A stretch of 64,000 bases of DNA, from assembly GCA_040767965.1 (NCBI GenBank), contig JAXGNR010000004.1, positions 96,001-160,000 on the forward strand, read 5' to 3'. Origin of the DNA: Atribacterota bacterium (lineage in GTDB: Bacteria > Atribacterota > Phoenicimicrobiia > Phoenicimicrobiales > Stramentimicrobiaceae). The translations under genes were made by a program, and so were the position numbers. Below, piece by piece: positions 1-64,000 of the stretch; position 1 is the first letter of the stretch; each line of letters starts with the position of its first letter. The notes under the pieces are model-generated. The model was not told the origin of the DNA, searched no databases, and saw only the letters and a program-made list of their open reading frames with translations.

Positions 1-59
1 TGTTCGCCCTAGAGGATAAAAAAATATCAGGACATATTTATTTTAGTCCTGGTTTGTTT

Positions 60-863
60 TTAAAAATCTTTTTTTTCTTCGTCAGATGAGAATTGCTGAC
101 AGAGTAATTCTTTAATCAGTAAAGCATTTTTAGCAGCCTTGCCCCGATAATGGTTATTCATAAAAATATACTGGTCTGTTGTTTGGTTCTTAATTTCTTT
201 AATTTTAGGGATCCATTCTTTCAATTCATTTTCAGTGTAAAGATAATCGTAGCGCTGGTAGGCTTGCTCGTGCTGCCACCAATTTTCTTTGTTACGGCCA
301 TGAAAGCGGATATAACCTAAATCGGAAGTTGTTTTAGTTATAGGAGGCAGCAATCCTTTTAAATCTGGCTGGTCTACTGCACAAATCCCTATCTGGTTTT
401 CTCGGAGAAACTCAAAAACTTCTTCTCTTATCCAGCCAATATTACGGAATTCAATCACTAAAGGCAGGGGATTTGTAAGGCCTTTAAAATAACCAAGATA
501 ACTTATATTTTCCCTGTTATAGTGAAAAGAGAAGGGGAATTGAGCCAGGACGCAACCCAGTTTATCACTATCAAGAAGTGGCTTTAAGGAAGCTTTAAAC
601 TCTTGAAAGACAGACTGATTCTCTTTTCTAGAGTGCGTCATTTCCTGATTAGCCTTTACTGCAAATTTAAAATTTTCAGGAACTTTACTTTGTAGCTGGT
701 AATAGACAGCAGCAGGAGGAATGCGGTAATAAGACGCATTAATCTCTACTGAGTTAAAATGTTTAGCATAAAGGGAGAGCATATCACCCTTTTTAACAGT
801 TTCAGGATAAAAATAACCAATCCAGTCTTGGTAGCTGAATCCTGATGTGCCAATATAGAGCAT
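60..863 (-). CDS. DUF72 (YecE-like) TIM-barrel protein
   Basis: IGTSGFSYxDW, VEINASYY, YIRFHGRN and FMNNH motifs typical of DUF72; starts 6 bp after the lexA stop. Confidence 0.9.
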   Translation of the reverse strand: MLYIGTSGFSYQDWIGYFYPETVKKGDMLSLYAKHFNSVEINASYYRIPPAAVYYQLQSKVPENFKFAVKANQEMTHSRKENQSVFQEFKASLKPLLDSDKLGCVLAQFPFSFHYNRENISYLGYFKGLTNPLPLVIEFRNIGWIREEVFEFLRENQIGICAVDQPDLKGLLPPITKTTSDLGYIRFHGRNKENWWQHEQAYQRYDYLYTENELKEWIPKIKEIKNQTTDQYIFMNNHYRGKAAKNALLIKELLCQQFSSDEEKKDF

Positions 864-869
864 AATATT

Positions 870-1481
870 TCATTTCCTCCCGTTGAATCTGCGAATAACG
901 CCAATAACTTTTCCCAATATAGCAGCTTCTTTAACAATAATAGGATTATAAAGAGGGTTTGAAGGCATAAGCATAATCTTCCCTTCTTTTTTTAATAATC
1001 TTTTTACTGTCACCTCTTCCTGGTTGACAAGAGCAATAACTATATCTCCATTATCAGCACTATTTTGCGGTTGTACCATTACATAATCACCATCAAGGAT
1101 ATGGTCACCAGTCATGCTGTCTCCCTCCACTTTAACCAAAAAGCTTCCTTCATTTCCAGCTAATTCTTCCGGGACAGGGATTATCTGGCTGTATTCCTGT
1201 AATGCCAGTAATGGGTTTCCCGCAGGAACTTTCCCTATTAAGGGAAGTTTGCGAACTTGTGGTGCTAATTTAAGCGCTCTGTTTTTTTCTTTTTCTCTTT
1301 TAAGATATCCTTTTTTTTCCAGTATAGTCAGATATTTAAAAGCAGTGGCAGAGGATCGAACACCTATTTTTGCGCATAATTCCCGTACTGTTGGCGGATA
1401 ACCTGTTTCCTCAATGCTGGACTTAATAAGGTTTAGTGCATTTTTTTGTTTTTTTGTTAAATCGTCTTTGTTAGAAGACAT
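870..1481 (-). CDS. lexA: SOS repressor LexA
   Basis: GYPPTVRE wHTH, VPAG Ala-Gly cleavage site, GDSM Ser and TVKR Lys dyad. Start moved to ATG 1481 because the promoter lies inside the longer ORF. Confidence 0.95.
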   Translation of the reverse strand: MSSNKDDLTKKQKNALNLIKSSIEETGYPPTVRELCAKIGVRSSATAFKYLTILEKKGYLKREKEKNRALKLAPQVRKLPLIGKVPAGNPLLALQEYSQIIPVPEELAGNEGSFLVKVEGDSMTGDHILDGDYVMVQPQNSADNGDIVIALVNQEEVTVKRLLKKEGKIMLMPSNPLYNPIIVKEAAILGKVIGVIRRFNGRK

Positions 1482-1518
1482 GTTTTTTACCTTTATTAAT
1501 AAGTATTTTGTTAATATC

Positions 1519-1547
1519 ATTATAAAGAAAACATATGTTCGCGTCAA
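1519..1547 (-). promoter_or_regulatory. lexA sigma70 promoter with LexA (Cheo-type) box in the spacer
   Basis: Minus strand reads TTGACG-17 bp-TATAAT; the spacer begins CGAACATATGTTTT (GAAC-N4-GTTY). Confidence 0.88.
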
Positions 1548-1732
1548 TAGTTTACTCTCAGGAATTCAGATGAAAAAGACCAAGTTTTCTTATTTTATAT
1601 TAAAATGACATTTGCTTTTCACTGTGAAAGTCGTTTAGAATTATTAAAAATCAGGTATTCTTTAATTTTATCAACTAATGTAATTATAAATAATAATTTG
1701 AGATAGAACAGGAAGATAGGAGGAGTAAAATT

Positions 1733-3373
1733 ATGAAAGACAAAAATGACCCGAGTTATATATACAGCACATGGGAACTTTTAAAAGATAATTCTGAAAA
1801 GATGAAAAAACAGCATTTGCGGACACTTTTCTTGCAGGATCCTGCCAGGACAGAAAAAATGAGCACTGAAGATATTGGTATTTACTTTGATTTTTCCAAA
1901 CATAGAATAGATTATGAAACTATCGAATTGCTTTTAAGTTTGGCAGAAGAGGCTGGATTAAAGAAATCCATTGAAGCAATGTTTCATGGGGTTAAAATTA
2001 ATTTTACCGAAAATCGTGCTGTTTTACATGTTGCCTTGCGTGCGCCGGAAGGAAAAATAATTTTTGTTGACGGAGAGAATGTTGTCCCTAAGATACATGA
2101 AGTTCTTAGCAGAATGGTTGTTATTGCCAATAAATTGAGATCATATCAATGGAAAGGATATACAGGAAAGCCAATTAAAAATATTATTAATATTGGAATA
2201 GGAGGTTCTGATTTAGGGCCGGCAATGGTTTATGATGCTTTACGCTATTACAGCAAGCGAGACCTGACCTTCCGCTTTATTTCCAATATTGATGGAACGG
2301 ATTTTGCAGAATCTGTTTTGGATCTGAATCCTGAAGAAACTTTATTTATTGTTTCTTCAAAAAGTTTTACTACTCAGGAAACTATGACTAATGCCAGAAC
2401 AGCAAGAAACTGGGTTCTTGACTCTTTAAAAAGCGAAGATGCAATTGCCAGTCACTTTGTCGCAGTATCCACTAACTATTCTCTGGTGAAAAAATTCGGT
2501 ATTAACCCGGAAAATGTATTTGAATTTTGGGATTGGGTAGGTGGTCGCTATTCTTTATGTTCTGCCATCGGGTTATCAACTATGATAGCGATAGGCCCGG
2601 ATAATTTTAAGTCTATGCTTGATGGTTTTCGGCAAATGGATAAACACTTTGAGGAGAAACCTTTCCAAAAAAATATACCACTGCTGATGGGGCTTTTAGG
2701 TATCTGGTACAATAATTTCTTTTCTGCAGAAACACTAGCTGTTTTGCCTTATGAACAGTATTTAAAGCGCTTTCCAGCATATTTACAGCAACTAACCATG
2801 GAAAGCAATGGAAAATATGTTGACAAAAGCGGGAAAAGAGTATCTTATCAAACAGGCCCAATTTATTGGGGTGAACCAGGAACTAACGGGCAGCATTCAT
2901 TTTACCAGCTAATTCACCAGGGAACAAAATTAATTCCCTGTGATTTTATTGCCTTTCTTGAGCCTCTTAACCTGGTTGGGAATCATCATGACATACTGAT
3001 GGCTAATGTTTTTGCTCAAGCGGAAGCCCTTGCTTTCGGGAAAACAGAGGAAGAAGTCCGACAGGAAGGTGCAAGTGATAATTTAATTCCTTATAAAGTT
3101 TTTGAAGGAAATAGGCCATCAAGTACTATTCTTATTAACAAGCTGACCCCTGAAAACTTGGGAAAGCTAATATCTATGTACGAGCACGCAGTGTTTACTC
3201 AGGGAATTATTTGGAAAATTAATTCTTTTGATCAATGGGGCGTAGAATTAGGTAAGAAATTGGCAGAAAATATATTGCCAGAAATAAGTCAACAAAAAAT
3301 AGTTGAATTAAAACACGACAGTTCTACTAATACACTTATTCGAAAATACAGGAAATCAAAAAATTATAATTAA
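1733..3373 (+). CDS. pgi: Glucose-6-phosphate isomerase
   Basis: [42 protein letters not shown]; AGGAG RBS. Confidence 0.97.
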
Positions 3374-3379
3374 AGAATA

Positions 3380-3440
3380 TTGACATATAATTTATTTAAG
3401 GTATAATTATAGTTATATATAATATGCTAATAGCATATTA
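3380..3440 (+). promoter_or_regulatory. marR-hsp20 promoter and probable MarR operator
   Basis: TTGACA(3380)-16-TATAAT(3402); perfect inverted repeat TAATATGCTA-A-TAGCATATTA at 3420-3440. Confidence 0.75.
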
Positions 3441-3464
3441 TGTTAATGACAAATAAGGTGGTTT

Positions 3465-3878
3465 ATGTCGGATAACCTATTAAATTTAATTGTAAAATTA
3501 AAATTAAACAGGATGCTTGACGAGGAGCATATGCGGATGATTTGCAATTTGTCTATTGCTGAATATCGCGGTATTATGGCTCAACAAAACGGACACGAAA
3601 TGACATGTCAGGAGATGGCGGAAATAATGGAACTGTCTCCTTCCAGAAGCAGTAGAGTAATAGATAATTTAGTTAAAAAAGGCTACTTTATCCGAAAAAC
3701 CAGCAAACATGACAGGCGTTCAGTTGCGGTAACTCTGTCTCATAGAGGTAGAGAAATTAAAGAAGAGATAAAGAAAAACCGGCAACAGCTGGAAAAAGAT
3801 TTAAAGGAATACTTTTCTGAAAGTGACATAGATATGATAAAAAATTCTTTACGCATGTTACTTGATTATTTTGTTTAA
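3465..3878 (+). CDS. MarR family transcriptional regulator
   Basis: SRVIDNLVKKGY and DRR wing motif, 137 aa. Confidence 0.9.
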   Translation: MSDNLLNLIVKLKLNRMLDEEHMRMICNLSIAEYRGIMAQQNGHEMTCQEMAEIMELSPSRSSRVIDNLVKKGYFIRKTSKHDRRSVAVTLSHRGREIKEEIKKNRQQLEKDLKEYFSESDIDMIKNSLRMLLDYFV

Positions 3879-3908
3879 AATATTAAAAAAAGTGAAGGAG
3901 GTTTTATT

Positions 3909-4349
3909 ATGGATTTGATTCGCTGGGAACCAAAAGATAGTTTAATGAGAAGTTTTTTTGATGATTTTTTTGATAATATGAACAGGCCAGGCGGAAACAA
4001 AAGAAGAAGATGGGATGAAGGCGGCATATGAGCTCCTGCTACAGATTTAGTTGACAAAAAAGATAAACTGGTAGCCAGAATAGAATTGCCTGGAGTAGAG
4101 AAGAAAGATGTTAAAATTTCAGTAAGTGATAATAATTTGACCGTACAGGGAGAAATAGAAAAAGATAAAGAAACTAAAAAAGAAGATTATTATTGCTGTG
4201 AAAGGGCTTATGGTACATATTCCAGAACAATTTCCTTGCCGGCAGAAATTGACCAGGAAAAAATAAAAGCAATTTTTAGAAATGGAATACTGGAAATCAT
4301 CTTGCCTAAAAAACCAGAAAAAAAGCCTAAAGAAATTACGATAGAATAG
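3909..4349 (+). pseudogene. Hsp20/alpha-crystallin small heat-shock protein interrupted by in-frame TGA (4029-4031)
   Basis: AAGGAGG RBS, ATG 3909 MDLIRWEP...GGI*APATDLVD...ELPGV...ERAYGTYSRTISLP...NGILEIILPK...EITIE; the stop sits where Trp is usual (WxPxxD). Confidence 0.8.
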
Positions 4350-4435
4350 ATCAATAAAGTATATTTTAGCAAAGGATGAAAAATGATTAATTTTGAAAAT
4401 TGAGAATTATGATATATAAGGAGAATATTCAGGTA

Positions 4436-4475
4436 AAAAATACTGGGAGCCTTTAAAATGGTTTCCAGTATTTTT
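4436..4475. terminator. Bidirectional intrinsic terminator
   Basis: AAAAATACTGG...CCAGTATTTTT hairpin between convergent genes. Confidence 0.75.
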
Positions 4476-4477
4476 GC

Positions 4478-5398
4478 TTATTCTAAATGATATTGTTCTT
4501 CATATTTTGTTTTAATTCTAAAATTAGCAATGCCGGAAATCATTATTAAAAGAGTACCCATAATACTGTACAAATCTGGAAATTCCTGCAGAAAAAATAT
4601 TCCCAGTATGGTTGCGAAAATGATCTCAGAATACATATAGAAAGAAAGAAAACCTGCATGTGCCATTCCATATGCCCTGGCGAAACCATAAGATGAAATT
4701 AAACATAGTATTGCTATTATCAGTAATATAATAAAATTTTTTAAATCAGGAAAAACAAATGTTTTTTGTATCAAGGTTGTCGACAGACCAAGAAGGCCAG
4801 ATATGTAAGCAAGATAACCGATAATGACTAATGAATGGTCGGTTGAGCGCAAATGACGGAGAATAACCTGAGTAATTGCGAAAAAGAAAGCTCCATTTAG
4901 AGCAATAAAAGAAGGGAGTAAGTTTGACTGCATAGCTGGCTTGATGATTAGTACTACCCCTAAGAAAGCTAACAAAATCAAAGGAATCTGTATTTTTAGT
5001 AATCTCTCTTTTAAGAAAAAGAAAGATAATATGATAACAAAAATGGGAAATAATTGTTTTATGGTGATAGCATTTGCCAGCAGCATATTGGTATAAGCAA
5101 AATACATTGAAGAAATAGATATAAAACCAGTCAATCCTCTCAAAATCAGAAACTTTTTATTACTGCCAAAAATAGGTATTTTATTTTTAATCAATAGTAT
5201 TGGAGCAAAAATCATCATTCCCAGGTTTCTAAAAAAAACCAGTTCCATCACCGGAAGGTTGTTTACTTTTTTAACAAGTAATCCTATTAATGCAGTCAAG
5301 AAAGATGAAAAAATAAGAATAAGAATTGCTTTTATATTTTTGGAATATATATCTTTCTTAATATTTTCATTAGAATTATAGAGAGAATTTTTTTTCAT
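4478..5398 (-). CDS. DMT/EamA family transporter
   Basis: About 10 hydrophobic segments, FFRN, LRG, FLKE, LIIKP motifs. Confidence 0.88.
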   Translation of the reverse strand: MKKNSLYNSNENIKKDIYSKNIKAILILIFSSFLTALIGLLVKKVNNLPVMELVFFRNLGMMIFAPILLIKNKIPIFGSNKKFLILRGLTGFISISSMYFAYTNMLLANAITIKQLFPIFVIILSFFFLKERLLKIQIPLILLAFLGVVLIIKPAMQSNLLPSFIALNGAFFFAITQVILRHLRSTDHSLVIIGYLAYISGLLGLSTTLIQKTFVFPDLKNFIILLIIAILCLISSYGFARAYGMAHAGFLSFYMYSEIIFATILGIFFLQEFPDLYSIMGTLLIMISGIANFRIKTKYEEQYHLE

Positions 5399-5463
5399 AG
5401 TAAAACTTAATCAATAAAATTATTATAATAAAAGATTTAACTTCGATACGATTATTCCTATAA

Positions 5464-6636
5464 TTAAGATGCAATAGTATTCAGGAAAATTTGAATTACT
5501 TTTGCGCCACCAATAAAGGTGCCCAAAGAGCTACCAAGATTTGCCAAAGCTACTATTAAAAGTATTTTTGTAACACGGTTTTGAAAAAAATCTTTGAAAG
5601 TAGTTATGTCTCCCAATTTTTCGAAATCATCAACTTTGGGTTTTCTGATAAACGCTTCGGCTATTCCGGCAAACCAGCCTGCGGCCAACAAAGGGTTTAA
5701 AGAAGTAATTGGGGCTGCTATAAAAGCAGTTAGAATAGAGAGAGGATGGGCAGCTGCAATAAAAGTTCCCAGCGCAGCAAGAGTGCCATTCCAAAGAAGC
5801 CATTGAAATATCTGATTAAATCCGTTGGGAGGAGACATGATAAATGTTTGAATGATAATAGAAACAATTATAATTGGGATTCCCCATAAAATCCATTTTG
5901 TCCAATTTGGACCTTTGGGGACATAGTTTAAATCATGTAAATTATGATTTTTATAAATTTCCTTTTTAATTCCAGGCACATGTCCGGCACCAACCACAGC
6001 TACAATTTTTTTACCGGGAGCATTCTTAATTTTTTCTGCCAGATACTGATCTCTTTCATCAATTAAAGTACTTTTTAGCTTCGGAAAAGAGGTTGCCATT
6101 TCCTGCAAAGCAGCAGTTAACATATCTTCAGATTTAAGCTTTTCAATTTCTTCTTCTGAGATATCTTCCTTATTGAACATGCTCAATAATAACATAAAAA
6201 ACAATTTTATCTTGCCAAAAAAACTTAATTTTCGCCAAATCCTGGTAAAGGTTATCTGTATATCCCTGTCAGCAAGGACCAGCTCAATATTGTTTTCTTG
6301 AGCAGATTGAATTGCCTGGATCATTTCCTGTCCCGGATTGATTCCCAGCTGACGGGCTAGTCTTTTTTGGAAAGCTGATAAAATTAAATTAACCAGCAAA
6401 AGCAGAGATTTTTTTTGTTTAATGATGGTAATTATATCCATCTCTTTCCACTTATCAGGGTTGGTAATAGACTGAAAGCGAGACGGGCATAATTCAACAC
6501 AAACTGAGTCAGGAAGCTCTTCCTGAATAAAATTTTTTACAGTTTCAGCACTTACTTTTGAAACATGTGCTGTTCCTATTAAATAAATATCTTTATCTTC
6601 CAAAGAAAGATGATGAATATCTTTATTATTTTCCAA
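5464..6636 (-). CDS. TraB/PrgY (pheromone shutdown) family protein
   Basis: IGTAHVS, VCVELC, LIDERD, VVGAGHVPGI and C-terminal TM region. Confidence 0.9.
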   Translation of the reverse strand: MENNKDIHHLSLEDKDIYLIGTAHVSKVSAETVKNFIQEELPDSVCVELCPSRFQSITNPDKWKEMDIITIIKQKKSLLLLVNLILSAFQKRLARQLGINPGQEMIQAIQSAQENNIELVLADRDIQITFTRIWRKLSFFGKIKLFFMLLLSMFNKEDISEEEIEKLKSEDMLTAALQEMATSFPKLKSTLIDERDQYLAEKIKNAPGKKIVAVVGAGHVPGIKKEIYKNHNLHDLNYVPKGPNWTKWILWGIPIIIVSIIIQTFIMSPPNGFNQIFQWLLWNGTLAALGTFIAAAHPLSILTAFIAAPITSLNPLLAAGWFAGIAEAFIRKPKVDDFEKLGDITTFKDFFQNRVTKILLIVALANLGSSLGTFIGGAKVIQIFLNTIAS

Positions 6637-6839
6637 AAACAGGACTCCTTTTAGTGGTAATATTTAATTCATGGAATGCAAACACAATTAAGATTATAAC
6701 ATAAGTGGAAGAAATGGTGTAGAATAAATAGAATTAATTTGCTAAAATTGTAAGTAATTGTAAATAGAATTTTTGCATGCCTGCTTTAATGAAGATACTT
6801 TCTTAAAAGAAATAATTTAACAATAAAAAGGAGAAAAAT

Positions 6840-7409
6840 ATGAAAAAATCAATTGGTCCTAAAACATTTTTAGGGGCTGTGCCTGTTTTGCTAGTTGGGA
6901 GTTATGATGAGAAAAATAAACCAAATTTAATGACTTGTGCCTGGGGAGGGATCTGTTGTTCTGAACCCCCTTGTATAAATATATCTTTGAGAAAAAACAG
7001 GTATTCATATAATGGTATCAATTCCAAAAAAGCATTTACAGTAAATATACCTTTTAGTGACCAAACCAAAGAAGCAGATTATTACGGGATTGTTTCCGGA
7101 GCAAATTATAATAAATTTGAAGATACTGAGATTACTCCTATTAAAAGTGATCTTGTTGATGCTCCATATGGAAAAGAATTTCCAATAGTAGTAGAGTGTA
7201 AAGTTATAAATCAAATTGAATTAGGTTCCCATGTTCAATTTATAGGAGAAGTGTTAGATGTAAAAATAGAAGAAAGCCTGCTGGATAAAGAAGACAATAT
7301 AGTTGGTGAAAAACTTGATCCAATTATGTCTATTCCGGTGATAAGCGAATATTTTGCCCTGGGTAAATACATAGGCAAAGGATTCACAATTGGAAAAGAT
7401 CTCAGTTAA
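6840..7409 (+). CDS. Flavin reductase / flavoredoxin family protein
   Basis: PNLMTCAWGG, FTVNIP, ECKV, GSHVQFIGEV. Confidence 0.88.
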   Translation: MKKSIGPKTFLGAVPVLLVGSYDEKNKPNLMTCAWGGICCSEPPCINISLRKNRYSYNGINSKKAFTVNIPFSDQTKEADYYGIVSGANYNKFEDTEITPIKSDLVDAPYGKEFPIVVECKVINQIELGSHVQFIGEVLDVKIEESLLDKEDNIVGEKLDPIMSIPVISEYFALGKYIGKGFTIGKDLS

Positions 7410-7437
7410 ATTATATTGGTAAAAATCTTTATTGATA

Positions 7438-7476
7438 GAGGGCAGGAGAGCCATTTTTCATTATTTTCTTGCCCTC
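7438..7476. terminator. Probable terminator hairpin between convergent genes
   Basis: GAGGGGCAGGAGA...TTTTCTTGCCCTC imperfect stem. Confidence 0.5.
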
Positions 7477-7506
7477 AAAGCAGATTAAAATCATAATTGA
7501 TATAAC

Positions 7507-10296
7507 TTATCTTTTTAATTTTTTAAATTTAAGAAAAAACAGCAAAATTGGTAATAATAATAAAGTATAAATGACGCTAATCAGCATTACACTGCCTATC
7601 AGGATAGCAAATTCAGAAATCATCTTAATCTCTGAAAAAGCCAGCACAAAACACCCGGCAGCTACGGATAATGAATTAAAAAATATAGCACGCCCGGAAC
7701 CGGTCAAGGTGATTGTCGTTACTTCAACAGGGTCAGGTTTTTTTATAAATTCCTGTTTATAGCGGGTAATAAAATGGATAGTGTAATCAATTCCAGCTCC
7801 TATAGCTATACTAGCTACCATCATTGTGCCAATATTCAGGGAAATCCTTGTTATACCCATTATGCCAAAAGCGGTTACAATAGTTAAAAGGATTGGTATT
7901 ATAGAAATAATTCCAATCAATAAGGACTGGAACTGGATAATCAACAATATAAATACTATCAAAAATGCTGCAAACATACTTTTAACCTGCCCATCATAAA
8001 TACTTTTATTCACTTCACTAGTAATTACTGGAATACCGGTAAGCCTGAAGGAAAAACATATATCTCCATCCTGGTCAGGGATACAAGCATAGTCATCAAG
8101 GAGGTACCAGAGATAGTTGGAGTTTTCCTGATTAAGATTTAGATTAAATTTGCTCAACATTTGATCCTTTGCATATTCAACCTTTTTACGTTGGGTAGCA
8201 ATAGTAATAGAGGTGTTAACAATATCTTTCAGGTATTCAGCATCGTATTCGGAAATATCCATTTGCTCAATTATTTTTTCTATAAAGAGTGAATCATCCA
8301 AAGCCGATTGTAGATAATTGCTGATAGCAGGTTCAATTTCTGTAGCAGTTATTCCAAAATCCTCTAATTCTAAAGATGATAGGGTAATTATTTCTTTTAT
8401 AAAATATTCATCTTTTTGAATAAAAAAATTTTCAGCAAGAGCTGCAATGCTATTAAGCTCTATCTTTAATTCTTCCAATTGTGATTTGTTTAACTCCAGT
8501 CCATTTGCCTGCCAGGAGTCGATAATTTCCTGGGTGATATATGGATAATAATATTGTTTCTCAGTCAGGGATAATTGACTTATATCAACTACCTGGATTT
8601 TCTTTGGAATTTGCTGGATGAAGTTTTCTAATTCCTGAATTGATTGTTCGGTATCTGTAGAAACCATTTCTTTTGATCGAATCTGTAATATAGTATCCTT
8701 ATTATTATTGGCAAGCATAGAATTAATATATTCATTATTTTCAGCAAAGAACCAGAGATTATCTATTTTATCAGGATTTGAAGGGATAATTTCTCTGTTT
8801 TCCATGGCATTATTTAATTGTCTGATAAAAATAGCAACAGAGGATGGCTGGGAAAGAGAAGGTAGTCTTTTAGCAAAATTTTGTATTTTATCAATACTTC
8901 TCAAGACATATGGATGTTTTGCATTATCTGTTGTTTCCAGATATACATAAAGAAAATCGACTCCACCGAATTTATCTTTAAAATATTCCATGGATTTGGT
9001 TATTGGATTATTTGTTCCCAACCTGCTTTCAATGGTAGAATCGGTTTTTACCAGACTAGAAGAAATAATAGAAAAAACAAGGATAATAAGAGTTAAAGTT
9101 ACTATAGTTCCTTTTTTATTTAAAACCAGGAGAGTAATTTTTTTTAAAATTTTGCTTACCATATCATCTGCATGGGAAGAAAAATTTTTTGGTATTTTTT
9201 TTGGAGCAAAAATGCTAAAGATGGCTCCTAGCAGGAAAATGATCAAAAGAAAAGAAAGAAAGATACCAATGGTAGTAAAAATGCCAAATTCGGTCATTGG
9301 TCTTACGACCGCTGTAATAAGTGATGAAAACCCCGCCATAGTAGTTAAGGCACTCATGAAAATTGGAATAGAAATAAATTCAATAGTGTTTTCAATAGCA
9401 TCCTGGGCAGAAAGTTTATTTCTCTCTTCGTAATAACGATTAATAAAATGAATTCCATATGCGGTTACCAGAGCAAGCATCAAAACAGGTATAACTGAAA
9501 TAATAATTGTCACTGTTTTGCCTGAAGAGGCCACCAGACTTAAAATCCAGAAAGAGGTCAATAGGGCAATTAAAATAGGTAAAAAAGTACCTTGTAGACT
9601 TCTAAAACAATAATAAAGAATGGCAATTATCACTATTGCTGCTGTGATAGCTAAGGACATATTATTTAAAGCCATTTCTGTAATTTGCACTTCCATAATC
9701 GGGAGTCCGAAATATTCAATTCTTACTATATTTTCCTTGTGTTCATTTAGAATATTCTCTAAATCATCTCTCAGATATGAACCATTTACATTATCAGGAG
9801 ACTCTATCATTATTAAAGCAACCCTGCCATCAGCTGACAGATAATTTTCTTTAATTAAATCATCTCTCAAAGCATCTGCTTTTAGCTGCAAAACATCCTC
9901 TTCGGTTTCCGGGAATAATTCAACAAACTCTTTTACTTCAATACCATAGTCAGTGCCAATTATTTTAGGCATATTTAAAAAGGAATCAACAGAAATAATA
10001 TATTCAGAATGTTGCAGGTTTTCGGTAATTGTTTTAAAATTCTGCAGGTTATCCAGTGTGAATATAGTCTTATGGTATTCAAGAGAAATAAGAGTAAGAT
10101 TTTTATCATACTGACCAAATTTATCTGTTATTTCCTGATAAAAGATAATTTCCGGGTCAGTTTCTGCCAGATACTTGGTGATATCATCTTCTATTCTTAA
10201 ATTATTAATCTGGGTTAATCCTAGAATAGTTATAAATATTATAAAAATAATTATTATTTTTGAGTATTTGGTAATAAACCTGGCTAGCTGTTTCAT
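7507..10296 (-). CDS. MMPL/RND superfamily transporter
   Basis: Two repeats of TM plus large soluble domain plus 5 TM; SALTTMAGF, GAGIDYTIH, GRAIFFN. Confidence 0.9.
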   Translation of the reverse strand: MKQLARFITKYSKIIIIFIIFITILGLTQINNLRIEDDITKYLAETDPEIIFYQEITDKFGQYDKNLTLISLEYHKTIFTLDNLQNFKTITENLQHSEYIISVDSFLNMPKIIGTDYGIEVKEFVELFPETEEDVLQLKADALRDDLIKENYLSADGRVALIMIESPDNVNGSYLRDDLENILNEHKENIVRIEYFGLPIMEVQITEMALNNMSLAITAAIVIIAILYYCFRSLQGTFLPILIALLTSFWILSLVASSGKTVTIIISVIPVLMLALVTAYGIHFINRYYEERNKLSAQDAIENTIEFISIPIFMSALTTMAGFSSLITAVVRPMTEFGIFTTIGIFLSFLLIIFLLGAIFSIFAPKKIPKNFSSHADDMVSKILKKITLLVLNKKGTIVTLTLIILVFSIISSSLVKTDSTIESRLGTNNPITKSMEYFKDKFGGVDFLYVYLETTDNAKHPYVLRSIDKIQNFAKRLPSLSQPSSVAIFIRQLNNAMENREIIPSNPDKIDNLWFFAENNEYINSMLANNNKDTILQIRSKEMVSTDTEQSIQELENFIQQIPKKIQVVDISQLSLTEKQYYYPYITQEIIDSWQANGLELNKSQLEELKIELNSIAALAENFFIQKDEYFIKEIITLSSLELEDFGITATEIEPAISNYLQSALDDSLFIEKIIEQMDISEYDAEYLKDIVNTSITIATQRKKVEYAKDQMLSKFNLNLNQENSNYLWYLLDDYACIPDQDGDICFSFRLTGIPVITSEVNKSIYDGQVKSMFAAFLIVFILLIIQFQSLLIGIISIIPILLTIVTAFGIMGITRISLNIGTMMVASIAIGAGIDYTIHFITRYKQEFIKKPDPVEVTTITLTGSGRAIFFNSLSVAAGCFVLAFSEIKMISEFAILIGSVMLISVIYTLLLLPILLFFLKFKKLKR

Positions 10297-10354
10297 ATTT
10301 TTAAGACTCTCCTGTAAATAACCTGATATTATCTATATAATATAATTATATTGC

Positions 10355-10957
10355 TTATTGGTTGTCCTGTGTCAGTATGCCAAGTATCACGATTTTAGCG
10401 ATCATTTCTATCACTTCTTCTGTCGAATAAGAAAACCGGGAAATTATTTCAGGCGTAGCTACATATTGAACTGCGTTAAGAATAACAAGTACAAGAATAT
10501 CAATATCAATATCTTCACGAACAAGACCATCTATCTTCCCTTGTTTTAGCAACTCCCTTAATTCATTGTTAATCATTTTTTCGCGAAGCTTAATAATTAT
10601 TTGCCATGCTTTTGGATTATTCTTGCGTATGTCCTCAAAGGCATGAATATTAAATTGGGATATTTGGGATTGAATCAAGGAAATAAAGAGTTTGAGGGTG
10701 TTTAATTTGTTTTTAGACTTACCTTTTTCTTTAATAATATCATTAATTTTTTCATTAAATTCAGCAAAAAAATCATATATTGCAGACTCCAGCAATGATT
10801 GCTTGCTTTTAAAAAATCGATAGATTGTTTTTTTACTAATTTGCAATTGAATTGCCAAGGCATCCATGGTTACTTTAGAATAACCAAAAGCAAAAAAGTT
10901 TTTTCTGGCTATTGCTAATATTCTTTTTTTACAGGAGTAATCTTCATTTTTATCCAT
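10355..10957 (-). CDS. TetR/AcrR family regulator
   Basis: GYSKVTMDALA...ISKKTIYRFFKSK HTH. Confidence 0.9.
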   Translation of the reverse strand: MDKNEDYSCKKRILAIARKNFFAFGYSKVTMDALAIQLQISKKTIYRFFKSKQSLLESAIYDFFAEFNEKINDIIKEKGKSKNKLNTLKLFISLIQSQISQFNIHAFEDIRKNNPKAWQIIIKLREKMINNELRELLKQGKIDGLVREDIDIDILVLVILNAVQYVATPEIISRFSYSTEEVIEMIAKIVILGILTQDNQ

Positions 10958-11021
10958 AATAAATCATGTTTTTATGTTTTATTTAAAAAATAGAAATTCT
11001 TAAAATTCATAAAATTACCAA

Positions 11022-11086
11022 AAATGGAAACTAATTTAATAGATATAGTTTCCATTTATTATAATTTAACCATAATTACAAGTCAA
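11022..11086 (-). promoter_or_regulatory. tetR-MMPL promoter with probable TetR operator
   Basis: Minus strand TTGACT(11086)-17-TATAAT(11063); perfect 12-bp IR AAATGGAAACTA-N12-TAGTTTCCATTT at 11022-11057, just downstream of the -10. Confidence 0.78.
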
Positions 11087-11347
11087 TCCGGTATTGTTAA
11101 AAATTATCAGTTTAATGAAAGGTTAATATTAACAAAAAACTTGATTCGGACAAGAAAACAGGTACAATATAATATTGTATGATAAAGCTATGTTTCGAAT
11201 TAAAAAATAGATAAAATAATCCTGGATTAAATATTTTTAAATACCCTTTTTATTTTATTTTTTATTAATTTAAGATATAATATATTGGAAAATATTCTAT
11301 AAATATTTTATGAGTATTAATAATCTTTTAAAAAGGAGTCGATAGTT

Positions 11348-12004
11348 GTGAAGAATATCGGTGTTGTCTTATCAGGTTGTGGTGCTCAAGATGGCAGTGA
11401 AGTTCATGAAGCAACGCTAACTTTGTTATTTTTAGATGAATTAGGAATTAATACCACCTGTTTTGCACCAAACATAGACCAATATCACACAATAGATCAC
11501 AGTGCTGGTAAAATTCAAGATAGGGAAAAGAGGAAGGTTCTAATTGAATCTGCCCGTATTTCAAAAGGTGAAATAACTGATTTGGCTGAAGCAAAACCGG
11601 AAAAGTTAGATGGTTTAATTTTCCCTGGCGGGTTCGGTGCTGCAAAAAATTTATGTGATTTTGCTTACAAACAAGAAAACTGTCAGGTAAACAAGGATGT
11701 TAAAAAAATAATTGAATCAATGCATTCTGCAGGAAAACCGCAGGGATTTATTTGCATTGCCCCAGTCCTTGCTGCAAAAGTATTAGGACCGTTTAGCCCT
11801 CAATTAACTATTGGGAATAACAAAGAAACTGCTGGGCTACTAGAGAAAATGGGTGCAAAACATATAATTACCAAAGTGGAAGATATAGCTTATGATCAGC
11901 AAAATAAAATAGCTACAACTGCAGCTTATATGCTGGGACCTACAATTTCAAAAATAGCAATAGGAATAAGGAAACTTGTTCAAAAAATAGTTGAAACAGA
12001 TTAA
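11348..12004 (+). CDS. elbB: ElbB/ES1 family DJ-1-like glyoxalase
   Basis: LSGCGAQDGSEVHE, ESARI, PGGFGAAKNL, ICIAP, AYM. Confidence 0.92.
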   Translation: MKNIGVVLSGCGAQDGSEVHEATLTLLFLDELGINTTCFAPNIDQYHTIDHSAGKIQDREKRKVLIESARISKGEITDLAEAKPEKLDGLIFPGGFGAAKNLCDFAYKQENCQVNKDVKKIIESMHSAGKPQGFICIAPVLAAKVLGPFSPQLTIGNNKETAGLLEKMGAKHIITKVEDIAYDQQNKIATTAAYMLGPTISKIAIGIRKLVQKIVETD

Positions 12005-12120
12005 AAATAATTTAATTTTAAATAATCAAGTTGCCTTTAGGTTTAAAATAAATCCATTAAAAATAAATTTATTAAATATTAATATTTAATCTTTAAAGAA
12101 TGTTATCAAGGAGAATTGAA

Positions 12121-12354
12121 GTGATCGTGAAGAAGAATGAGAAAAAAGGTTACAACCCTTCTAGAGATGATGTTTATTCAATTAAGGACTTAATAGATGA
12201 TAAGAGAAGAGAGATAAAAGATCTAGAGAGTCATTTACGGAGTTTGCCCAAAAATGATATTATTGAAAATGATGGAGAGACTGAAAGAGATAGGATTAAA
12301 AGACAGATAAAAAGGTTGGAAAAAGAGTTAAAAGGTTTACAAAGAAAATTGTAA
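12121..12354 (+). CDS. Small charged coiled-coil hypothetical protein
   Basis: AAGGAG RBS before GTG 12121; heptad pattern in the C-terminal half. Confidence 0.6.
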   Translation: MIVKKNEKKGYNPSRDDVYSIKDLIDDKRREIKDLESHLRSLPKNDIIENDGETERDRIKRQIKRLEKELKGLQRKL

Positions 12355-12438
12355 AATTAAATTATAAACTGAATTTTTTTGAAGAATGATATAATATAAT
12401 AGAATTAAGGAAAATAGAAAGACGGGAGTTTTAATATA

Positions 12439-12696
12439 TTGAAAGAAAATAACTGTTTAGAAAATAAATATTTGTTAACTATGATGGTAGCCAAAAGAGC
12501 CAAACAACTAAATCAAGGATATAAGCCTTTGTTGGTTGCAGAAGTAAAAAATAACAGGCAATTAGCCTTGAAAGAAATACGAGAAGGAAAAATATATATT
12601 AAGAAGGAGCAGGATAATTTATCTGCTGAAATAGAAGATGAAGGCAATCAGGAAGAATTTGAAGAAGAGATCATAATAGAGTCAAAAGAAGAATAA
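12439..12696 (+). CDS. rpoZ: RNA polymerase omega subunit
   Basis: NKYLLTMMVAKRAKQL...ALKEIREGKI with an acidic tail. Confidence 0.85.
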   Translation: MKENNCLENKYLLTMMVAKRAKQLNQGYKPLLVAEVKNNRQLALKEIREGKIYIKKEQDNLSAEIEDEGNQEEFEEEIIIESKEE

Positions 12697-12751
12697 TCTT
12701 GCTCGATAATTATTTTATTTAATTTTTTAATTTAATAAATAGTATTGTTAC

Positions 12752-12797
12752 AATTATAAAAGCCTGTTTTTTTAAAATAAAACAGGCTTTTATAATT
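12752..12797 (+). terminator. Intrinsic terminator after rpoZ
   Basis: 19-bp perfect IR AATTATAAAAGCCTGTTTT/AAAACAGGCTTTTATAATT. Confidence 0.8.
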
Positions 12798-12910
12798 TGA
12801 TTATTAATAACTAAAACTTAACTTTCAATATAATAAAAAAAATGTCATAATAAATATTAAATCTAAAGGCAAAAAGGGTATTTTTTTTAGAGGAGAATAA
12901 ATTTATTAAT

Positions 12911-14014
12911 ATGAAAAATAAGTATATAGTTAAAAGTATTCTGTTTTTATTTATTTTTTTGAATGCCATATTAATTTTTTCTTCAACAAAAGCAGCTGAT
13001 TTAGAAATAGGGGGTAAATTCAACACTTCAATTACTGGCTATTACAGTCAAGATTCAGAATTTGCTTATATTCCTCAGGCTAATCTTGATTGGGAACTGT
13101 TTTTACCTCGCTGGGGCAATAATGAAATTCGTTGTGCCGGTAATGTATATACAAACCTGGAAGAAGGCAAGATAGATTTTTTTTGGAAAAAATTATATTG
13201 GAAACATCGTTTTGATAAATTTCATTTGACTGTTGGAAGGCAACCTATATCTTGGTCCTTTGGCTCGTTGTTGAATCCGGTTGATTATTCCTTAGGTGCA
13301 GAAGCCCTGGATAGGGAATATAATGCTAAGTATCAGGATGCATTGGAATTGTATTATCCGATAAATTGGCATACCAGCTTATCCTTAACTGTATCACCTA
13401 TGAGTAATTGGGAAGATTTTAAAATAGGGATCAGAGGGAGAACTTTAGTTAATGATTTTGATGTTGCAGTTCATTTTATCCAGGAGCAAATTAAAAATAA
13501 AGGAAAAGGAACACAACGTTTTGGTATTACTGCAAAAGGTGATTTGGGTAAATATGGAGTTTATGGTTCTTTAGGCTATTACCATGATGAAAAAAAATCT
13601 TATTCATTTTTGCTGGGAGTTGATTATAGTTATTTTTTCCAAACAGGTAGTCGATTATACCTGCAAGCAGAATATTTAACAATTCCCCCTGAAATGTTAG
13701 CACAAATTACTGGCTCAATAATGAATAATGCTCAATATGATATTGAAAAAAACATCCAGTTGTTGGTTACGAATGCATCTTATCAAATAGATGAATTTTC
13801 CAATATAGGAATGACTGTTTTTTATAATGCTTGTGATAATTCAACCATTTTTATGCCCAATTATAGTAACCAGATTAAAGATAATATAAATTTTAAGATA
13901 CAGGCAGGGATAATAAATCAATCAGTTGTTAATACTAATCCAGAAAATAACACAATTGTATCTGATAATAATAGGAGTGGATTTATAGAAATTGGATTTG
14001 ATTATACTTTCTAA
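12911..14014 (+). CDS. Exported protein, probable outer-membrane beta-barrel
   Basis: Signal peptide, GRQPISW motif, alternating aromatic beta-strands, C-terminal GFDYTF. Confidence 0.6.
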   Translation: MKNKYIVKSILFLFIFLNAILIFSSTKAADLEIGGKFNTSITGYYSQDSEFAYIPQANLDWELFLPRWGNNEIRCAGNVYTNLEEGKIDFFWKKLYWKHRFDKFHLTVGRQPISWSFGSLLNPVDYSLGAEALDREYNAKYQDALELYYPINWHTSLSLTVSPMSNWEDFKIGIRGRTLVNDFDVAVHFIQEQIKNKGKGTQRFGITAKGDLGKYGVYGSLGYYHDEKKSYSFLLGVDYSYFFQTGSRLYLQAEYLTIPPEMLAQITGSIMNNAQYDIEKNIQLLVTNASYQIDEFSNIGMTVFYNACDNSTIFMPNYSNQIKDNINFKIQAGIINQSVVNTNPENNTIVSDNNRSGFIEIGFDYTF

Positions 14015-14139
14015 AAAAATTTGTAATTTGATTCAAAACTTATCAGGAAAATAATAATTATGGTATTTGCAAATATAAATGGAAAAAATAATTCTTTAGT
14101 ATATTAATATATTTTGTCAGAAGAGTTAGGTGAAATTAC

Positions 14140-14886
14140 ATGAAAAATATCGGTGACGAGTTTATAGAAAAAACAAAAAAAATCGAAATACACAGCTCGG
14201 ACCAGCAAAGGGGCGTTTTGCCACCTCCTTTGCAATCACCTTATCCCGGGAATCTTCAAAAGATTGAATTGCCCGGAATAAAAGATTTTAAGATAGCGAA
14301 AAAAGATTTATCAGAAGCAATAAATGAAAGACAAAGTATTAGAAATTATCTTGAAAAACCCATGCCCCTAACAGAACTTTCTTATTTGTTATGGTGTACT
14401 CAAGGTGTGAAAAATGTGTTCTCTGATACTTTTACTAAAAGAACTGTCCCCTCTGCAGGTTCACGACATCCACTGGAAACATATTTAATAATTAATAAGA
14501 TAAAGAATCTAACCCCCGGGATATATCGTTATTTAAGCCTGGAGCACAGCTTGCTTAAAATTCAAGAAGACCAGCAAATCATGAATAAAATGGTTAAAAT
14601 ATGTAATAACCAAGCTTTTGTAGGCAGTAGTGCAGTAGTTTTTATATGGAGTGCAGATATTTATAGGGTAAAATGGAGACATGGGGAAAGAGCATATCGG
14701 TATATTTTTTTGGATGCAGGTCATATTGCTCAAAACCTGTATTTATCAGCTGAATGTATTAATTGTGGTGTTTGTGCTGTTTCTGTTTTTTTTGATGATG
14801 AGGTAAACAGTCTTTTATCTTTAGATGGTAAAAAACAGTTTGTAATCTATATGGCTACAGTGGGCAAGAGGGGAGTGAAAAAATGA
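14140..14886 (+). CDS. SagB/ThcOx-type nitroreductase family protein
   Basis: RQSIRNY, RTVPSAGSRHPLETY, LDAGHIAQNLYL. Confidence 0.9.
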   Translation: MKNIGDEFIEKTKKIEIHSSDQQRGVLPPPLQSPYPGNLQKIELPGIKDFKIAKKDLSEAINERQSIRNYLEKPMPLTELSYLLWCTQGVKNVFSDTFTKRTVPSAGSRHPLETYLIINKIKNLTPGIYRYLSLEHSLLKIQEDQQIMNKMVKICNNQAFVGSSAVVFIWSADIYRVKWRHGERAYRYIFLDAGHIAQNLYLSAECINCGVCAVSVFFDDEVNSLLSLDGKKQFVIYMATVGKRGVKK

Positions 14887-15359
14887 GAAGGAAAGAAAAA
14901 GAAATAAAAAGTACTAGTGAAATGTATTCAATAATAGGTCAGGCACATTATTGCAATGTTGCTATGAGTAAAGATGATTTTCCTTATCTTGTTCCGATGA
15001 ATTTTGGGTTTTGTGATGATAGCATTTATTTGCATTCTGCAAGAGAAGGGTTGAAAATAGATATTGTAAAAAATAATCCTCAGGTTTGTATAGGGATAGT
15101 TGAAGACGTAAAAATAAAAGAAGCAAAAGCTGCGTGCAAAACAGGTATGCAATTTAAAAGTGTAACTATTTTTGGAAAAGTAGAATTTATAACAGAAAAG
15201 ATAGAAAAAGTAAAAGCACTTGACTGTATTGTACGACATTATTATAAAAATACCTCATCAGATAAAAAGAATGAAATTCAATTCGATGAAGATGCTATTA
15301 ACGAGGTAACTATTCTAAAGGTAAAAATTGAAAATATTACCGGGAAAATGTCATTTTAA
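14883..15359 (+). CDS. Pyridoxamine 5'-phosphate oxidase-like (NimA-type) flavoprotein
   Basis: MRRKEKEI, PYLVPMNFG, YLHSAREGLK, ITGK; 4-bp overlap with the upstream gene. Confidence 0.88.
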   Translation: MRRKEKEIKSTSEMYSIIGQAHYCNVAMSKDDFPYLVPMNFGFCDDSIYLHSAREGLKIDIVKNNPQVCIGIVEDVKIKEAKAACKTGMQFKSVTIFGKVEFITEKIEKVKALDCIVRHYYKNTSSDKKNEIQFDEDAINEVTILKVKIENITGKMSF

Positions 15360-15398
15360 AAACATTTAAATAGATCACCTTTAACAGAGGAGCTATTT

Positions 15399-16322
15399 AT
15401 GCCAATAAAGAATCTAGGTGCAATAGAAAATAATACCTTACTGGGAATTCTGGCAATTTTATTTTGGGGAAGCACTATTGCCTTTTCCAGAAGTTTAACA
15501 GAACAATTAGGTACAATAACAGCAGGCGGGCTGGTTTTTTCCCTAAGTGCATTATTTGCATGGATATATTCACTAAAATGTTCTTTTCATTCATTAAAAA
15601 AAATGATTCACCTATCTTCTAAATATTTGTGGGGATGTGGTATTTTTTTTATAACTTATATGGCTGCCTTATATCTGGCTATAGGATTGTCAAATAGTCG
15701 GCAACAAGCTGTAGAAATTAGTATAATTAATTATCTCTGGCCTGGTTTAACCCTGCTTTTTTCAATACCAATTTTAAAGAACAGGGCCCGATTATTGATT
15801 ATACCTGGTATTATGCTTGGATTTATTGGTGTATATATTGCAATGAACCCTTATCATAGCTTTTCTTTTGGACCATTTATTCAAAATATGAGCAATAATA
15901 GTTTACCATATATTTTTGCCTTTATAGCTGCAATATCATGGGCTTTTTATTCAATATTTGCCAGGAAATGGGCTACCGAAGGCGAAGAAGGAGCAGTGCC
16001 TGTTTTTTTACTACTTACCGGATTAATGTTACTGACACTTAGATTATTCTTTCAGGAAGAATCAATATGGAGCATTAGAACGGTCATTGAACTACTTTAT
16101 ATGGCCATTTTCCCTACATTTCTCGCTTACTCCTTTTGGGATCAGGCTATGCGTCGTGGAAATATTCTATTTGTAGTTTCTATCTCTTATTTTACTCCCA
16201 TTTTATCAGTTTTTATAAGTTCAATATACTTGCAAATCAGCATTGATATTCAATTATGGATTGCTGCATTTTTAGTAGCAACTGGGGCATTTATAAGTAA
16301 AATTTCTATCCGGGAGAAGTAA
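15399..16322 (+). CDS. DMT family aromatic amino acid exporter (YddG-like)
   Basis: AILFWGS, INYLWP, SYFTPILS; about 10 TM segments. Confidence 0.8.
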   Translation: MPIKNLGAIENNTLLGILAILFWGSTIAFSRSLTEQLGTITAGGLVFSLSALFAWIYSLKCSFHSLKKMIHLSSKYLWGCGIFFITYMAALYLAIGLSNSRQQAVEISIINYLWPGLTLLFSIPILKNRARLLIIPGIMLGFIGVYIAMNPYHSFSFGPFIQNMSNNSLPYIFAFIAAISWAFYSIFARKWATEGEEGAVPVFLLLTGLMLLTLRLFFQEESIWSIRTVIELLYMAIFPTFLAYSFWDQAMRRGNILFVVSISYFTPILSVFISSIYLQISIDIQLWIAAFLVATGAFISKISIREK

Positions 16323-16390
16323 TTATCTCTTTTTTAATTTATTTTTAGAAATAATATTTAAAATGAACAAGCAGAAAGAAGGACATAGCT

Positions 16391-16540
16391 ATGGAAGAAA
16401 GAATGAAAGGTATTATTTTAAAAATGGAGATATTAGAAAAAGCTACTAGGCAACTTTATAGAATATATGCTGAGATTTTTACTGCTGACACTTTATCTTG
16501 GGATCAATTGTCCAAAGAAGAAGAATATCATTTAAAATAG
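16391..16540 (+). pseudogene. Truncated ferritin/rubrerythrin-like fragment (49 aa)
   Basis: Translated by hand: MEERMKGIILKMEILEKATRQLYRIYAEIFTADTLSWDQLSKEEEYHLK*; E..LY..W..L..EExxH pattern; AAGGA upstream. Confidence 0.55.
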
Positions 16541-17629
16541 CTGAAAAGGTGATTTCATTTCTTCGCTGGCAACTAATAAGTCTTCAGAAATCCCTGATTT
16601 TGCTAACTGTTTTTTAATTGCCGGAACAAAATGTTTTTCAGTATAAAAGTGTTCAACGTCAATTATATTTAGGCCCATTTCTTTAGCAGTTAGAGCTTCA
16701 TGATGTTTAATGTCCCCGGTGATCAGGAGATCGGCTTTTTTTTGAATAGCTTTGTTTATTAACGATCCACCACCTCCGGTACATAGGGCAATATTTCTAA
16801 TTTGCTGGTTTTGGTTATTTGCTTTGATTGCCCTCAAATAGGGTATATGTAATTTGTCTTTAATTTTTTTACAGATAGTTTCCAGATTTTGCTCTGCGGG
16901 TAATTCGGCAAATAACCCAATACCGGATTTTGACTTGTTCGTCAATTGATAAATATCATAAGCTGGTTCTTCGTAAGGATGATTTTTATGTATAGTAGCA
17001 ATTATCTTATCTGAATCTCTTTCTCGAAAAATTGTTTCAATTTTTACTTCATGAACCAGTTCTCTTTTTCCGGTTTTGCCAATAAAGGGTTTAGTTCCTT
17101 CCATAGGTTTAAAGGATCCTTTGCCTTTTATGGTAAATGAAACTTCAGAATAATTACCGATATTTCCTGCACCCACCAAGAAAAGTTCATTTAAAAGGTT
17201 TTCTTGATATTTTTCAGGAACATATACGGCTAATTTGAAAGTTTTTTCTTTACATTCTTCCAAACAGCCAATTTTTTTTAAACCAAGAAGTTTGCCAACA
17301 TAATCATTTAAACCATTTTCAGCCAGATCATAGTTTGTATGAGCAGAAATCAAGTTTATATGATTATATAATAATTGAAAGATTACTGGATTTTCCTGTC
17401 TTGTAATTTTAGTAAGAGGCCGGAAGAACATGGGATGGTGGGATAAAATGGTATTGCAATTTTGTCTGACTGCTTCTTCTATTATTTCAGATGTAACATC
17501 CAGGCAAATTAGTATTTTGTTTATATTTTCATTAAGATCAGCATACTGTACACCGCTGTTATCATATTCTTCCTGTAAAATAAAGGGAGAAAATCTATCT
17601 ATAACGGATAAAATATCTCTGACTTTCAT
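16532..17629 (-). CDS. Nif3-like dinuclear metal centre protein (YqfO type with PII-like insert)
   Basis: DNSG, SHHP, AHTNYD, HPYEEPAYD, TGDIKHH, HFYTE; start at MKVRD after an RBS. Confidence 0.92.
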   Translation of the reverse strand: MKVRDILSVIDRFSPFILQEEYDNSGVQYADLNENINKILICLDVTSEIIEEAVRQNCNTILSHHPMFFRPLTKITRQENPVIFQLLYNHINLISAHTNYDLAENGLNDYVGKLLGLKKIGCLEECKEKTFKLAVYVPEKYQENLLNELFLVGAGNIGNYSEVSFTIKGKGSFKPMEGTKPFIGKTGKRELVHEVKIETIFRERDSDKIIATIHKNHPYEEPAYDIYQLTNKSKSGIGLFAELPAEQNLETICKKIKDKLHIPYLRAIKANNQNQQIRNIALCTGGGGSLINKAIQKKADLLITGDIKHHEALTAKEMGLNIIDVEHFYTEKHFVPAIKKQLAKSGISEDLLVASEEMKSPFQLF

Positions 17630-17672
17630 AATATATTTCCTTTTTACAGTTCTTAAATTTATAAACAGTAAA

Positions 17673-18269
17673 TCATCCTGCCATCTGATCAATTTCTTTC
17701 TTTAGTTCTCTGATATCTCGCCAGGTTAATTCTTTCGGACTTCCAGGAGTTGTCTCTTCATGTCTGAGCAGATAGCTGGGATGAAACATCGGGAAAATTC
17801 TTATTTTCCCTATCCAGTCAAACCATTGTCCACGGACTTTGGTAATGCCATCCTTAGATTTTAGTAAATATTTAGTAGGAATGTTACCCAAAGTAACAAT
17901 TATTCTAGGATTAATTAAAGCAATCTGGCTTTCTAAGTAGGGCATACAAATATCTACTTCTGATTTAGAAGGATTTCTATTGCCTGGAGGACGGCATTTA
18001 AGCATATTTGTTATAAAAATATCTTCTCTGTTGATTTGAACAGATTGTAGTATTTTTGTAAATAACTGTCCTGCTTTTCCTACAAAGGGCTTACCCTGCA
18101 AATCTTCAACCTCGCCAGGGGCTTCTCCGATAAACATTACAGGGCTATTATACTTTCCATCTCCTGGAACAGTATTATGTCTGGTTTTGTAAAGAGGGCA
18201 TTTTTGACAATTTTTTATTTTCTCAATAATTTCATCCATAATCAGAGGAATTGCTGTATTTTCAGACAT
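17673..18269 (-). CDS. Uracil-DNA glycosylase family 4
   Basis: CxxC, GEAPG, PFVG, KCRPPGNR, HPSYLLR; GGAGG RBS before MSEN. Confidence 0.93.
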   Translation of the reverse strand: MSENTAIPLIMDEIIEKIKNCQKCPLYKTRHNTVPGDGKYNSPVMFIGEAPGEVEDLQGKPFVGKAGQLFTKILQSVQINREDIFITNMLKCRPPGNRNPSKSEVDICMPYLESQIALINPRIIVTLGNIPTKYLLKSKDGITKVRGQWFDWIGKIRIFPMFHPSYLLRHEETTPGSPKELTWRDIRELKKEIDQMAG

Positions 18270-18433
18270 TGTAAGCCTCCAAAATGCCAAAGTAACAACC
18301 TATAATTAATATTTAATTAATATAATATCATTGCAGTAAAAGATAGACAAGTTTAATCCTGTTCAGGTTTTCACTAATTCTTATATTGTGATATTATATT
18401 AAAAATATTTTTAAATCTATAAAAGGAAAGTTT

Positions 18434-20158
18434 TTGATGACTAATACTGAAATTTCAAATATATTTAAAAGTATTGTAAAAATACTGAAGATTCAAGATG
18501 AAAACAGATTTAAAATAAGGGCATATGAAAGAATTGTTGATACTATCGAAAACCTTCCTGAAGAAATAGAAGTGATCTATAAAGAAGGAAGGCTAAAAGA
18601 AGTACCAGGCATTGGTGATGCTATAGCCAAAAAAATCGTGGAACTGATAGAGACTGGCAATTTAGAGTATTTTGAAAATTTAAAAAATGTGGTACCTGTT
18701 GAGCTGTTGGAATTGCTGGATGTTCCTGAGATTGGCCCTAGAAAAGCAAAACTTTTTTATGAAAAAATGGGCATAAATAATATTCATAAGCTAGAACAGG
18801 CTGCTCTTGAGCACAAACTGCAAAACCTGCCTGGAATGGGGGAGAAAACAGAAGAAAATATCCTGAAAGGTATCCAGTTATATAAAAAAAGAAAGAGGCG
18901 GGTTCTGCTCAATACAGCAATGCTAATGGCTGACAAAATTATTAAACAATTAACAAATTTTGGTCATATAGAAAAAATAAGTATTGCCGGGAGCCTTAGA
19001 AGACAGAAGGAATCAATTGGAGATATAGATATATTAGTTGCCTCTGAGGAACCAGAGAAAATTATAGGATTTTTTACCAATTTACCAGATGTGAAAGAAG
19101 TGTTAGCTGAAGGGAAAACCAAATCAGCAATATTAACAAAAGAAGATCTTCATGTTGATTTAAGGGTAGTTTCGCTTGAGAGTTTTGGGGCAGCATTGCA
19201 GTATTTTACCGGCTCCAAGGAACACAATGTACGACTTAGGGAAATGGCGGTCAGGAAGGGGTTTAAGATTAATGAATACGGGTTGTTTCAGATAAGTGAT
19301 GATAAAAAAATTGCTGGCAGGGAAGAAAGTGATATTTATCATAAATTGGGATTAGCATATATTATGCCGGAATTAAGAGAAGACAGAGGAGAATTAGAAG
19401 CAGGTCTGAATAATAATTTACCAGATCTGATTAATGCTAGTGACATTAAAGGTGATTTGCATATTCATTCTATGGATAGTGACGGAGTTAATACAATTGA
19501 GGAAATAGTAAACGCTGCCAAAGAGATGGGTTACCAGTATATTGCTATTACTGATCATACCCAATCCCTTCAAATTGCCGGGGGATTAAAAGAAGAAAGA
19601 TTAGAAGAGCAAATCTATAAAATTGATAAAATCAACCATGAACAAAATGATGTTTTTGTACTTAAAGGAGCAGAAGTTGATATAAAAAATGACGGCTCAT
19701 TAGATTTACCTGATGAAGTTTTAAAAAAACTGGATCTTGTAATTGCAGCAATACATACTGGCTTAAAACAAGAAAAAGAACAGATCATGAAAAGGCTTTC
19801 TGCTGCTATGCAAAACCCGTATGTAAATATTTTAGCTCACCCAACAGGCCGGATTATTGGATTTCGGGAGCCTTATGAATTGGATCTGCAGAAACTTATC
19901 CAGCTGGCAGCTGATACCAATACAGTACTTGAAATAAATTCATCTCCTGAGAGAATGGATTTGAATGATATAAATGTAAAAAATGCAAAAAAATTAAATA
20001 TAAAATTTGCTATTAATACTGATGCTCACCAGATAAAAAATTTGAAAAATATAACAAATGGGATATCTGTTGCCCGCCGAGGATGGTTGGAAAAAAAAGA
20101 CATTATAAATACTTTGCCTTTGCAATACCTGCTGACAATTTTAAATAAAAAGAAATAA
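18434..20158 (+). CDS. polX: DNA polymerase X with C-terminal PHP domain
   Basis: AGSLRR, GDIDIL, YFTGSK, DLHIHS, TDH, AHPTGR, NTDAH. Confidence 0.95.
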
Positions 20159-20277
20159 TATTAAACTGTCTTTATTGATTTTAACAGTAATGAAATAAAA
20201 AAATACGAAGTATAAAAAATTTAGATGATAATTTAGAATAGACGAAATATTACTAAAATAGAAAAGGAGAAAGAGAA

Positions 20278-21366
20278 ATGGCAAAAATGACAGGATTGAT
20301 ATCTGATGAAAACGGCAAATTAAAATTGAAAGATATGCCTGTTCCAACTTTGGGAGATAATCCATATTCACCAAATGATGTTTTGATAGAAGTGAAGTAT
20401 TGTGGAGTATGCGGAAGTGATATTCATAATTGGGATGGAGGAAAAGGTGATAAGGTAAAAAAATCTCCCCCAAATGTGGTTATGGGTCACGAAATTGCAG
20501 GGATTGTAAAGGCAATAGGAGAAAATGTTACCAGATTTAAGCCTGGAGACAGGGTTACTTGCGAGATAGTTACTTTTTATTGTGGCCACTGTGCTGCCTG
20601 CAGAGAGGGAAGGTACAACATATGTAACAATTTAGAGCCTATGAAAGGAAGGGCTCATTTTGTAACCGGTGGAGGATTTGCAAAATATACAGTTTGGCCA
20701 GAAAACCAATTACATAAATTGCCAGAGAATATATCCCTGAAAGAGGCTGTTCTGATGGAGCCGACCGCTGGTTCTATTCATAGCATAATCTCCAGAATGA
20801 ATGTAAAAGCCGGCGAATCTGTAGCTATACTTGGCCCTGGAGCCAGAGGATTGTTAATGTTGCAAGTATGTAAAGCCATAGGTGCTGGCCCAATATTGAT
20901 ATCTGGTTTAACAAGAGATGAGTCATTCAGACTACCAATGGGAGAAAAACTTGGAGCAGATTACATTGTTAATGTAGAAAAAGAAAATATAAGAGAGCGG
21001 GTAAAAGAAATTAATGATGGTAATGGTGTAGATGTAGTTTTGGAAAATACAGGCTCAACTGAACCTATAGATGAATCATTGGATATTGCCAGAAAAGGCG
21101 GTAGAGTTTTATGGGCAGGAGGAGGAATAAGGGGTGGTATAATAGCACCTGTTGATACTTATAAAATAATTGTTAAGGAGCTCGATGTTAGAGGTGAAAT
21201 ATCACAGATTCCTTATGATTGGCTAACTGCTATTTATTTAGTTTCAACAGGGAAAATAGAATTAAAACCTTTAGTAACTCACACTTTTTCTCTAGAACAA
21301 TGGGAAGAAGCTTTTTCTGTAGCCGCAACCAGTCCTGAATGTTTGCGAGTGGCAATCGAGATCTAG
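20278..21366 (+). CDS. Zn-dependent MDR alcohol/polyol dehydrogenase
   Basis: CGSD, GHE, CxxCxxC-x7-C, GPGARG Rossmann motif. Confidence 0.9.
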   Translation: MAKMTGLISDENGKLKLKDMPVPTLGDNPYSPNDVLIEVKYCGVCGSDIHNWDGGKGDKVKKSPPNVVMGHEIAGIVKAIGENVTRFKPGDRVTCEIVTFYCGHCAACREGRYNICNNLEPMKGRAHFVTGGGFAKYTVWPENQLHKLPENISLKEAVLMEPTAGSIHSIISRMNVKAGESVAILGPGARGLLMLQVCKAIGAGPILISGLTRDESFRLPMGEKLGADYIVNVEKENIRERVKEINDGNGVDVVLENTGSTEPIDESLDIARKGGRVLWAGGGIRGGIIAPVDTYKIIVKELDVRGEISQIPYDWLTAIYLVSTGKIELKPLVTHTFSLEQWEEAFSVAATSPECLRVAIEI

Positions 21367-21431
21367 TGACAAAATATTTATAAAAACTTTAAAGAGAAAT
21401 AATTATTATTTAAAAATATTTAAATTTTTAT

Positions 21432-21524
21432 AACAATTTAGAAAATAAAAAAGACCAGTTTTTGGCTAAATACCTTTTTATAGTATTTTTGCTGATGCTG
21501 GTCTTTTTTATTTTCTAAATTGTT
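21432..21524. repeat. Perfect 27-bp inverted repeat with 39-bp spacer
   Basis: AACAATTTAGAAAATAAAAAAGACCAG (21432-21458) and its exact reverse complement (21498-21524). Confidence 0.85.
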
Positions 21525-21569
21525 TTTGATTTTTTTGAGAAAAAATATTGCCTGTTTAAATTATTCTTA

Positions 21570-21598
21570 TTGCACAAAAATATTTAAAATGGTATCCT
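21570..21598 (+). promoter_or_regulatory. Putative promoter of the acid-catabolism operon
   Basis: TTGCAC-17-TATCCT with extended -10 TG. Confidence 0.45.
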
Positions 21599-21830
21599 AC
21601 AAATATAAATATTTCATGAAAAATATCATACAAATTATTCCCTAAACAAATTTATTATAAGCTAATAGCAAGGATTTAAGTTATGCTTATTTATTTTAAT
21701 TTGTTTCTTTCCATCACTTTTTTCGCACCTATTTAGTTATATTATATAGTCTAAACATCTTAATTTTATTCAAATAAAATTTGAGATAAAATACATAATT
21801 ACAATAAAAAATAAAAGGAGTGTAAGGATT

Positions 21831-22751
21831 ATGTTTAAGCCTGAAGGCGTGTATGTAGCCATGATGACAATTTTTGATGAAAATGGGGAGTTGAATGAAA
21901 AACAAATAAGAAGATTTGTAGATTTTCAAATTGAAAAAGGAGTGGATGGTATTTTCCCCAATAGTAGTCTTGGAGAATTTGTGAGAATGAATGATGCTCA
22001 AAGAATGAGATTGAATGAGATTGTAGTGGAACAGGCTGATGATAGAGTCCCTGTTGTTCCCGGTGTTGCTGCTGCCAGCACAGACCAATGTATTTCTTTT
22101 GCAAAACAGGCTGCTGATGTTGGCTGTAAAGCTGTTGTTATTTGTCCCCCATATTATATTCCTATTTCTCAACCAGAAATTCAAAAGCATTTTGAAATAA
22201 TTGCAGATAAAATTGAACTACCCGTAGTTCTTTATAATATACCAGGATTCACACAAGCAATTTCTTATGACACCGTAAATAACCTGGCTTCACACCCTAA
22301 TATAGTGGGAATGAAAGACAGCAGTGGGAGCATGGTTGATTTAATACATTTTAAAGATTGTGCTGGTGATAATGATTTCAATATGTTAACAGGAAGAGAG
22401 GATATGTTTCTCCCAGCGCTTTTTATGGGAGCCAAAGGTTGCATGACCGGTGCTTCTGGATATATCCCCGAGATAATGGCTGAAATATACAGATTATTTA
22501 AAAAAGGCGATTATGAAGAAGCTAAAAAGGTGCAAACTTCATTCTTGAAAATAGTCAGACTTGCAGGACAGCTTCCTTTCCCGGCAGGTCACCAGCTGGT
22601 ACTGGCATTAAGAGGTTTTGAAATAGCTAACAAACAGCCTCTGGCGGATCAATCTCTTAGCAAGTATGGCGAAATAAAAAAACAATTAAAAGCAGAATTG
22701 GAAGGATTAACAAGTTTGGGATTAGAATCTTTTGAAGTTGTTTATAAATAA
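21831..22751 (+). CDS. DHDPS/NAL family class I aldolase or dehydratase
   Basis: LYNIP Tyr and GMKDSSG Schiff-base Lys; SSLGE replaces the DapA GTTGE motif. Confidence 0.88.
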   Translation: MFKPEGVYVAMMTIFDENGELNEKQIRRFVDFQIEKGVDGIFPNSSLGEFVRMNDAQRMRLNEIVVEQADDRVPVVPGVAAASTDQCISFAKQAADVGCKAVVICPPYYIPISQPEIQKHFEIIADKIELPVVLYNIPGFTQAISYDTVNNLASHPNIVGMKDSSGSMVDLIHFKDCAGDNDFNMLTGREDMFLPALFMGAKGCMTGASGYIPEIMAEIYRLFKKGDYEEAKKVQTSFLKIVRLAGQLPFPAGHQLVLALRGFEIANKQPLADQSLSKYGEIKKQLKAELEGLTSLGLESFEVVYK

Positions 22752-22787
22752 ATATTTTTTGTAGTTTTTATAAATAAGATAATATAG

Positions 22788-22831
22788 AAAATCAGACTAA
22801 TATCCATATCAAAAAATATTAGTCTGATTTC
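22788..22831 (+). terminator. Intergenic hairpin (terminator or RNA stabiliser)
   Basis: AAATCAGACTAATAT...ATATTAGTCTGATTT. Confidence 0.65.
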
Positions 22832-22869
22832 ACCTAAAACCAACAAAAACAAAAGGAGAGAAAAAAGAA

Positions 22870-23592
22870 ATGTCAAAAGAAAGAGAATTATTGGAAAAGC
22901 TGAAAAATCATGACACCCCTTCAGTCACTAACGTAGTTGCCACTTACCCGAAAAACCCCTTATGCCTGGGTCTGTACAATCCCTGGAACCAGAACTGGTA
23001 CACTGATCAGACCATCCGCTGCATGTACCCTGAATTAGGACGCCTGGCCGGTTATGCAGTCACCTGTGTCTTTGGTCTGCCAGATCCCAACTACTCCAAA
23101 TTGTCCTTCATGGATGTCATTGATGCCTTAGAACAATCCCCCCAACCAACCATTTTAATACTCAAACAAGCCTTCCCGCCTGAAATAGCCGGTAAAGTAG
23201 GTCTCTCTGGCGGAAACATGACCACTGCCTTAAAATCTATCGGTTGTTTGGGAGTAGTCTCTGATGGCCCATCCCGTGATATCGATGAAATCCGTCCCAT
23301 GGGCTTCCAGTACATGTTAACAGGAGTAACTGCAGGCCATGGTGATATGGCAGTTCATGCTGTTAATGTTCCGGTTTCTGTAGGCGGTATGGATGTAGCC
23401 CCGGGAGAAATCATCCACATGGATGAAAACGGTGCCTGCAAATTCCCTGCAGACAAATTAGAGCAGGTGGTCAAAAACCTGGAATTACTCCAGAAAGAAG
23501 AAACAGAACGCATGTCCGCCCTCTCCAAAGCCAAAACAGCTGCTGAAATAAGAGCTATCTTTGGCGGTAAATCATATGGAGCTAAGAAATAA
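22870..23592 (+). CDS. RraA family protein (HMG/CHA aldolase-like)
   Basis: DTPSV, GYAVT, GGNM, DGPSRDIDEI, PGEIIHMDENG. Confidence 0.85.
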   Translation: MSKERELLEKLKNHDTPSVTNVVATYPKNPLCLGLYNPWNQNWYTDQTIRCMYPELGRLAGYAVTCVFGLPDPNYSKLSFMDVIDALEQSPQPTILILKQAFPPEIAGKVGLSGGNMTTALKSIGCLGVVSDGPSRDIDEIRPMGFQYMLTGVTAGHGDMAVHAVNVPVSVGGMDVAPGEIIHMDENGACKFPADKLEQVVKNLELLQKEETERMSALSKAKTAAEIRAIFGGKSYGAKK

Positions 23593-23771
23593 CAAAGACT
23601 TAAAAGATATTCTGCCTGCAGATTGCAGCTGGTAATAATAGATGCAAGAGGGGGGGTGAAAGTAAATTATAAAATATTGTTAGTTAATACTAATTTTAAT
23701 TTTCATAATTTGTCAAATAAGTAATTTAAGTCACAATAATTTATAAAAGGTATTAAGGAGAGCAGAATAAA

Positions 23772-24737
23772 ATGAAGAAATATTTAATTGTTTTAAGTTT
23801 AATAATGATAATGGTGTTTTCTTTTGCCGCAACATCTATGGCAGCATACCCGGAACGCCCTATCAGATCTGTTGTTCCCTTTAATCCAGGCGGCGGAACT
23901 GACTTATTGACCAGAACTATAGAAAAATATCTAGATCTTGACGGCCAACCTCTTGTTCCTGTCTACATTCCTGGTGCCTCCGGTCAAATCGGAGCAATGG
24001 AAACATATAGAGAAACACCAGACGGATATACCATCTTAGGCCACAACACCGATAACTTAATCGGTCAATTCTTATCTGGTGGAACAAATATAAGATTATG
24101 GGAAGAATTTGAAATAATTTGCAATATGGTACTGGACAATGCAGTAGTAATTACCCATCCAGGAACCGGCTGGAAAAACTGGGAAGATGTAGCAGAATTT
24201 GCCAAAGCAAATCCTGGTAAAGTATCCTGGGGTACTGAAGGATTAAGAACACCATCTGTAGCTGCTATTATGACCTTAAATGACCTGTATGGCTTTGATT
24301 TCCAGATTGTTCCTTATGACGGTGGAGCCAATGCCCGTGTATCTTTATTAGGAGGACATATTGAATTAGCCAGCGGCAGTGTTTCTGACATGCGCGAACT
24401 GCTGCGTTCCGGAGATGCAATTCCAGTTTTATATACAAGTGATAGAAAATCTCCATTTATTCAGGAAGGCGTATTAACTCCTACTGAAGCAGGAATTCCA
24501 GAATTTGGTATTACTCCAGGAGCTCAAAGAGCATACTTTGCTCCCCCAGGAACCCCCAAAGAAATAGTTGATTATCTGGCATCCAAATTTGAAGAAGTAG
24601 CCAATAACGAAGATTTCATCGCTGATATGGCTGCTGTCAACTATGGTGTTGATTTTATGGGTCCTGAAGAAGCAACTGCTCAGGCAAAAGAAGTTGCCAG
24701 TAGACTAGAAGCAGCATATAAAAAATATTTTGAATAA
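23772..24737 (+). CDS. tctC: Tripartite tricarboxylate transporter binding protein TctC/Bug
   Basis: Signal peptide, YPERPI..VVPFNPGGGTD, PDGYT, VPYDGG, PPGTP. Confidence 0.92.
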   Translation: MKKYLIVLSLIMIMVFSFAATSMAAYPERPIRSVVPFNPGGGTDLLTRTIEKYLDLDGQPLVPVYIPGASGQIGAMETYRETPDGYTILGHNTDNLIGQFLSGGTNIRLWEEFEIICNMVLDNAVVITHPGTGWKNWEDVAEFAKANPGKVSWGTEGLRTPSVAAIMTLNDLYGFDFQIVPYDGGANARVSLLGGHIELASGSVSDMRELLRSGDAIPVLYTSDRKSPFIQEGVLTPTEAGIPEFGITPGAQRAYFAPPGTPKEIVDYLASKFEEVANNEDFIADMAAVNYGVDFMGPEEATAQAKEVASRLEAAYKKYFE

Positions 24738-24816
24738 AATAATATTTTATAAAGATATTATAAGAAAAATGCTGTAATGTAAACAAACTTGTTAATCATC
24801 AAATTAAGAATTAACT

Positions 24817-24864
24817 TAGTATCAGATACCTGACAATAAAAAGTTGCCAGGTATCTGATACTAT
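24817..24864 (+). terminator. Hairpin after tctC (partial terminator or 3' stabiliser)
   Basis: TAGTATCAGATACCTG...CAGGTATCTGATACTA 16-bp stem. Confidence 0.7.
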
Positions 24865-24914
24865 CTCTATTACCAACACAAAAGGCAGTTTCCAATATAG
24901 GGAGGATGAACTGA

Positions 24915-25436
24915 GTGAAGATTAAAAGACGTGATTTAATATTAGGTATTATCCTATTAGTTTCCAGTGTCATATTATTATTTGAAACCAACAGAATTCC
25001 AGACGGCCCTCTTGACAGGATGGTCGGGGGAGCCGCCAGCCCGAGAGGCTTTATAACAATCTTTATTTATGCCTTATTGTTCTTTTCTGTTTTACTTCTC
25101 ATCAGCTCTTTTAGGCCGGCAAAAAAGAAGGCAGAAGAACAAGCTGTTCCGCATAAGCTCATCTCAAAAGAAGTATTCTTTTTGATGGTAGCCTTGCTCA
25201 TCTACATAGCAATTTTAAGAACAGTAGGATTTAATGTCAGCAGTTTCCTGCTACTGATGTTCTTTATCACTTATTTACAAATGCACGAAGAAAGAGTCAC
25301 CACCAAAGATAAGAAGAAATTTAACAATATTCTCTTAAAAGCCTTTATCATCTCCATTTCTTCTTTGATATTCCTCAACGTGGTATTTGTAAATTTACTG
25401 AATGTGACTTTACCCATGGGCTTTTTCGGCTTCTGA
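24915..25436 (+). CDS. tctB: TTT small permease TctB
   Basis: 4-5 TM segments, C-terminal LNVTLPMG; lies between tctC and tctA. Confidence 0.85.
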   Translation: MKIKRRDLILGIILLVSSVILLFETNRIPDGPLDRMVGGAASPRGFITIFIYALLFFSVLLLISSFRPAKKKAEEQAVPHKLISKEVFFLMVALLIYIAILRTVGFNVSSFLLLMFFITYLQMHEERVTTKDKKKFNNILLKAFIISISSLIFLNVVFVNLLNVTLPMGFFGF

Positions 25437-25523
25437 TTTGCCTGTACTGTAATGACATGCTTATTGGTTTGAAGAGTAATTATGCTAAATATTTTTAATT
25501 AAAATTGGAGGAAAGTACTAGAT

Positions 25524-27026
25524 ATGGATATTATACTTCTTGGTTTGAAGTTTTTTTCAGACCCCATTCCTTTAATAGGATTAGCCAGTGGTGTCCTTTT
25601 CGGCATCATCTTTGGCTGTATTCCCGGGCTGACAGCAACACTGGGAGTAATTTTAATTATTCCCTTCACTTTTGGAATGGCCCCGGAGCTGGGTATTTCT
25701 ATTCTGATTGGTATTTATGTAGGAGGTATCAGCGGAGGGCTTATTACAGCCATGCTATTAAATATCCCCGGAACACCTTCTTCCTTTGTAACCTGCTGGG
25801 ACGGATATCCCATGACTAAAAAGGGTTTACCCGGCACTGCTTTATCACTGGGAGTGTTCTCTTCAGGAGTAGGAGGAATGTTTTCAGCCTTTGCCCTGAT
25901 CTTTATTGCTCCTCAGTTATCCAAGGTAGCTCTGAAGTTCGGCAGCTGGGAATATTTTGCCATCATGATCCTGGGTATGAGCGTTGTGGTTATGATGACC
26001 AGCAATAACCCGGTAAAAGGACTTGCTGCCTCCTGTATTGGTATCATATTGGGGACAGTTGGTTTTGATGTAGTTTCCGGTGTTACCAGACTGACCTTTG
26101 GTGCCTGGCAGCTGCAGGGAGGAATTCACATCATTGCTTTAACCATGGGTATCTTTGCAGTAAGAGAAATCCTTGCCCAGGTTAACTCCGGACTGCAAAG
26201 CGGATCTACCGGAGAGGCAACGGAGATTAAGGATAAAATTAGACTTATTCCACCGAAAGAAGTCTTAAAAGGTACCGGTCCTGCTTTTATTCTGGGATGT
26301 TTTTACGGAACTTTAATGGGAATACTGCCAGGAGTAGGGCAGGGAACAGCTACTATGTTAGCCTACAATGGAGCCAGACAGTTATCCAAGCAGCCTGAAA
26401 AATTTGGCACAGGAGCTCCAGAAGGTTTAGTAGCTTCTGAGACATCCAATAATGCTGTTTGCGGTGGAGCTTTGATTCCTCTTTTAACTCTTGGAGTTCC
26501 TGGAGATACCGTTACAGCTGTCTTAATCGGTGGACTGATGATCCAGGGCATTCAACCTGGCCCCATGTTTTTCACTGCTTATCCCAGAATGGTAGGAGCG
26601 ATTATGGTAGCTTATTTTTTAGCCAATGTCTTTATGATGATCATGGAGCTGGGCTTTATGCGCATTTTTGTTAAAATATCCCGGGTACCATTATCTTTAC
26701 TGTTCCCGGTAATCCTGCTTAGCTGTATCTTCGGTACCTTCAGTACCAATAACCGGGTCTTTGATGTATGGATGCTGGTAGCAATTGGTGTAATCGGATA
26801 TTTCCTGATTGAATGTGATGTACCGGTACCTCCTATTGTGCTGGGTTATATCCTGGGTCCGATGATTGAGAAAAACTTCCGGACGGCTATGTATACCGCC
26901 AGAGGCAATGTGATGGCAATAACAGGAAGACCGGTAGCACTGGCTATTGTAATCTTTTCTGTAATTCTGGTAATCTGGCCTTACATTTCTGATTATTTGA
27001 AAAGAAGAAAAGCTTTAACTACTTAA
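25524..27026 (+). CDS. tctA: TTT large permease TctA
   Basis: GCIPGL, NIPGTP, DGYPM, ETSNNA, LTLGVPG, LGPMIE. Confidence 0.95.
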   Translation: MDIILLGLKFFSDPIPLIGLASGVLFGIIFGCIPGLTATLGVILIIPFTFGMAPELGISILIGIYVGGISGGLITAMLLNIPGTPSSFVTCWDGYPMTKKGLPGTALSLGVFSSGVGGMFSAFALIFIAPQLSKVALKFGSWEYFAIMILGMSVVVMMTSNNPVKGLAASCIGIILGTVGFDVVSGVTRLTFGAWQLQGGIHIIALTMGIFAVREILAQVNSGLQSGSTGEATEIKDKIRLIPPKEVLKGTGPAFILGCFYGTLMGILPGVGQGTATMLAYNGARQLSKQPEKFGTGAPEGLVASETSNNAVCGGALIPLLTLGVPGDTVTAVLIGGLMIQGIQPGPMFFTAYPRMVGAIMVAYFLANVFMMIMELGFMRIFVKISRVPLSLLFPVILLSCIFGTFSTNNRVFDVWMLVAIGVIGYFLIECDVPVPPIVLGYILGPMIEKNFRTAMYTARGNVMAITGRPVALAIVIFSVILVIWPYISDYLKRRKALTT

Positions 27027-27079
27027 TAACTATAATTTTTAGTTACTAACTAAATAAAACAAAACTTTTTAATATAGTT

Positions 27080-27124
27080 TTAGGAAATAGTTGGTTTAAA
27101 GCAATTGCCCCAACTATTTCCTAA
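27080..27124 (+). terminator. Intergenic hairpin after tctA
   Basis: TTAGGAAATAGTTGG...CCAACTATTTCCTAA. Confidence 0.65.
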
Positions 27125-27143
27125 CTAAAAGAAGGAGAATTTT

Positions 27144-28091
27144 ATGTTTAAAATACTATCGGTTGTAAAAAACCTGCCAAAAGAAATAACCGCTGAATAC
27201 AAAGAAATACAGATTGATGAAAAAGATACTATGACCAAAGAAGAAATGTTGAAGATAATTGAATTGTATGATGGTCTTATTGCTGGGGACTCAATCCAGT
27301 ATAACCATGAAATATTCAGTAAAGCAAAAAATCTGAAAGTTATTTCCAGGTTTGGAGTAGGTGTTGATAATGTCAATATTGCAGATGCCAGTAAGTTTAA
27401 TATAAAAGTAACCAATGCTCCTGCTGCCAATGCAGAATCCGTTGCCGAACATACTATTTGTTTAATGATAGCTGCTTCGAAAAATATTGCAGCACTTGAC
27501 AGAAAAATTAAAGCAAAAGAGTGGCCAAGGAACGAAGCTCACGGATTTGAATTGGCAAATAAGACTTTAGGACAGGTAGGATTTGGCAATATTGGTAAGC
27601 TGGTATCTTTAAAATGCAAACTGGCCTTTAATATGGATATTTTGGTTTATGATCCTTTTGTACCTCCTTATGAAATGGGTAATTTAGTTTATGGTAAAAA
27701 ATGCGAACTTGATTACATTTTGGAAAATAGTGATTTTATTTCAATTAATTTACCGGCAAATGATGCTACAAAAAATATGTTTGGCATGCAGGAATTTAAA
27801 AAAATGAAAAAAACAGCGGTGTTAGTTAATACCGGACGTGGAGAAGTGCTGGTGGAGGATGATCTGGCTGCAGCAGTTAGAAATGGAGAGATATTTGCAG
27901 CTGGATTAGATGTTTTAAAGTCCGAACCTGTTTCAAAAAATAGCCCTCTTTTAAAAGAAGATCGAATAATTATTACTCCCCATAGTGCATCTTTCACACC
28001 GGAAGCTTTTAACAAAGTACTGAGAACAGTTTTAGAAGACCAAATGAAAATATTTAGAAATGAGAAGCCATTCTTTCTAATTAATAAATAA
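27144..28091 (+). CDS. D-isomer-specific 2-hydroxyacid dehydrogenase
   Basis: RFGVGVDNV, SVAEH, GFGNIG, NTGRG, LDV..EP, TPHSA; no ACT domain. Confidence 0.92.
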   Translation: MFKILSVVKNLPKEITAEYKEIQIDEKDTMTKEEMLKIIELYDGLIAGDSIQYNHEIFSKAKNLKVISRFGVGVDNVNIADASKFNIKVTNAPAANAESVAEHTICLMIAASKNIAALDRKIKAKEWPRNEAHGFELANKTLGQVGFGNIGKLVSLKCKLAFNMDILVYDPFVPPYEMGNLVYGKKCELDYILENSDFISINLPANDATKNMFGMQEFKKMKKTAVLVNTGRGEVLVEDDLAAAVRNGEIFAAGLDVLKSEPVSKNSPLLKEDRIIITPHSASFTPEAFNKVLRTVLEDQMKIFRNEKPFFLINK

Positions 28092-28219
28092 TTGACCCAA
28101 AAGAGAAAACGACAAACCCAATGAATTCAAGCAATTAGGGAGGTGATAAATAAAATTATTTTTAGGAATTAGTTGTACTAATTTCAATAACTCAAAAAAA
28201 TAAATAAAAGGAGAAGAAA

Positions 28220-29263
28220 ATGATAAAGAGATTTATTTTGCCTTTGTTGTTAATTTGTATCCTGGGTTTTAGTATTAACGTGAGTGCTCAAACAGTTATT
28301 AGAATTTCTTATAATGCTCCAACAACACAAGATTCTTTAGTAGTGCAATGGGAGCAAGAACACGGTATGGCTGCAATATTTAAAAGTATTGTGGAAACAA
28401 GAACCGGTGGTGATGTTATAGTGGAATTGTACCCTGATTCTCAGCTGGGAGGGCATTTAGCCTCTGTAGAAATGGTGCAGGGTGGCACTATTCAAGCTGC
28501 TGTTGGCACAGGAATTATGGCTGGATTTTTCCCGGAATTTGAATTGATAAGTATCCCCTATCTGTTTAAATCTGAAGAAATAGCCTGGTACTTATTTGAT
28601 AATAGTGAATTCTGGGCTAATTTAATGGAAAAAATGGCTGAAGAAACCGGAATCAGATTATTAGGCATGGGGCAAAACGGGACCAGACATTTCACTCATA
28701 AAAGCAAATTTATTAAGAGCCCTGAAGATTTAAAAGGGGAAAAGATTAGAGTTATGCAATCTCCTGTATTTATTGAAATGATGAGATCTTTTGGAGCTGA
28801 AGCAGTTCCAATTGCCTGGACTGAACTATATACTTCTCTACAAACAGGAGTAGTTGCAGGACAGGAAAATCCAGTATCAGTTATTGTCAGTGGAAGTATT
28901 TATGAAGTGCAAAAATATATAACACTAGATGGACATTTGTGGAGTGAAGACGTTTTCGTGATCAATAACGATTTTTATAATAGCTTATCTGATGATGTAA
29001 AAGGTATTATCCAGTCAGCTATCAGACAGGCAGTGGTAGTTAACAGAGGAGTTGAAACAATTCATGCCAATGGTCCTGGGTTGGAAAAACTTATTGCAGA
29101 AGGTATGGAAGTGTATGTTCCCACTATTGAAGAGAAAAACAGATTTGCTGAAGTTGCTCAACCGGCCGTACTGGCATATTTAAGGGAAAAAATTGGTGAC
29201 GAACCGGTAGACGGCATGTTACAAGCTGTAGCTGAGGCAGAGGAAGCATTAGGGTTTAAATAA
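28220..29263 (+). CDS. dctP: TRAP transporter solute-binding protein DctP
   Basis: Signal peptide, YPDSQLG, DLKGEKIRVM, ELYTSLQTGVV.GQENP. Confidence 0.93.
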   Translation: MIKRFILPLLLICILGFSINVSAQTVIRISYNAPTTQDSLVVQWEQEHGMAAIFKSIVETRTGGDVIVELYPDSQLGGHLASVEMVQGGTIQAAVGTGIMAGFFPEFELISIPYLFKSEEIAWYLFDNSEFWANLMEKMAEETGIRLLGMGQNGTRHFTHKSKFIKSPEDLKGEKIRVMQSPVFIEMMRSFGAEAVPIAWTELYTSLQTGVVAGQENPVSVIVSGSIYEVQKYITLDGHLWSEDVFVINNDFYNSLSDDVKGIIQSAIRQAVVVNRGVETIHANGPGLEKLIAEGMEVYVPTIEEKNRFAEVAQPAVLAYLREKIGDEPVDGMLQAVAEAEEALGFK

Positions 29264-29269
29264 AAGAAA

Positions 29270-29305
29270 AAATAAATAGGGCAGTGTACACTGCCCTATT
29301 TATTT
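29270..29305 (+). terminator. Hairpin after dctP
   Basis: Palindrome AAATAAATAGGGCAGTGTACACTGCCCTATTTATTT. Confidence 0.7.
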
Positions 29306-29345
29306 AATATGGCTTATAAAAATAGCAAATTGGAGGGGTATAATT

Positions 29346-29876
29346 TTGGTCAGCAAAGAAACGAAAGAAGAAAATAATTCATTAATCTTATTAAACAATA
29401 TTAGTAATGTAATAGAAAAAATTGCCATTTACTGCTGTGTATCTTTAATTGCCATCTTGCTAGTTATTGTTTTAGCCCAAATCACTTTAAGATGGATTGG
29501 TTTTTCAATTCCCTGGACTGAGGAATTATCCCGTTTTTTAATGATCTGGGCTGGCTTGCTAGGGGCTAGTGTTGCCTTTAAAAGGGGAAGCCATATCGGT
29601 GTAGAGGTAGTTGTAAATTTATTTCCTGCTAAAATAAAATTTGTTATTAATCTAATAATTAGATTGATCGTAATTATTTTTATAGTTTATTTTATTAAAT
29701 ATGGCTGGGATGTTGCCTTCAAGGCACTCAGAGTAAGGTCTCCGGGATTGGAAATATTAATGTTTTGGCCAAAGCTATCCCTGCCTGTTGGTGGAATGAT
29801 AATGCTTATCCAGGCTGTTTGTTTATTTTTTACAGAAATATTTACAGGCTCTAAAGAAAAGGAGATTAGCACATGA
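29346..29876 (+). CDS. dctQ: TRAP small permease DctQ
   Basis: WTEELSRFLMIW, HIGV; 4 TM segments. Confidence 0.92.
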   Translation: MVSKETKEENNSLILLNNISNVIEKIAIYCCVSLIAILLVIVLAQITLRWIGFSIPWTEELSRFLMIWAGLLGASVAFKRGSHIGVEVVVNLFPAKIKFVINLIIRLIVIIFIVYFIKYGWDVAFKALRVRSPGLEILMFWPKLSLPVGGMIMLIQAVCLFFTEIFTGSKEKEIST

Positions 29877-31159
29877 GTGGATTATTGTTTATCACATTTT
29901 TAATTACCCTTTTTTCAGGTATGCCCATTGCATTTGCTTTAGGAATAAGTGCTTTTGTGTTTTTTACCCAATGGGGCGGCGTGCCCATGGATGTAATTGC
30001 ACATCGGTTTTTTGATTCCATTAATCAGTTTGTGTTGTTATCTATTCCTTTTTTTATTCTGGCTGGAGAAATAATGAACAAAACCGGCATAACTAAAAAT
30101 TTAGTGGAATTTGCTTATATTTGTGTTGGGAAATTAAGAGGAGGATTAGCCCATGCTAATATTTTAGCCAGCATATTATTTGCTGGATTGACTGGAGCAG
30201 GAGTATCTGACACATCTGCTTTAGGTTCAATTTTAATTCCGGCAATGAAAGAAAAAGGATTTGAAGCTGATTACAGTGCAGCCGTAACTGCTGCTTCTTC
30301 AGTAATTGGGCCTATAATTCCTCCCAGTATAATAATGGTTGTTTTTGGTTCTATTATGGGAATATCCGTAGGATCATTATTTGCTGCCGGATTTGTGCCG
30401 GGAATTCTGATTGGAATCGGGTTAATGATAATGGCTTATATTATAAGCAGCAAAAGGGGACATCCCCGAAGAACAGAGCCTGTTAAACCAAAAGAATTTT
30501 TGATTGCTTTTAAAGATGCTTTTTTGGCCTTACTCATGCCAATCATAATCATCGGTGGTATTTTAGGGGGAGTCTTTACTCCCACTGAAGCTGCTGCTAT
30601 TGCAGTTGCTTATGGTCTTATTATAGGTTTTTTTGTTTATCGGACCTTAAAACTATCTGATTTGCCGGAATGTCTTTTGAAAAGTGCCATAACCACATCT
30701 ATCATACTTTTAATAATTGGTTTTGCCAATGTTTTTGGATGGGCATTGGCAATAGAACGCATTCCTCAACAGCTTGCCAGATTTTTTATTTCCATGGGAT
30801 TAAATAAAATTACATTTCTGCTGGTTGTCAATGGCTTATTACTCTTTATGGGAATGATTATGGAGACTGGAGCTAATGCAATTTTATTAGGACCTGTATT
30901 GATGCCGGTAGCAGTACAATTAGGAATAAATCCGTTGCATTTTGCCATGATAATGCTGGTAAACCTGAATATAGGTTTAGCGACCCCACCCTTGGGAGTA
31001 TGCCTATTTGTTGCAGCTCCAATTGCTGAAATATCTTTAGAAAAATTATCAAAAGCTATTTTCCCTTTTTTAGCAGTAGAGGTTATTGTTTTATTATTCC
31101 TTACATACATTCCAGAGCTGACTTTAATTGTTCCCAGATTGACTGGATTTATAGATTAA
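29873..31159 (+). CDS. dctM: TRAP large permease DctM
   Basis: IPFFILAG, GPIIPPSI, FTPTEAA, TPPLG. Confidence 0.95.
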   Translation: MSGLLFITFLITLFSGMPIAFALGISAFVFFTQWGGVPMDVIAHRFFDSINQFVLLSIPFFILAGEIMNKTGITKNLVEFAYICVGKLRGGLAHANILASILFAGLTGAGVSDTSALGSILIPAMKEKGFEADYSAAVTAASSVIGPIIPPSIIMVVFGSIMGISVGSLFAAGFVPGILIGIGLMIMAYIISSKRGHPRRTEPVKPKEFLIAFKDAFLALLMPIIIIGGILGGVFTPTEAAAIAVAYGLIIGFFVYRTLKLSDLPECLLKSAITTSIILLIIGFANVFGWALAIERIPQQLARFFISMGLNKITFLLVVNGLLLFMGMIMETGANAILLGPVLMPVAVQLGINPLHFAMIMLVNLNIGLATPPLGVCLFVAAPIAEISLEKLSKAIFPFLAVEVIVLLFLTYIPELTLIVPRLTGFID

Positions 31160-31242
31160 AATAATATAATAATATATTGAACTGTTATAATATTTTTATA
31201 GGATTAAACAGCTAGTGTTTTTAATATTAAACGAGGTGAATT

Positions 31243-32532
31243 ATGCTTAATGTAAATGAAGTAAAAATACCTGGCATTGAAAAAATAGAGCTCCCCTTGA
31301 TGATAAAAGTACAACAAATAATTCCCGATGATCATATAACAGATGTATCAATTACACTAAATAATGAAATGAATAGATTTTTAGAGAATAATAATAACAG
31401 TAATCCTTTTTTAAATAAAAAAGTTGCTATTACTGCTGGCAGTAGAGGGATAGACAGGATTGCAGAAGTAATAAAATCCCTTGTTGCTGAGATAAAATTA
31501 TTAGGAGGAAGCCCTTTTATTGTACCGGCAATGGGAAGTCATGGTGGTGGAGAAGCTGAAGCCCAGAAGGAAATACTGGCAAATTATGGTATTACTGAAG
31601 AGAAAATGGACGCAAAAATCGTATCTTCCTTGAAAGTTGAAAAGGTAGGAGAAACAAAAGACGGAATATCTGTTTTTGTTGATAGTGAATCCTTGCAGGC
31701 TGATGCAATTGTTGTTGTAAACAGAGTGAAAGTTCACACTGATTTTGCAGGTGATGTGGAAAGTGGCCTAATGAAGATGATGGCCATAGGATTAGGCAAA
31801 CATGTAGGCGCCTCAACATTACATTATTATGGTTTTGATTTGTTTTCTGAGCTTATTCCAGAAGTAGGATTGAAAATAATTGAAAAAACACCAATTGCAA
31901 TGGGAGTATCTTTAGTTGAAAATGCTTATGATAAATTATGTTTAATAAAAATTAGCAAACCAGTAGATTTTTATCAGGATGAAAAAGAATTGTTAAAAAT
32001 GCAAAAGAAATTAATGCCGGAAATTCCTTTTGAAGAGATAGATATCTTGATAGTTGATGAAATCGGGAAAGAAATCAGCGGTAGTGGAATGGACACGAAT
32101 GTGGTTGGTCGTTCAAAAAATATTGAAAAAAATATAAAAATAATTTTACCACTGGATTTAACTGATAGCTCTCATGGCAATGCTGCCGGAATTGGACTTG
32201 CAGATATCACCACAAAAAAACTATTCAACAAGATTGATTTTAATATAACCTACACTAATATATTAACATCAGGGAAACATCAGGGGGGAAGATTACCTAT
32301 AGTCTTAAAAGATGATGAGTTTGCAATTAAAACAGCCATGCGATTATTAAAGAAAAATAAAAAAGATATAAAACTAGTTAGAATAAAAAATACTTTGCAT
32401 ATTATTGAAATGGAAATATCTGAAAAATTAATAGAAGATATAAAAGATAATAATAAAGTAAGAATATTAGGTGAGTTAAAACAATTAAAAACTGATGATA
32501 AAGGTGATTTACTTTCTTACCCTTATGTTTAA
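31243..32532 (+). CDS. LarA-like (lactate racemase domain) hydroxyacid racemase/epimerase homologue
   Basis: TAGSRGI, PAMGSHGG, NRVKVHTDF, SGLMKMMAIGLGK, GKEISGSGMDTNV, GNAAGIG. Confidence 0.75.
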   Translation: MLNVNEVKIPGIEKIELPLMIKVQQIIPDDHITDVSITLNNEMNRFLENNNNSNPFLNKKVAITAGSRGIDRIAEVIKSLVAEIKLLGGSPFIVPAMGSHGGGEAEAQKEILANYGITEEKMDAKIVSSLKVEKVGETKDGISVFVDSESLQADAIVVVNRVKVHTDFAGDVESGLMKMMAIGLGKHVGASTLHYYGFDLFSELIPEVGLKIIEKTPIAMGVSLVENAYDKLCLIKISKPVDFYQDEKELLKMQKKLMPEIPFEEIDILIVDEIGKEISGSGMDTNVVGRSKNIEKNIKIILPLDLTDSSHGNAAGIGLADITTKKLFNKIDFNITYTNILTSGKHQGGRLPIVLKDDEFAIKTAMRLLKKNKKDIKLVRIKNTLHIIEMEISEKLIEDIKDNNKVRILGELKQLKTDDKGDLLSYPYV

Positions 32533-32610
32533 AGAAAGTACGCATAGAATGAAAAAGTATTTAACAGATAACTTTTTAAATTCTTCAAGACACAATTAGG
32601 AGGTAATTAC

Positions 32611-33384
32611 ATGGTGAATTCTTTAAAGGAAAAACTTTTAAAAGGGGAATGTGTTTTTGGTACGTGGATTGAAACCTCTAGTGTGGATAATGCCGAAATC
32701 CTGGCACAGGTAGGTGTTGATTTTATTATGATTGATGGTGAACACGGGGCAATGAATTTTGAAACAGCAGGTAAAATGATTTCTCAAATTAAATATACAA
32801 AAACTGTTCCGTTACTGAGAGTACCCTGGAATAACATAGATACTCTTAAGCAATATTTAGATACAGGAACTTCAGGAGTGATGATCCCGATGATTAATTC
32901 CAAAGAAGATGCCCTAAAAGCAGTTTCGTACTGCAATTACCCGCCTAAAGGAGTGAGAGGGTTTGGAATTGGCAGAAATACCTTATTTTCAGGGAAAATG
33001 ATGGAATATTTAAACTCTGTCTTAGAGGAGAATAACATAATAGTGATTGTTCAAATTGAACATATAGATGCTGTTAATAATATAGACGAAATACTTTCGG
33101 TTCCAGGTATAGACGTAGCTTTTATAGGCCCCTTTGATCTATCTGCTTCTATGGGTATTTTAGGTCGTATTGAACACCCAAAAGTCTTGGAAGCTATTGA
33201 TAAAGTTCTTTTATCCTGCAAAAAACATAATATAGTTTCAGGAATAATCACTACACCGGAAAAAATGAAACAGCATATTAGTCAGGGATTCAGAATGTTG
33301 TTGGCCGGAAATGATGGGCAATTTTTGTTTGAAGGTGGCCAGCAAATGGTTTCAGAATTCAAAAAAGCTTTACAAAATATTTAA
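32611..33384 (+). CDS. HpcH/HpaI class II pyruvate aldolase (GarL/RhmA-like)
   Basis: IDGEHG, LRVP, YPPKGVRG, QIE, FIGPFDLS. Confidence 0.92.
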   Translation: MVNSLKEKLLKGECVFGTWIETSSVDNAEILAQVGVDFIMIDGEHGAMNFETAGKMISQIKYTKTVPLLRVPWNNIDTLKQYLDTGTSGVMIPMINSKEDALKAVSYCNYPPKGVRGFGIGRNTLFSGKMMEYLNSVLEENNIIVIVQIEHIDAVNNIDEILSVPGIDVAFIGPFDLSASMGILGRIEHPKVLEAIDKVLLSCKKHNIVSGIITTPEKMKQHISQGFRMLLAGNDGQFLFEGGQQMVSEFKKALQNI

Positions 33385-33420
33385 ATATAATATTTTTTCT
33401 GAAAAATATGAAAAAAATAT

Positions 33421-33449
33421 TTGACAAAATATCAATATGTTAGTATTAT
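33421..33449 (+). promoter_or_regulatory. Promoter of the ilv-leu operon
   Basis: TTGACA-17-TATTAT. Confidence 0.8.
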
Positions 33450-33467
33450 TGCAAGAATAAATTATTC

Positions 33468-33710
33468 AGATAAGAAACTAGTAAGTGGATATTTATTTCA
33501 GAGAGCCCATAAGTTGGTGTGAAAGCGGCAATAAATTCTGCTGAATCTCACTTCTTTGTTTGAACGTTTTTGCATATTAAAAATATATTTAATAATTTTT
33601 AATCAAACTAAATAAAATGAGGGCAGTAAAATTACTGCTAAAATAGGGTGGTAACACGATAATTCGTCCCTATATAGTCTTTTGAGACTATAGGGGCGAA
33701 TTTTTTTATT
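33468..33710 (+). ncRNA. T-box riboswitch, probable Leu (CUC) specifier
   Basis: AGTA, CAGAGAG, GGTGTGAAA distal loop, GAAT-CTC-A specifier (33547-33549), T-box AGGGTGGTAACACG pairing with CGTCCCT, then a terminator hairpin with U-tract. Confidence 0.9.
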
Positions 33711-33813
33711 TTAAGCCCTAGCGAGAGCTTCCTGACTTTAAATGAATCAATCGCAAGGGTTTTTCCTGATAGTTAGAAAAAAATAATAAAGATCTAGAAA
33801 AGAGGTGGAATTA

Positions 33814-35505
33814 GTGGAATTAAGTGGAACAGAAATAATAATTGAGTGTTTAAAACAGGAAAAAGTCAAAGTGGTTTTTGGAATACCTGGAGCAGCCATT
33901 ATGCCTCTATATGATGCTTTTGGCAAGACAGATAAATTACCTTTTGCTAATATTTTAACCAGACATGAACAGGGGGCAATTCATGCAGCAGATGGATATG
34001 CCAGAGCAACAGGTGAAGTTGGAGTTTGTATAACAACATCCGGCCCAGGTGCTACCAATTTAATAACAGGTTTAGCAAATGCCCATCTTGATTCAATTCC
34101 GGTTGTTGCTCTTACCGGGCAGGTTCCTACTGATATGGTTGGCAATGATGCATTCCAGGAAGTTGACATTACCGGGATTACTCTTCCTATTACTAAAAAT
34201 AATTATATTGTAAGAAAGACAGAAGACCTGGCTGCAATAATCAAAGAAGCTTTTTATATTGCCCGAAGTGGACGACCAGGACCGGTATTGGTTGATTTGC
34301 CAAAAGATATTTTATTAGGGAAATGTCGTTATAAATATCCTGAAAAAGTACATAGAAAAGGATACAATCCTTCCACAAAAGGTAATTTAAGGCAAATAAA
34401 AATTGCAGCTAAAAAAATAGCAGAATCCAAAAAACCATTAATTATTGCTGGTGGAGGAATCAATAATGCAAATGCTTCTGAAGAGTTTCGCAAAATGGTT
34501 TTAAAGGCAAATATTCCGGTAGTAACCACATTTATGGGAATAGGGTGTTTCCCTCAAAATCATCCTCTTTTTTTAGGTATGCTGGGAATGTATGGTCAAT
34601 ATACAGCCAACAAAGTAACTAGTAATGCGGACTTAATTATAGCTTTAGGGACTCGTTTTGATGATAGAATTACCGGAAATCTAAAAGAATTCTGTCCCCA
34701 AACAGAAATAATTCATATAGATATCGATCCAGCTGAAATAGGTAAAAATGTTGCTGCAAAAATACCAATAGTGGGAGATTTAAAGCAAATTTTGCATCAG
34801 TTAAATAATTATATTGAAGAAATGGACAATTCCAGCTGGCTTAAGGATATATCTGAAATAAAAGGAGAGATCCCGATCTTGGATGGGAAAGAAAATGATA
34901 AAAACGAATTGAAGCCCAAATATATCTTTAACTGCATTAATGATTTTTTCAAAGGAGAAGCCATAATAGTTACAGATGTAGGACAGCATCAAATGTGGAC
35001 TGCTAATTATTGTCAATTTGTTCATCCCCGCACCCTTATTTCTTCAGGAGGTTTGGGTACAATGGGATTTGGTTTACCTGCAGCAATTGGAGCAAAAATA
35101 GGCTGTCCAGACAGGGCTGTACTCTGTATATCTGGAGATGGTAGTTTTCAAATGAACATTCAGGAACTGGCAACTGCAATCTACAACCAATTGCCTATAA
35201 TAGTAATTTTAATCAACAATGGTTGTCTTGGGATGGTCAGGCAGCTGCAAGAATTATTTTGCGAACAGAGATATGTTTCTACCTGTCTGGCAGGTAGTCC
35301 TGACTTTATAAAAATCGTTGAAGGGTATGGAGGAGTTGGTTTCAAAGTAAAAAGTAATGATGAATTTGCCTCTACATTAGAAAAAGCAAATAATATGAAC
35401 CAATTCGTATTAATTGATTGCCAGATTTCAGAACAGGAAAAAAATTTCCCAATGGTAAAACCAGGAGCATCAATAAGTCAAATGATAGGAGTTGACCAAT
35501 CATGA
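33814..35505 (+). CDS. ilvB: Acetolactate synthase large subunit
   Basis: RHEQGA, TSGPGATN, FQEVD, DVGQHQMW, GDGSFQMN. Confidence 0.95.
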   Translation: MELSGTEIIIECLKQEKVKVVFGIPGAAIMPLYDAFGKTDKLPFANILTRHEQGAIHAADGYARATGEVGVCITTSGPGATNLITGLANAHLDSIPVVALTGQVPTDMVGNDAFQEVDITGITLPITKNNYIVRKTEDLAAIIKEAFYIARSGRPGPVLVDLPKDILLGKCRYKYPEKVHRKGYNPSTKGNLRQIKIAAKKIAESKKPLIIAGGGINNANASEEFRKMVLKANIPVVTTFMGIGCFPQNHPLFLGMLGMYGQYTANKVTSNADLIIALGTRFDDRITGNLKEFCPQTEIIHIDIDPAEIGKNVAAKIPIVGDLKQILHQLNNYIEEMDNSSWLKDISEIKGEIPILDGKENDKNELKPKYIFNCINDFFKGEAIIVTDVGQHQMWTANYCQFVHPRTLISSGGLGTMGFGLPAAIGAKIGCPDRAVLCISGDGSFQMNIQELATAIYNQLPIIVILINNGCLGMVRQLQELFCEQRYVSTCLAGSPDFIKIVEGYGGVGFKVKSNDEFASTLEKANNMNQFVLIDCQISEQEKNFPMVKPGASISQMIGVDQS

Positions 35506-35996
35506 AACATACTATAGCTATTTTAGTGGAAAATCAACCTGGCGTTATGTCTAGAGTTGCAGGACTATTCACGAGAAGAGGTTTTAATATTGAAAGCATA
35601 GCTGTCGGTCACTCTGAAACTCCAGGGATTTCCCGTATGACAATTATTACTCATGGAGATGAGAAAATCCTGGAACAGATAACCAAACAGTTAAATAAAT
35701 TAATTGATGTAATTCGGGTCCGTGATATTTCTCCTCAAAATATAATTGAAAGAGAATTGGTTTTAGTAAAGGTCCATACAGACTCTTTGGCTGTTCGTTC
35801 TGAAATACTTCAGCTTATTGAAATATTCAAAGCAAAAGTTGTTTATGTGGAAAGAAACACTTTAACTATTGAAATGGCTGGTGATGATGAAAAGGTAGCC
35901 GGTCTTTTATCACTTCTCGAACCGTTTGGAATAATAGAAATTGTTCGCACTGGCAGAATAGCTATTGCAAGAAGTAAAAATAATGGAAAAAATTAA
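35502..35996 (+). CDS. ilvN: Acetolactate synthase small subunit
   Basis: ENQPGVMSRVAGLFTRRGFNIES ACT domain. Confidence 0.95.
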   Translation: MKHTIAILVENQPGVMSRVAGLFTRRGFNIESIAVGHSETPGISRMTIITHGDEKILEQITKQLNKLIDVIRVRDISPQNIIERELVLVKVHTDSLAVRSEILQLIEIFKAKVVYVERNTLTIEMAGDDEKVAGLLSLLEPFGIIEIVRTGRIAIARSKNNGKN

Positions 35997-36067
35997 AAAT
36001 GTAAAAATGTTTTCCAGAAATTAAATTAGCTTATTAACAGCAGGAACTGATAGAAAGGAGATAGGCT

Positions 36068-37594
36068 ATGAAAGAAAAAATATTCATTTTCGATACAACG
36101 CTAAGAGACGGAGAGCAATGCCCTGGAGCATCTCTGAATACCGGTGAAAAACTGGAAATTGCAAGATATTTAGAAAAAATGAAAGTTGATGTGATTGAAG
36201 CTGGATTTCCTATTTCTTCTCCTGGAGATTTTGAAGGTGTAGAAGTAATTGCAAAAAATATAAAAAACTCTACTATAGCAGGCTTGTGCAGAGCAGTTGA
36301 AAAAGATATTAGATGTGCCTGGGATGCAATAAAATCAGCTAATAAAACCCGCATTCATACTTTTATTGCCACTTCCCCTATTCATATGAAGCTTAAACTG
36401 GAAAAAACCCCCCAGGAAGTATTGCAACAGGCTGTTTATTCAGTAAAATTAGCAAAAGATCTCTGTGGTGAAGTAGAGTTTTCTGCAGAAGATGCCAGTA
36501 GAAGTGAACCGGAATTCTTATACACTATTTTTGAGGAAGTCATCAAAGCAGGAGCTACTATAATCAATATTCCTGACACAGTAGGATATTCTCAACCGGC
36601 AGAATTTGCCCGACTAATTAAAGGAATAAAAGAAAATGTCCCTAATATTGACCAGGCTATCCTTAGTGTACACTGTCATAATGATTTGGGGTTAGCGGTT
36701 GCTAATTCCTTGGAGTCTTTGAATTATGGAGTGAGGCAGATTGAATGCACAGTCAATGGGATAGGAGAACGGGCAGGTAATGCCTCTTTAGAGGAAATTG
36801 TAATGGCCTTGCATACCAGAGAAGACTATTATAATAAATATACTGAAATTGATACCCGTTATATTTATCCAACCAGTAAAATAGTGAGTCGCCTGACAGG
36901 ATTTGTTATTCAGCCAAATAAAGCCATTGTTGGCAAAAACGCTTTTGCCCATGAAGCAGGAATTCATCAGGCCGGAATATTAAAAGATGCCTCTACCTAT
37001 GAAATAATGAAACCACAGACAATTGGATTAGAAAGCAATCAGCTAATTCTTGGAAAACATTCCGGCCGCAATGCTTTCAGGAGTAGATTGGCAGAATTAG
37101 GATATGATTTAGATCAGGAAAAAATTAATAAATCTTTTGAGCAATTCAAGCAATTAGCAGATAAGAAAAAAGAAATTTATGCGGAAGACCTGGTTGCTTT
37201 AATGTCAGAGGTGCTAATAGAAGATATTGCTGATATTTATGAATTAAAATATTTCCATGTAAGTACTGGCAATAGCATTTTACCAACTGCCACAGTAAAA
37301 CTACTGCGTGATGGTAAAATATATGAGGACGCTGCCTGTGGAGATGGACCTGTTGACGCTATATTTAACACCATTGACCGGATTACTGGAGCAAAAGTAA
37401 AATTATCTGATTACAATATCAGAGCCTTGACCAGAGGGAAGGATGCACAGGGAGAGGCGATGGTTGAAATAAAAGATAACGGGTGTTCTTATATAGGCAA
37501 AGGAGTAAGCACTGACACCCTTGAGGCCAGCACAAAAGCATATTTAAAGGCAATAAATAAGATGTTGTCAACTCAACTTATGTGTAATAAATAA
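36068..37594 (+). CDS. leuA: 2-isopropylmalate synthase
   Basis: DTTLRDGEQ, HCHNDLG, GERAGN, GKHSGR, GPVDA. Confidence 0.96.
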   Translation: MKEKIFIFDTTLRDGEQCPGASLNTGEKLEIARYLEKMKVDVIEAGFPISSPGDFEGVEVIAKNIKNSTIAGLCRAVEKDIRCAWDAIKSANKTRIHTFIATSPIHMKLKLEKTPQEVLQQAVYSVKLAKDLCGEVEFSAEDASRSEPEFLYTIFEEVIKAGATIINIPDTVGYSQPAEFARLIKGIKENVPNIDQAILSVHCHNDLGLAVANSLESLNYGVRQIECTVNGIGERAGNASLEEIVMALHTREDYYNKYTEIDTRYIYPTSKIVSRLTGFVIQPNKAIVGKNAFAHEAGIHQAGILKDASTYEIMKPQTIGLESNQLILGKHSGRNAFRSRLAELGYDLDQEKINKSFEQFKQLADKKKEIYAEDLVALMSEVLIEDIADIYELKYFHVSTGNSILPTATVKLLRDGKIYEDAACGDGPVDAIFNTIDRITGAKVKLSDYNIRALTRGKDAQGEAMVEIKDNGCSYIGKGVSTDTLEASTKAYLKAINKMLSTQLMCNK

Positions 37595-37659
37595 ATCATT
37601 GATTTAATATTGATTAATTAATTTTATAATTTCCCTATAGGTAAGAAAGGAGAAAAAAA

Positions 37660-38922
37660 ATGGGTAAAAATATCACTGAGAAGATTTTACAGGCCCATTG
37701 TGATACTGAGGATATTAAAATAGGTAGTTTGATTAAAGCTAAGGTTGATTTTGCTTTTGCAAATGATATTACAGGTCCTCTGGCTATAGATGTGTTTAAG
37801 AAGATAGGGGTAAAAAATGTATTTGACCGGAACAAAATTACTTTTTTCCCTGATCATTTTACCCCTAATAAAGACATTAAATCTGCTGAACAGGCAAAAA
37901 TCATAAAAGAATTTTCACAAGAGCAAAATTTAAAATATTACTTTGAAATAGGCCAGTGCGGTATTGAACATGCACTTTTACCGGAAAAAGGATTAGTGTT
38001 ACCCGGGCAGTTAATAGTTGGAGCAGATTCTCACACTCCAACTTCAGGGGCTCTGGGAGCTTTAGCAATAGGAGTGGGGAGCACTGATCTGGGTGCTGTT
38101 TTAGCGGTTGGAGAAATATGGTTAAAAGTGCCAGAGACAATTAAGTTTATCTATAAGGGAAAATTAAATAAATGGGTTGGAGGAAAAGACCTTATACTTT
38201 ACACTATTTCTAAAATTGGAGTTGATGGTGCAAATTATAAAGTTATGGAATTTAGCGGAGAAGTTATAGACAACCTTTCAATGGACAATAGATTTACCAT
38301 GTGCAATATGGCTATAGAAGCCGGTGGGAAAAGTGGAATAATAGAGGCTGACGATATTACCTTGTCTTATTTGCAAGAAAGGACAGAGCAACAGACAAAG
38401 ATAATCAAGAGCGATCCTGATGCGGAATATGAAAAGATAATCGAATATGATGTTGCCAATATTGAACCACAGGTAGCCTTCCCCCATTTGCCTGACAAAG
38501 GGATGGCTATCAGCCAGGTGGGAGAAGTCAGAATAGATCAGGCTGTTATTGGTTCATGTACTAATGGTAGAATTGAAGATTTAAGAGTTGCTGCAGAGAT
38601 ATTAAAAAATAATAAAGTAAATTCAAAAGTAAGATTAATAATTATACCGGCAACTCAACAGGTCTATTTACAAGCACTTGAAGAAGGGTTGTTAAAAATA
38701 TTTATTGAAGCAGGTGCAGTAATTAGCCCACCTACCTGTGGCCCCTGTCTTGGTGGCTATATGGGAATATTAGCTAAAGGAGAAAAAGCAGTTTCGACTA
38801 CTAACCGGAATTTTGTCGGTCGGATGGGTCATCCCGAAAGCGAAGTATATCTATCCAGTCCGGCCATAGCTGCAGCATCTGCTATAACAGGGAAAATATC
38901 AAGTCCTGAGGAGGTATTTTAA
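37660..38922 (+). CDS. leuC: 3-isopropylmalate dehydratase large subunit (short type 2)
   Basis: [27 protein letters not shown]. Confidence 0.95.
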
Positions 38923-38924
38923 TA

Positions 38925-39419
38925 ATGATAATCAAAGGGAGAATTTGGAAGTTTGGAGATCATATAGATACAGATGTAATAATTCCTGCCAGATATTTAA
39001 ATACATCTGACCCCAAAGAATTAGCCTCTCATCTTATGGAGGATTATGAAGAAGGGTTTAATAAAAAAATAAAACAAGGTGATATTTTTGTTGCCGGAGA
39101 AAATTTTGGCTGCGGCAGTTCTCGGGAACATGCACCTATAGCTATAAAAGCTGCTGGAATATCTTGTGTAATAGCAAAATCATTTGCCAGGATTTTTTAT
39201 AGAAATTCCATTAATATTGGATTGCCTATCTTTGAGTCAACAGAAGTGTTTAATAAATCAGCAGAAGGGGATATTTTAGAAATATATCCAGAAACAGGAA
39301 ATATAAAAAATTTAAGTAATGCAATGGAATTTAAAATTAATCCCATGCCTGCTTTTATCCAGAATATTATTTCTTCTGGTGGACTGGTAGAATATACTAA
39401 AAAAGAAGTAGAGAAGTAG
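38925..39419 (+). CDS. leuD: 3-isopropylmalate dehydratase small subunit (type 2)
   Basis: [18 protein letters not shown]. Confidence 0.95.
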
Positions 39420-39432
39420 AAAGGAGATAATA

Positions 39433-40554
39433 ATGTATAATATTGCCCTTATTCCCGGAGACGGTATTGGACCTGAAATAATTGATGAAGGGAAAAAAGT
39501 TTTACAAGCAGCATCTGCCAAATATGGGGTTGTTTTAAAATGGAATGAGTATCCTTTCAGCGCCGAAAACTATCTAAAAACAGGTGAGTTATTACCTGAC
39601 AGTGCATTACAGGAAATGGAAGATATGGATGCAATCTATCTGGGAGCAGTTGGTGATCCCAGGGTAAAACCAGGTATCCTGGAAAAAGAAATATTATTGA
39701 AAATCAGATTCTATTTTGACCAATATATCAATCTCAGACCAATAAAGCTATTCAAAGGAGTGGAAACACCTTTAAAGGATAAAAACCCGGAAGATATTAA
39801 TTTCTATGTAGTAAGGGAGAATACTGAAGATTTTTATGTAGGAATTGGCAGCAGATTTAAAGGGAAAGGAAGTCAGGATCATTTACAGCTAAGCAGGAAA
39901 TTATTTCAGGCAAATATTGATGTAGATTTTAAATTGGATAGAGAAGAAGAGATAGCTTATCAAATAGGCCTGATAAGTAAACCAGGAGCCCAAAGGGTAA
40001 TTAAATATGCTTTTGATTTAGCCCAAGAAAAGAATTTAAGTAGAGTAAGTTCAGTGGATAAAGTTAATGTTTTGGGGAATATTTATGGTTTATGGAGAGA
40101 TACTTTTACTGAAATTGCCCAAAATTACCCGGGAATAGAAACAGAATTCACTTTTATTGATGCTATTACAATGTGGTTTGTGAAGAAGCCGGAATGGTTC
40201 AGAGTGGTTGTTGCTCCCAACATGTTTGGAGATATTATCACAGATTTAGGTGCTATGATACAGGGCGGATTAGGGGTTGCTGCAGGAGGAAATATCAATC
40301 CTGATGGTGTTTCCATGTTTGAACCAATCCATGGTTCTGCCCCAAAATATAAAGGTAAATCAATTGCCAACCCAATAGCTACTATTCTGGCAGGAGCAAT
40401 GATGATGGACTATTTAGGTGAAAGCAAAATTGCCGATGAGATAGAAAAAGCAGTTGAAGAGGTGCTGGTGGAAAAGAAAGTTCTTTCTCGAGAATTGGGT
40501 GGTAATTCATCAACTGTAGAGGTTGGAAATGCTATTGTAAATAAGATCAAGTGA
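39433..40554 (+). CDS. leuB: 3-isopropylmalate dehydrogenase
   Basis: [30 protein letters not shown]; last gene of the leu operon. Confidence 0.88.
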
Positions 40555-40609
40555 TAATAATTGGTATTTATTAAATATTTGTAATATTATTATAAAATCA
40601 CTGATATAA

Positions 40610-40645
40610 AAAGCCTGTCAGCTGCCTGAAGGAGTGACAGGCTTC
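40610..40645 (+). terminator. Hairpin after leuB
   Basis: AAGCCTGTCA...TGACAGGCTT. Confidence 0.6.
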
Positions 40646-40685
40646 TGATTTCAAGGAAGCATCTTAAAACAAGCAGGGTATTGAA

Positions 40686-41156
40686 TTGCTAATTATAACT
40701 GGAATTATATTAAATATAATAGGGATTATAGGGGTTTTTTTACCAGCTTTACCGGGAGTTGTTCTTAATTATGCTGCATTGGTACTTCTTTATATTTCTA
40801 AAAAAGAATTAATATTTTCGGTAAATATTCTTTTTATGTTTGGTTTTCTTACAATAATAGTAACATTACTTGATTATATTCTTCCTTTTTTAGGAGCTAA
40901 AAAATTTGGAGTTTCCCGATCCGGCATATGGGGATCTTTAATAGGAATGATAATTGGTATATTGTTTTTCCCGCCACTGGGGATGATTTTTGGATTATTA
41001 ATCGGAGCATTTTTAGGAGAATTGCTTGCTGGGAAAGAGCAATCTCAGGCGCTTAGAGCAGGACTGGTAACATTCTTAGGTGTTCTTACTTCAACTGTCG
41101 TTAAATTGGTATTAGCTTTAGCGATGACTATTTTTTATTTTCTTAAAATACTTTAA
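40686..41156 (+). CDS. DUF456 family membrane protein
   Basis: LPALPG, GAKKFG.SR.GIWG, GAFLGEL. Confidence 0.85.
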   Translation: MLIITGIILNIIGIIGVFLPALPGVVLNYAALVLLYISKKELIFSVNILFMFGFLTIIVTLLDYILPFLGAKKFGVSRSGIWGSLIGMIIGILFFPPLGMIFGLLIGAFLGELLAGKEQSQALRAGLVTFLGVLTSTVVKLVLALAMTIFYFLKIL

Positions 41157-41267
41157 ATTGAAATATGTGATAAAAAAATGATATAAAATAATAAGAAGAG
41201 AAAACTTGTTGAGATTTGATTTATAAAATTAAGTACAATTTTGAAAGATATTGAAAGGAAATTTCAA

Positions 41268-41714
41268 ATGAAGGATATTGTTAGAATTGGTATAATTATA
41301 TGTCATCGTTATCATCGCTGTGCAGGAGGAAAATGTTTAAGGGCAATGAAAAATAAAGAAGGAGCTTTTTCTGTCTATCAGGATAAGGAAATAGAATTAG
41401 TTGGTTATACCACCTGTGACGGCTGTCCTGGCGGGAATATAGAATATTCTCCAGAGGAAATGAAAAAGAATGGAGCTCAGGTCATACATCTGGCAACAGG
41501 GTTAATAGTAGGTTATCCTCCTTGTCCCAGAATCAGGTATTTCAAAGATTTTATAGAAGAAAAATTTAATTTGGAAGTGGTCTATGGAACTCATCCAATT
41601 CCACAGAAATATTATTTGACCCATTCCAGGATGCATACCTGGGATTCAGAAAGCTGGCAGAAAATAATACAACCAACTCTGGCAGATGAAAGCTTAAGAC
41701 TGATATATGACTGA
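41268..41714 (+). CDS. CGGC domain metal-binding protein
   Basis: CAGGKC, TTCDGCPG, PPCP, GTH. Confidence 0.85.
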   Translation: MKDIVRIGIIICHRYHRCAGGKCLRAMKNKEGAFSVYQDKEIELVGYTTCDGCPGGNIEYSPEEMKKNGAQVIHLATGLIVGYPPCPRIRYFKDFIEEKFNLEVVYGTHPIPQKYYLTHSRMHTWDSESWQKIIQPTLADESLRLIYD

Positions 41715-41881
41715 TGACCAATTACAAGGTTTTTAACTGAGTATTCTGTATCCTTGTTTTCAGCAAGCTTAATAATATAATGTTTTTAAATATAAATAAG
41801 ATTTTGAATAATTTTGAAATTTAGAAAAAGTATGTGTATATTATAGAATAAAAATGTATTATCAGAAGGAAAGGTAATAAT

Positions 41882-43555
41882 ATGGATAGAAATAGCAATA
41901 AGGTTACACAGGGAGCAAGCAGGGCTCCACATCGTTCTTTGTTTTATGCGATGGGTTACACCCAGGAAGACATCAATAAACCAAATATTGGTATCGTTAA
42001 TGCTTTTAATGAAATTATTCCAGGTCATATCCAGTTAAATGATATAGTTCAATCAGTGAAAATGGGAGTTGCTGCAGCTGGTGGATTGCCAATGGAATTT
42101 CCTGCTATTGGTATTTGTGATGGAATAGCTATGAACCATCAGGGGATGAAATACCCTTTAGCCAGCAGAGAGCTAATTGCTGATTCAATTGAAGCAGTTG
42201 CCATGGCCCATCATTTTGACGGGTTGGTAATGGTGGCAAATTGTGACAAAATAGTGCCTGGAATGTTAATGGCCGCTGGCCGCTTAAATATCCCTGCAAT
42301 TTATGTAAGCGGAGGGCCAATGCTCGCAGGACAGCATGCAGGAAAAGATGTTGACTTATCAACAATGTTTGAAGCTGTTGGGCAATATAATCAGAAAAAA
42401 ATGACTAAAGAAGAATTAACTGCATTAGAATGCAGCGCATGCCCTACGGCTGGAAGTTGTTCAGGTTTGTTTACAGCTAATTCAATGAACTGTCTGTCAG
42501 AAGCATTAGGTATGGCTTTACCGGGAAACGGTACGATTCCAATAGGATATGGTGCCAGGAAGCAACTGGCCAATCAGGCTGGTAAGGCAATAATTAATTT
42601 AGTCAAAAACCAGATTAAACCCAGAGATATCATGACGGAAAAAGCTTTCCTCAATGCCATTACTCTCGATTTGGCCATGGCAGGATCAAGCAATACAGTT
42701 TTACATTTATTGGCAATTGCCCATGAGGCAGGCATTAAACTAGATTTAAAGACATTTGACAGGTTAAGCAGAATTATCCCGGTTTTAACAAAAATTTCTC
42801 CTTCCAGCAATTTACATATTGCGGATTTGTATTTTGCCGGAGGAATTCAGGCTATTTTGAAAGAGCTAGCAGATGCAAAACTTATCAATACTGAAGAAAT
42901 TACAGTAAGCGGAAGTAGTTTGGGTAAAAATATTGAATCAGCCAAAATAACAAATACTGATGTAATTAAAAAATACGAAAATCCTCTCAGTAAAGAAAGT
43001 GGAATTGCAGTATTGTATGGTAATTTAGCCCCCGAAGGTGGAGTTGTTAAGGTATCTGCTGTCAGTAAAAAAATGTACAGCTTTGAAGGACCGGCAAAAG
43101 TTTATAACTCAGAAGAAGAAGCCTATCAGGCAATTATGGACGGGAAAATAAAAAAAGGTAATGTCGTGGTAATCAGATACGAAGGACCAAAAGGCGGTCC
43201 TGGAATGCGTGAAATGCTGGCACCTACATCGGCTTTATGTGGTATGGAGTTAGATAATGATGTAGCCCTTCTTACTGATGGAAGATTTTCCGGAGCCACC
43301 AGGGGAGCAGCTATTGGTCATGTTTCTCCCGAAGCAGCAGAAAAAGGTCCTATTGGAATGATTGAAGATGGAGATATAATCAAAATTGACATTTCAAATA
43401 GAGAATTATCAGTTAAATTAACTGATGAGCAATTAAAGGAAAGAGAAGCAAAATGGGTTATGCCTGAAAACAATATCCCGTCTACATATTACTTAAAGCG
43501 ATATGCTTATTTAGTTACTTCAGCAAGCACAGGTGCAGTATTCAGAGAAGTATAA
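41882..43555 (+). CDS. ilvD: Dihydroxy-acid dehydratase
   Basis: [43 protein letters not shown]. Confidence 0.96.
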
Positions 43556-43608
43556 TGTTATATTCTCTAAATCACATAATTTTATAAAATAGATAATAAC
43601 TAATAAAT

Positions 43609-43655
43609 AAAATAATTAAAAAGGGGCATTAAAAATGCCCCTTTTTAATTATTTT
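43609..43655. terminator. Bidirectional terminator
   Basis: AAAATAATTAAAAAGGGGCAT...ATGCCCCTTTTTAATTATTTT. Confidence 0.85.
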
Positions 43656-43671
43656 AGGTTCAATTATTATA

Positions 43672-44490
43672 TTATAAATATATTTTTGGTTCTTTCCTCT
43701 TTTTCCCTATTATTTTTAAGGCAGATTTAATTAAAGGCATTTTTTTATAGGATATTTTACGAGCACTAAAAGGGCATAGTTTAACACAGGCAAAGCAGCG
43801 TATACATAATTTTTCACGACTTTTCAGACTTATTGGATCAATAGCATTCATTGGACAAACAGCCAGGCATTTTTTGCATTTTTGACATATATTTTTATCA
43901 ATTACTGGCGCATGGGTAATTAGAAGTTCGCTATGTTTTGGTAAAACCCTGTTAAATGTTAATAATTCTCCTTTTATTTCAAGATTGTTGATATTTTCCA
44001 TACCTTCATTTTGTTCTATTTTTTCTTTAATTTGTTTCCCAAAAGATTCTGCGAGGATTAAATCTTTTTTATCCGGTCTGCCGTCAGCAATTTTAATATC
44101 CTGATATGAGAATGAATGTTCACCGATAAAGGAAGCAGCGGCAATTATTTTAAATCCTTGAAACTGCATCATTTTTTTTAATTGCTGTAAGGCAATACCA
44201 GCGCTAATATTTCCATAGGTTACTACTAATACAATTGGTTGTCCCTGGCCTTTCATTTTAATAAGAGCCGGGTATAAAAGACTGGGAATTCTTTCTTCAT
44301 AAACAGGAATACCTAGTAGTATTGCCTCATTAATCTGGATATCAGGATTAAAGTTATGTCTTTCTATAAGTGAATTAAGGCTGATATTTTTTTGATTAGG
44401 GATATTCCATCCTTTGGCAATAGCATTAATTATTTTTTCAGTAGAATGTGTTGGAGAAAAATATATTTTTACTAATTTGTTTATATTCAC
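43672..44490 (-). CDS. Flavodoxin-like plus 2x[4Fe-4S] ferredoxin (EFR1 family)
   Basis: YFSPT, GRPD and two CxxCxxCxxxCP motifs; GTG start after GGAG. Confidence 0.85.
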   Translation of the reverse strand: MNINKLVKIYFSPTHSTEKIINAIAKGWNIPNQKNISLNSLIERHNFNPDIQINEAILLGIPVYEERIPSLLYPALIKMKGQGQPIVLVVTYGNISAGIALQQLKKMMQFQGFKIIAAASFIGEHSFSYQDIKIADGRPDKKDLILAESFGKQIKEKIEQNEGMENINNLEIKGELLTFNRVLPKHSELLITHAPVIDKNICQKCKKCLAVCPMNAIDPISLKSREKLCIRCFACVKLCPFSARKISYKKMPLIKSALKIIGKKRKEPKIYL

Positions 44491-44797
44491 TTTAATACTC
44501 CGCTGAAATGAAATCAAAACTGTAAATAAGTTGGCTGTATATTTATTGTAATAGAGTACATATTTTAAGACAAGGCAATTCCCGGATTATTACCAAAAAA
44601 ACCCTTCTTTTTATTAGTAATTAGTAAATTAATAATAGATACTAAATAAAATAAATAATAATTAAATTTTTTTAATTAGTTTTAATCATTTATTTAAGAT
44701 AGCTTAACAAATAATTTTTTGTTACAATTAAATCAATAATTTAACTATATTTGAAATTCTTAAAATATAAATTCAGGATAGAATACAGGAGGGGAAA

Positions 44798-45331
44798 ATG
44801 TTTTCTTTAATTAAAAAAAGAAGAAGTATCAGGGTATTTCAAAAAAGAAAAGTAGAAAAAGAAAAAATTAATCAGATTATGCAGGCCGCTTTAATGTCTC
44901 CATCGTCCAAAAACAACAATCCCTGGAAATTTATGATTATTGATGATCAAATTGCTCTGCAGAAAATATCGCAGGCAAAAAAGGCCGGTTCACAATTTTT
45001 AGCTAATTCCCCGCTGGCTATAGTGGTACTGGCAGATCCAGAGAGGTCGGATGTGTGGATCGAAGATTGCTCTATTGCCAGTACTTTTATCATTCTGGCA
45101 GCTCAAAATCTGGAACTGGGAAGCTGCTGGGTGCAGATTAGGAAAAGAGAACACGCGGATGGATCGAATGCAGAAGAATATATTAAAGAATTACTGGATA
45201 TTCCTAACCATTTACAAGTCCCGTGTGTTATAGCAATAGGCTATCCGGCAGAAGAAAAAGCAGATAAACAGGTTGCACAAGAAAAAATAAAAGATGTTTA
45301 TTATAATAAATATGGGAGAACATTCTTCTAG
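44798..45331 (+). CDS. Nitroreductase family protein
   Basis: RRSIR, SPSSKN..PW, LGSCWVQ, IGYP. Confidence 0.92.
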   Translation: MFSLIKKRRSIRVFQKRKVEKEKINQIMQAALMSPSSKNNNPWKFMIIDDQIALQKISQAKKAGSQFLANSPLAIVVLADPERSDVWIEDCSIASTFIILAAQNLELGSCWVQIRKREHADGSNAEEYIKELLDIPNHLQVPCVIAIGYPAEEKADKQVAQEKIKDVYYNKYGRTFF

Positions 45332-45376
45332 TATTTGTAACTTCTAAGGAAAATGATTGAGGGAGAATCAGGTATT

Positions 45377-46615
45377 ATGTCAGAAAAATTTGGTTTAGTA
45401 TTAGAAGGCGGCGGGGCAAAAGGAGCATATGAAATTGGTGCATGTGAGGCTATCTTTGAGATGGGAATTGAAATTTCTGCAGTTGCCGGCACCTCTGTTG
45501 GTGCTTTAAATGGAGCAATGATAGCCCAGCATGCAATAAAAGAAGCACATGACTTATGGTATAATATCAGCCCTTCTCAAATAATGAATATTGATGAAGG
45601 AAAATTGAAACAATTAGCCAGCTTAGAAATTAAACCTGGAGATATGAGCTATTTTCTGAAAATGTTTGGTGAATTGATATCTGAAGGAGGAATAGATGTT
45701 TCTCCTTTAAAAAGACTAATAAAAAAACATGTCAATGAAGATAAGCTGAGAAAGTCTCATATTGATCTGGGTATGGTAACAGTATCTTTTAGTGATAGAA
45801 AAGCGATAGAGGTATTTGTAGAGGATATACCATATGGTCAGGTTGCAGATTATCTTTTTGCCAGTGCTAATTTTCCTCTTTTTAGAACAGCTAAAATAGG
45901 TGACAAAATATTTTTAGATGGAGGAATATATGATAATCTTCCAATCAATATGTTGTTAAAAAAAGGATTTAAATCTCTTATTACAATCCAGGTGGGAGGA
46001 TTAGGAAGAAAGAGAAAAGTTGATTTGAGCAATCTGAATATTATAAATATAGAATCAAGAGAGAATTTGGGAGGACCTTTAAATTTTGACTCTGAGAAAA
46101 CAAGAAAAAACTTAAAATTAGGTTATTACGATGCATATCGGGTTGTAAAAAGCCTGACTGGAAATCTATATTACATTAACTTAGCAGGACAAGAAGATTC
46201 ATTTGTGGATTATTTTAAAAACCTGGATTTAGCAATTATTTCTAAAATTGCTAAAGTTCTTAATTTAAAAGAAAACATACCTCCCAAAAGATTGCTTTTT
46301 GAAAGAGTTATTCCCAAATTGATTGATGTATTAAAACTTCCTGCTGATTGTAAATATCAGGATATAGCTATAGCCTTAGCAGAAAGAATCGCTTTGCAGG
46401 TTGATGTAGAAAGATTTCAAATATATTCTTTCCAAGAATTCATTGAACAGATAATAAAAAATTATAAAACAGGTAAAACTAAGGCAACAAAAGAAAATAA
46501 CCTGATTTCACATTTTGGGTTTCTTTCTTTGTTCAGCAGTGATAATGTTCTAAAAAAAATTGTAGATGAACTATTAAATGAAAAATTAATGAAATCTCTG
46601 CATAAAATGACATAA
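45377..46615 (+). CDS. Patatin-like phospholipase
   Basis: GGGAKG, GTSVG, DGG. Confidence 0.9.
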   Translation: MSEKFGLVLEGGGAKGAYEIGACEAIFEMGIEISAVAGTSVGALNGAMIAQHAIKEAHDLWYNISPSQIMNIDEGKLKQLASLEIKPGDMSYFLKMFGELISEGGIDVSPLKRLIKKHVNEDKLRKSHIDLGMVTVSFSDRKAIEVFVEDIPYGQVADYLFASANFPLFRTAKIGDKIFLDGGIYDNLPINMLLKKGFKSLITIQVGGLGRKRKVDLSNLNIINIESRENLGGPLNFDSEKTRKNLKLGYYDAYRVVKSLTGNLYYINLAGQEDSFVDYFKNLDLAIISKIAKVLNLKENIPPKRLLFERVIPKLIDVLKLPADCKYQDIAIALAERIALQVDVERFQIYSFQEFIEQIIKNYKTGKTKATKENNLISHFGFLSLFSSDNVLKKIVDELLNEKLMKSLHKMT

Positions 46616-46651
46616 AAGTAAAAATTCTAAAATTGAATAAGAGGTTTGCTT

Positions 46652-48550
46652 ATGTATTTAAAGACTGATTTTTGCCAAAAAGCACTACTGGTTGATGTTG
46701 GTACAAAATTTTATCGCATTGATCGTTTTCAGGTTGGAGATTACTTTGGTCCCCCTGATCTGGGTTTATATCTTTCCGGTAAATATAATAGCTTGAATAT
46801 AGGAACAGGCTTATTAGCTGGTTCTATTTTTCCCGGCTCTAACAGATTGTTTTTTAGTGGGTTCTCACCTTGCTGGGGCGGATTTTATATTTCTTCCATG
46901 GGGGGAGCTGGATTAGTTTTTGATAACCTGGGAATAAATATGTTTTCTATTATCGGCTGGGCAAAGACTCCCTCTGTTCTTTATTTAAACCGGGTTCATG
47001 GAGAAGAGATAAAAGTTGATATTGTTCCTCTGGATTTATATTCAGCATGGCAAACCGGAGAAGGAGGGATATACTCTTTAATGGATTATACTTATAAGCA
47101 ATTTGGTTCTCAATATAAAAAAGAACCGCGCATTTTGGCAACCGGTCCAGCTTCCGAGGTAACTGATTTTGGAGCAATATGTTCTGCTCCTATCCAAAAT
47201 GGAAAAATTAGTCCGGTTGATACCTGGGCAGGCAGAGGAGGTTTTGGAACTAAAATGCTGCAGCAGCATAATATTGCTGCCGTAATTTATGGAGGAACAT
47301 ATGTTGATGAGGATTTTAGGGATAGGAAAGTAGCTGACCAGTGGTTTGAAAATAAATATAATGAAAAGATGGCCGCCAAAGACATTGAAGCTACAGCAAA
47401 ATATCGCTTTGAAGAAAATTTTGGAACTGGTGGCACATTTGGCGTAAATTATGCAACTATTAATGGTAGAATGCTTTCTTTTAATTATCGCAGTATTTAT
47501 TTCGATGAAGAAACAAGGAATAAAATACATCAACAGTTTATTTTAAATCATTATTTAAAACAGTTTAATGAAGAAACAATTCAAACTAAAAATCAAAAAA
47601 CTTGCGGTGAACCCTGTGCTGCTGTCTGTAAAAAAATGAGAGATATTTACAAAAAGGATTATGAGCCTTATCAGGCGTTAGGCCCTCTATGTGGTATTTT
47701 TGATCAAAGAGCAGCAGAAAAACTAGTGCGTCATGCAGATATGTATGGTTTTGACTCCATTGCAATTGGCGGGGTTTTGGCCTGGTTGTTTGATTGTGTT
47801 GACAAAAATCTCTTATCCCCTGCTGATTTAAACATAAAGGATAAACCTGTTTTTGATATAAAAAACTTCAATATTGAAGCTGACTCAATGCATAATGCTA
47901 ATCTGGGAGTTGAATTATTAGATAAAATAATTAATCGTGAACAGTTTTTAGATTTAGGCCAGGGTGCCCGAGAATTAGCAAAAAAGTTAAGCCTAAAAAA
48001 GAATTCCCAGATAATTCATAATTTCATTTATAGTTCTTTCGCTAAAAGAGGATGGATGGTCCCAAATCAGTACTGGACTCCCGGAGTTCTATCTCCAATG
48101 GCTATAATGGGGAAATATTATATGTTCTATGGGGATGACTTTATTCCTCCACGTGAACTGGGGAGAACTAATGCTTTTCGTTTCAAAAAAGAGCTGATGC
48201 TTGATATGTTTGGAATTTGTCGTTTTCATCGGAAATGGGCAGAAGAAATGATTCCTGAAATCATCGGGTCTTTGTTTGATTTAAAAGACGTGTTTTTAGA
48301 AAAAGTACATAGTACTGCTTGTCATATTAATAGCAGAAATGCATCTACCTTCTGGGAAACAGATAGAAGCATAGATTTTATTTATGCTTTCTTAAAAAGA
48401 AAAAAAGAGGTAGAAAATGATAATAATAAAGAGCTTCTCCGCTGGATAGAATATTTTGAAAAAGATAAGAAGGAAGCAGCCATCGACTTTTGGTATGAGA
48501 TGCATAAAGGGATGACTGAATCCTTACATGATACCATATGCCTGAAATAG
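46652..48550 (+). CDS. AOR-family (W/Mo-pterin) oxidoreductase, GAPOR-like
   Basis: AGSIFPGSNRL, SSMGGAG, WAGRGGFG, KYR...GGTFG.NY, TCGEPC..VCKK, YEPY..LGP, CRFHR.W. Confidence 0.78.
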   Translation: MYLKTDFCQKALLVDVGTKFYRIDRFQVGDYFGPPDLGLYLSGKYNSLNIGTGLLAGSIFPGSNRLFFSGFSPCWGGFYISSMGGAGLVFDNLGINMFSIIGWAKTPSVLYLNRVHGEEIKVDIVPLDLYSAWQTGEGGIYSLMDYTYKQFGSQYKKEPRILATGPASEVTDFGAICSAPIQNGKISPVDTWAGRGGFGTKMLQQHNIAAVIYGGTYVDEDFRDRKVADQWFENKYNEKMAAKDIEATAKYRFEENFGTGGTFGVNYATINGRMLSFNYRSIYFDEETRNKIHQQFILNHYLKQFNEETIQTKNQKTCGEPCAAVCKKMRDIYKKDYEPYQALGPLCGIFDQRAAEKLVRHADMYGFDSIAIGGVLAWLFDCVDKNLLSPADLNIKDKPVFDIKNFNIEADSMHNANLGVELLDKIINREQFLDLGQGARELAKKLSLKKNSQIIHNFIYSSFAKRGWMVPNQYWTPGVLSPMAIMGKYYMFYGDDFIPPRELGRTNAFRFKKELMLDMFGICRFHRKWAEEMIPEIIGSLFDLKDVFLEKVHSTACHINSRNASTFWETDRSIDFIYAFLKRKKEVENDNNKELLRWIEYFEKDKKEAAIDFWYEMHKGMTESLHDTICLK

Positions 48551-48607
48551 TTTAATTGGCCTAAAATGTTTTTAAATTATTTTAAGTTAATCAGGAGGTG
48601 TGGATAT

Positions 48608-49420
48608 ATGAATTTCAAATATTTATCTCAAAAAATTGCCAGTAAATTGCTGGAAATTCCTTTCAAATGGAATTCCCGGTTAGCAGTATTAGAACTTTCA
48701 AAAGACTGCTATGCAGGATGGGAGCAGAGCGAGTGGTTGGATTTTTATTTCCGCTATTTGTGCGAAAAGTATTTGCCTGATTATATTCCGATGCATGATA
48801 AGGTTTGTGGAACCACATTTTTTGATGGAATACATGACCTATCTCCTGATTTTGGCGAGAAAATATTTCCTCCCAATCCAGGTCAAGATTTGAAAGACAA
48901 ATCTTCTGATTTTAACAGAGAATTTACCCTTGCTTACAGCAACTACCAGCACTGGCGACAAATGGAGTGGATAGAAAGTTATTTTTCTTATTTATGCGTG
49001 AAACATCTTTCAGGTTTTTTAAAAATTCCCGGTCCAAGATATAAAAAAAGGAGTTTTGATGGATTTTTGGAAATTCCCTGGCTGTTTAAAGTATTTATTG
49101 AAAATACTGGCAATAAAAATATAATACTTGCAGATGCAGACTTGATGGTTAAAGGAATATCAAAATACGAGAAAATTGGTATTGTTGTTGCAGAAGGAAG
49201 AGCAGAATATTATAAGGAAAAAGCAGATAAGAATATGAGACAAAATTCTATGTTCATTTTAAAGAACATTTTTATTTTGCCTTTTACAGCTGATGTAATG
49301 CAAAAATGCAAAACATTTCAGTTAGCAGGTATCAAGACAGGGAATGGTTTACCTGAAAAAATATTATTAGATATTGCTATTATAAGAGAAAGGACTGTCA
49401 GTTTACAAAAATATTCTTAA
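48608..49420 (+). CDS. Hypothetical protein with internal duplication, restriction-endonuclease-like
   Basis: AGGAGG RBS; two copies of WxQxEW..YF.YLC.K.L followed by F(F)DG; IPWLFK. Confidence 0.55.
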   Translation: MNFKYLSQKIASKLLEIPFKWNSRLAVLELSKDCYAGWEQSEWLDFYFRYLCEKYLPDYIPMHDKVCGTTFFDGIHDLSPDFGEKIFPPNPGQDLKDKSSDFNREFTLAYSNYQHWRQMEWIESYFSYLCVKHLSGFLKIPGPRYKKRSFDGFLEIPWLFKVFIENTGNKNIILADADLMVKGISKYEKIGIVVAEGRAEYYKEKADKNMRQNSMFILKNIFILPFTADVMQKCKTFQLAGIKTGNGLPEKILLDIAIIRERTVSLQKYS

Positions 49421-49475
49421 TTTATTTGTATAAAAATAACTAAAAACCCAAATTAAACATATAAAGAGAGGAAAT

Positions 49476-50765
49476 ATGTTAAATCAAATAGGTAGAGACA
49501 TTTTCTCAGAAATTTGTAAAATGGAAATTATTGATACCCATGAACATATTATGAGTCAGGAAGAAGTTAAAGAAGAAGTTGTTCACTTATTTAAAGTTTT
49601 TGAAAATTCTTATGCAAATCTTGATTTGATTTCAGCTGGAATGTCTCCAGATATCTGGGAAAAGAAAAATTTAGTAGAAATTTGGGAAGAGTTTAAAAAA
49701 TATCAGCCTCATGTATTATTAACTACTTTTGTAAAAAATATATTATATTCTTTGAAAGAATTATATGGGTTAAATACTGGAGAAATAAAAGAAGACAATT
49801 ATCAGGAAATTTCTGAAAAAATAACTGATTCTTATAACTCAAATAATTGGTATAAGTATGTTCTGAAAGAAAAAGCAAACATAAAAATATCAATGCTGGA
49901 TGCTTTTTGGAATGTAGAAAATTTTAACTATGACCGGGAACTTTTTATTCCTGTATTAAGGACCAATGCTTTTATTTTAGGAAGAGAATATAGCTCGCCA
50001 TTTCCTAAGGGAAAATGGGCACATTCAACAATAGAAAGTATCTCTGAAGCATGGGGAGTAAGTATTGATGATTTTGAATCCTATTTAGAAATCATTAAAT
50101 TAGCAATTAAAAAATATAAAAAAATTGGATGCCCAGCTGTCAAGATCGGGACCGCCTATCATAGGTCTCTCTACTTTGAAAAGACAGATAAAAGAGAAGC
50201 AGCTGTTATTTACAAAAAAGATCCTAAAAGAATTAGTTTGTCTGAACAAAAAAAGCTGCAGGATTTTATGGCACATTATATTATCCATCAGGCGACTTCT
50301 GCAGAAATGGCGGTTCAAATACACACAGGTACTTTTGCCCGTAATGGCAGCATAATAGAAAACGGCAATCCTGAACAATTGAATAATTTATTTTTGGAAT
50401 ACCCCTCAACAAGATTTTCATTATTTCATTTCTCTTATCCTTATACCAGTCAGGTTTTCAGTTTAGCTAAAATGTTTTCCAATGTTGTTCTGGACTTTTG
50501 CTGGGTTCCGATGATTTCTGAGAATTTTGCCAAAAAATCATTGACAGAATTCTTAGACTTGATTCCTAGCAATAAACTGATGTGGGGTGGAGATTCCTAT
50601 AGAGTCGAAGAAGCCTTTGGTGGGGCGCATTTGTGCAGGAAGGTAATCTCTGAGGTTTTATCTGAAAAGGTCAAAGAAAGAAGTATTACTCAAGGAAAAG
50701 CCTTAAAAATTGCTCAAGATATTTTATTTAATAACGCACGGCAATTTTATCAGTTAAAAATATAG
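49476..50765 (+). CDS. Amidohydrolase superfamily protein (uronate isomerase/lactonase-like)
   Basis: IIDTHEH, QIHTG, LFHFSYPY, WGGD, NARQFY. Confidence 0.85.
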   Translation: MLNQIGRDIFSEICKMEIIDTHEHIMSQEEVKEEVVHLFKVFENSYANLDLISAGMSPDIWEKKNLVEIWEEFKKYQPHVLLTTFVKNILYSLKELYGLNTGEIKEDNYQEISEKITDSYNSNNWYKYVLKEKANIKISMLDAFWNVENFNYDRELFIPVLRTNAFILGREYSSPFPKGKWAHSTIESISEAWGVSIDDFESYLEIIKLAIKKYKKIGCPAVKIGTAYHRSLYFEKTDKREAAVIYKKDPKRISLSEQKKLQDFMAHYIIHQATSAEMAVQIHTGTFARNGSIIENGNPEQLNNLFLEYPSTRFSLFHFSYPYTSQVFSLAKMFSNVVLDFCWVPMISENFAKKSLTEFLDLIPSNKLMWGGDSYRVEEAFGGAHLCRKVISEVLSEKVKERSITQGKALKIAQDILFNNARQFYQLKI

Positions 50766-50903
50766 AGAATCAAGTAAACAGATAGCTCAACTGCTTTAAT
50801 TGTAATTTATTTTGCTATTTCCTATTTTGCTTATTTATATACAGGACCAGAAATTTGTTTCATCGAAATTGGCAATGAAAAATGTAATTATTTAAAAAGA
50901 GAT

Positions 50904-51548
50904 CTAATTCTGTTTTTGAAGTGTTTCCCTGGAAAAAAGACATCCGCAGTAATCTTGTCTGTAAAGATTATATTTTTTAGACAGAGTTATTGATTGCTGA
51001 AAACCATTTCTTTTTTTAAAATCACTGTAAAGGTAATTTAACTGATATTTTTTTGCAATATTTTTTCCAAGAACATTGATTATATGAGCATCTTTATGAG
51101 GACTAACAGTTAAAGTTGTGGTAAAATAGGAGATATCAAGCTCAAGAGCTTTTAGTGCTGTATTTTCAAGCCGAAATGAATAACACTTAAGACAACGAAT
51201 ACCTCCTTCTTTTTTATTTTCCAATCCTTTTACTTTTTCAAAAAATATTTCTGACTCATATTTTTCTTGTATAAAATTTATTCTGTTTTTTGCTGGGAAG
51301 AGGGTGATAAATTTTTTTTGTTCAGCCAGCCTTTTATTGTATTCTTCTTCCGGGTAGATGTTTGGATTATAATAAAATACAGTAATTGAAAAATATTGAG
51401 ACAAATATTCCAACACATAGCTGCTGCAAGGCGCACAACAACTATGCAGTAATAATTTTGGAGTTATTTTTTTAGATACATTTTTCTCAATTTCTTGTTC
51501 TAAATAGTGCTGATAATTTTTTTTTATTATTTGTTTAGCATTTTTCAT
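50904..51548 (-). CDS. queH: Epoxyqueuosine reductase QueH
   Basis: HSCCAPCS, YNPNI, RCLKC, SPHK, YRQDYCGC. Confidence 0.93.
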   Translation of the reverse strand: MKNAKQIIKKNYQHYLEQEIEKNVSKKITPKLLLHSCCAPCSSYVLEYLSQYFSITVFYYNPNIYPEEEYNKRLAEQKKFITLFPAKNRINFIQEKYESEIFFEKVKGLENKKEGGIRCLKCYSFRLENTALKALELDISYFTTTLTVSPHKDAHIINVLGKNIAKKYQLNYLYSDFKKRNGFQQSITLSKKYNLYRQDYCGCLFSRETLQKQN

Positions 51549-51762
51549 TCTTACTATTTTTATCCATTCATATAATAAATAAAATTAGCAATTTTATTTA
51601 TTTTTATATTATCATAATGACTCAATAATTGCACCAGTCCTCAAAAAAGTCTGTAGAAATATAGAAGTAAAATAAATTGATGGACATTCTTATTGTATAA
51701 TAATATAGTAGAGTAAAATTCTTGTTTGCTATTTTTATCAGATAAGAGGTTAAGAGGTTTAT

Positions 51763-52836
51763 TTGAAAAAAGACCGTTTAGAGGGAAAGAAATTAATTAA
51801 AGGGTTAATTTTTTCTTTATTAATAGGTATTGCTGTTTTTTTAGTAGTTTTTTTATTTACAATTGATAAGAATACTTTAAAGAGCTTTCAGCATATGGAT
51901 GAAGAATTTCTATGGTTAGCTGGAATTGCAGTCTTTTTGTCTGTTATAGTAGAAGGCCTTAGAATACAGGTTACTGCACGGGCAATTGGAGAGAAAATCG
52001 GATTTTGGCAATCAGTAAAAGTGTTTTATATCAGTTTTTTCCTGGGAGGAATAACTCCTTATTATTCCGGTACTTTACCAGCCCAGATTCTTCTTTATTC
52101 CAAGAATGGGATTTGTATCGGGAAGGGTACAATGATAGCAACTTTAAGGCCGATTATAAAAACAATAATTTTTATGATATCAACACCAATAATTTTTCTC
52201 TACTTCGATGATTCATTAGATAAATATTTAGAGGATTTTGAAGTTCTTTCATGGTTTGTTTTGTTTATAGCTGTTATCTTCTCTTTATTGTTAATTATTA
52301 TTTTTATTTTAATTATGAAAAGTCCTGGAAAAATTAAAGATTTTGTCCAATGGATAAAAAAATATCATTTTTTTGAAAAATATCTAAACACACCTAAGAT
52401 TAAAGAAAAAATAGAAAAGTTATTCTTTCAGGTTAATCAATTTCACAACAGTTATAATCTTCTTTTAAGCCATCCCGGAGAAGTTGCCTTAATATTTGTT
52501 TATACTGCACTGTACTGGTTACTCTATTTTTCAATTGCCCCATTGCTACTCCTAGCAATGGACATTCAGTTAAATTTTTTACTGGTTATAATTATTCAGG
52601 TTATAATATTTTTTTTATTGCCTTTTTTGCCTACCCCGGGAGGAAGCGGAGCTGCAGAAATAGGATTTGCCTCTCTTTTTTCTTTTTTCGTTCCTGCTCA
52701 TCTATTAGGAATTTATGTAGGTGGTTGGCGTCTTTTTACCTTTTACTTGAACATACTTATCGGAGCAATTCTTAGTTTAACTGTGTTGAAAAAATATATT
52801 TCCTGGGATGATGAAATAAAAAAAGCAGAATGCTAA
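51763..52836 (+). CDS. UPF0104 / lysylphosphatidylglycerol synthase TM-domain (flippase-like) protein
   Basis: ITP..SG, PTPGGSGAAE, WRLFTFY. Confidence 0.88.
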   Translation: MKKDRLEGKKLIKGLIFSLLIGIAVFLVVFLFTIDKNTLKSFQHMDEEFLWLAGIAVFLSVIVEGLRIQVTARAIGEKIGFWQSVKVFYISFFLGGITPYYSGTLPAQILLYSKNGICIGKGTMIATLRPIIKTIIFMISTPIIFLYFDDSLDKYLEDFEVLSWFVLFIAVIFSLLLIIIFILIMKSPGKIKDFVQWIKKYHFFEKYLNTPKIKEKIEKLFFQVNQFHNSYNLLLSHPGEVALIFVYTALYWLLYFSIAPLLLLAMDIQLNFLLVIIIQVIIFFLLPFLPTPGGSGAAEIGFASLFSFFVPAHLLGIYVGGWRLFTFYLNILIGAILSLTVLKKYISWDDEIKKAEC

Positions 52837-52886
52837 AAATATTATTTAATATTTACTTTTAACAATCTGCTTTTAATTGTTCTGTT

Positions 52887-53624
52887 TTAGAATTTTTCTG
52901 CCAATAATTCCTGTGCTTTATTGCTATAATATGGATGACTGCTTTGGCTGGCTTTTTCTAACATTTCTTTTGCTCTTTCATCTTTGTTACGAGTGATTAG
53001 CAGTTCAGCAAAATAAACTAATCCTTGCGGGTTATCAGGGAAATGTTGGTGGTATTCTTCAAAATAACTTTCTGATCTTGGTGTTTTGCGGTATAGCTTG
53101 GGTAGCTGATGCCACATACGTCCTAATGCAAGAATTGGCCCGGCATCATCATACATTTTATTTATTTCATAAGCTTTCTCAAAAGCTCTTTCGGTTTTTT
53201 TCCGAAGACCTTCACGAATAGCCTTTAAAATACTTATCCCATCTGAATAAGTACCGGCAGACAGGCCATAAAAATAATGTCCTTCAACTTTTTCAGGCTC
53301 TAAATCTTGAGCTATTTCTGCATATTTTAATCCTTCTTTTCCATATTCTTTGCAGATATCTTTCCAGTCTTCAATTCCTGCTTCTATAGAAAGATCAGCA
53401 TATTCCCTTAAAGCCCTGGCCATTTTCCAGTTTGCCTCATAACTTTCCGGGTTTGCTTCTACTGCTTTACGATAAAGAGGAAGTGAATCAACTACACTTT
53501 CCAGGTTGTCTTTTATGTAAATAGCATCTGCTTCAGCAAGATAATCAGTTGACATAGAGTTAACTGGAAAACAAACAAGTAAAGAAATGGTTATTACAAC
53601 AAGTGAAATGATAAATTTTTTCAT
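52887..53624 (-). CDS. Exported TPR-repeat protein
   Basis: GGAGG RBS, signal peptide, helical repeats (ANWKMARA, GHYFYG, ALGRMWHQLP). Confidence 0.75.
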   Translation of the reverse strand: MKKFIISLVVITISLLVCFPVNSMSTDYLAEADAIYIKDNLESVVDSLPLYRKAVEANPESYEANWKMARALREYADLSIEAGIEDWKDICKEYGKEGLKYAEIAQDLEPEKVEGHYFYGLSAGTYSDGISILKAIREGLRKKTERAFEKAYEINKMYDDAGPILALGRMWHQLPKLYRKTPRSESYFEEYHQHFPDNPQGLVYFAELLITRNKDERAKEMLEKASQSSHPYYSNKAQELLAEKF

Positions 53625-53774
53625 ATTACCTCCGAATATTTTATTTTTAAAAAGTTTTATCATTTTTCTAAATTATTTTTTATATCAATATCACTACTGC
53701 TGGCATTTGTCAAGAATTCCTAAAATTTATTATATTTTTAAAATGAACAAAATAGAAAGATTTTTCAAAAAATC

Positions 53775-53820
53775 TTGACAAAAAAAGATATATCATTTAT
53801 ACATATGAATATAAATTCAT
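53775..53820 (+). promoter_or_regulatory. Putative tetR promoter and operator
   Basis: TTGACA-17-TATACA followed by palindrome ATGAAT-ATAA-ATTCAT. Confidence 0.5.
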
Positions 53821-53869
53821 AAAAATATATTAAAAAATTTTGATATCTATATTTGGAAATGGAGCAAAA

Positions 53870-54409
53870 ATGCCAAAAATATTAGATAAAATAGAAGAAA
53901 AAATAAATCAATCTGCGTTTAAATTGTTTGCAAAAAAAGGCTATAGCCATGTTACCATGAAGATGGTTGCCAATGATGTGGGGATATCAGTAGGAACTCT
54001 CTATAATTATTTTTCAAATAAAGAAGATCTTTTTTTAGCTGCTTTCAAACAAAGCTTTAATCAAATGCATGTTACATTAGAGAATATAATTGAAAAAGAG
54101 GGAAGTCCCCATGAATTTGTTTCAGCTCTTTATAATGAGGTAGTAAATATAAAAGGATTTAGCAGGGAATTCCTGCGAAATAAAATAAATCATAAACTTA
54201 TGGCAGAATTGAAAAACCATTTTTTGATCTTAATGAGATCTCTAATTGATAGAGCAGAGCAGAAAAATAATTTACATATTACAGTTAAAGAAAAGGAACG
54301 TCTGGTTAGATTATTAATTGTGGCTACTCATGATTTTGCTCGGGAGTTTCCAGCAGACAAAGAAGAAAATATTAACTTCATTTCTAAATTGATTGAAAAA
54401 ATTGGTTAA
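53870..54409 (+). CDS. TetR/AcrR family regulator
   Basis: GYSHVTMKMVA...SVGTLYNYFSNKEDL. Confidence 0.9.
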   Translation: MPKILDKIEEKINQSAFKLFAKKGYSHVTMKMVANDVGISVGTLYNYFSNKEDLFLAAFKQSFNQMHVTLENIIEKEGSPHEFVSALYNEVVNIKGFSREFLRNKINHKLMAELKNHFLILMRSLIDRAEQKNNLHITVKEKERLVRLLIVATHDFAREFPADKEENINFISKLIEKIG

Positions 54410-54445
54410 TCTTTAATCTGCTTCTGTCAATTTAGATGCAAGAAT

Positions 54446-54514
54446 AGCAAAACAAAAAAATAAGTACAATAAATACTAAAAACAGTTCAATCTATTGTAC
54501 TTATTTTTTTGCTA
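54446..54514. terminator. Hairpin between convergent genes
   Basis: AAAAAATAAGTACAATA...TATTGTACTTATTTTTT. Confidence 0.6.
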
Positions 54515-54585
54515 TCAAATATCTTTTAATTTTTCAAAAAACAGAAATAATAAATATTAAATTTCAAATATTTTTATTAAAAATA

Positions 54586-55356
54586 TTAATGTCCAATTAA
54601 ATTAAATCTACCACCGTTTGAACCAATAATTTCAGCAGTAATCCAGGAAGAATCATCAGAGGCTAAAAATAAGGCTAAATGAGCTATATCTTCAACTGTT
54701 CCCAATCTGCCCAATACAGACCATTTTTTACCACCTTCAATAAATTTTTCAACTTCTTCCGGAGTTCTGGTGCTACGAACAATTGAAGTTAATATTCTGC
54801 CTGGGCAAATAGAGTTTACATTAATACCATAAGGTCCTAATTCTATTGCTGAAGATTTTGTAATACCATTTACTGCAAATTTTGAAATTGCGTAAACTGA
54901 TTGACCTTCTGCAATTGCTCCTAATGATGCTGTAGAAGAAATATTAATTATTTTTCCATATTTTTTTTCTTTCATATGTCTTGCTACAGCTTGTGTGCAA
55001 AAATAAACACCCTTAACATTAGTATCCATAACAGCATCATAATCTTCTTCCGGGAATTCGGTGATAGGTATTTTCCTGCTGATGCCTGAGTTGTTAACTA
55101 AAATATCAATTTTCCCAAACTCGGCTATAACCTTTTCTACCATCTCATCGATTTGCTGTTTGATGCTGACGTCTGCTGGAACTGCAATGGCATGTCGGCC
55201 TTTTTCTTCTATTTCTTTGCATACTTTATTTAAGTTCTCAACATTTCGGCTGCTTACTGCCACATCAGCCCCTTCACTTGCAAATTCCAGAGAGATAGCT
55301 CTACCAATTCCGGTACCTCCACCTGTAACCAATGCTACCTTATCCTTTAGTTTCAT
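54586..55356 (-). CDS. Short-chain dehydrogenase/reductase (FabG-like)
   Basis: TGGGTGIG, NNSG, YAISK, ICPG. Confidence 0.92.
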   Translation of the reverse strand: MKLKDKVALVTGGGTGIGRAISLEFASEGADVAVSSRNVENLNKVCKEIEEKGRHAIAVPADVSIKQQIDEMVEKVIAEFGKIDILVNNSGISRKIPITEFPEEDYDAVMDTNVKGVYFCTQAVARHMKEKKYGKIINISSTASLGAIAEGQSVYAISKFAVNGITKSSAIELGPYGINVNSICPGRILTSIVRSTRTPEEVEKFIEGGKKWSVLGRLGTVEDIAHLALFLASDDSSWITAEIIGSNGGRFNLIGH

Positions 55357-55657
55357 TGAGTCCTCCTTTTATTTTTATTCAATACATTAATTATAACAAC
55401 AATTTGTTCTGTTGTCCTTATGCTTTTGCCTTGATATCATAAAATACATTAAATATCTGAAAGAGTTTGCAATTATACAGTGAATATAATATTATACTAG
55501 CATAATATAAATATATTAATATATCCCATTACAAATAATCAGATGGGGAATAGTAAAATAGACAGAATAAATGTAAGCTGTTTTGTTCTGTTTAAAAGAT
55601 TATACTTATAATATGAGCAATTCAACAAAAATAAAAAGTGAAATTTAATGAAAACCT

Positions 55658-55848
55658 TTGACAAAAAGCAATTTTACATGATATTATTTATCATAATCTA
55701 GAAAAGGGATTTGCTATAAATATAATATTTATGAAGGCGCAAAAAACAAACATTACCAAGCAAGACAAACAGCAACAGCAAAACAGAAGAGTGTTTATAT
55801 ATTGATAACTTTAACACAGCAGATATATTTTGCTGTGTTTATTTTTTT
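55658..55848 (+). other. Short promoter-to-terminator unit (sRNA or 24-aa Gln-rich leader peptide)
   Basis: TTGACA(55658)...TGaTATTAT(55682); ORF 55731-55805 MKAQKTNITKQDKQQQQNRRVFIY; terminator AACACAGCA...TGCTGTGTT plus U-tract. Confidence 0.5.
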
Positions 55849-56114
55849 AAAAATACATTTGGAGTTCTTTTAAAATAAAATTAAAGAAAATAGCAAAGAG
55901 GGTTTCAGGGATTTTTCCTTGACTATCCTGAATTATTACTTATAACTATGTAATATAACAGGAGGTATTAAAAAGCATGTAATACTGGAAACATCTTTGA
56001 AAAAGGAAAAGGTATTTGTGAAAAGGTAGGAAAAAGTGTTTAAAACGTTATTAGGAAATGATTTTTTTACAGAAAAATTTCAAAAACCAAAAAACAAAAA
56101 GGCGGTGTAAGCAA

Positions 56115-56468
56115 GTGCAAGTTACAGATGTAAGAATTAGAAGAATACAAACTGACGGAAAATTAAGAGCATATGTTTCAATAACATTTGATGACTCTTT
56201 TGTTGTTCATGATTTAAGAATAATTGATGGTAGAAAAGGAATGTTTGTAGCAATGCCCAGCAAACTCCTTCCTAATGGGAACCACAAAGACATAGCTCAT
56301 CCCATCAATACTGAAGTAAGAGAAATGATCCAGAACGCAGTATTGAAAGAATTTCAAGCAACAGAAGGTCAAGAAGAACAATCTGCAGGATCTGATTCTT
56401 TAGGCGGAGAACTGGATATGAACGTGGATGACATTTCTGTAGATTTAGATGATGAAGAAAAAGAATAA
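56115..56468 (+). CDS. spoVG: SpoVG nucleic-acid-binding protein
   Basis: [30 protein letters not shown]; GTG start. Confidence 0.93.
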
Positions 56469-56598
56469 CAATTTATCTTGAAATATAAATAGTTTTGTTT
56501 ATAATAGAAAATGGTTTTACCATTAATTTTAATAAAGTAAAAAATTTATCTAAAATTTATCTAAATATAAATATTACTTATAAAAATATATTTATGGA

Positions 56599-56673
56599 TG
56601 GGGTGTGGCCAAGCGGCAAGGCAAGGGAATTTGGATCCCTCATTCGGAGGTTCGAATCCTTCCACCCCAGCCA
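56599..56673 (+). tRNA. tRNA-Gln (TTG)
   Basis: TGGGGTG/CACCCCA acceptor stem, AGGGA/TCCCT anticodon stem with loop ATTTGGA, GGTTCGAATCC, encoded CCA. Confidence 0.95.
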
Positions 56674-56787
56674 AATATATTGAATTTTTAAACTATACTA
56701 ATAACTAATTAAAATAGAAAACATTATAACCTCAGTAAATTTTACCTTTTCTAAATTTTCTGAAAACACATTTGGTAGGATTATGCC

Positions 56788-58167
56788 ATGGAATCAATTT
56801 CTTCAATAATTTTAGCAGCTGGCCAGGGAACAAGAATGAATTCCGCCTTTCCTAAAGTGCTACACCAGTTAGCTGGTAAGCCCATGCTCTATTATCCTAT
56901 AGAGCTTACCAGGAAGTTGAATATAAAAAAAAGATTATTAGTTATTGGTTTTCAGGCTGAAAAAGTTAAAAAAAACACTAGCTGTTTTGCAAATGATATA
57001 ATTTATGTTTATCAAGAAAGGCAATTAGGAACTGCTCATGCGGTTCTGCAAGCAAAACCATACCTGGCTGATTTTGAAGGTACTATTTTAATCTTATCAG
57101 GAGATGTGCCTTTATTAAGATATGCTACTACAAAAAGAATGCTTTCACATCATAAAAAATCCTCTTCTGCCTGTACTTTGCTAACTGTTGATATTGAAAA
57201 CCCGGAAGGGTATGGACGAATCATCAGAGATTGCCAAAAAAAGATAACCGGCATTATCGAACAATGTGATCTGTCTGAAGATCAAAACGCAATAACAGAA
57301 ATTAACACAGGAATCTATTGTTTTAATGCCAGAGAATTGTTTTCATCTTTAGCTGAAGTGAATCAAGAGAATAATCAACAGGAATATTATTTAACTGATA
57401 TTATAAAAATATTTATTGATAAGGGATTGCTGGTAACAAGCATAACTACTCAGGATAAAAAAGAAATTAGCGGAGTAAATAGCCGCATAGATTTAGCCAG
57501 AGCAAACAAAGAAATCTATCTTAGAAATGCTATCGATCATATGGCTAAAGGGGTTACTATAATAGATCCAGAAAATACCTATATCGAAGATAATGTAAAG
57601 ATTGGCCGAGATACCGTAGTGTATCCTTCAACTATAATTACTGACGGTACAGAAATTGCTGAAAAATGTCAGATTGGTCCATATTCGCATATTGTCAGTT
57701 CTTTTATTGGAACAGAGACTAAAGTGTATTCATCGGTCGTGGAAAATAGTATTGTGGGAAAATATACATCAATTGGTCCATATTCCCATATAAGGCCAAA
57801 GAGTGAAATTGGTGATCAGGTGAAAATTGGTAATTATGTGGAAATAAAAAAATCAAATATAGAAGATGGATGCAAGATTGGGCACTTAACTTATTTAGGT
57901 GATGCTTCTCTAGATAAAAATGTAAACATTGGAGCAGGAACTATTACCTGTAACTATGATGGTAAAAACAAAAATACTACCACTATTGAAGAAAATGTTT
58001 TTATTGGCAGCAATAATTCCCTGGTAGCCCCTGTGAAAATTGGGAAGAACTCCTATACTGCTGCAGGTTCTACCATTACCCAGGATGTCCCTCAGGAAAA
58101 CTTAGCAGTTGCCAGGGCTCGTCAGAAAAATATTGCCAATTGGGCAAAAAATAAAACAAAAAAATAA
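56788..58167 (+). CDS. glmU: Bifunctional UDP-GlcNAc pyrophosphorylase/acetyltransferase
   Basis: LAAGQGTRM, PKVLH, EYYLTD, hexapeptide repeats, CNYDG. Confidence 0.97.
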   Translation: MESISSIILAAGQGTRMNSAFPKVLHQLAGKPMLYYPIELTRKLNIKKRLLVIGFQAEKVKKNTSCFANDIIYVYQERQLGTAHAVLQAKPYLADFEGTILILSGDVPLLRYATTKRMLSHHKKSSSACTLLTVDIENPEGYGRIIRDCQKKITGIIEQCDLSEDQNAITEINTGIYCFNARELFSSLAEVNQENNQQEYYLTDIIKIFIDKGLLVTSITTQDKKEISGVNSRIDLARANKEIYLRNAIDHMAKGVTIIDPENTYIEDNVKIGRDTVVYPSTIITDGTEIAEKCQIGPYSHIVSSFIGTETKVYSSVVENSIVGKYTSIGPYSHIRPKSEIGDQVKIGNYVEIKKSNIEDGCKIGHLTYLGDASLDKNVNIGAGTITCNYDGKNKNTTTIEENVFIGSNNSLVAPVKIGKNSYTAAGSTITQDVPQENLAVARARQKNIANWAKNKTKK

Positions 58168-58202
58168 GTTTATGTTATATAAAATTCAAGGAGGAAAAAA
58201 CT

Positions 58203-59168
58203 TTGACTGCATATCCTTATAGGGAATTACAGGTTTTTTCTGGAAATGCTAATCCAGCCTTAGCTGAGGAAATAGCTACTCATCTAGGAATAAAATTAGG
58301 CAAAGCGGAAGTTTCAAAATTTCCTGATGGCGAATTTCATGTTAAAATTGATGAAAGTGTTAGAGGAAATGATGTCTTTTTAATCCAGCCTACCTGTCAT
58401 CCGGTTCATGAACATTTAATGGAACTGTTAGTCATGATTGATGCTCTAAGACGAGCCTCTGCGGAACGTATTACTGCAGTTATGCCATATTACAGTTATG
58501 CGCGTCAAGACAGAAAAACCAGACCCAGAGAGCCTATTACCGCTAAATTGATTGCAAATTTATTAGTCCACGCAGGAACTGATCGGGTTTTAACAATGGA
58601 TTTGCATGCAGCGCAAATTCAAGGATTTTTTGATATCCCGGTAGATCATCTAGAGGCAGCATCAATTTTATCTGATTATTTTAAAGAAAAAGATTTATCT
58701 AAAGTAGTTGTTGTTTCTCCAGATGTAGGGGGAACTGCTAGAGCGAGAAATTTTGCTGGCCGCCTGGATAAACCAATCGCCATTATTGATAAATACAGGG
58801 AATCTGATACAAATGTAGAAATAATGCACATTGTTGGGAATGTTAAAGATAAAATTGCAATTATTGTTGATGATATGATAGATACTGCTGGTTCGATAGT
58901 CAAAGGCAGTCAGGCTATTTTGAATGCTGGAGCAAAAGAAATTTTCATCTGTGCTACCCATCCAGTTTTTGCAGGTCCAGCCAGAGATAGGCTGGAAAAG
59001 CACTGGAAAGAAGGATTGTTTAAAGAAGTAGTTATAACCAATACTATTCCCGTTCCAAACGAGAAAGCACTTCCCTGCATAAAAGTACTATCTGTTGCAA
59101 AATTATTTGCAGAATCAATCAAAAGGATTCATAATAATAAATCTATCAGTGAAATATTTCGTAGATAA
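58203..59168 (+). CDS. prs: Ribose-phosphate pyrophosphokinase
   Basis: YARQDRK, DLHAAQIQGFF, SPDVGG, DDMIDTAGS. Confidence 0.97.
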   Translation: MTAYPYRELQVFSGNANPALAEEIATHLGIKLGKAEVSKFPDGEFHVKIDESVRGNDVFLIQPTCHPVHEHLMELLVMIDALRRASAERITAVMPYYSYARQDRKTRPREPITAKLIANLLVHAGTDRVLTMDLHAAQIQGFFDIPVDHLEAASILSDYFKEKDLSKVVVVSPDVGGTARARNFAGRLDKPIAIIDKYRESDTNVEIMHIVGNVKDKIAIIVDDMIDTAGSIVKGSQAILNAGAKEIFICATHPVFAGPARDRLEKHWKEGLFKEVVITNTIPVPNEKALPCIKVLSVAKLFAESIKRIHNNKSISEIFRR

Positions 59169-59299
59169 ATTTTTAAGTTAAAATTAGAATAATTAGAATA
59201 AAATTGCATATTAAGCTATAATATAAAAATATACAAATACATTTAATAATTTAAATATGTTTAAATAATTCGAAAAAAGAAGCGGAGGAAAACCGAATT

Positions 59300-59971
59300 A
59301 TGAAAAGATTAAAATTAGTAGTTGAGACCAGAGAAGGTAAAGGGAAAGAAATAAATAAAAAACTTAGAAAAACAGGTTATGTTCCTGGAGTTTTTTATTC
59401 TGCTCACGATAAAGATACTATGCTGCTTAAGATACCTGAAAAAGAGTTGCACCAATTCCTTTCAGATAAAAAACATTCACATGGTATTATTGACTTAAAA
59501 ATAAAAAGCAGCAGCGCCAAAGATACCACAAAATTGGCAGTAATAAAAGATTTTCAATATGATTCAATAAAAAGAAGAATTAACCATTTTGATTTCTTTG
59601 GTGTTACTATGAAAGAAAAAATAACCTTACAGGTACCATTTACATTTGAAGGAGAGCCAAAAGGAATTAAAGAAGGTGGAATTCTGGATATATCTTTACG
59701 TGAAGTAGAAGTTGAATGTCTTCCCATAGATGCACCTGAGGCAATCATTATTGACCTTAGTCAATTAGGATTCAATGATGTTCTTTCTCTCAGTGACATA
59801 GAAATGCCTAAAGATGTTAAAGTTTTGACAGAACTGGATAGAACTATTGCTTCAGTGGTTGCTCCTTCAAAGGAAGAAGAAGTCGTCGAAGAAGAGGAAG
59901 AAGTTACCATTGAAAGCAAAGAAAAAGTAAAAGCTAAGGCAAAAGAAGAAACTGAAGAAAAAGAAGATTAG
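59300..59971 (+). CDS. rplY: 50S ribosomal protein bL25/Ctc
   Basis: LRKTGYVPGVFY, HFDF, GIKEGG, acidic tail; prs-ctc-pth synteny. Confidence 0.92.
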   Translation: MKRLKLVVETREGKGKEINKKLRKTGYVPGVFYSAHDKDTMLLKIPEKELHQFLSDKKHSHGIIDLKIKSSSAKDTTKLAVIKDFQYDSIKRRINHFDFFGVTMKEKITLQVPFTFEGEPKGIKEGGILDISLREVEVECLPIDAPEAIIIDLSQLGFNDVLSLSDIEMPKDVKVLTELDRTIASVVAPSKEEEVVEEEEEVTIESKEKVKAKAKEETEEKED

Positions 59972-60016
59972 GAATTTTTAATTTTAAACAAGAAATAATA
60001 CTAAGGTTGTGATAGT

Positions 60017-60628
60017 GTGAGGTTAATTGCAGGGCTTGGTAATCCAGGAAACCAGTATCAGGAAACCAGACATAATGTTGGGTTTAAAGTGCTGGATGAA
60101 TTTCTAAAGCAATCTATAATTCCTGAGAGCGATAACTTGCAATGGAAAAATAAATTTTTTGCCAAAATAATTAATATCCAATACAAAACAGAAAAAATAA
60201 TTCTGATGAAACCGTTAACCTTTATGAATCTAAGCGGTAAATCGATAGCGGAAGTAGTTAATTATTATGGGATTAAAAGTAGCCAATTATTGATCATTTA
60301 CGATGATATTCATCTTTCTTTGGGAAGAATCAGAATTAGACAAAAAGGCAGCTCAGGGGGCCACAAAGGAATTCAATCAATAATTGACTGCTTAAAAACT
60401 GAAAATTTTCCAAGATTACGCATCGGTGTAAAAAATGATTTTTTGTTGAAAAATATAGATCAACCTTCTTTTGTATTATCAAGGTTTTTACCAGAAGAGA
60501 AATTCACTCTAGATAAAAGTGTGGATCTGGCAATTATGGCTATCAGAGATATTCTGGATTTTGATTATCAGTATGCTATGGGGCAATACAACAAAACAGA
60601 AAATAATGATGATGAAAAGGACGTTTAA
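60017..60628 (+). CDS. pth: Peptidyl-tRNA hydrolase
   Basis: GLGNPG, TRHNVGF, TFMNLSG, GSSGGHKG, RLRIGV. Confidence 0.96.
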   Translation: MRLIAGLGNPGNQYQETRHNVGFKVLDEFLKQSIIPESDNLQWKNKFFAKIINIQYKTEKIILMKPLTFMNLSGKSIAEVVNYYGIKSSQLLIIYDDIHLSLGRIRIRQKGSSGGHKGIQSIIDCLKTENFPRLRIGVKNDFLLKNIDQPSFVLSRFLPEEKFTLDKSVDLAIMAIRDILDFDYQYAMGQYNKTENNDDEKDV

Positions 60629-60725
60629 TAATAAAAGAAAATAATTACTAAAATTACAATGATATTTTGATTATGTTTTTAAAAGATTTTTTAAAAGAGA
60701 AAAATAATATTATCAGGAAGAAAAT

Positions 60726-61691
60726 ATGTTAAAAAGAATTGCTGTTATGACCAGTGGGGGAGATTCTCCTGGTATGAATGGTGCTATCAGGGCTGTTGTA
60801 CGTACCGGTATATTTTATGGTCTAGAAGTTTATGGTATTAAATATGGTTATCAGGGTCTGCTGGATAAGAATATAGCTGAAATGGATTTGAAAAGTGTTG
60901 GTGGTATTATGCAACTAGGAGGAACTATTTTAATGACATCCCGCAGCGATGAATTTGAAACCAAAGCCGGAGTTAAAAAAGGGGCAAACATTTTAAGAGA
61001 ATTTAATATTGATGCCCTGGTGGTAATTGGTGGAGATGGTTCTTTGGCTGGAGCCAGAGACCTGTATGAGCAGGAAGATTTCCCGGTTATTGGTATACCA
61101 GCCACTATTGATAATGATCTATATGGCACCGATACCTGCATTGGTGTTGATACTGCCTTGAATACAATTATTTCCGCAATTGATAAGATTAAAGATACAG
61201 CCTCTTCGCATCGCCGAGCCTTTATGCTGGAAGTAATGGGTCGAAATTCAGGTTATCTAGCCTTAATGAGTGGCATTGCCGGTGGAGCAGAGGCAGTAAT
61301 TGTTCCAGAATTTCCAGTGGATATTGACAAAATGGGAGAACAATTAAATAAAGGATACCAGAGAGGGAAATCCCATTGTTTGTTTGTGATGGCTGAAGGG
61401 GCAGGAGATGTTTATGCAGTCAGTAAAGCTATCAGTGAAAAAGTTGGATTTCAAATAAGAGTAACAATTTTAGGACACCTGCAAAGAGGAGGTTCTCCTT
61501 CGGTTTTCGATCGTATTTTATCAAGCAGATTAGGATCTGAAGCAGTAATACAACTTTTGGAAAATAAATACCATCACATGGTTGGCTTAATTGGCAATGA
61601 TACTAAGGTAACTCCTTTAGAGAATATTTTAACCAAAAAGAAAGAACTTCGTAAATCTTTATATAAGTTAGCTAATATCCTTGCCCAATAG
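60726..61691 (+). CDS. pfkA: ATP-dependent 6-phosphofructokinase
   Basis: TSGGDSPGMN, GGDGS, TIDND, MGR, LGHLQRGG. Confidence 0.95.
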   Translation: MLKRIAVMTSGGDSPGMNGAIRAVVRTGIFYGLEVYGIKYGYQGLLDKNIAEMDLKSVGGIMQLGGTILMTSRSDEFETKAGVKKGANILREFNIDALVVIGGDGSLAGARDLYEQEDFPVIGIPATIDNDLYGTDTCIGVDTALNTIISAIDKIKDTASSHRRAFMLEVMGRNSGYLALMSGIAGGAEAVIVPEFPVDIDKMGEQLNKGYQRGKSHCLFVMAEGAGDVYAVSKAISEKVGFQIRVTILGHLQRGGSPSVFDRILSSRLGSEAVIQLLENKYHHMVGLIGNDTKVTPLENILTKKKELRKSLYKLANILAQ

Positions 61692-61823
61692 AGAAACATC
61701 TAAACTTGCATTGAGAACAGATACATACCACCCAAAAAGCAATCAGTAATTTATGAATAAAAATAGAAGTATTTAAATTCAGACTTTGAACATAATTCAA
61801 AGTCTTTTCTTTTCACGAAAAAA

Positions 61824-64000
61824 ATGATTAAAACAGTTCAATTATTTAATGAAAATATAGAATTTAAGCAATTTTTGCAGGATTTTAACAAAAGAGTTGA
61901 AAAAAAATATTTGATTACCGGTTTACATGGTAGTTCAGTTTCATTCTTTATTTCTTCTTTATTAGATAATGAAATACATCCTTCTTCTAAATTACTTCTT
62001 TTCTCCAGCCAGGAAGAGGCATTACATTTTTATCAGGACCTGATTGAGCTGAATGGTAAATCAGAAAATAGAAAAATATTATTTTTTCCTTCATTTGAAG
62101 TAAGACCTTATGAAGATAATACAAAAGATACCAGGATTTTAGAACAAAGGATTAAAGTTTTAGCTGCCCTGAGCCAGTCATTAGAAAATAATTTTCAGCA
62201 AAAAGAGGCATTTTTTTCTCAAGATATTGTTATCAGTACTTATAAAGCAGTTTTACCAAAAATAATGACTGTAAATGATTTTAAAAAACTTAATTATGTA
62301 TTAAAAGTAACAGACAAAATAAAAATAGAAGACATACAAAAACACTTAATCAATCAAGGTTTTGAATCAACTTATATGATTGACTATCAGGGTCAGTTCA
62401 GTATAAGAGGTGGAATTATAGATTTTTTTCCTTTCACCGAAGAGGACCCTATCAGGATTGAATTAAATGAGGATGAGATTGAATCAATTCGTTTTTTTGA
62501 CTTAGCCACCCAGCGTTCCTTAAAAAAAGTAAGCGAGATTTCACTGCAGCCACAAAGAGAGTTAGGGGAATATAAAGATAAGGATGAAATGGAACATAGT
62601 TCCATTTTTGATTATCTTTCTGTTGATAGCGATATTATTATTTACAAATATTCTGAATTTGAAAATAGAATTGAAGAATACATAAAAGAAATAGAACAAT
62701 GCTATAATGCTAAAAAAGAAGAAAGCTTGAAATTCCTCTTTCCTCCTGCTCATTATTATCTTGATTACAAACAACTTAAAGATTTAATTAAACAAAAAAG
62801 CCATCTTGTTGTTTTAGATGAACAAAAAACACCAAAAAATATTAAAGAAAATAAATTTAAAGAATATGCAATAAATACCCAACCAACAAGAAGTTATTTT
62901 GGGCAGTTGGATCTGTTTTTTGAAGATCTTAAAAATTGGCAAAAAGAAAATAAAACAATTATGATAATAGCTCAAAATAAAGGCAGAGCTGTTCGAATGG
63001 CAGAAATTTTTGAAGATCGAGCTATTAAACAGTATCAATTATTGTCATTGGAAAAAGCAGAATGTGCATCAGATTTTATATGTCTCAGTTACGGAAAGAT
63101 AAATTATGGTTTTTCTATACCGGATATGCAGTTTTTATTACTTACTGATCAGGAGATTTTCGGTAGAGAAAGAGACAGGTCTTATCGGAACAAAAGATAT
63201 CAGGGGAAGCCTTTATATCAGGTAGATGAATTGAAAAAAGGTGATTTTTTGGTTCATATACACCATGGCATTGGCCGCTATGTGGGAATTCGATCAAGAA
63301 AAACTGATGGCATACAAAGCGACTATCTTTTAATAAAATATGCAGCCGATGATGAGTTGTATGTACCTGTTGATCAACTGAATTTAGTCCATAAATATAT
63401 CGGTGCAGGTGATCAGTCTCCTAAACTTTATCGTTTAGGCGGAAGTACCTGGGATCGGGTTAAAAGAAAAGTAAAGGATTCTATCCAAAAGACCGCCAGA
63501 GAATTGTTTGAGCTATATCAGAATAGAAAAAACATTCAAGGATATTCTTTTTCTTCTGATTCGGTCTGGCAGCAAGAATTGGAAATGGCTTTTCCTTTTG
63601 AAGAAACTCCTGATCAGAATAAAGCATGGAGTGATGTTAAAAAGGACATGGAATCCGTTCAGCCAATGGAAAGGCTGATTTGCGGGGATGTGGGCTATGG
63701 AAAGACAGAGATAGCAATTAGAGCAGCCTTTAAGGCAGTAATGGATAATAAACAAGTTGCCGTGCTTACTCCTACTACTATTCTAACACAACAGCACTGG
63801 GAAAATTTTAGTGAAAGGATGAAGTCTTTTCCGGTAAAAATAGAAATGCTTTCGCGATTTAAGTCAAAAAAAGAACAGCAAAAAATAATTACTGATTTAA
63901 AAAAAGGAAAGATAGATATAGTAATAGGAACACATCGACTAGTTCAGGAAGACATTGTTTTTCATGATTTAGGATTATTGATAATTGATGAGGAGCAAAG
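61824..64000 (+). CDS. mfd: Transcription-repair coupling factor (runs off the window; absent from the ORF track)
   Basis: Translated by hand: FSIRGGIIDFF, VHIHHGIGRY, FEETPDQ, PMERLICGDVGYGKTEIAIRAAFKA, IIDEEQ. Confidence 0.95.
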   Translation, partial: MIKTVQLFNENIEFKQFLQDFNKRVEKKYLITGLHGSSVSFFISSLLDNEIHPSSKLLLFSSQEEALHFYQDLIELNGKSENRKILFFPSFEVRPYEDNTKDTRILEQRIKVLAALSQSLENNFQQKEAFFSQDIVISTYKAVLPKIMTVNDFKKLNYVLKVTDKIKIEDIQKHLINQGFESTYMIDYQGQFSIRGGIIDFFPFTEEDPIRIELNEDEIESIRFFDLATQRSLKKVSEISLQPQRELGEYKDKDEMEHSSIFDYLSVDSDIIIYKYSEFENRIEEYIKEIEQCYNAKKEESLKFLFPPAHYYLDYKQLKDLIKQKSHLVVLDEQKTPKNIKENKFKEYAINTQPTRSYFGQLDLFFEDLKNWQKENKTIMIIAQNKGRAVRMAEIFEDRAIKQYQLLSLEKAECASDFICLSYGKINYGFSIPDMQFLLLTDQEIFGRERDRSYRNKRYQGKPLYQVDELKKGDFLVHIHHGIGRYVGIRSRKTDGIQSDYLLIKYAADDELYVPVDQLNLVHKYIGAGDQSPKLYRLGGSTWDRVKRKVKDSIQKTARELFELYQNRKNIQGYSFSSDSVWQQELEMAFPFEETPDQNKAWSDVKKDMESVQPMERLICGDVGYGKTEIAIRAAFKAVMDNKQVAVLTPTTILTQQHWENFSERMKSFPVKIEMLSRFKSKKEQQKIITDLKKGKIDIVIGTHRLVQEDIVFHDLGLLIIDEEQ

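What the first reader, a model, noticed from the sequence alone, without database searches (positions are those of the whole stretch)
46652..48550. Bacterial homologue of archaeal GAPOR (glyceraldehyde-3-phosphate:ferredoxin oxidoreductase)
Seen: motifs AGSIFPGSNRL, SSMGGAG, WAGRGGFG..LQQHN, KYR..GTGGTFGVNY, TCGEPCAAVCKK, YEPYQALGP and CRFHRKW. Recalled knowledge: these match, in the same order, the single-subunit GAPOR of Thermococcales/Methanococcales (AGS.LPGSHRL, STMGGAG, WAARGG, TCGEPC..VCKK, CRFHRGW) rather than ordinary AOR/FOR. GAPOR is regarded as mainly archaeal and differs from the two-subunit GOR of Caldicellulosiruptor. Inference: with pgi and ATP-pfkA in the window, this bacterium may run Embden-Meyerhof glycolysis with a ferredoxin-reducing, non-phosphorylating GAP step that favours H2 production. 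An Fe-S/flavodoxin gene lies about 2 kb upstream.
Basis: partly seen in the sequence, partly recalled or inferred. Interest (0 to 1): 0.72.

Follow-up and report, generated by a model that had tools for sequence, protein, structure and literature searches.

The report
Bacterial GAPOR-lineage tungsten oxidoreductase gene
This Atribacterota gene encodes an intact, stand-alone tungsten/molybdenum-pterin iron-sulfur enzyme related to the archaeal glycolytic enzyme GAPOR, but it belongs to a large bacterial sister branch that databases already label GAPOR and that nobody has assayed.

Summary
An intact 632-aa gene (46652-48550, +) carries all nine quoted motifs. It has the AOR-superfamily domains. 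Its only NCBIfam hit is the archaeal GAPOR model, at 325 bits against a cut-off of 1300 that only Thermococcus passes.

Two trees put it in a tight bacterial clade (100% support) inside a 35-row clade. That clade lies next to, not inside, the group spanning Thermococcales, Methanococcales and Thermoproteales, the lineages of the assayed GAPORs. It keeps the four Fe-S cysteines, the Thr/Glu second shell and a set of GAPOR-specific basic residues: 76 conserved columns shared with the classical clade, 8 fixed differences.

The clade is widespread: 544 confirmed matches among species genomes, the best 80 spanning 17 named phyla. It is patchy within Atribacterota (12 of 86 genomes) and has no conserved neighbours. 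GAPDH/PGK, pterin synthesis, WtpA and an [FeFe]-hydrogenase are present in this genome.

The most likely function is ferredoxin-linked glyceraldehyde-3-phosphate oxidation, as an optional bypass (about 0.55). Substrate specificity is untested. JGI already names close relatives GAPOR, and this scan reached the same reading twice before on Bacteroidota genomes.

The parts
46640..46644 (+). Shine-Dalgarno-like AGAGG, 7 nt before the ATG at 46652
   Evidence: Read directly from the sequence. It supports 46652 rather than the TTG at 46646 as the start.
46652..48550 (+). GAPOR-lineage AOR-superfamily gene: 632 aa, 72.4 kDa, stop codon included
   Evidence: AlphaFold2 mean pLDDT 94.2. Foldseek finds only AOR-family structures at E <= 0.001 (9 hits, query-normalised TM 0.61-0.65).
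46778..47296 (+). N-terminal AOR domain (residues 43-215). It includes the PGSNRL, SSMGGAG and WAGRGGFG pterin-side motifs.
   Evidence: Pfam PF02730, 58.2 bits. R65, G84, G85, R195, G197 and G199 are conserved in both the classical and the bacterial clades.
47378..47992 (+). The part of the catalytic domains that still matches the Pfam AFOR_C model (residues 243-447, profile positions 8-195 of 385)
   Evidence: Pfam PF01314, 71.3 bits. It contains second-shell T262 and E338, which are also T and E in all four own-genome AORs.
47600..47635 (+). TCGEPCAAVCKK: three [4Fe-4S] cysteine ligands (C318, C322, C326) with GAPOR-type C-x3-C-x3-C spacing, followed by K327 and K328
   Evidence: These columns are Cys in all four own AORs, and three of the four have a gap at the extra residue (G319 column reads --Y-). 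They are invariant in alignment A1.
47660..47686 (+). YEPYQALGP, carrying E338. This is the counterpart of the conserved second-shell Glu (Glu313 in P. furiosus AOR numbering, as given in PMC12096430).
   Evidence: It aligns to the DYE of FOR 1b25. The column is E in all rows of both clades and in the four AORs.
47993..48547 (+). C-terminal region that Pfam's AOR model does not match (residues 448-632), with GAPOR-lineage residues Y474, W475, Y489, Y493 and E514
   Evidence: A review states that the GAPOR clade shows no detectable similarity to other family members in the region of the usual Tyr/His second shell (PMC12096430, passage read).
48218..48238 (+). CRFHRKW: the fourth cluster cysteine (C523), followed by R524, H526 and R527. 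These basic residues are specific to the GAPOR lineage.
   Evidence: C523 is Cys in all AORs. R524, H526 and R527 are conserved at >=90% in both clades, where the own AORs have M/K, T/F/I and G/M/I.
44798..50765 (+). Co-directional, tightly spaced gene string around the gene: nitroreductase, patatin-like lipase, the GAPOR-like gene, an unknown 284-aa ORF and an amidohydrolase-like gene. This is context only.
   Evidence: No terminator-like site lies in the intergenic gaps; four + strand sites lie inside coding sequence. The four ORFs upstream (ilvD, EFR1 ferredoxin, nitroreductase, patatin) recur in 4 of 4 Atribacterota loci, window included, and not in other phyla.

Best explanation
The gene encodes a cytoplasmic, single-subunit oxidoreductase of the AOR/WOR superfamily. 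It carries one tungsten (or molybdenum) bis-pyranopterin cofactor and one [4Fe-4S] cluster.

It belongs to the GAPOR lineage, in a bacterial branch that lies beside the branch of the assayed archaeal enzymes. The most likely reaction is oxidation of D-glyceraldehyde-3-phosphate to 3-phosphoglycerate without phosphate, passing two electrons through the cluster to a ferredoxin.

In this Atribacterota cell that would be an optional, ATP-sacrificing bypass of GAPDH plus PGK. It would make low-potential reduced ferredoxin, which the [FeFe]-hydrogenase can turn into H2.

Shown here: the fold, the cofactor-ligand residues, the lineage, and the presence of cofactor supply and of the EMP genes searched for, from pgi to pgk (gap frameshifted as assembled). 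Inferred: the substrate, the electron acceptor, the metal and the physiological role.
For: - Family: Pfam AFOR_N and AFOR_C match. The only NCBIfam hit is GAPOR_Arch NF040818 at 324.9 bits, where this genome's ordinary AORs reach 30.8-36.8 bits.
- Tree: the 64 GAPOR-like rows separate from the 4 own AORs with 100% support under both models.
- Active site: C318, C322, C326 and C523, T262 and E338 are conserved. 76 columns are >=90% conserved and identical in the classical clade (20 rows) and the bacterial clade (17 rows), against 8 fixed differences. The shared set includes basic residues absent from the AORs, namely K250, R289, R440, R524, H526 and R527. These are plausible binders of a phosphate group.
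- Signature: keeping Thr and Glu while the Tyr/His region is unalignable is what the review reports for the GAPOR clade (PMC12096430, passage read).
- Model: mean pLDDT 94.2. The only structural matches at E <= 0.001 are AOR-family enzymes.
- No second-subunit gene: no polyferredoxin gene lies among 5 ORFs on either side here, and none appears among the 15 relatives' neighbour-cluster representatives scanned, out of the 30 largest neighbour clusters from 55 relatives' loci.
- Genome support: moaA, moaC, moaB/mogA and two moeA genes; WtpA at 292.1 bits against a 242.75 cut-off; pgi, pfkA, two fba, tpi and pgk; an [FeFe]-hydrogenase large subunit; no GAPN-like aldehyde dehydrogenase, best Aldedh hit 51.8 bits.
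Against: - Position: the protein is outside the smallest clade holding Thermococcus, Methanococcales and Thermoproteales rows (19 rows) in both trees. Function is therefore extrapolated across a deep split, at 31-35% identity to the five classical-clade rows compared.
- Score: its NF040818 score of 325 is about half the lowest classical-clade score measured (565-1377).
- Fixed differences: two of the eight sit in pterin-side motifs, H to N at position 64 in PGSHRL and D to T at 191 before WAGRGG.
- No linkage to glycolysis: the largest neighbour cluster occurs in 6 of 56 loci. None of the 15 relatives' neighbour-cluster representatives scanned, nor the 6 window neighbours, is glycolytic.
- Patchy in the phylum: 12 of 86 genomes carry it, and two relatives hold decayed copies.
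- Carriers: by record title, many belong to taxa I recall as non-saccharolytic (Geobacter/Geomonas, Leptospira, Kuenenia, NC10). That fits a plain sugar-fermentation role poorly.
- No GAPOR structure is solved, so the phosphate-binding residues are conjecture.
- No assay of any member of this bacterial clade was found in the literature searches.
Confidence: 0.55

Rival explanations
1. The fold and cofactors are the same, but the substrate differs. On this reading the bacterial branch oxidises some other anionic or phosphorylated aldehyde, or reduces the matching acid with reduced ferredoxin. The GAPOR label would then be an annotation carried over from the archaeal branch.
For: It sits in a neighbouring clade rather than the assayed one. 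There are eight fixed differences, two of them in pterin-side motifs. It has no linkage to glycolytic genes. It is an accessory gene in the phylum. It is present in lineages that, from my own recall, do not ferment sugars (record titles). The WOR classification paper says only 5 of 92 WOR clades have a member with a defined physiological role (PMC13328260, abstract).
Against: 76 of 84 doubly conserved columns are identical to the classical clade, including all GAPOR-specific basic residues found. No alternative substrate is suggested by any neighbour. Identity of 57-79% across 17 named phyla suggests a universal metabolite as substrate, but this is inference.
Confidence: 0.3
2. It is a broad-spectrum aldehyde:ferredoxin oxidoreductase used for aldehyde detoxification or amino-acid fermentation, like classical AORs.
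For: It belongs to the AOR superfamily. NCBI records name close relatives only generically, as 'aldehyde ferredoxin oxidoreductase'.
Against: The genome already holds five ordinary AOR paralogues and one decayed copy. This protein is only about 20% identical to them and lacks the alignable Tyr/His second-shell region. The AOR model covers only half of the C-terminal domains.
Confidence: 0.08
3. It is a non-functional or cofactor-less remnant.
For: Two relatives in the phylum carry fragments with many stops (G079, G084).
Against: The frame is intact and all four Cys ligands and the pterin motifs are present. The model is confident. The Atribacterota orthologues listed are 74-79% identical. Short near-identical contigs from two metatranscriptome studies lie on the gene, which is a weak hint only.
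Confidence: 0.02

Closest known systems
[quoted passage not shown]
   Same: Single subunit of about 63-72 kDa. AFOR_N and AFOR_C domains. C-x3-C-x3-C...C cluster ligands. Thr/Glu second shell without the usual Tyr/His region. CKK, DYEP, KYR and CRFHR motifs. 76 shared conserved columns. Both belong to one superclade, apart from the AORs.
   Different: It lies in a neighbouring clade, not inside the group spanning the assayed lineages. Identity is 31-35% (five classical-clade rows compared), against 40-48% among three classical-clade rows compared with each other. NF040818 gives 325 bits against 565-1377. There are eight fixed residue differences. By the run labels, the organism is found in landfill, digester and wastewater metagenomes rather than in the hot habitats I recall for most archaeal carriers. 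Nothing from this clade has been assayed.
GOR of Caldicellulosiruptor bescii (bacterial GAP:ferredoxin oxidoreductase; WOR clade 20, Class II)
   Same: The proposed reaction is the same, in a bacterium that also keeps GAPDH (PMC13328260 and PMC12096430, passages read).
   Different: GOR has a second, polyferredoxin subunit, keeps all four second-shell residues, and forms an unrelated clade (PMC12096430, passage read). Here no such subunit gene lies nearby, and only Thr and Glu are kept. No GOR sequence was available to place in my trees.
Uncharacterised bacterial proteins that JGI/IMG names 'glyceraldehyde-3-phosphate dehydrogenase (ferredoxin)'. One example is drawn as GAPOR in a published Margulisbacteria metabolic map (PMC6349859).
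   Same: JGI gives this name to proteins 65-79% identical to the window protein. The window protein is therefore a member of an already catalogued clade.
   Different: Nothing of substance. The label rests on homology only. I did not check whether the Margulisbacteria protein itself belongs to this clade.
Classical AOR, FOR and WOR5 (PDB 1aor, 1b25, 6x1o)
   Same: Overall fold (query-normalised TM 0.63-0.65 to these three), pterin and cluster ligands.
   Different: 14-18% identity over the nine AOR-family structural matches (15-18% to these three). The C-terminal domains are divergent. The residues around the active site differ.

Membership tests
AOR/WOR superfamily (tungsto- or molybdo-pterin aldehyde oxidoreductases) | AFOR_N plus AFOR_C domains and the AOR fold | tested here: met
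   Pfam gives 58.2 and 71.3 bits, both over their cut-offs. Foldseek finds 9 hits at E <= 0.001, all AOR-family, with query-normalised TM 0.61-0.65.
AOR/WOR superfamily | Four cysteine ligands for one [4Fe-4S] cluster, and the pterin-binding RGG.G and D..G.C motifs | tested here: met
   C318, C322, C326 and C523 align to Cys in all four own AORs. R195, G197 and G199 are conserved. The motifs were read.
Archaeal GAPOR (EC 1.2.7.6) | Score over the NCBIfam NF040818 equivalog cut-off (1300 bits) | tested here: not met
   324.9 bits. The cut-off is passed only by the Thermococcus row (1377). Methanococcales (600-677), Thermoproteales (750) and Thermogladius (565) also fail it, as does the M. jannaschii control. 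Failing it is therefore weak evidence against membership.
Archaeal GAPOR (EC 1.2.7.6) | A branch position inside the clade bounded by the assayed enzymes' lineages (Thermococcales, Methanococcales, Thermoproteales) | tested here: not met
   It is outside the 19-row core in both trees. It sits in a 35-row neighbouring clade supported at 97 (SH-aLRT) and 99/96. The assayed proteins themselves were not in the tree; MAG or genome relatives of their lineages stood in for them.
Archaeal GAPOR (EC 1.2.7.6) | GAPOR-type active-site signature: C-x3-C-x3-C spacing, Thr and Glu kept, no alignable Tyr/His region, and the CKK and CRFHR basic motifs | tested here: met
   The signature is as described in PMC12096430 (passage read).
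Archaeal GAPOR (EC 1.2.7.6) | Single catalytic subunit with no partner subunit gene | tested here: met
   No conserved neighbour (at most 6 of 56 loci share one). No polyferredoxin gene lies within 5 ORFs in the window.
Archaeal GAPOR (EC 1.2.7.6) | Specific oxidation of D-glyceraldehyde-3-phosphate with ferredoxin as acceptor | not testable with these tools
   This needs an anaerobic enzyme assay. No GAPOR structure exists for mapping the substrate site.
GOR (Caldicellulosiruptor type, Class II WOR) | An adjacent gene for a small subunit with four [4Fe-4S] clusters | tested here: not met
   The neighbours are a patatin-like lipase and an unknown ORF. The nearest Fe-S gene (EFR1 type, two clusters) is 2.1 kb away on the other strand.
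GOR (Caldicellulosiruptor type, Class II WOR) | All four second-shell residues (Thr, Glu, Tyr, His) conserved | tested here: not met
   Only T262 and E338 align. The AOR model does not match beyond residue 447.

The most novel reading that the evidence does not exclude
The bacterial sister clade of GAPOR may be a true, tungsten- or molybdenum-dependent GAP:ferredoxin oxidoreductase that has spread by gene transfer through mesophilic anaerobes of at least 17 phyla. Its carriers include lineages that, as far as I recall, do not ferment sugars (Geobacter/Geomonas, Leptospira, anammox Kuenenia, NC10).

In those organisms its main job would not be glycolysis. It would run a 'GAPOR cycle' with GAPDH and PGK, which amounts to an ATP-driven transfer of electrons from NAD(P)H to ferredoxin. 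This cycle has been demonstrated genetically in Methanococcus maripaludis (PMC3585446).

If true, this would overturn the textbook split of 'GAPOR in Archaea, GOR in Bacteria'. It would also add a widespread route to low-potential electrons.
Probability: 0.2. Interest if true: 0.75.

Novelty: new member of a known kind. Interest (0 to 1): 0.42.

Why it matters
Two recent reviews describe GAPOR as archaeal or largely archaeal (PMC12096430; PMC12525153, which also notes homologs in some bacterial species), and PMC12096430 gives GOR as the bacterial counterpart. The sequence data show a large, highly conserved bacterial branch of the GAPOR lineage in mesophilic anaerobes. It is labelled GAPOR by homology alone.

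If it does oxidise glyceraldehyde-3-phosphate, metabolic models of many uncultured anaerobes gain a ferredoxin-reducing step in central carbon metabolism. That step costs ATP and depends on tungsten or molybdenum, and it bears on H2 yields in digesters and landfills. If it does not, the label given to these proteins in the databases is wrong.

For this window alone the finding is ordinary: one more member of that branch.

Tried and rejected
1. Gene neighbourhood as a clue to function. I clustered 487 ORFs from 55 relatives' loci plus the window. No cluster occurs in more than 6 loci. None of the 15 relatives' cluster representatives scanned, nor the 6 window neighbours, is glycolytic or a ferredoxin subunit. 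L112 gave no target ORF and was dropped.

2. A solved GAPOR structure, to map the substrate site. None is in the PDB copy, by sequence or by profile, and Foldseek adds none.

3. The clade number in the 92-clade WOR scheme. The text gives only PfGAPOR = clade 23. Supplement Table_2, part 1, held only lists of tree nodes. Table_1 could not be read because it is too large, and it may hold the answer. The PNAS 2021 paper is not held.

4. Literature on bacterial members.
- 'GAPOR' with 'Atribacteria': 0 papers.
- The full enzyme name with 'Atribacter': 0 papers.
- 'GAPOR-like': 1 paper, on archaea.
- 'K11389': 2 papers, seen as listings only and neither on enzymology by its title.
- One search was badly framed: it asked for any 2 of 6 terms, and none of the 15 listed papers holds GAPOR.

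5. Rooting inside the GAPOR-like superclade. The root falls in different places under LG+C20 PMSF and LG+G4. I therefore make no claim about which branch is ancestral.

6. Expression. Only short contigs (181-262 nt, depth 2-4) from metatranscriptome runs of two studies lie on the gene. DNA carry-over cannot be excluded, and uncovered parts mean nothing.

7. Whether the gap frameshift is real. A genome-wide scan found 11 junctions of this kind at homopolymer runs, out of 1193 runs, so a rare assembly error remains likely.

8. Complex prediction with the EFR1 ferredoxin was considered and not run, because I do not claim that the two bind.
Full report
**Observation.**
An open frame runs 46646..48550 on the + strand. 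The ATG at 46652 is preceded by AGAGG at a 7-nt spacing, so it is the likely start. The product has 632 residues, 72.4 kDa and 11 cysteines. All nine motifs quoted in the finding are present, in the stated order, at residues 56-66, 81-87, 192-199, 203-207, 250-252, 258-267, 317-328, 337-345 and 523-529.

**What family it is.**
- Pfam finds the two AOR-superfamily domains. AFOR_N scores 58.2 bits over residues 43-215. AFOR_C scores 71.3 bits but covers only residues 243-447, which is profile positions 8-195 of 385.
- NCBIfam gives a single hit, the archaeal GAPOR equivalog NF040818, at 324.9 bits against a cut-off of 1300.
- I calibrated that cut-off on named rows:

| Row | NF040818 bits |
|---|---|
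| Thermococcus | 1377 |
| Desulfurobacteriaceae MAG | 1011 |
| Thermoproteales | 750 |
| Methanothermococcus | 677 |
| Methanocaldococcus | 600 |
| Thermogladius | 565 |
| Woesearchaeota | 412 |
| Two close bacterial relatives | 324 and 347 |

- This genome's ordinary AOR paralogues reach 30.8-36.8 bits on the same model, and the M. jannaschii control also stays under the cut-off.
- The cut-off therefore picks out Thermococcales only. The window protein lies well below every classical-clade row and far above the AORs.
- By sequence the PDB holds only distant AOR, FOR, WOR5, WOR83 and BamB relatives and no GAPOR.
- An AlphaFold2 model built on a 43-row alignment is confident, with mean pLDDT 94.2 and pTM 0.94.
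- Foldseek finds 9 chains at E <= 0.001. All are AOR-family, at query-normalised TM 0.61-0.65 and 14-18% identity.

**Relatives.**
- The word-indexed search returned 3172 proteins at E <= 0.001 among the 8000 candidates scored. The 120 listed include the query itself; the other 119 are 65-80% identical, mostly about 624-630 aa (a few up to 663 aa).
- Where they carry a name, they come from Atribacterota, Zixibacteria, Desulfobacteraceae, Bacteroidales, Vecturithrix, Auribacterota and others.
- JGI names many of them 'glyceraldehyde-3-phosphate dehydrogenase (ferredoxin)'. NCBI names them generically.
- The exhaustive search over 50%-identity representatives gave 553 proteins at E <= 0.001 and 164 at E <= 1e-30.
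- I picked 57 full-length representatives. All 57 have NF040818 as their best NCBIfam hit, and for 56 it is the only one. Scores run from 60 to 858 bits.
- Look-ups named one cluster as Thermoprotei/Desulfurococcales GAPOR and the nearest non-bacterial representative (47% identity) as Woesearchaeota.
- The best 80 are 57-79% identical. 79 are bacterial by record title and 1 is unplaced. They span 17 named phyla, led by Spirochaetota (23), Thermodesulfobacteriota (12), Bacteroidota (8) and Atribacterota (5). Eight rows carry no phylum.
- A profile search led by an archaeal-type sequence returned 484 of 599 matches. Its best 80 are 47 archaeal and 33 bacterial.

**Phylogeny.**
- I built trees of 68 rows:
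  - the window protein;
  - 6 named close relatives;
  - 35 proteins translated from named loci (14 near-duplicate loci were left out);
  - 22 unnamed representatives;
  - 4 AOR paralogues of this genome as outgroup.
- Under LG+C20 PMSF (short search, SH-aLRT) and under LG+G4 (full search, UFBoot/SH-aLRT), the 64 GAPOR-like rows separate from the AORs at 100.
- The window protein pairs with an Atribacterota protein (100). It lies in a 17-row, all-bacterial clade with a long stem (100; 100/100).
- That clade is nested in a 25-row, mostly bacterial group (98; 97/85). This in turn lies in a 35-row clade (97; 99/96) whose basal members are archaeal: an unclassified archaeon, Methanosarcinales and Woesearchaeota.
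- The smallest clade holding Thermococcus, Methanocaldococcus and Thermoproteales rows has 19 rows (96; 56/97). It does not contain the window protein in either tree.
- The root inside the superclade moves between the two models, so I draw no conclusion about which branch is older.
- The assayed enzymes themselves were not available as sequences. Relatives from their lineages stood in for them.
- Within the 17-row clade the branching does not follow the phyla: Atribacterota sits beside Bacteroidales, and Zixibacteria beside Ignavibacteria. This points to gene transfer.

**Active site.**
- In the 68-row alignment, 76 columns are >=90% conserved and identical in the classical clade (20 rows) and the bacterial clade (17 rows). 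Only 8 are conserved in both but different.
- The shared set holds the cluster ligands C318, C322, C326 and C523, which are Cys in all four AORs. There is a one-residue insertion in the first loop, giving C-x3-C-x3-C.
- It also holds second-shell T262 and E338 and the pterin-side R195-G-G-x-G.
- It further holds residues that the AORs lack: H206, K250, Y251, R289, R440, Y474, W475, Y489, Y493, E514, R524, H526, R527 and W529.
[quoted passage not shown] The window protein fits that description.
- The cluster of conserved basic residues is a reasonable candidate for binding a phosphate group. No structure exists to test this.
- The eight fixed differences are H64N, F70G, Y88L, D191T, T491M, A504G, Y562R and P565S. 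H64N lies in PGSHRL and D191T lies before WAGRGG.
- Identity to the five classical-clade rows compared is 30.9-34.5%. Among three classical rows it is 39.8-48.1%. To this genome's own AORs it is about 20%.

**Context.**
- The gene sits in a co-directional string: nitroreductase, patatin-like lipase, the gene, an unknown 284-aa ORF and an amidohydrolase-like ORF. No terminator-like site lies in the gaps between these genes; four + strand sites fall inside coding sequence.
- The four upstream ORFs (ilvD, EFR1 ferredoxin on the other strand, nitroreductase, patatin) recur in 4 of 4 Atribacterota loci, counting the window. Nothing recurs across phyla: the largest neighbour cluster is found in 6 of 56 loci.
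- The 15 relatives' cluster representatives scanned are housekeeping or signalling proteins where they match any family (two match none), and none is glycolytic.
- pgi at 1733-3373 and pfkA at 60726-61691 are real. They lie about 43 kb and 12 kb away.

**The genome.**
- It is 2.33 Mb in 30 contigs, 98% complete.
- It holds five other AOR-family genes and one decayed copy.
- It has a moeA-moeA-moaA-moaC-moaB cluster and WtpA at 292.1 bits against a 242.75 cut-off.
- It has an [FeFe]-hydrogenase large subunit, pgk, tpi and two class II aldolases.
- It has no GAPN-like aldehyde dehydrogenase; the best Aldedh hit is 51.8 bits.
- The gap gene, next to tpi, is split by one extra A in an A8 run. It is the only split copy among the 22 family genomes, of which 19 have gap over the cut-off.
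- Genome-wide, 11 such junctions occur at 1193 homopolymer runs. I judge an assembly error more likely than a real loss, but I could not check it.
- In the phylum, 12 of 86 genomes carry the GAPOR-like gene at E <= 1e-50. Among high-quality genomes the count is 7 of 43. Two relatives hold fragments full of stops.
- The gene is therefore accessory and sits beside GAPDH. It is not a replacement for it.

**Occurrence and expression.**
- Near-identical DNA is held by runs labelled landfill, digester, bioreactor, soil, sludge, leachate and wastewater metagenomes. 20 rows hold at least part of the stretch, from 14 studies.
- Short contigs with 0-3 differences from metatranscriptome runs of two studies lie on the gene, for example 46633-46878 and 46741-46939. 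This is only a weak hint of transcription.

**Interpretation.**
- The protein is an intact member of the GAPOR lineage with a GAPOR-type active-site signature. The genome has cofactor supply, the EMP genes searched for, from pgi to pgk (gap frameshifted as assembled), and a ferredoxin sink.
- The most economical reading is ferredoxin-linked, non-phosphorylating oxidation of glyceraldehyde-3-phosphate as an optional bypass. I put this at about 0.55.
- The main rival, at about 0.3, is a different anionic aldehyde or acid substrate. The grounds are that the branch is separate from the assayed one, unlinked to glycolysis, patchy, and present in lineages I recall as non-saccharolytic.
- A precedent for a non-glycolytic role exists. 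In M. maripaludis, GAPOR together with GAPDH and PGK forms an ATP-driven route from NAD(P)H to ferredoxin (PMC3585446, passages read). That is my most novel reading for the bacterial clade.

**Comparison with what is in print.**
- PMC12096430 places GAPOR in Archaea and GOR in Bacteria (passages read).
- PMC13328260 puts PfGAPOR in WOR clade 23 and notes that only 5 of 92 clades have a defined role (abstract and passages). Its large supplementary table could not be read.
- A Margulisbacteria paper already draws GAPOR in a bacterial metabolic map (PMC6349859, figure legend).
- I found no assay of a member of this bacterial clade in searches.
- This scan noted the same clade twice before, in Bacteroidota genomes, with the same reading. 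My trees, calibration and residue counts agree with those notes and were made independently here.

**Verdict.**
The 'mainly archaeal' framing and the glycolytic role are only partly supported. The gene is a new member of a catalogued but uncharacterised bacterial branch. Its interest lies in the branch as a whole rather than in this copy.

Noticed in passing
own genome contig C5:228192-229161 (outside the window): The only GAPDH gene (gap, just upstream of tpi) is split into two frames by one extra A in an A8 run. It is intact in 19 of 22 genomes of the same family. This is either a rare homopolymer assembly error or a strain that truly lacks GAPDH. If the loss is real, the GAPOR-like enzyme would be essential for glycolysis.
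   Followed up: partly
own genome contig C4:762876-763985 (outside the window): A decayed AOR-family gene, in pieces across several frames with TAG, TGA and TAA stops. It lies beside five intact AOR paralogues elsewhere in the genome.
   Followed up: no
window 20278-33384: A co-directional island: Zn-alcohol dehydrogenase, DHDPS-like and RraA-like aldolases, a TctABC transporter, a 2-hydroxyacid dehydrogenase, a TRAP transporter, an unknown 429-aa ORF and an HpcH/HpaI aldolase. G+C is raised to 0.386-0.395 at 22-28 kb, against about 0.32 around it. It may be an acquired organic-acid or sugar-acid catabolic island.
   Followed up: no
window 41882-46615: The block ilvD, EFR1-family ferredoxin (minus strand), nitroreductase and patatin-like lipase precedes the GAPOR-like gene in 4 of 4 Atribacterota loci and in no other phylum. 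Whether the EFR1 ferredoxin is the enzyme's electron acceptor is unknown.
   Followed up: partly
window 48566-49420: A 284-aa ORF 16 nt downstream of the gene has no Pfam or NCBIfam match. It recurs at +1 or +2 in 3 Atribacterota loci, counting the window.
   Followed up: no
L033:3001-5031: A Desulfurobacteriaceae (Aquificota) MAG carries a classical-type GAPOR scoring 1011 bits on NF040818. It is sister to the Thermococcus rows at 100% support. This is a bacterial copy inside the classical archaeal clade, distinct from the window's clade.
   Followed up: partly
relatives G079 and G084 (same family as the window's genome): Fragments 57-68% identical to the window protein, several carrying stop codons (up to 8-9 in one piece). 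These are decaying copies of a GAPOR-like gene. G084 also has an intact copy at 74% identity.
   Followed up: no
own genome, 10 further places (for example C4:326724, C4:559782, C6:137662): Pairs of long open frames abut in different frames at A/T runs of 8 or more, or G/C runs of 6 or more. These are candidate homopolymer frameshifts or natural overlaps. They were not inspected individually.
   Followed up: no
window 43609-43655 (minus strand): A strong terminator-like hairpin (20-pair stem, then a T-rich tail) lies just after the EFR1 ferredoxin gene.
   Followed up: no
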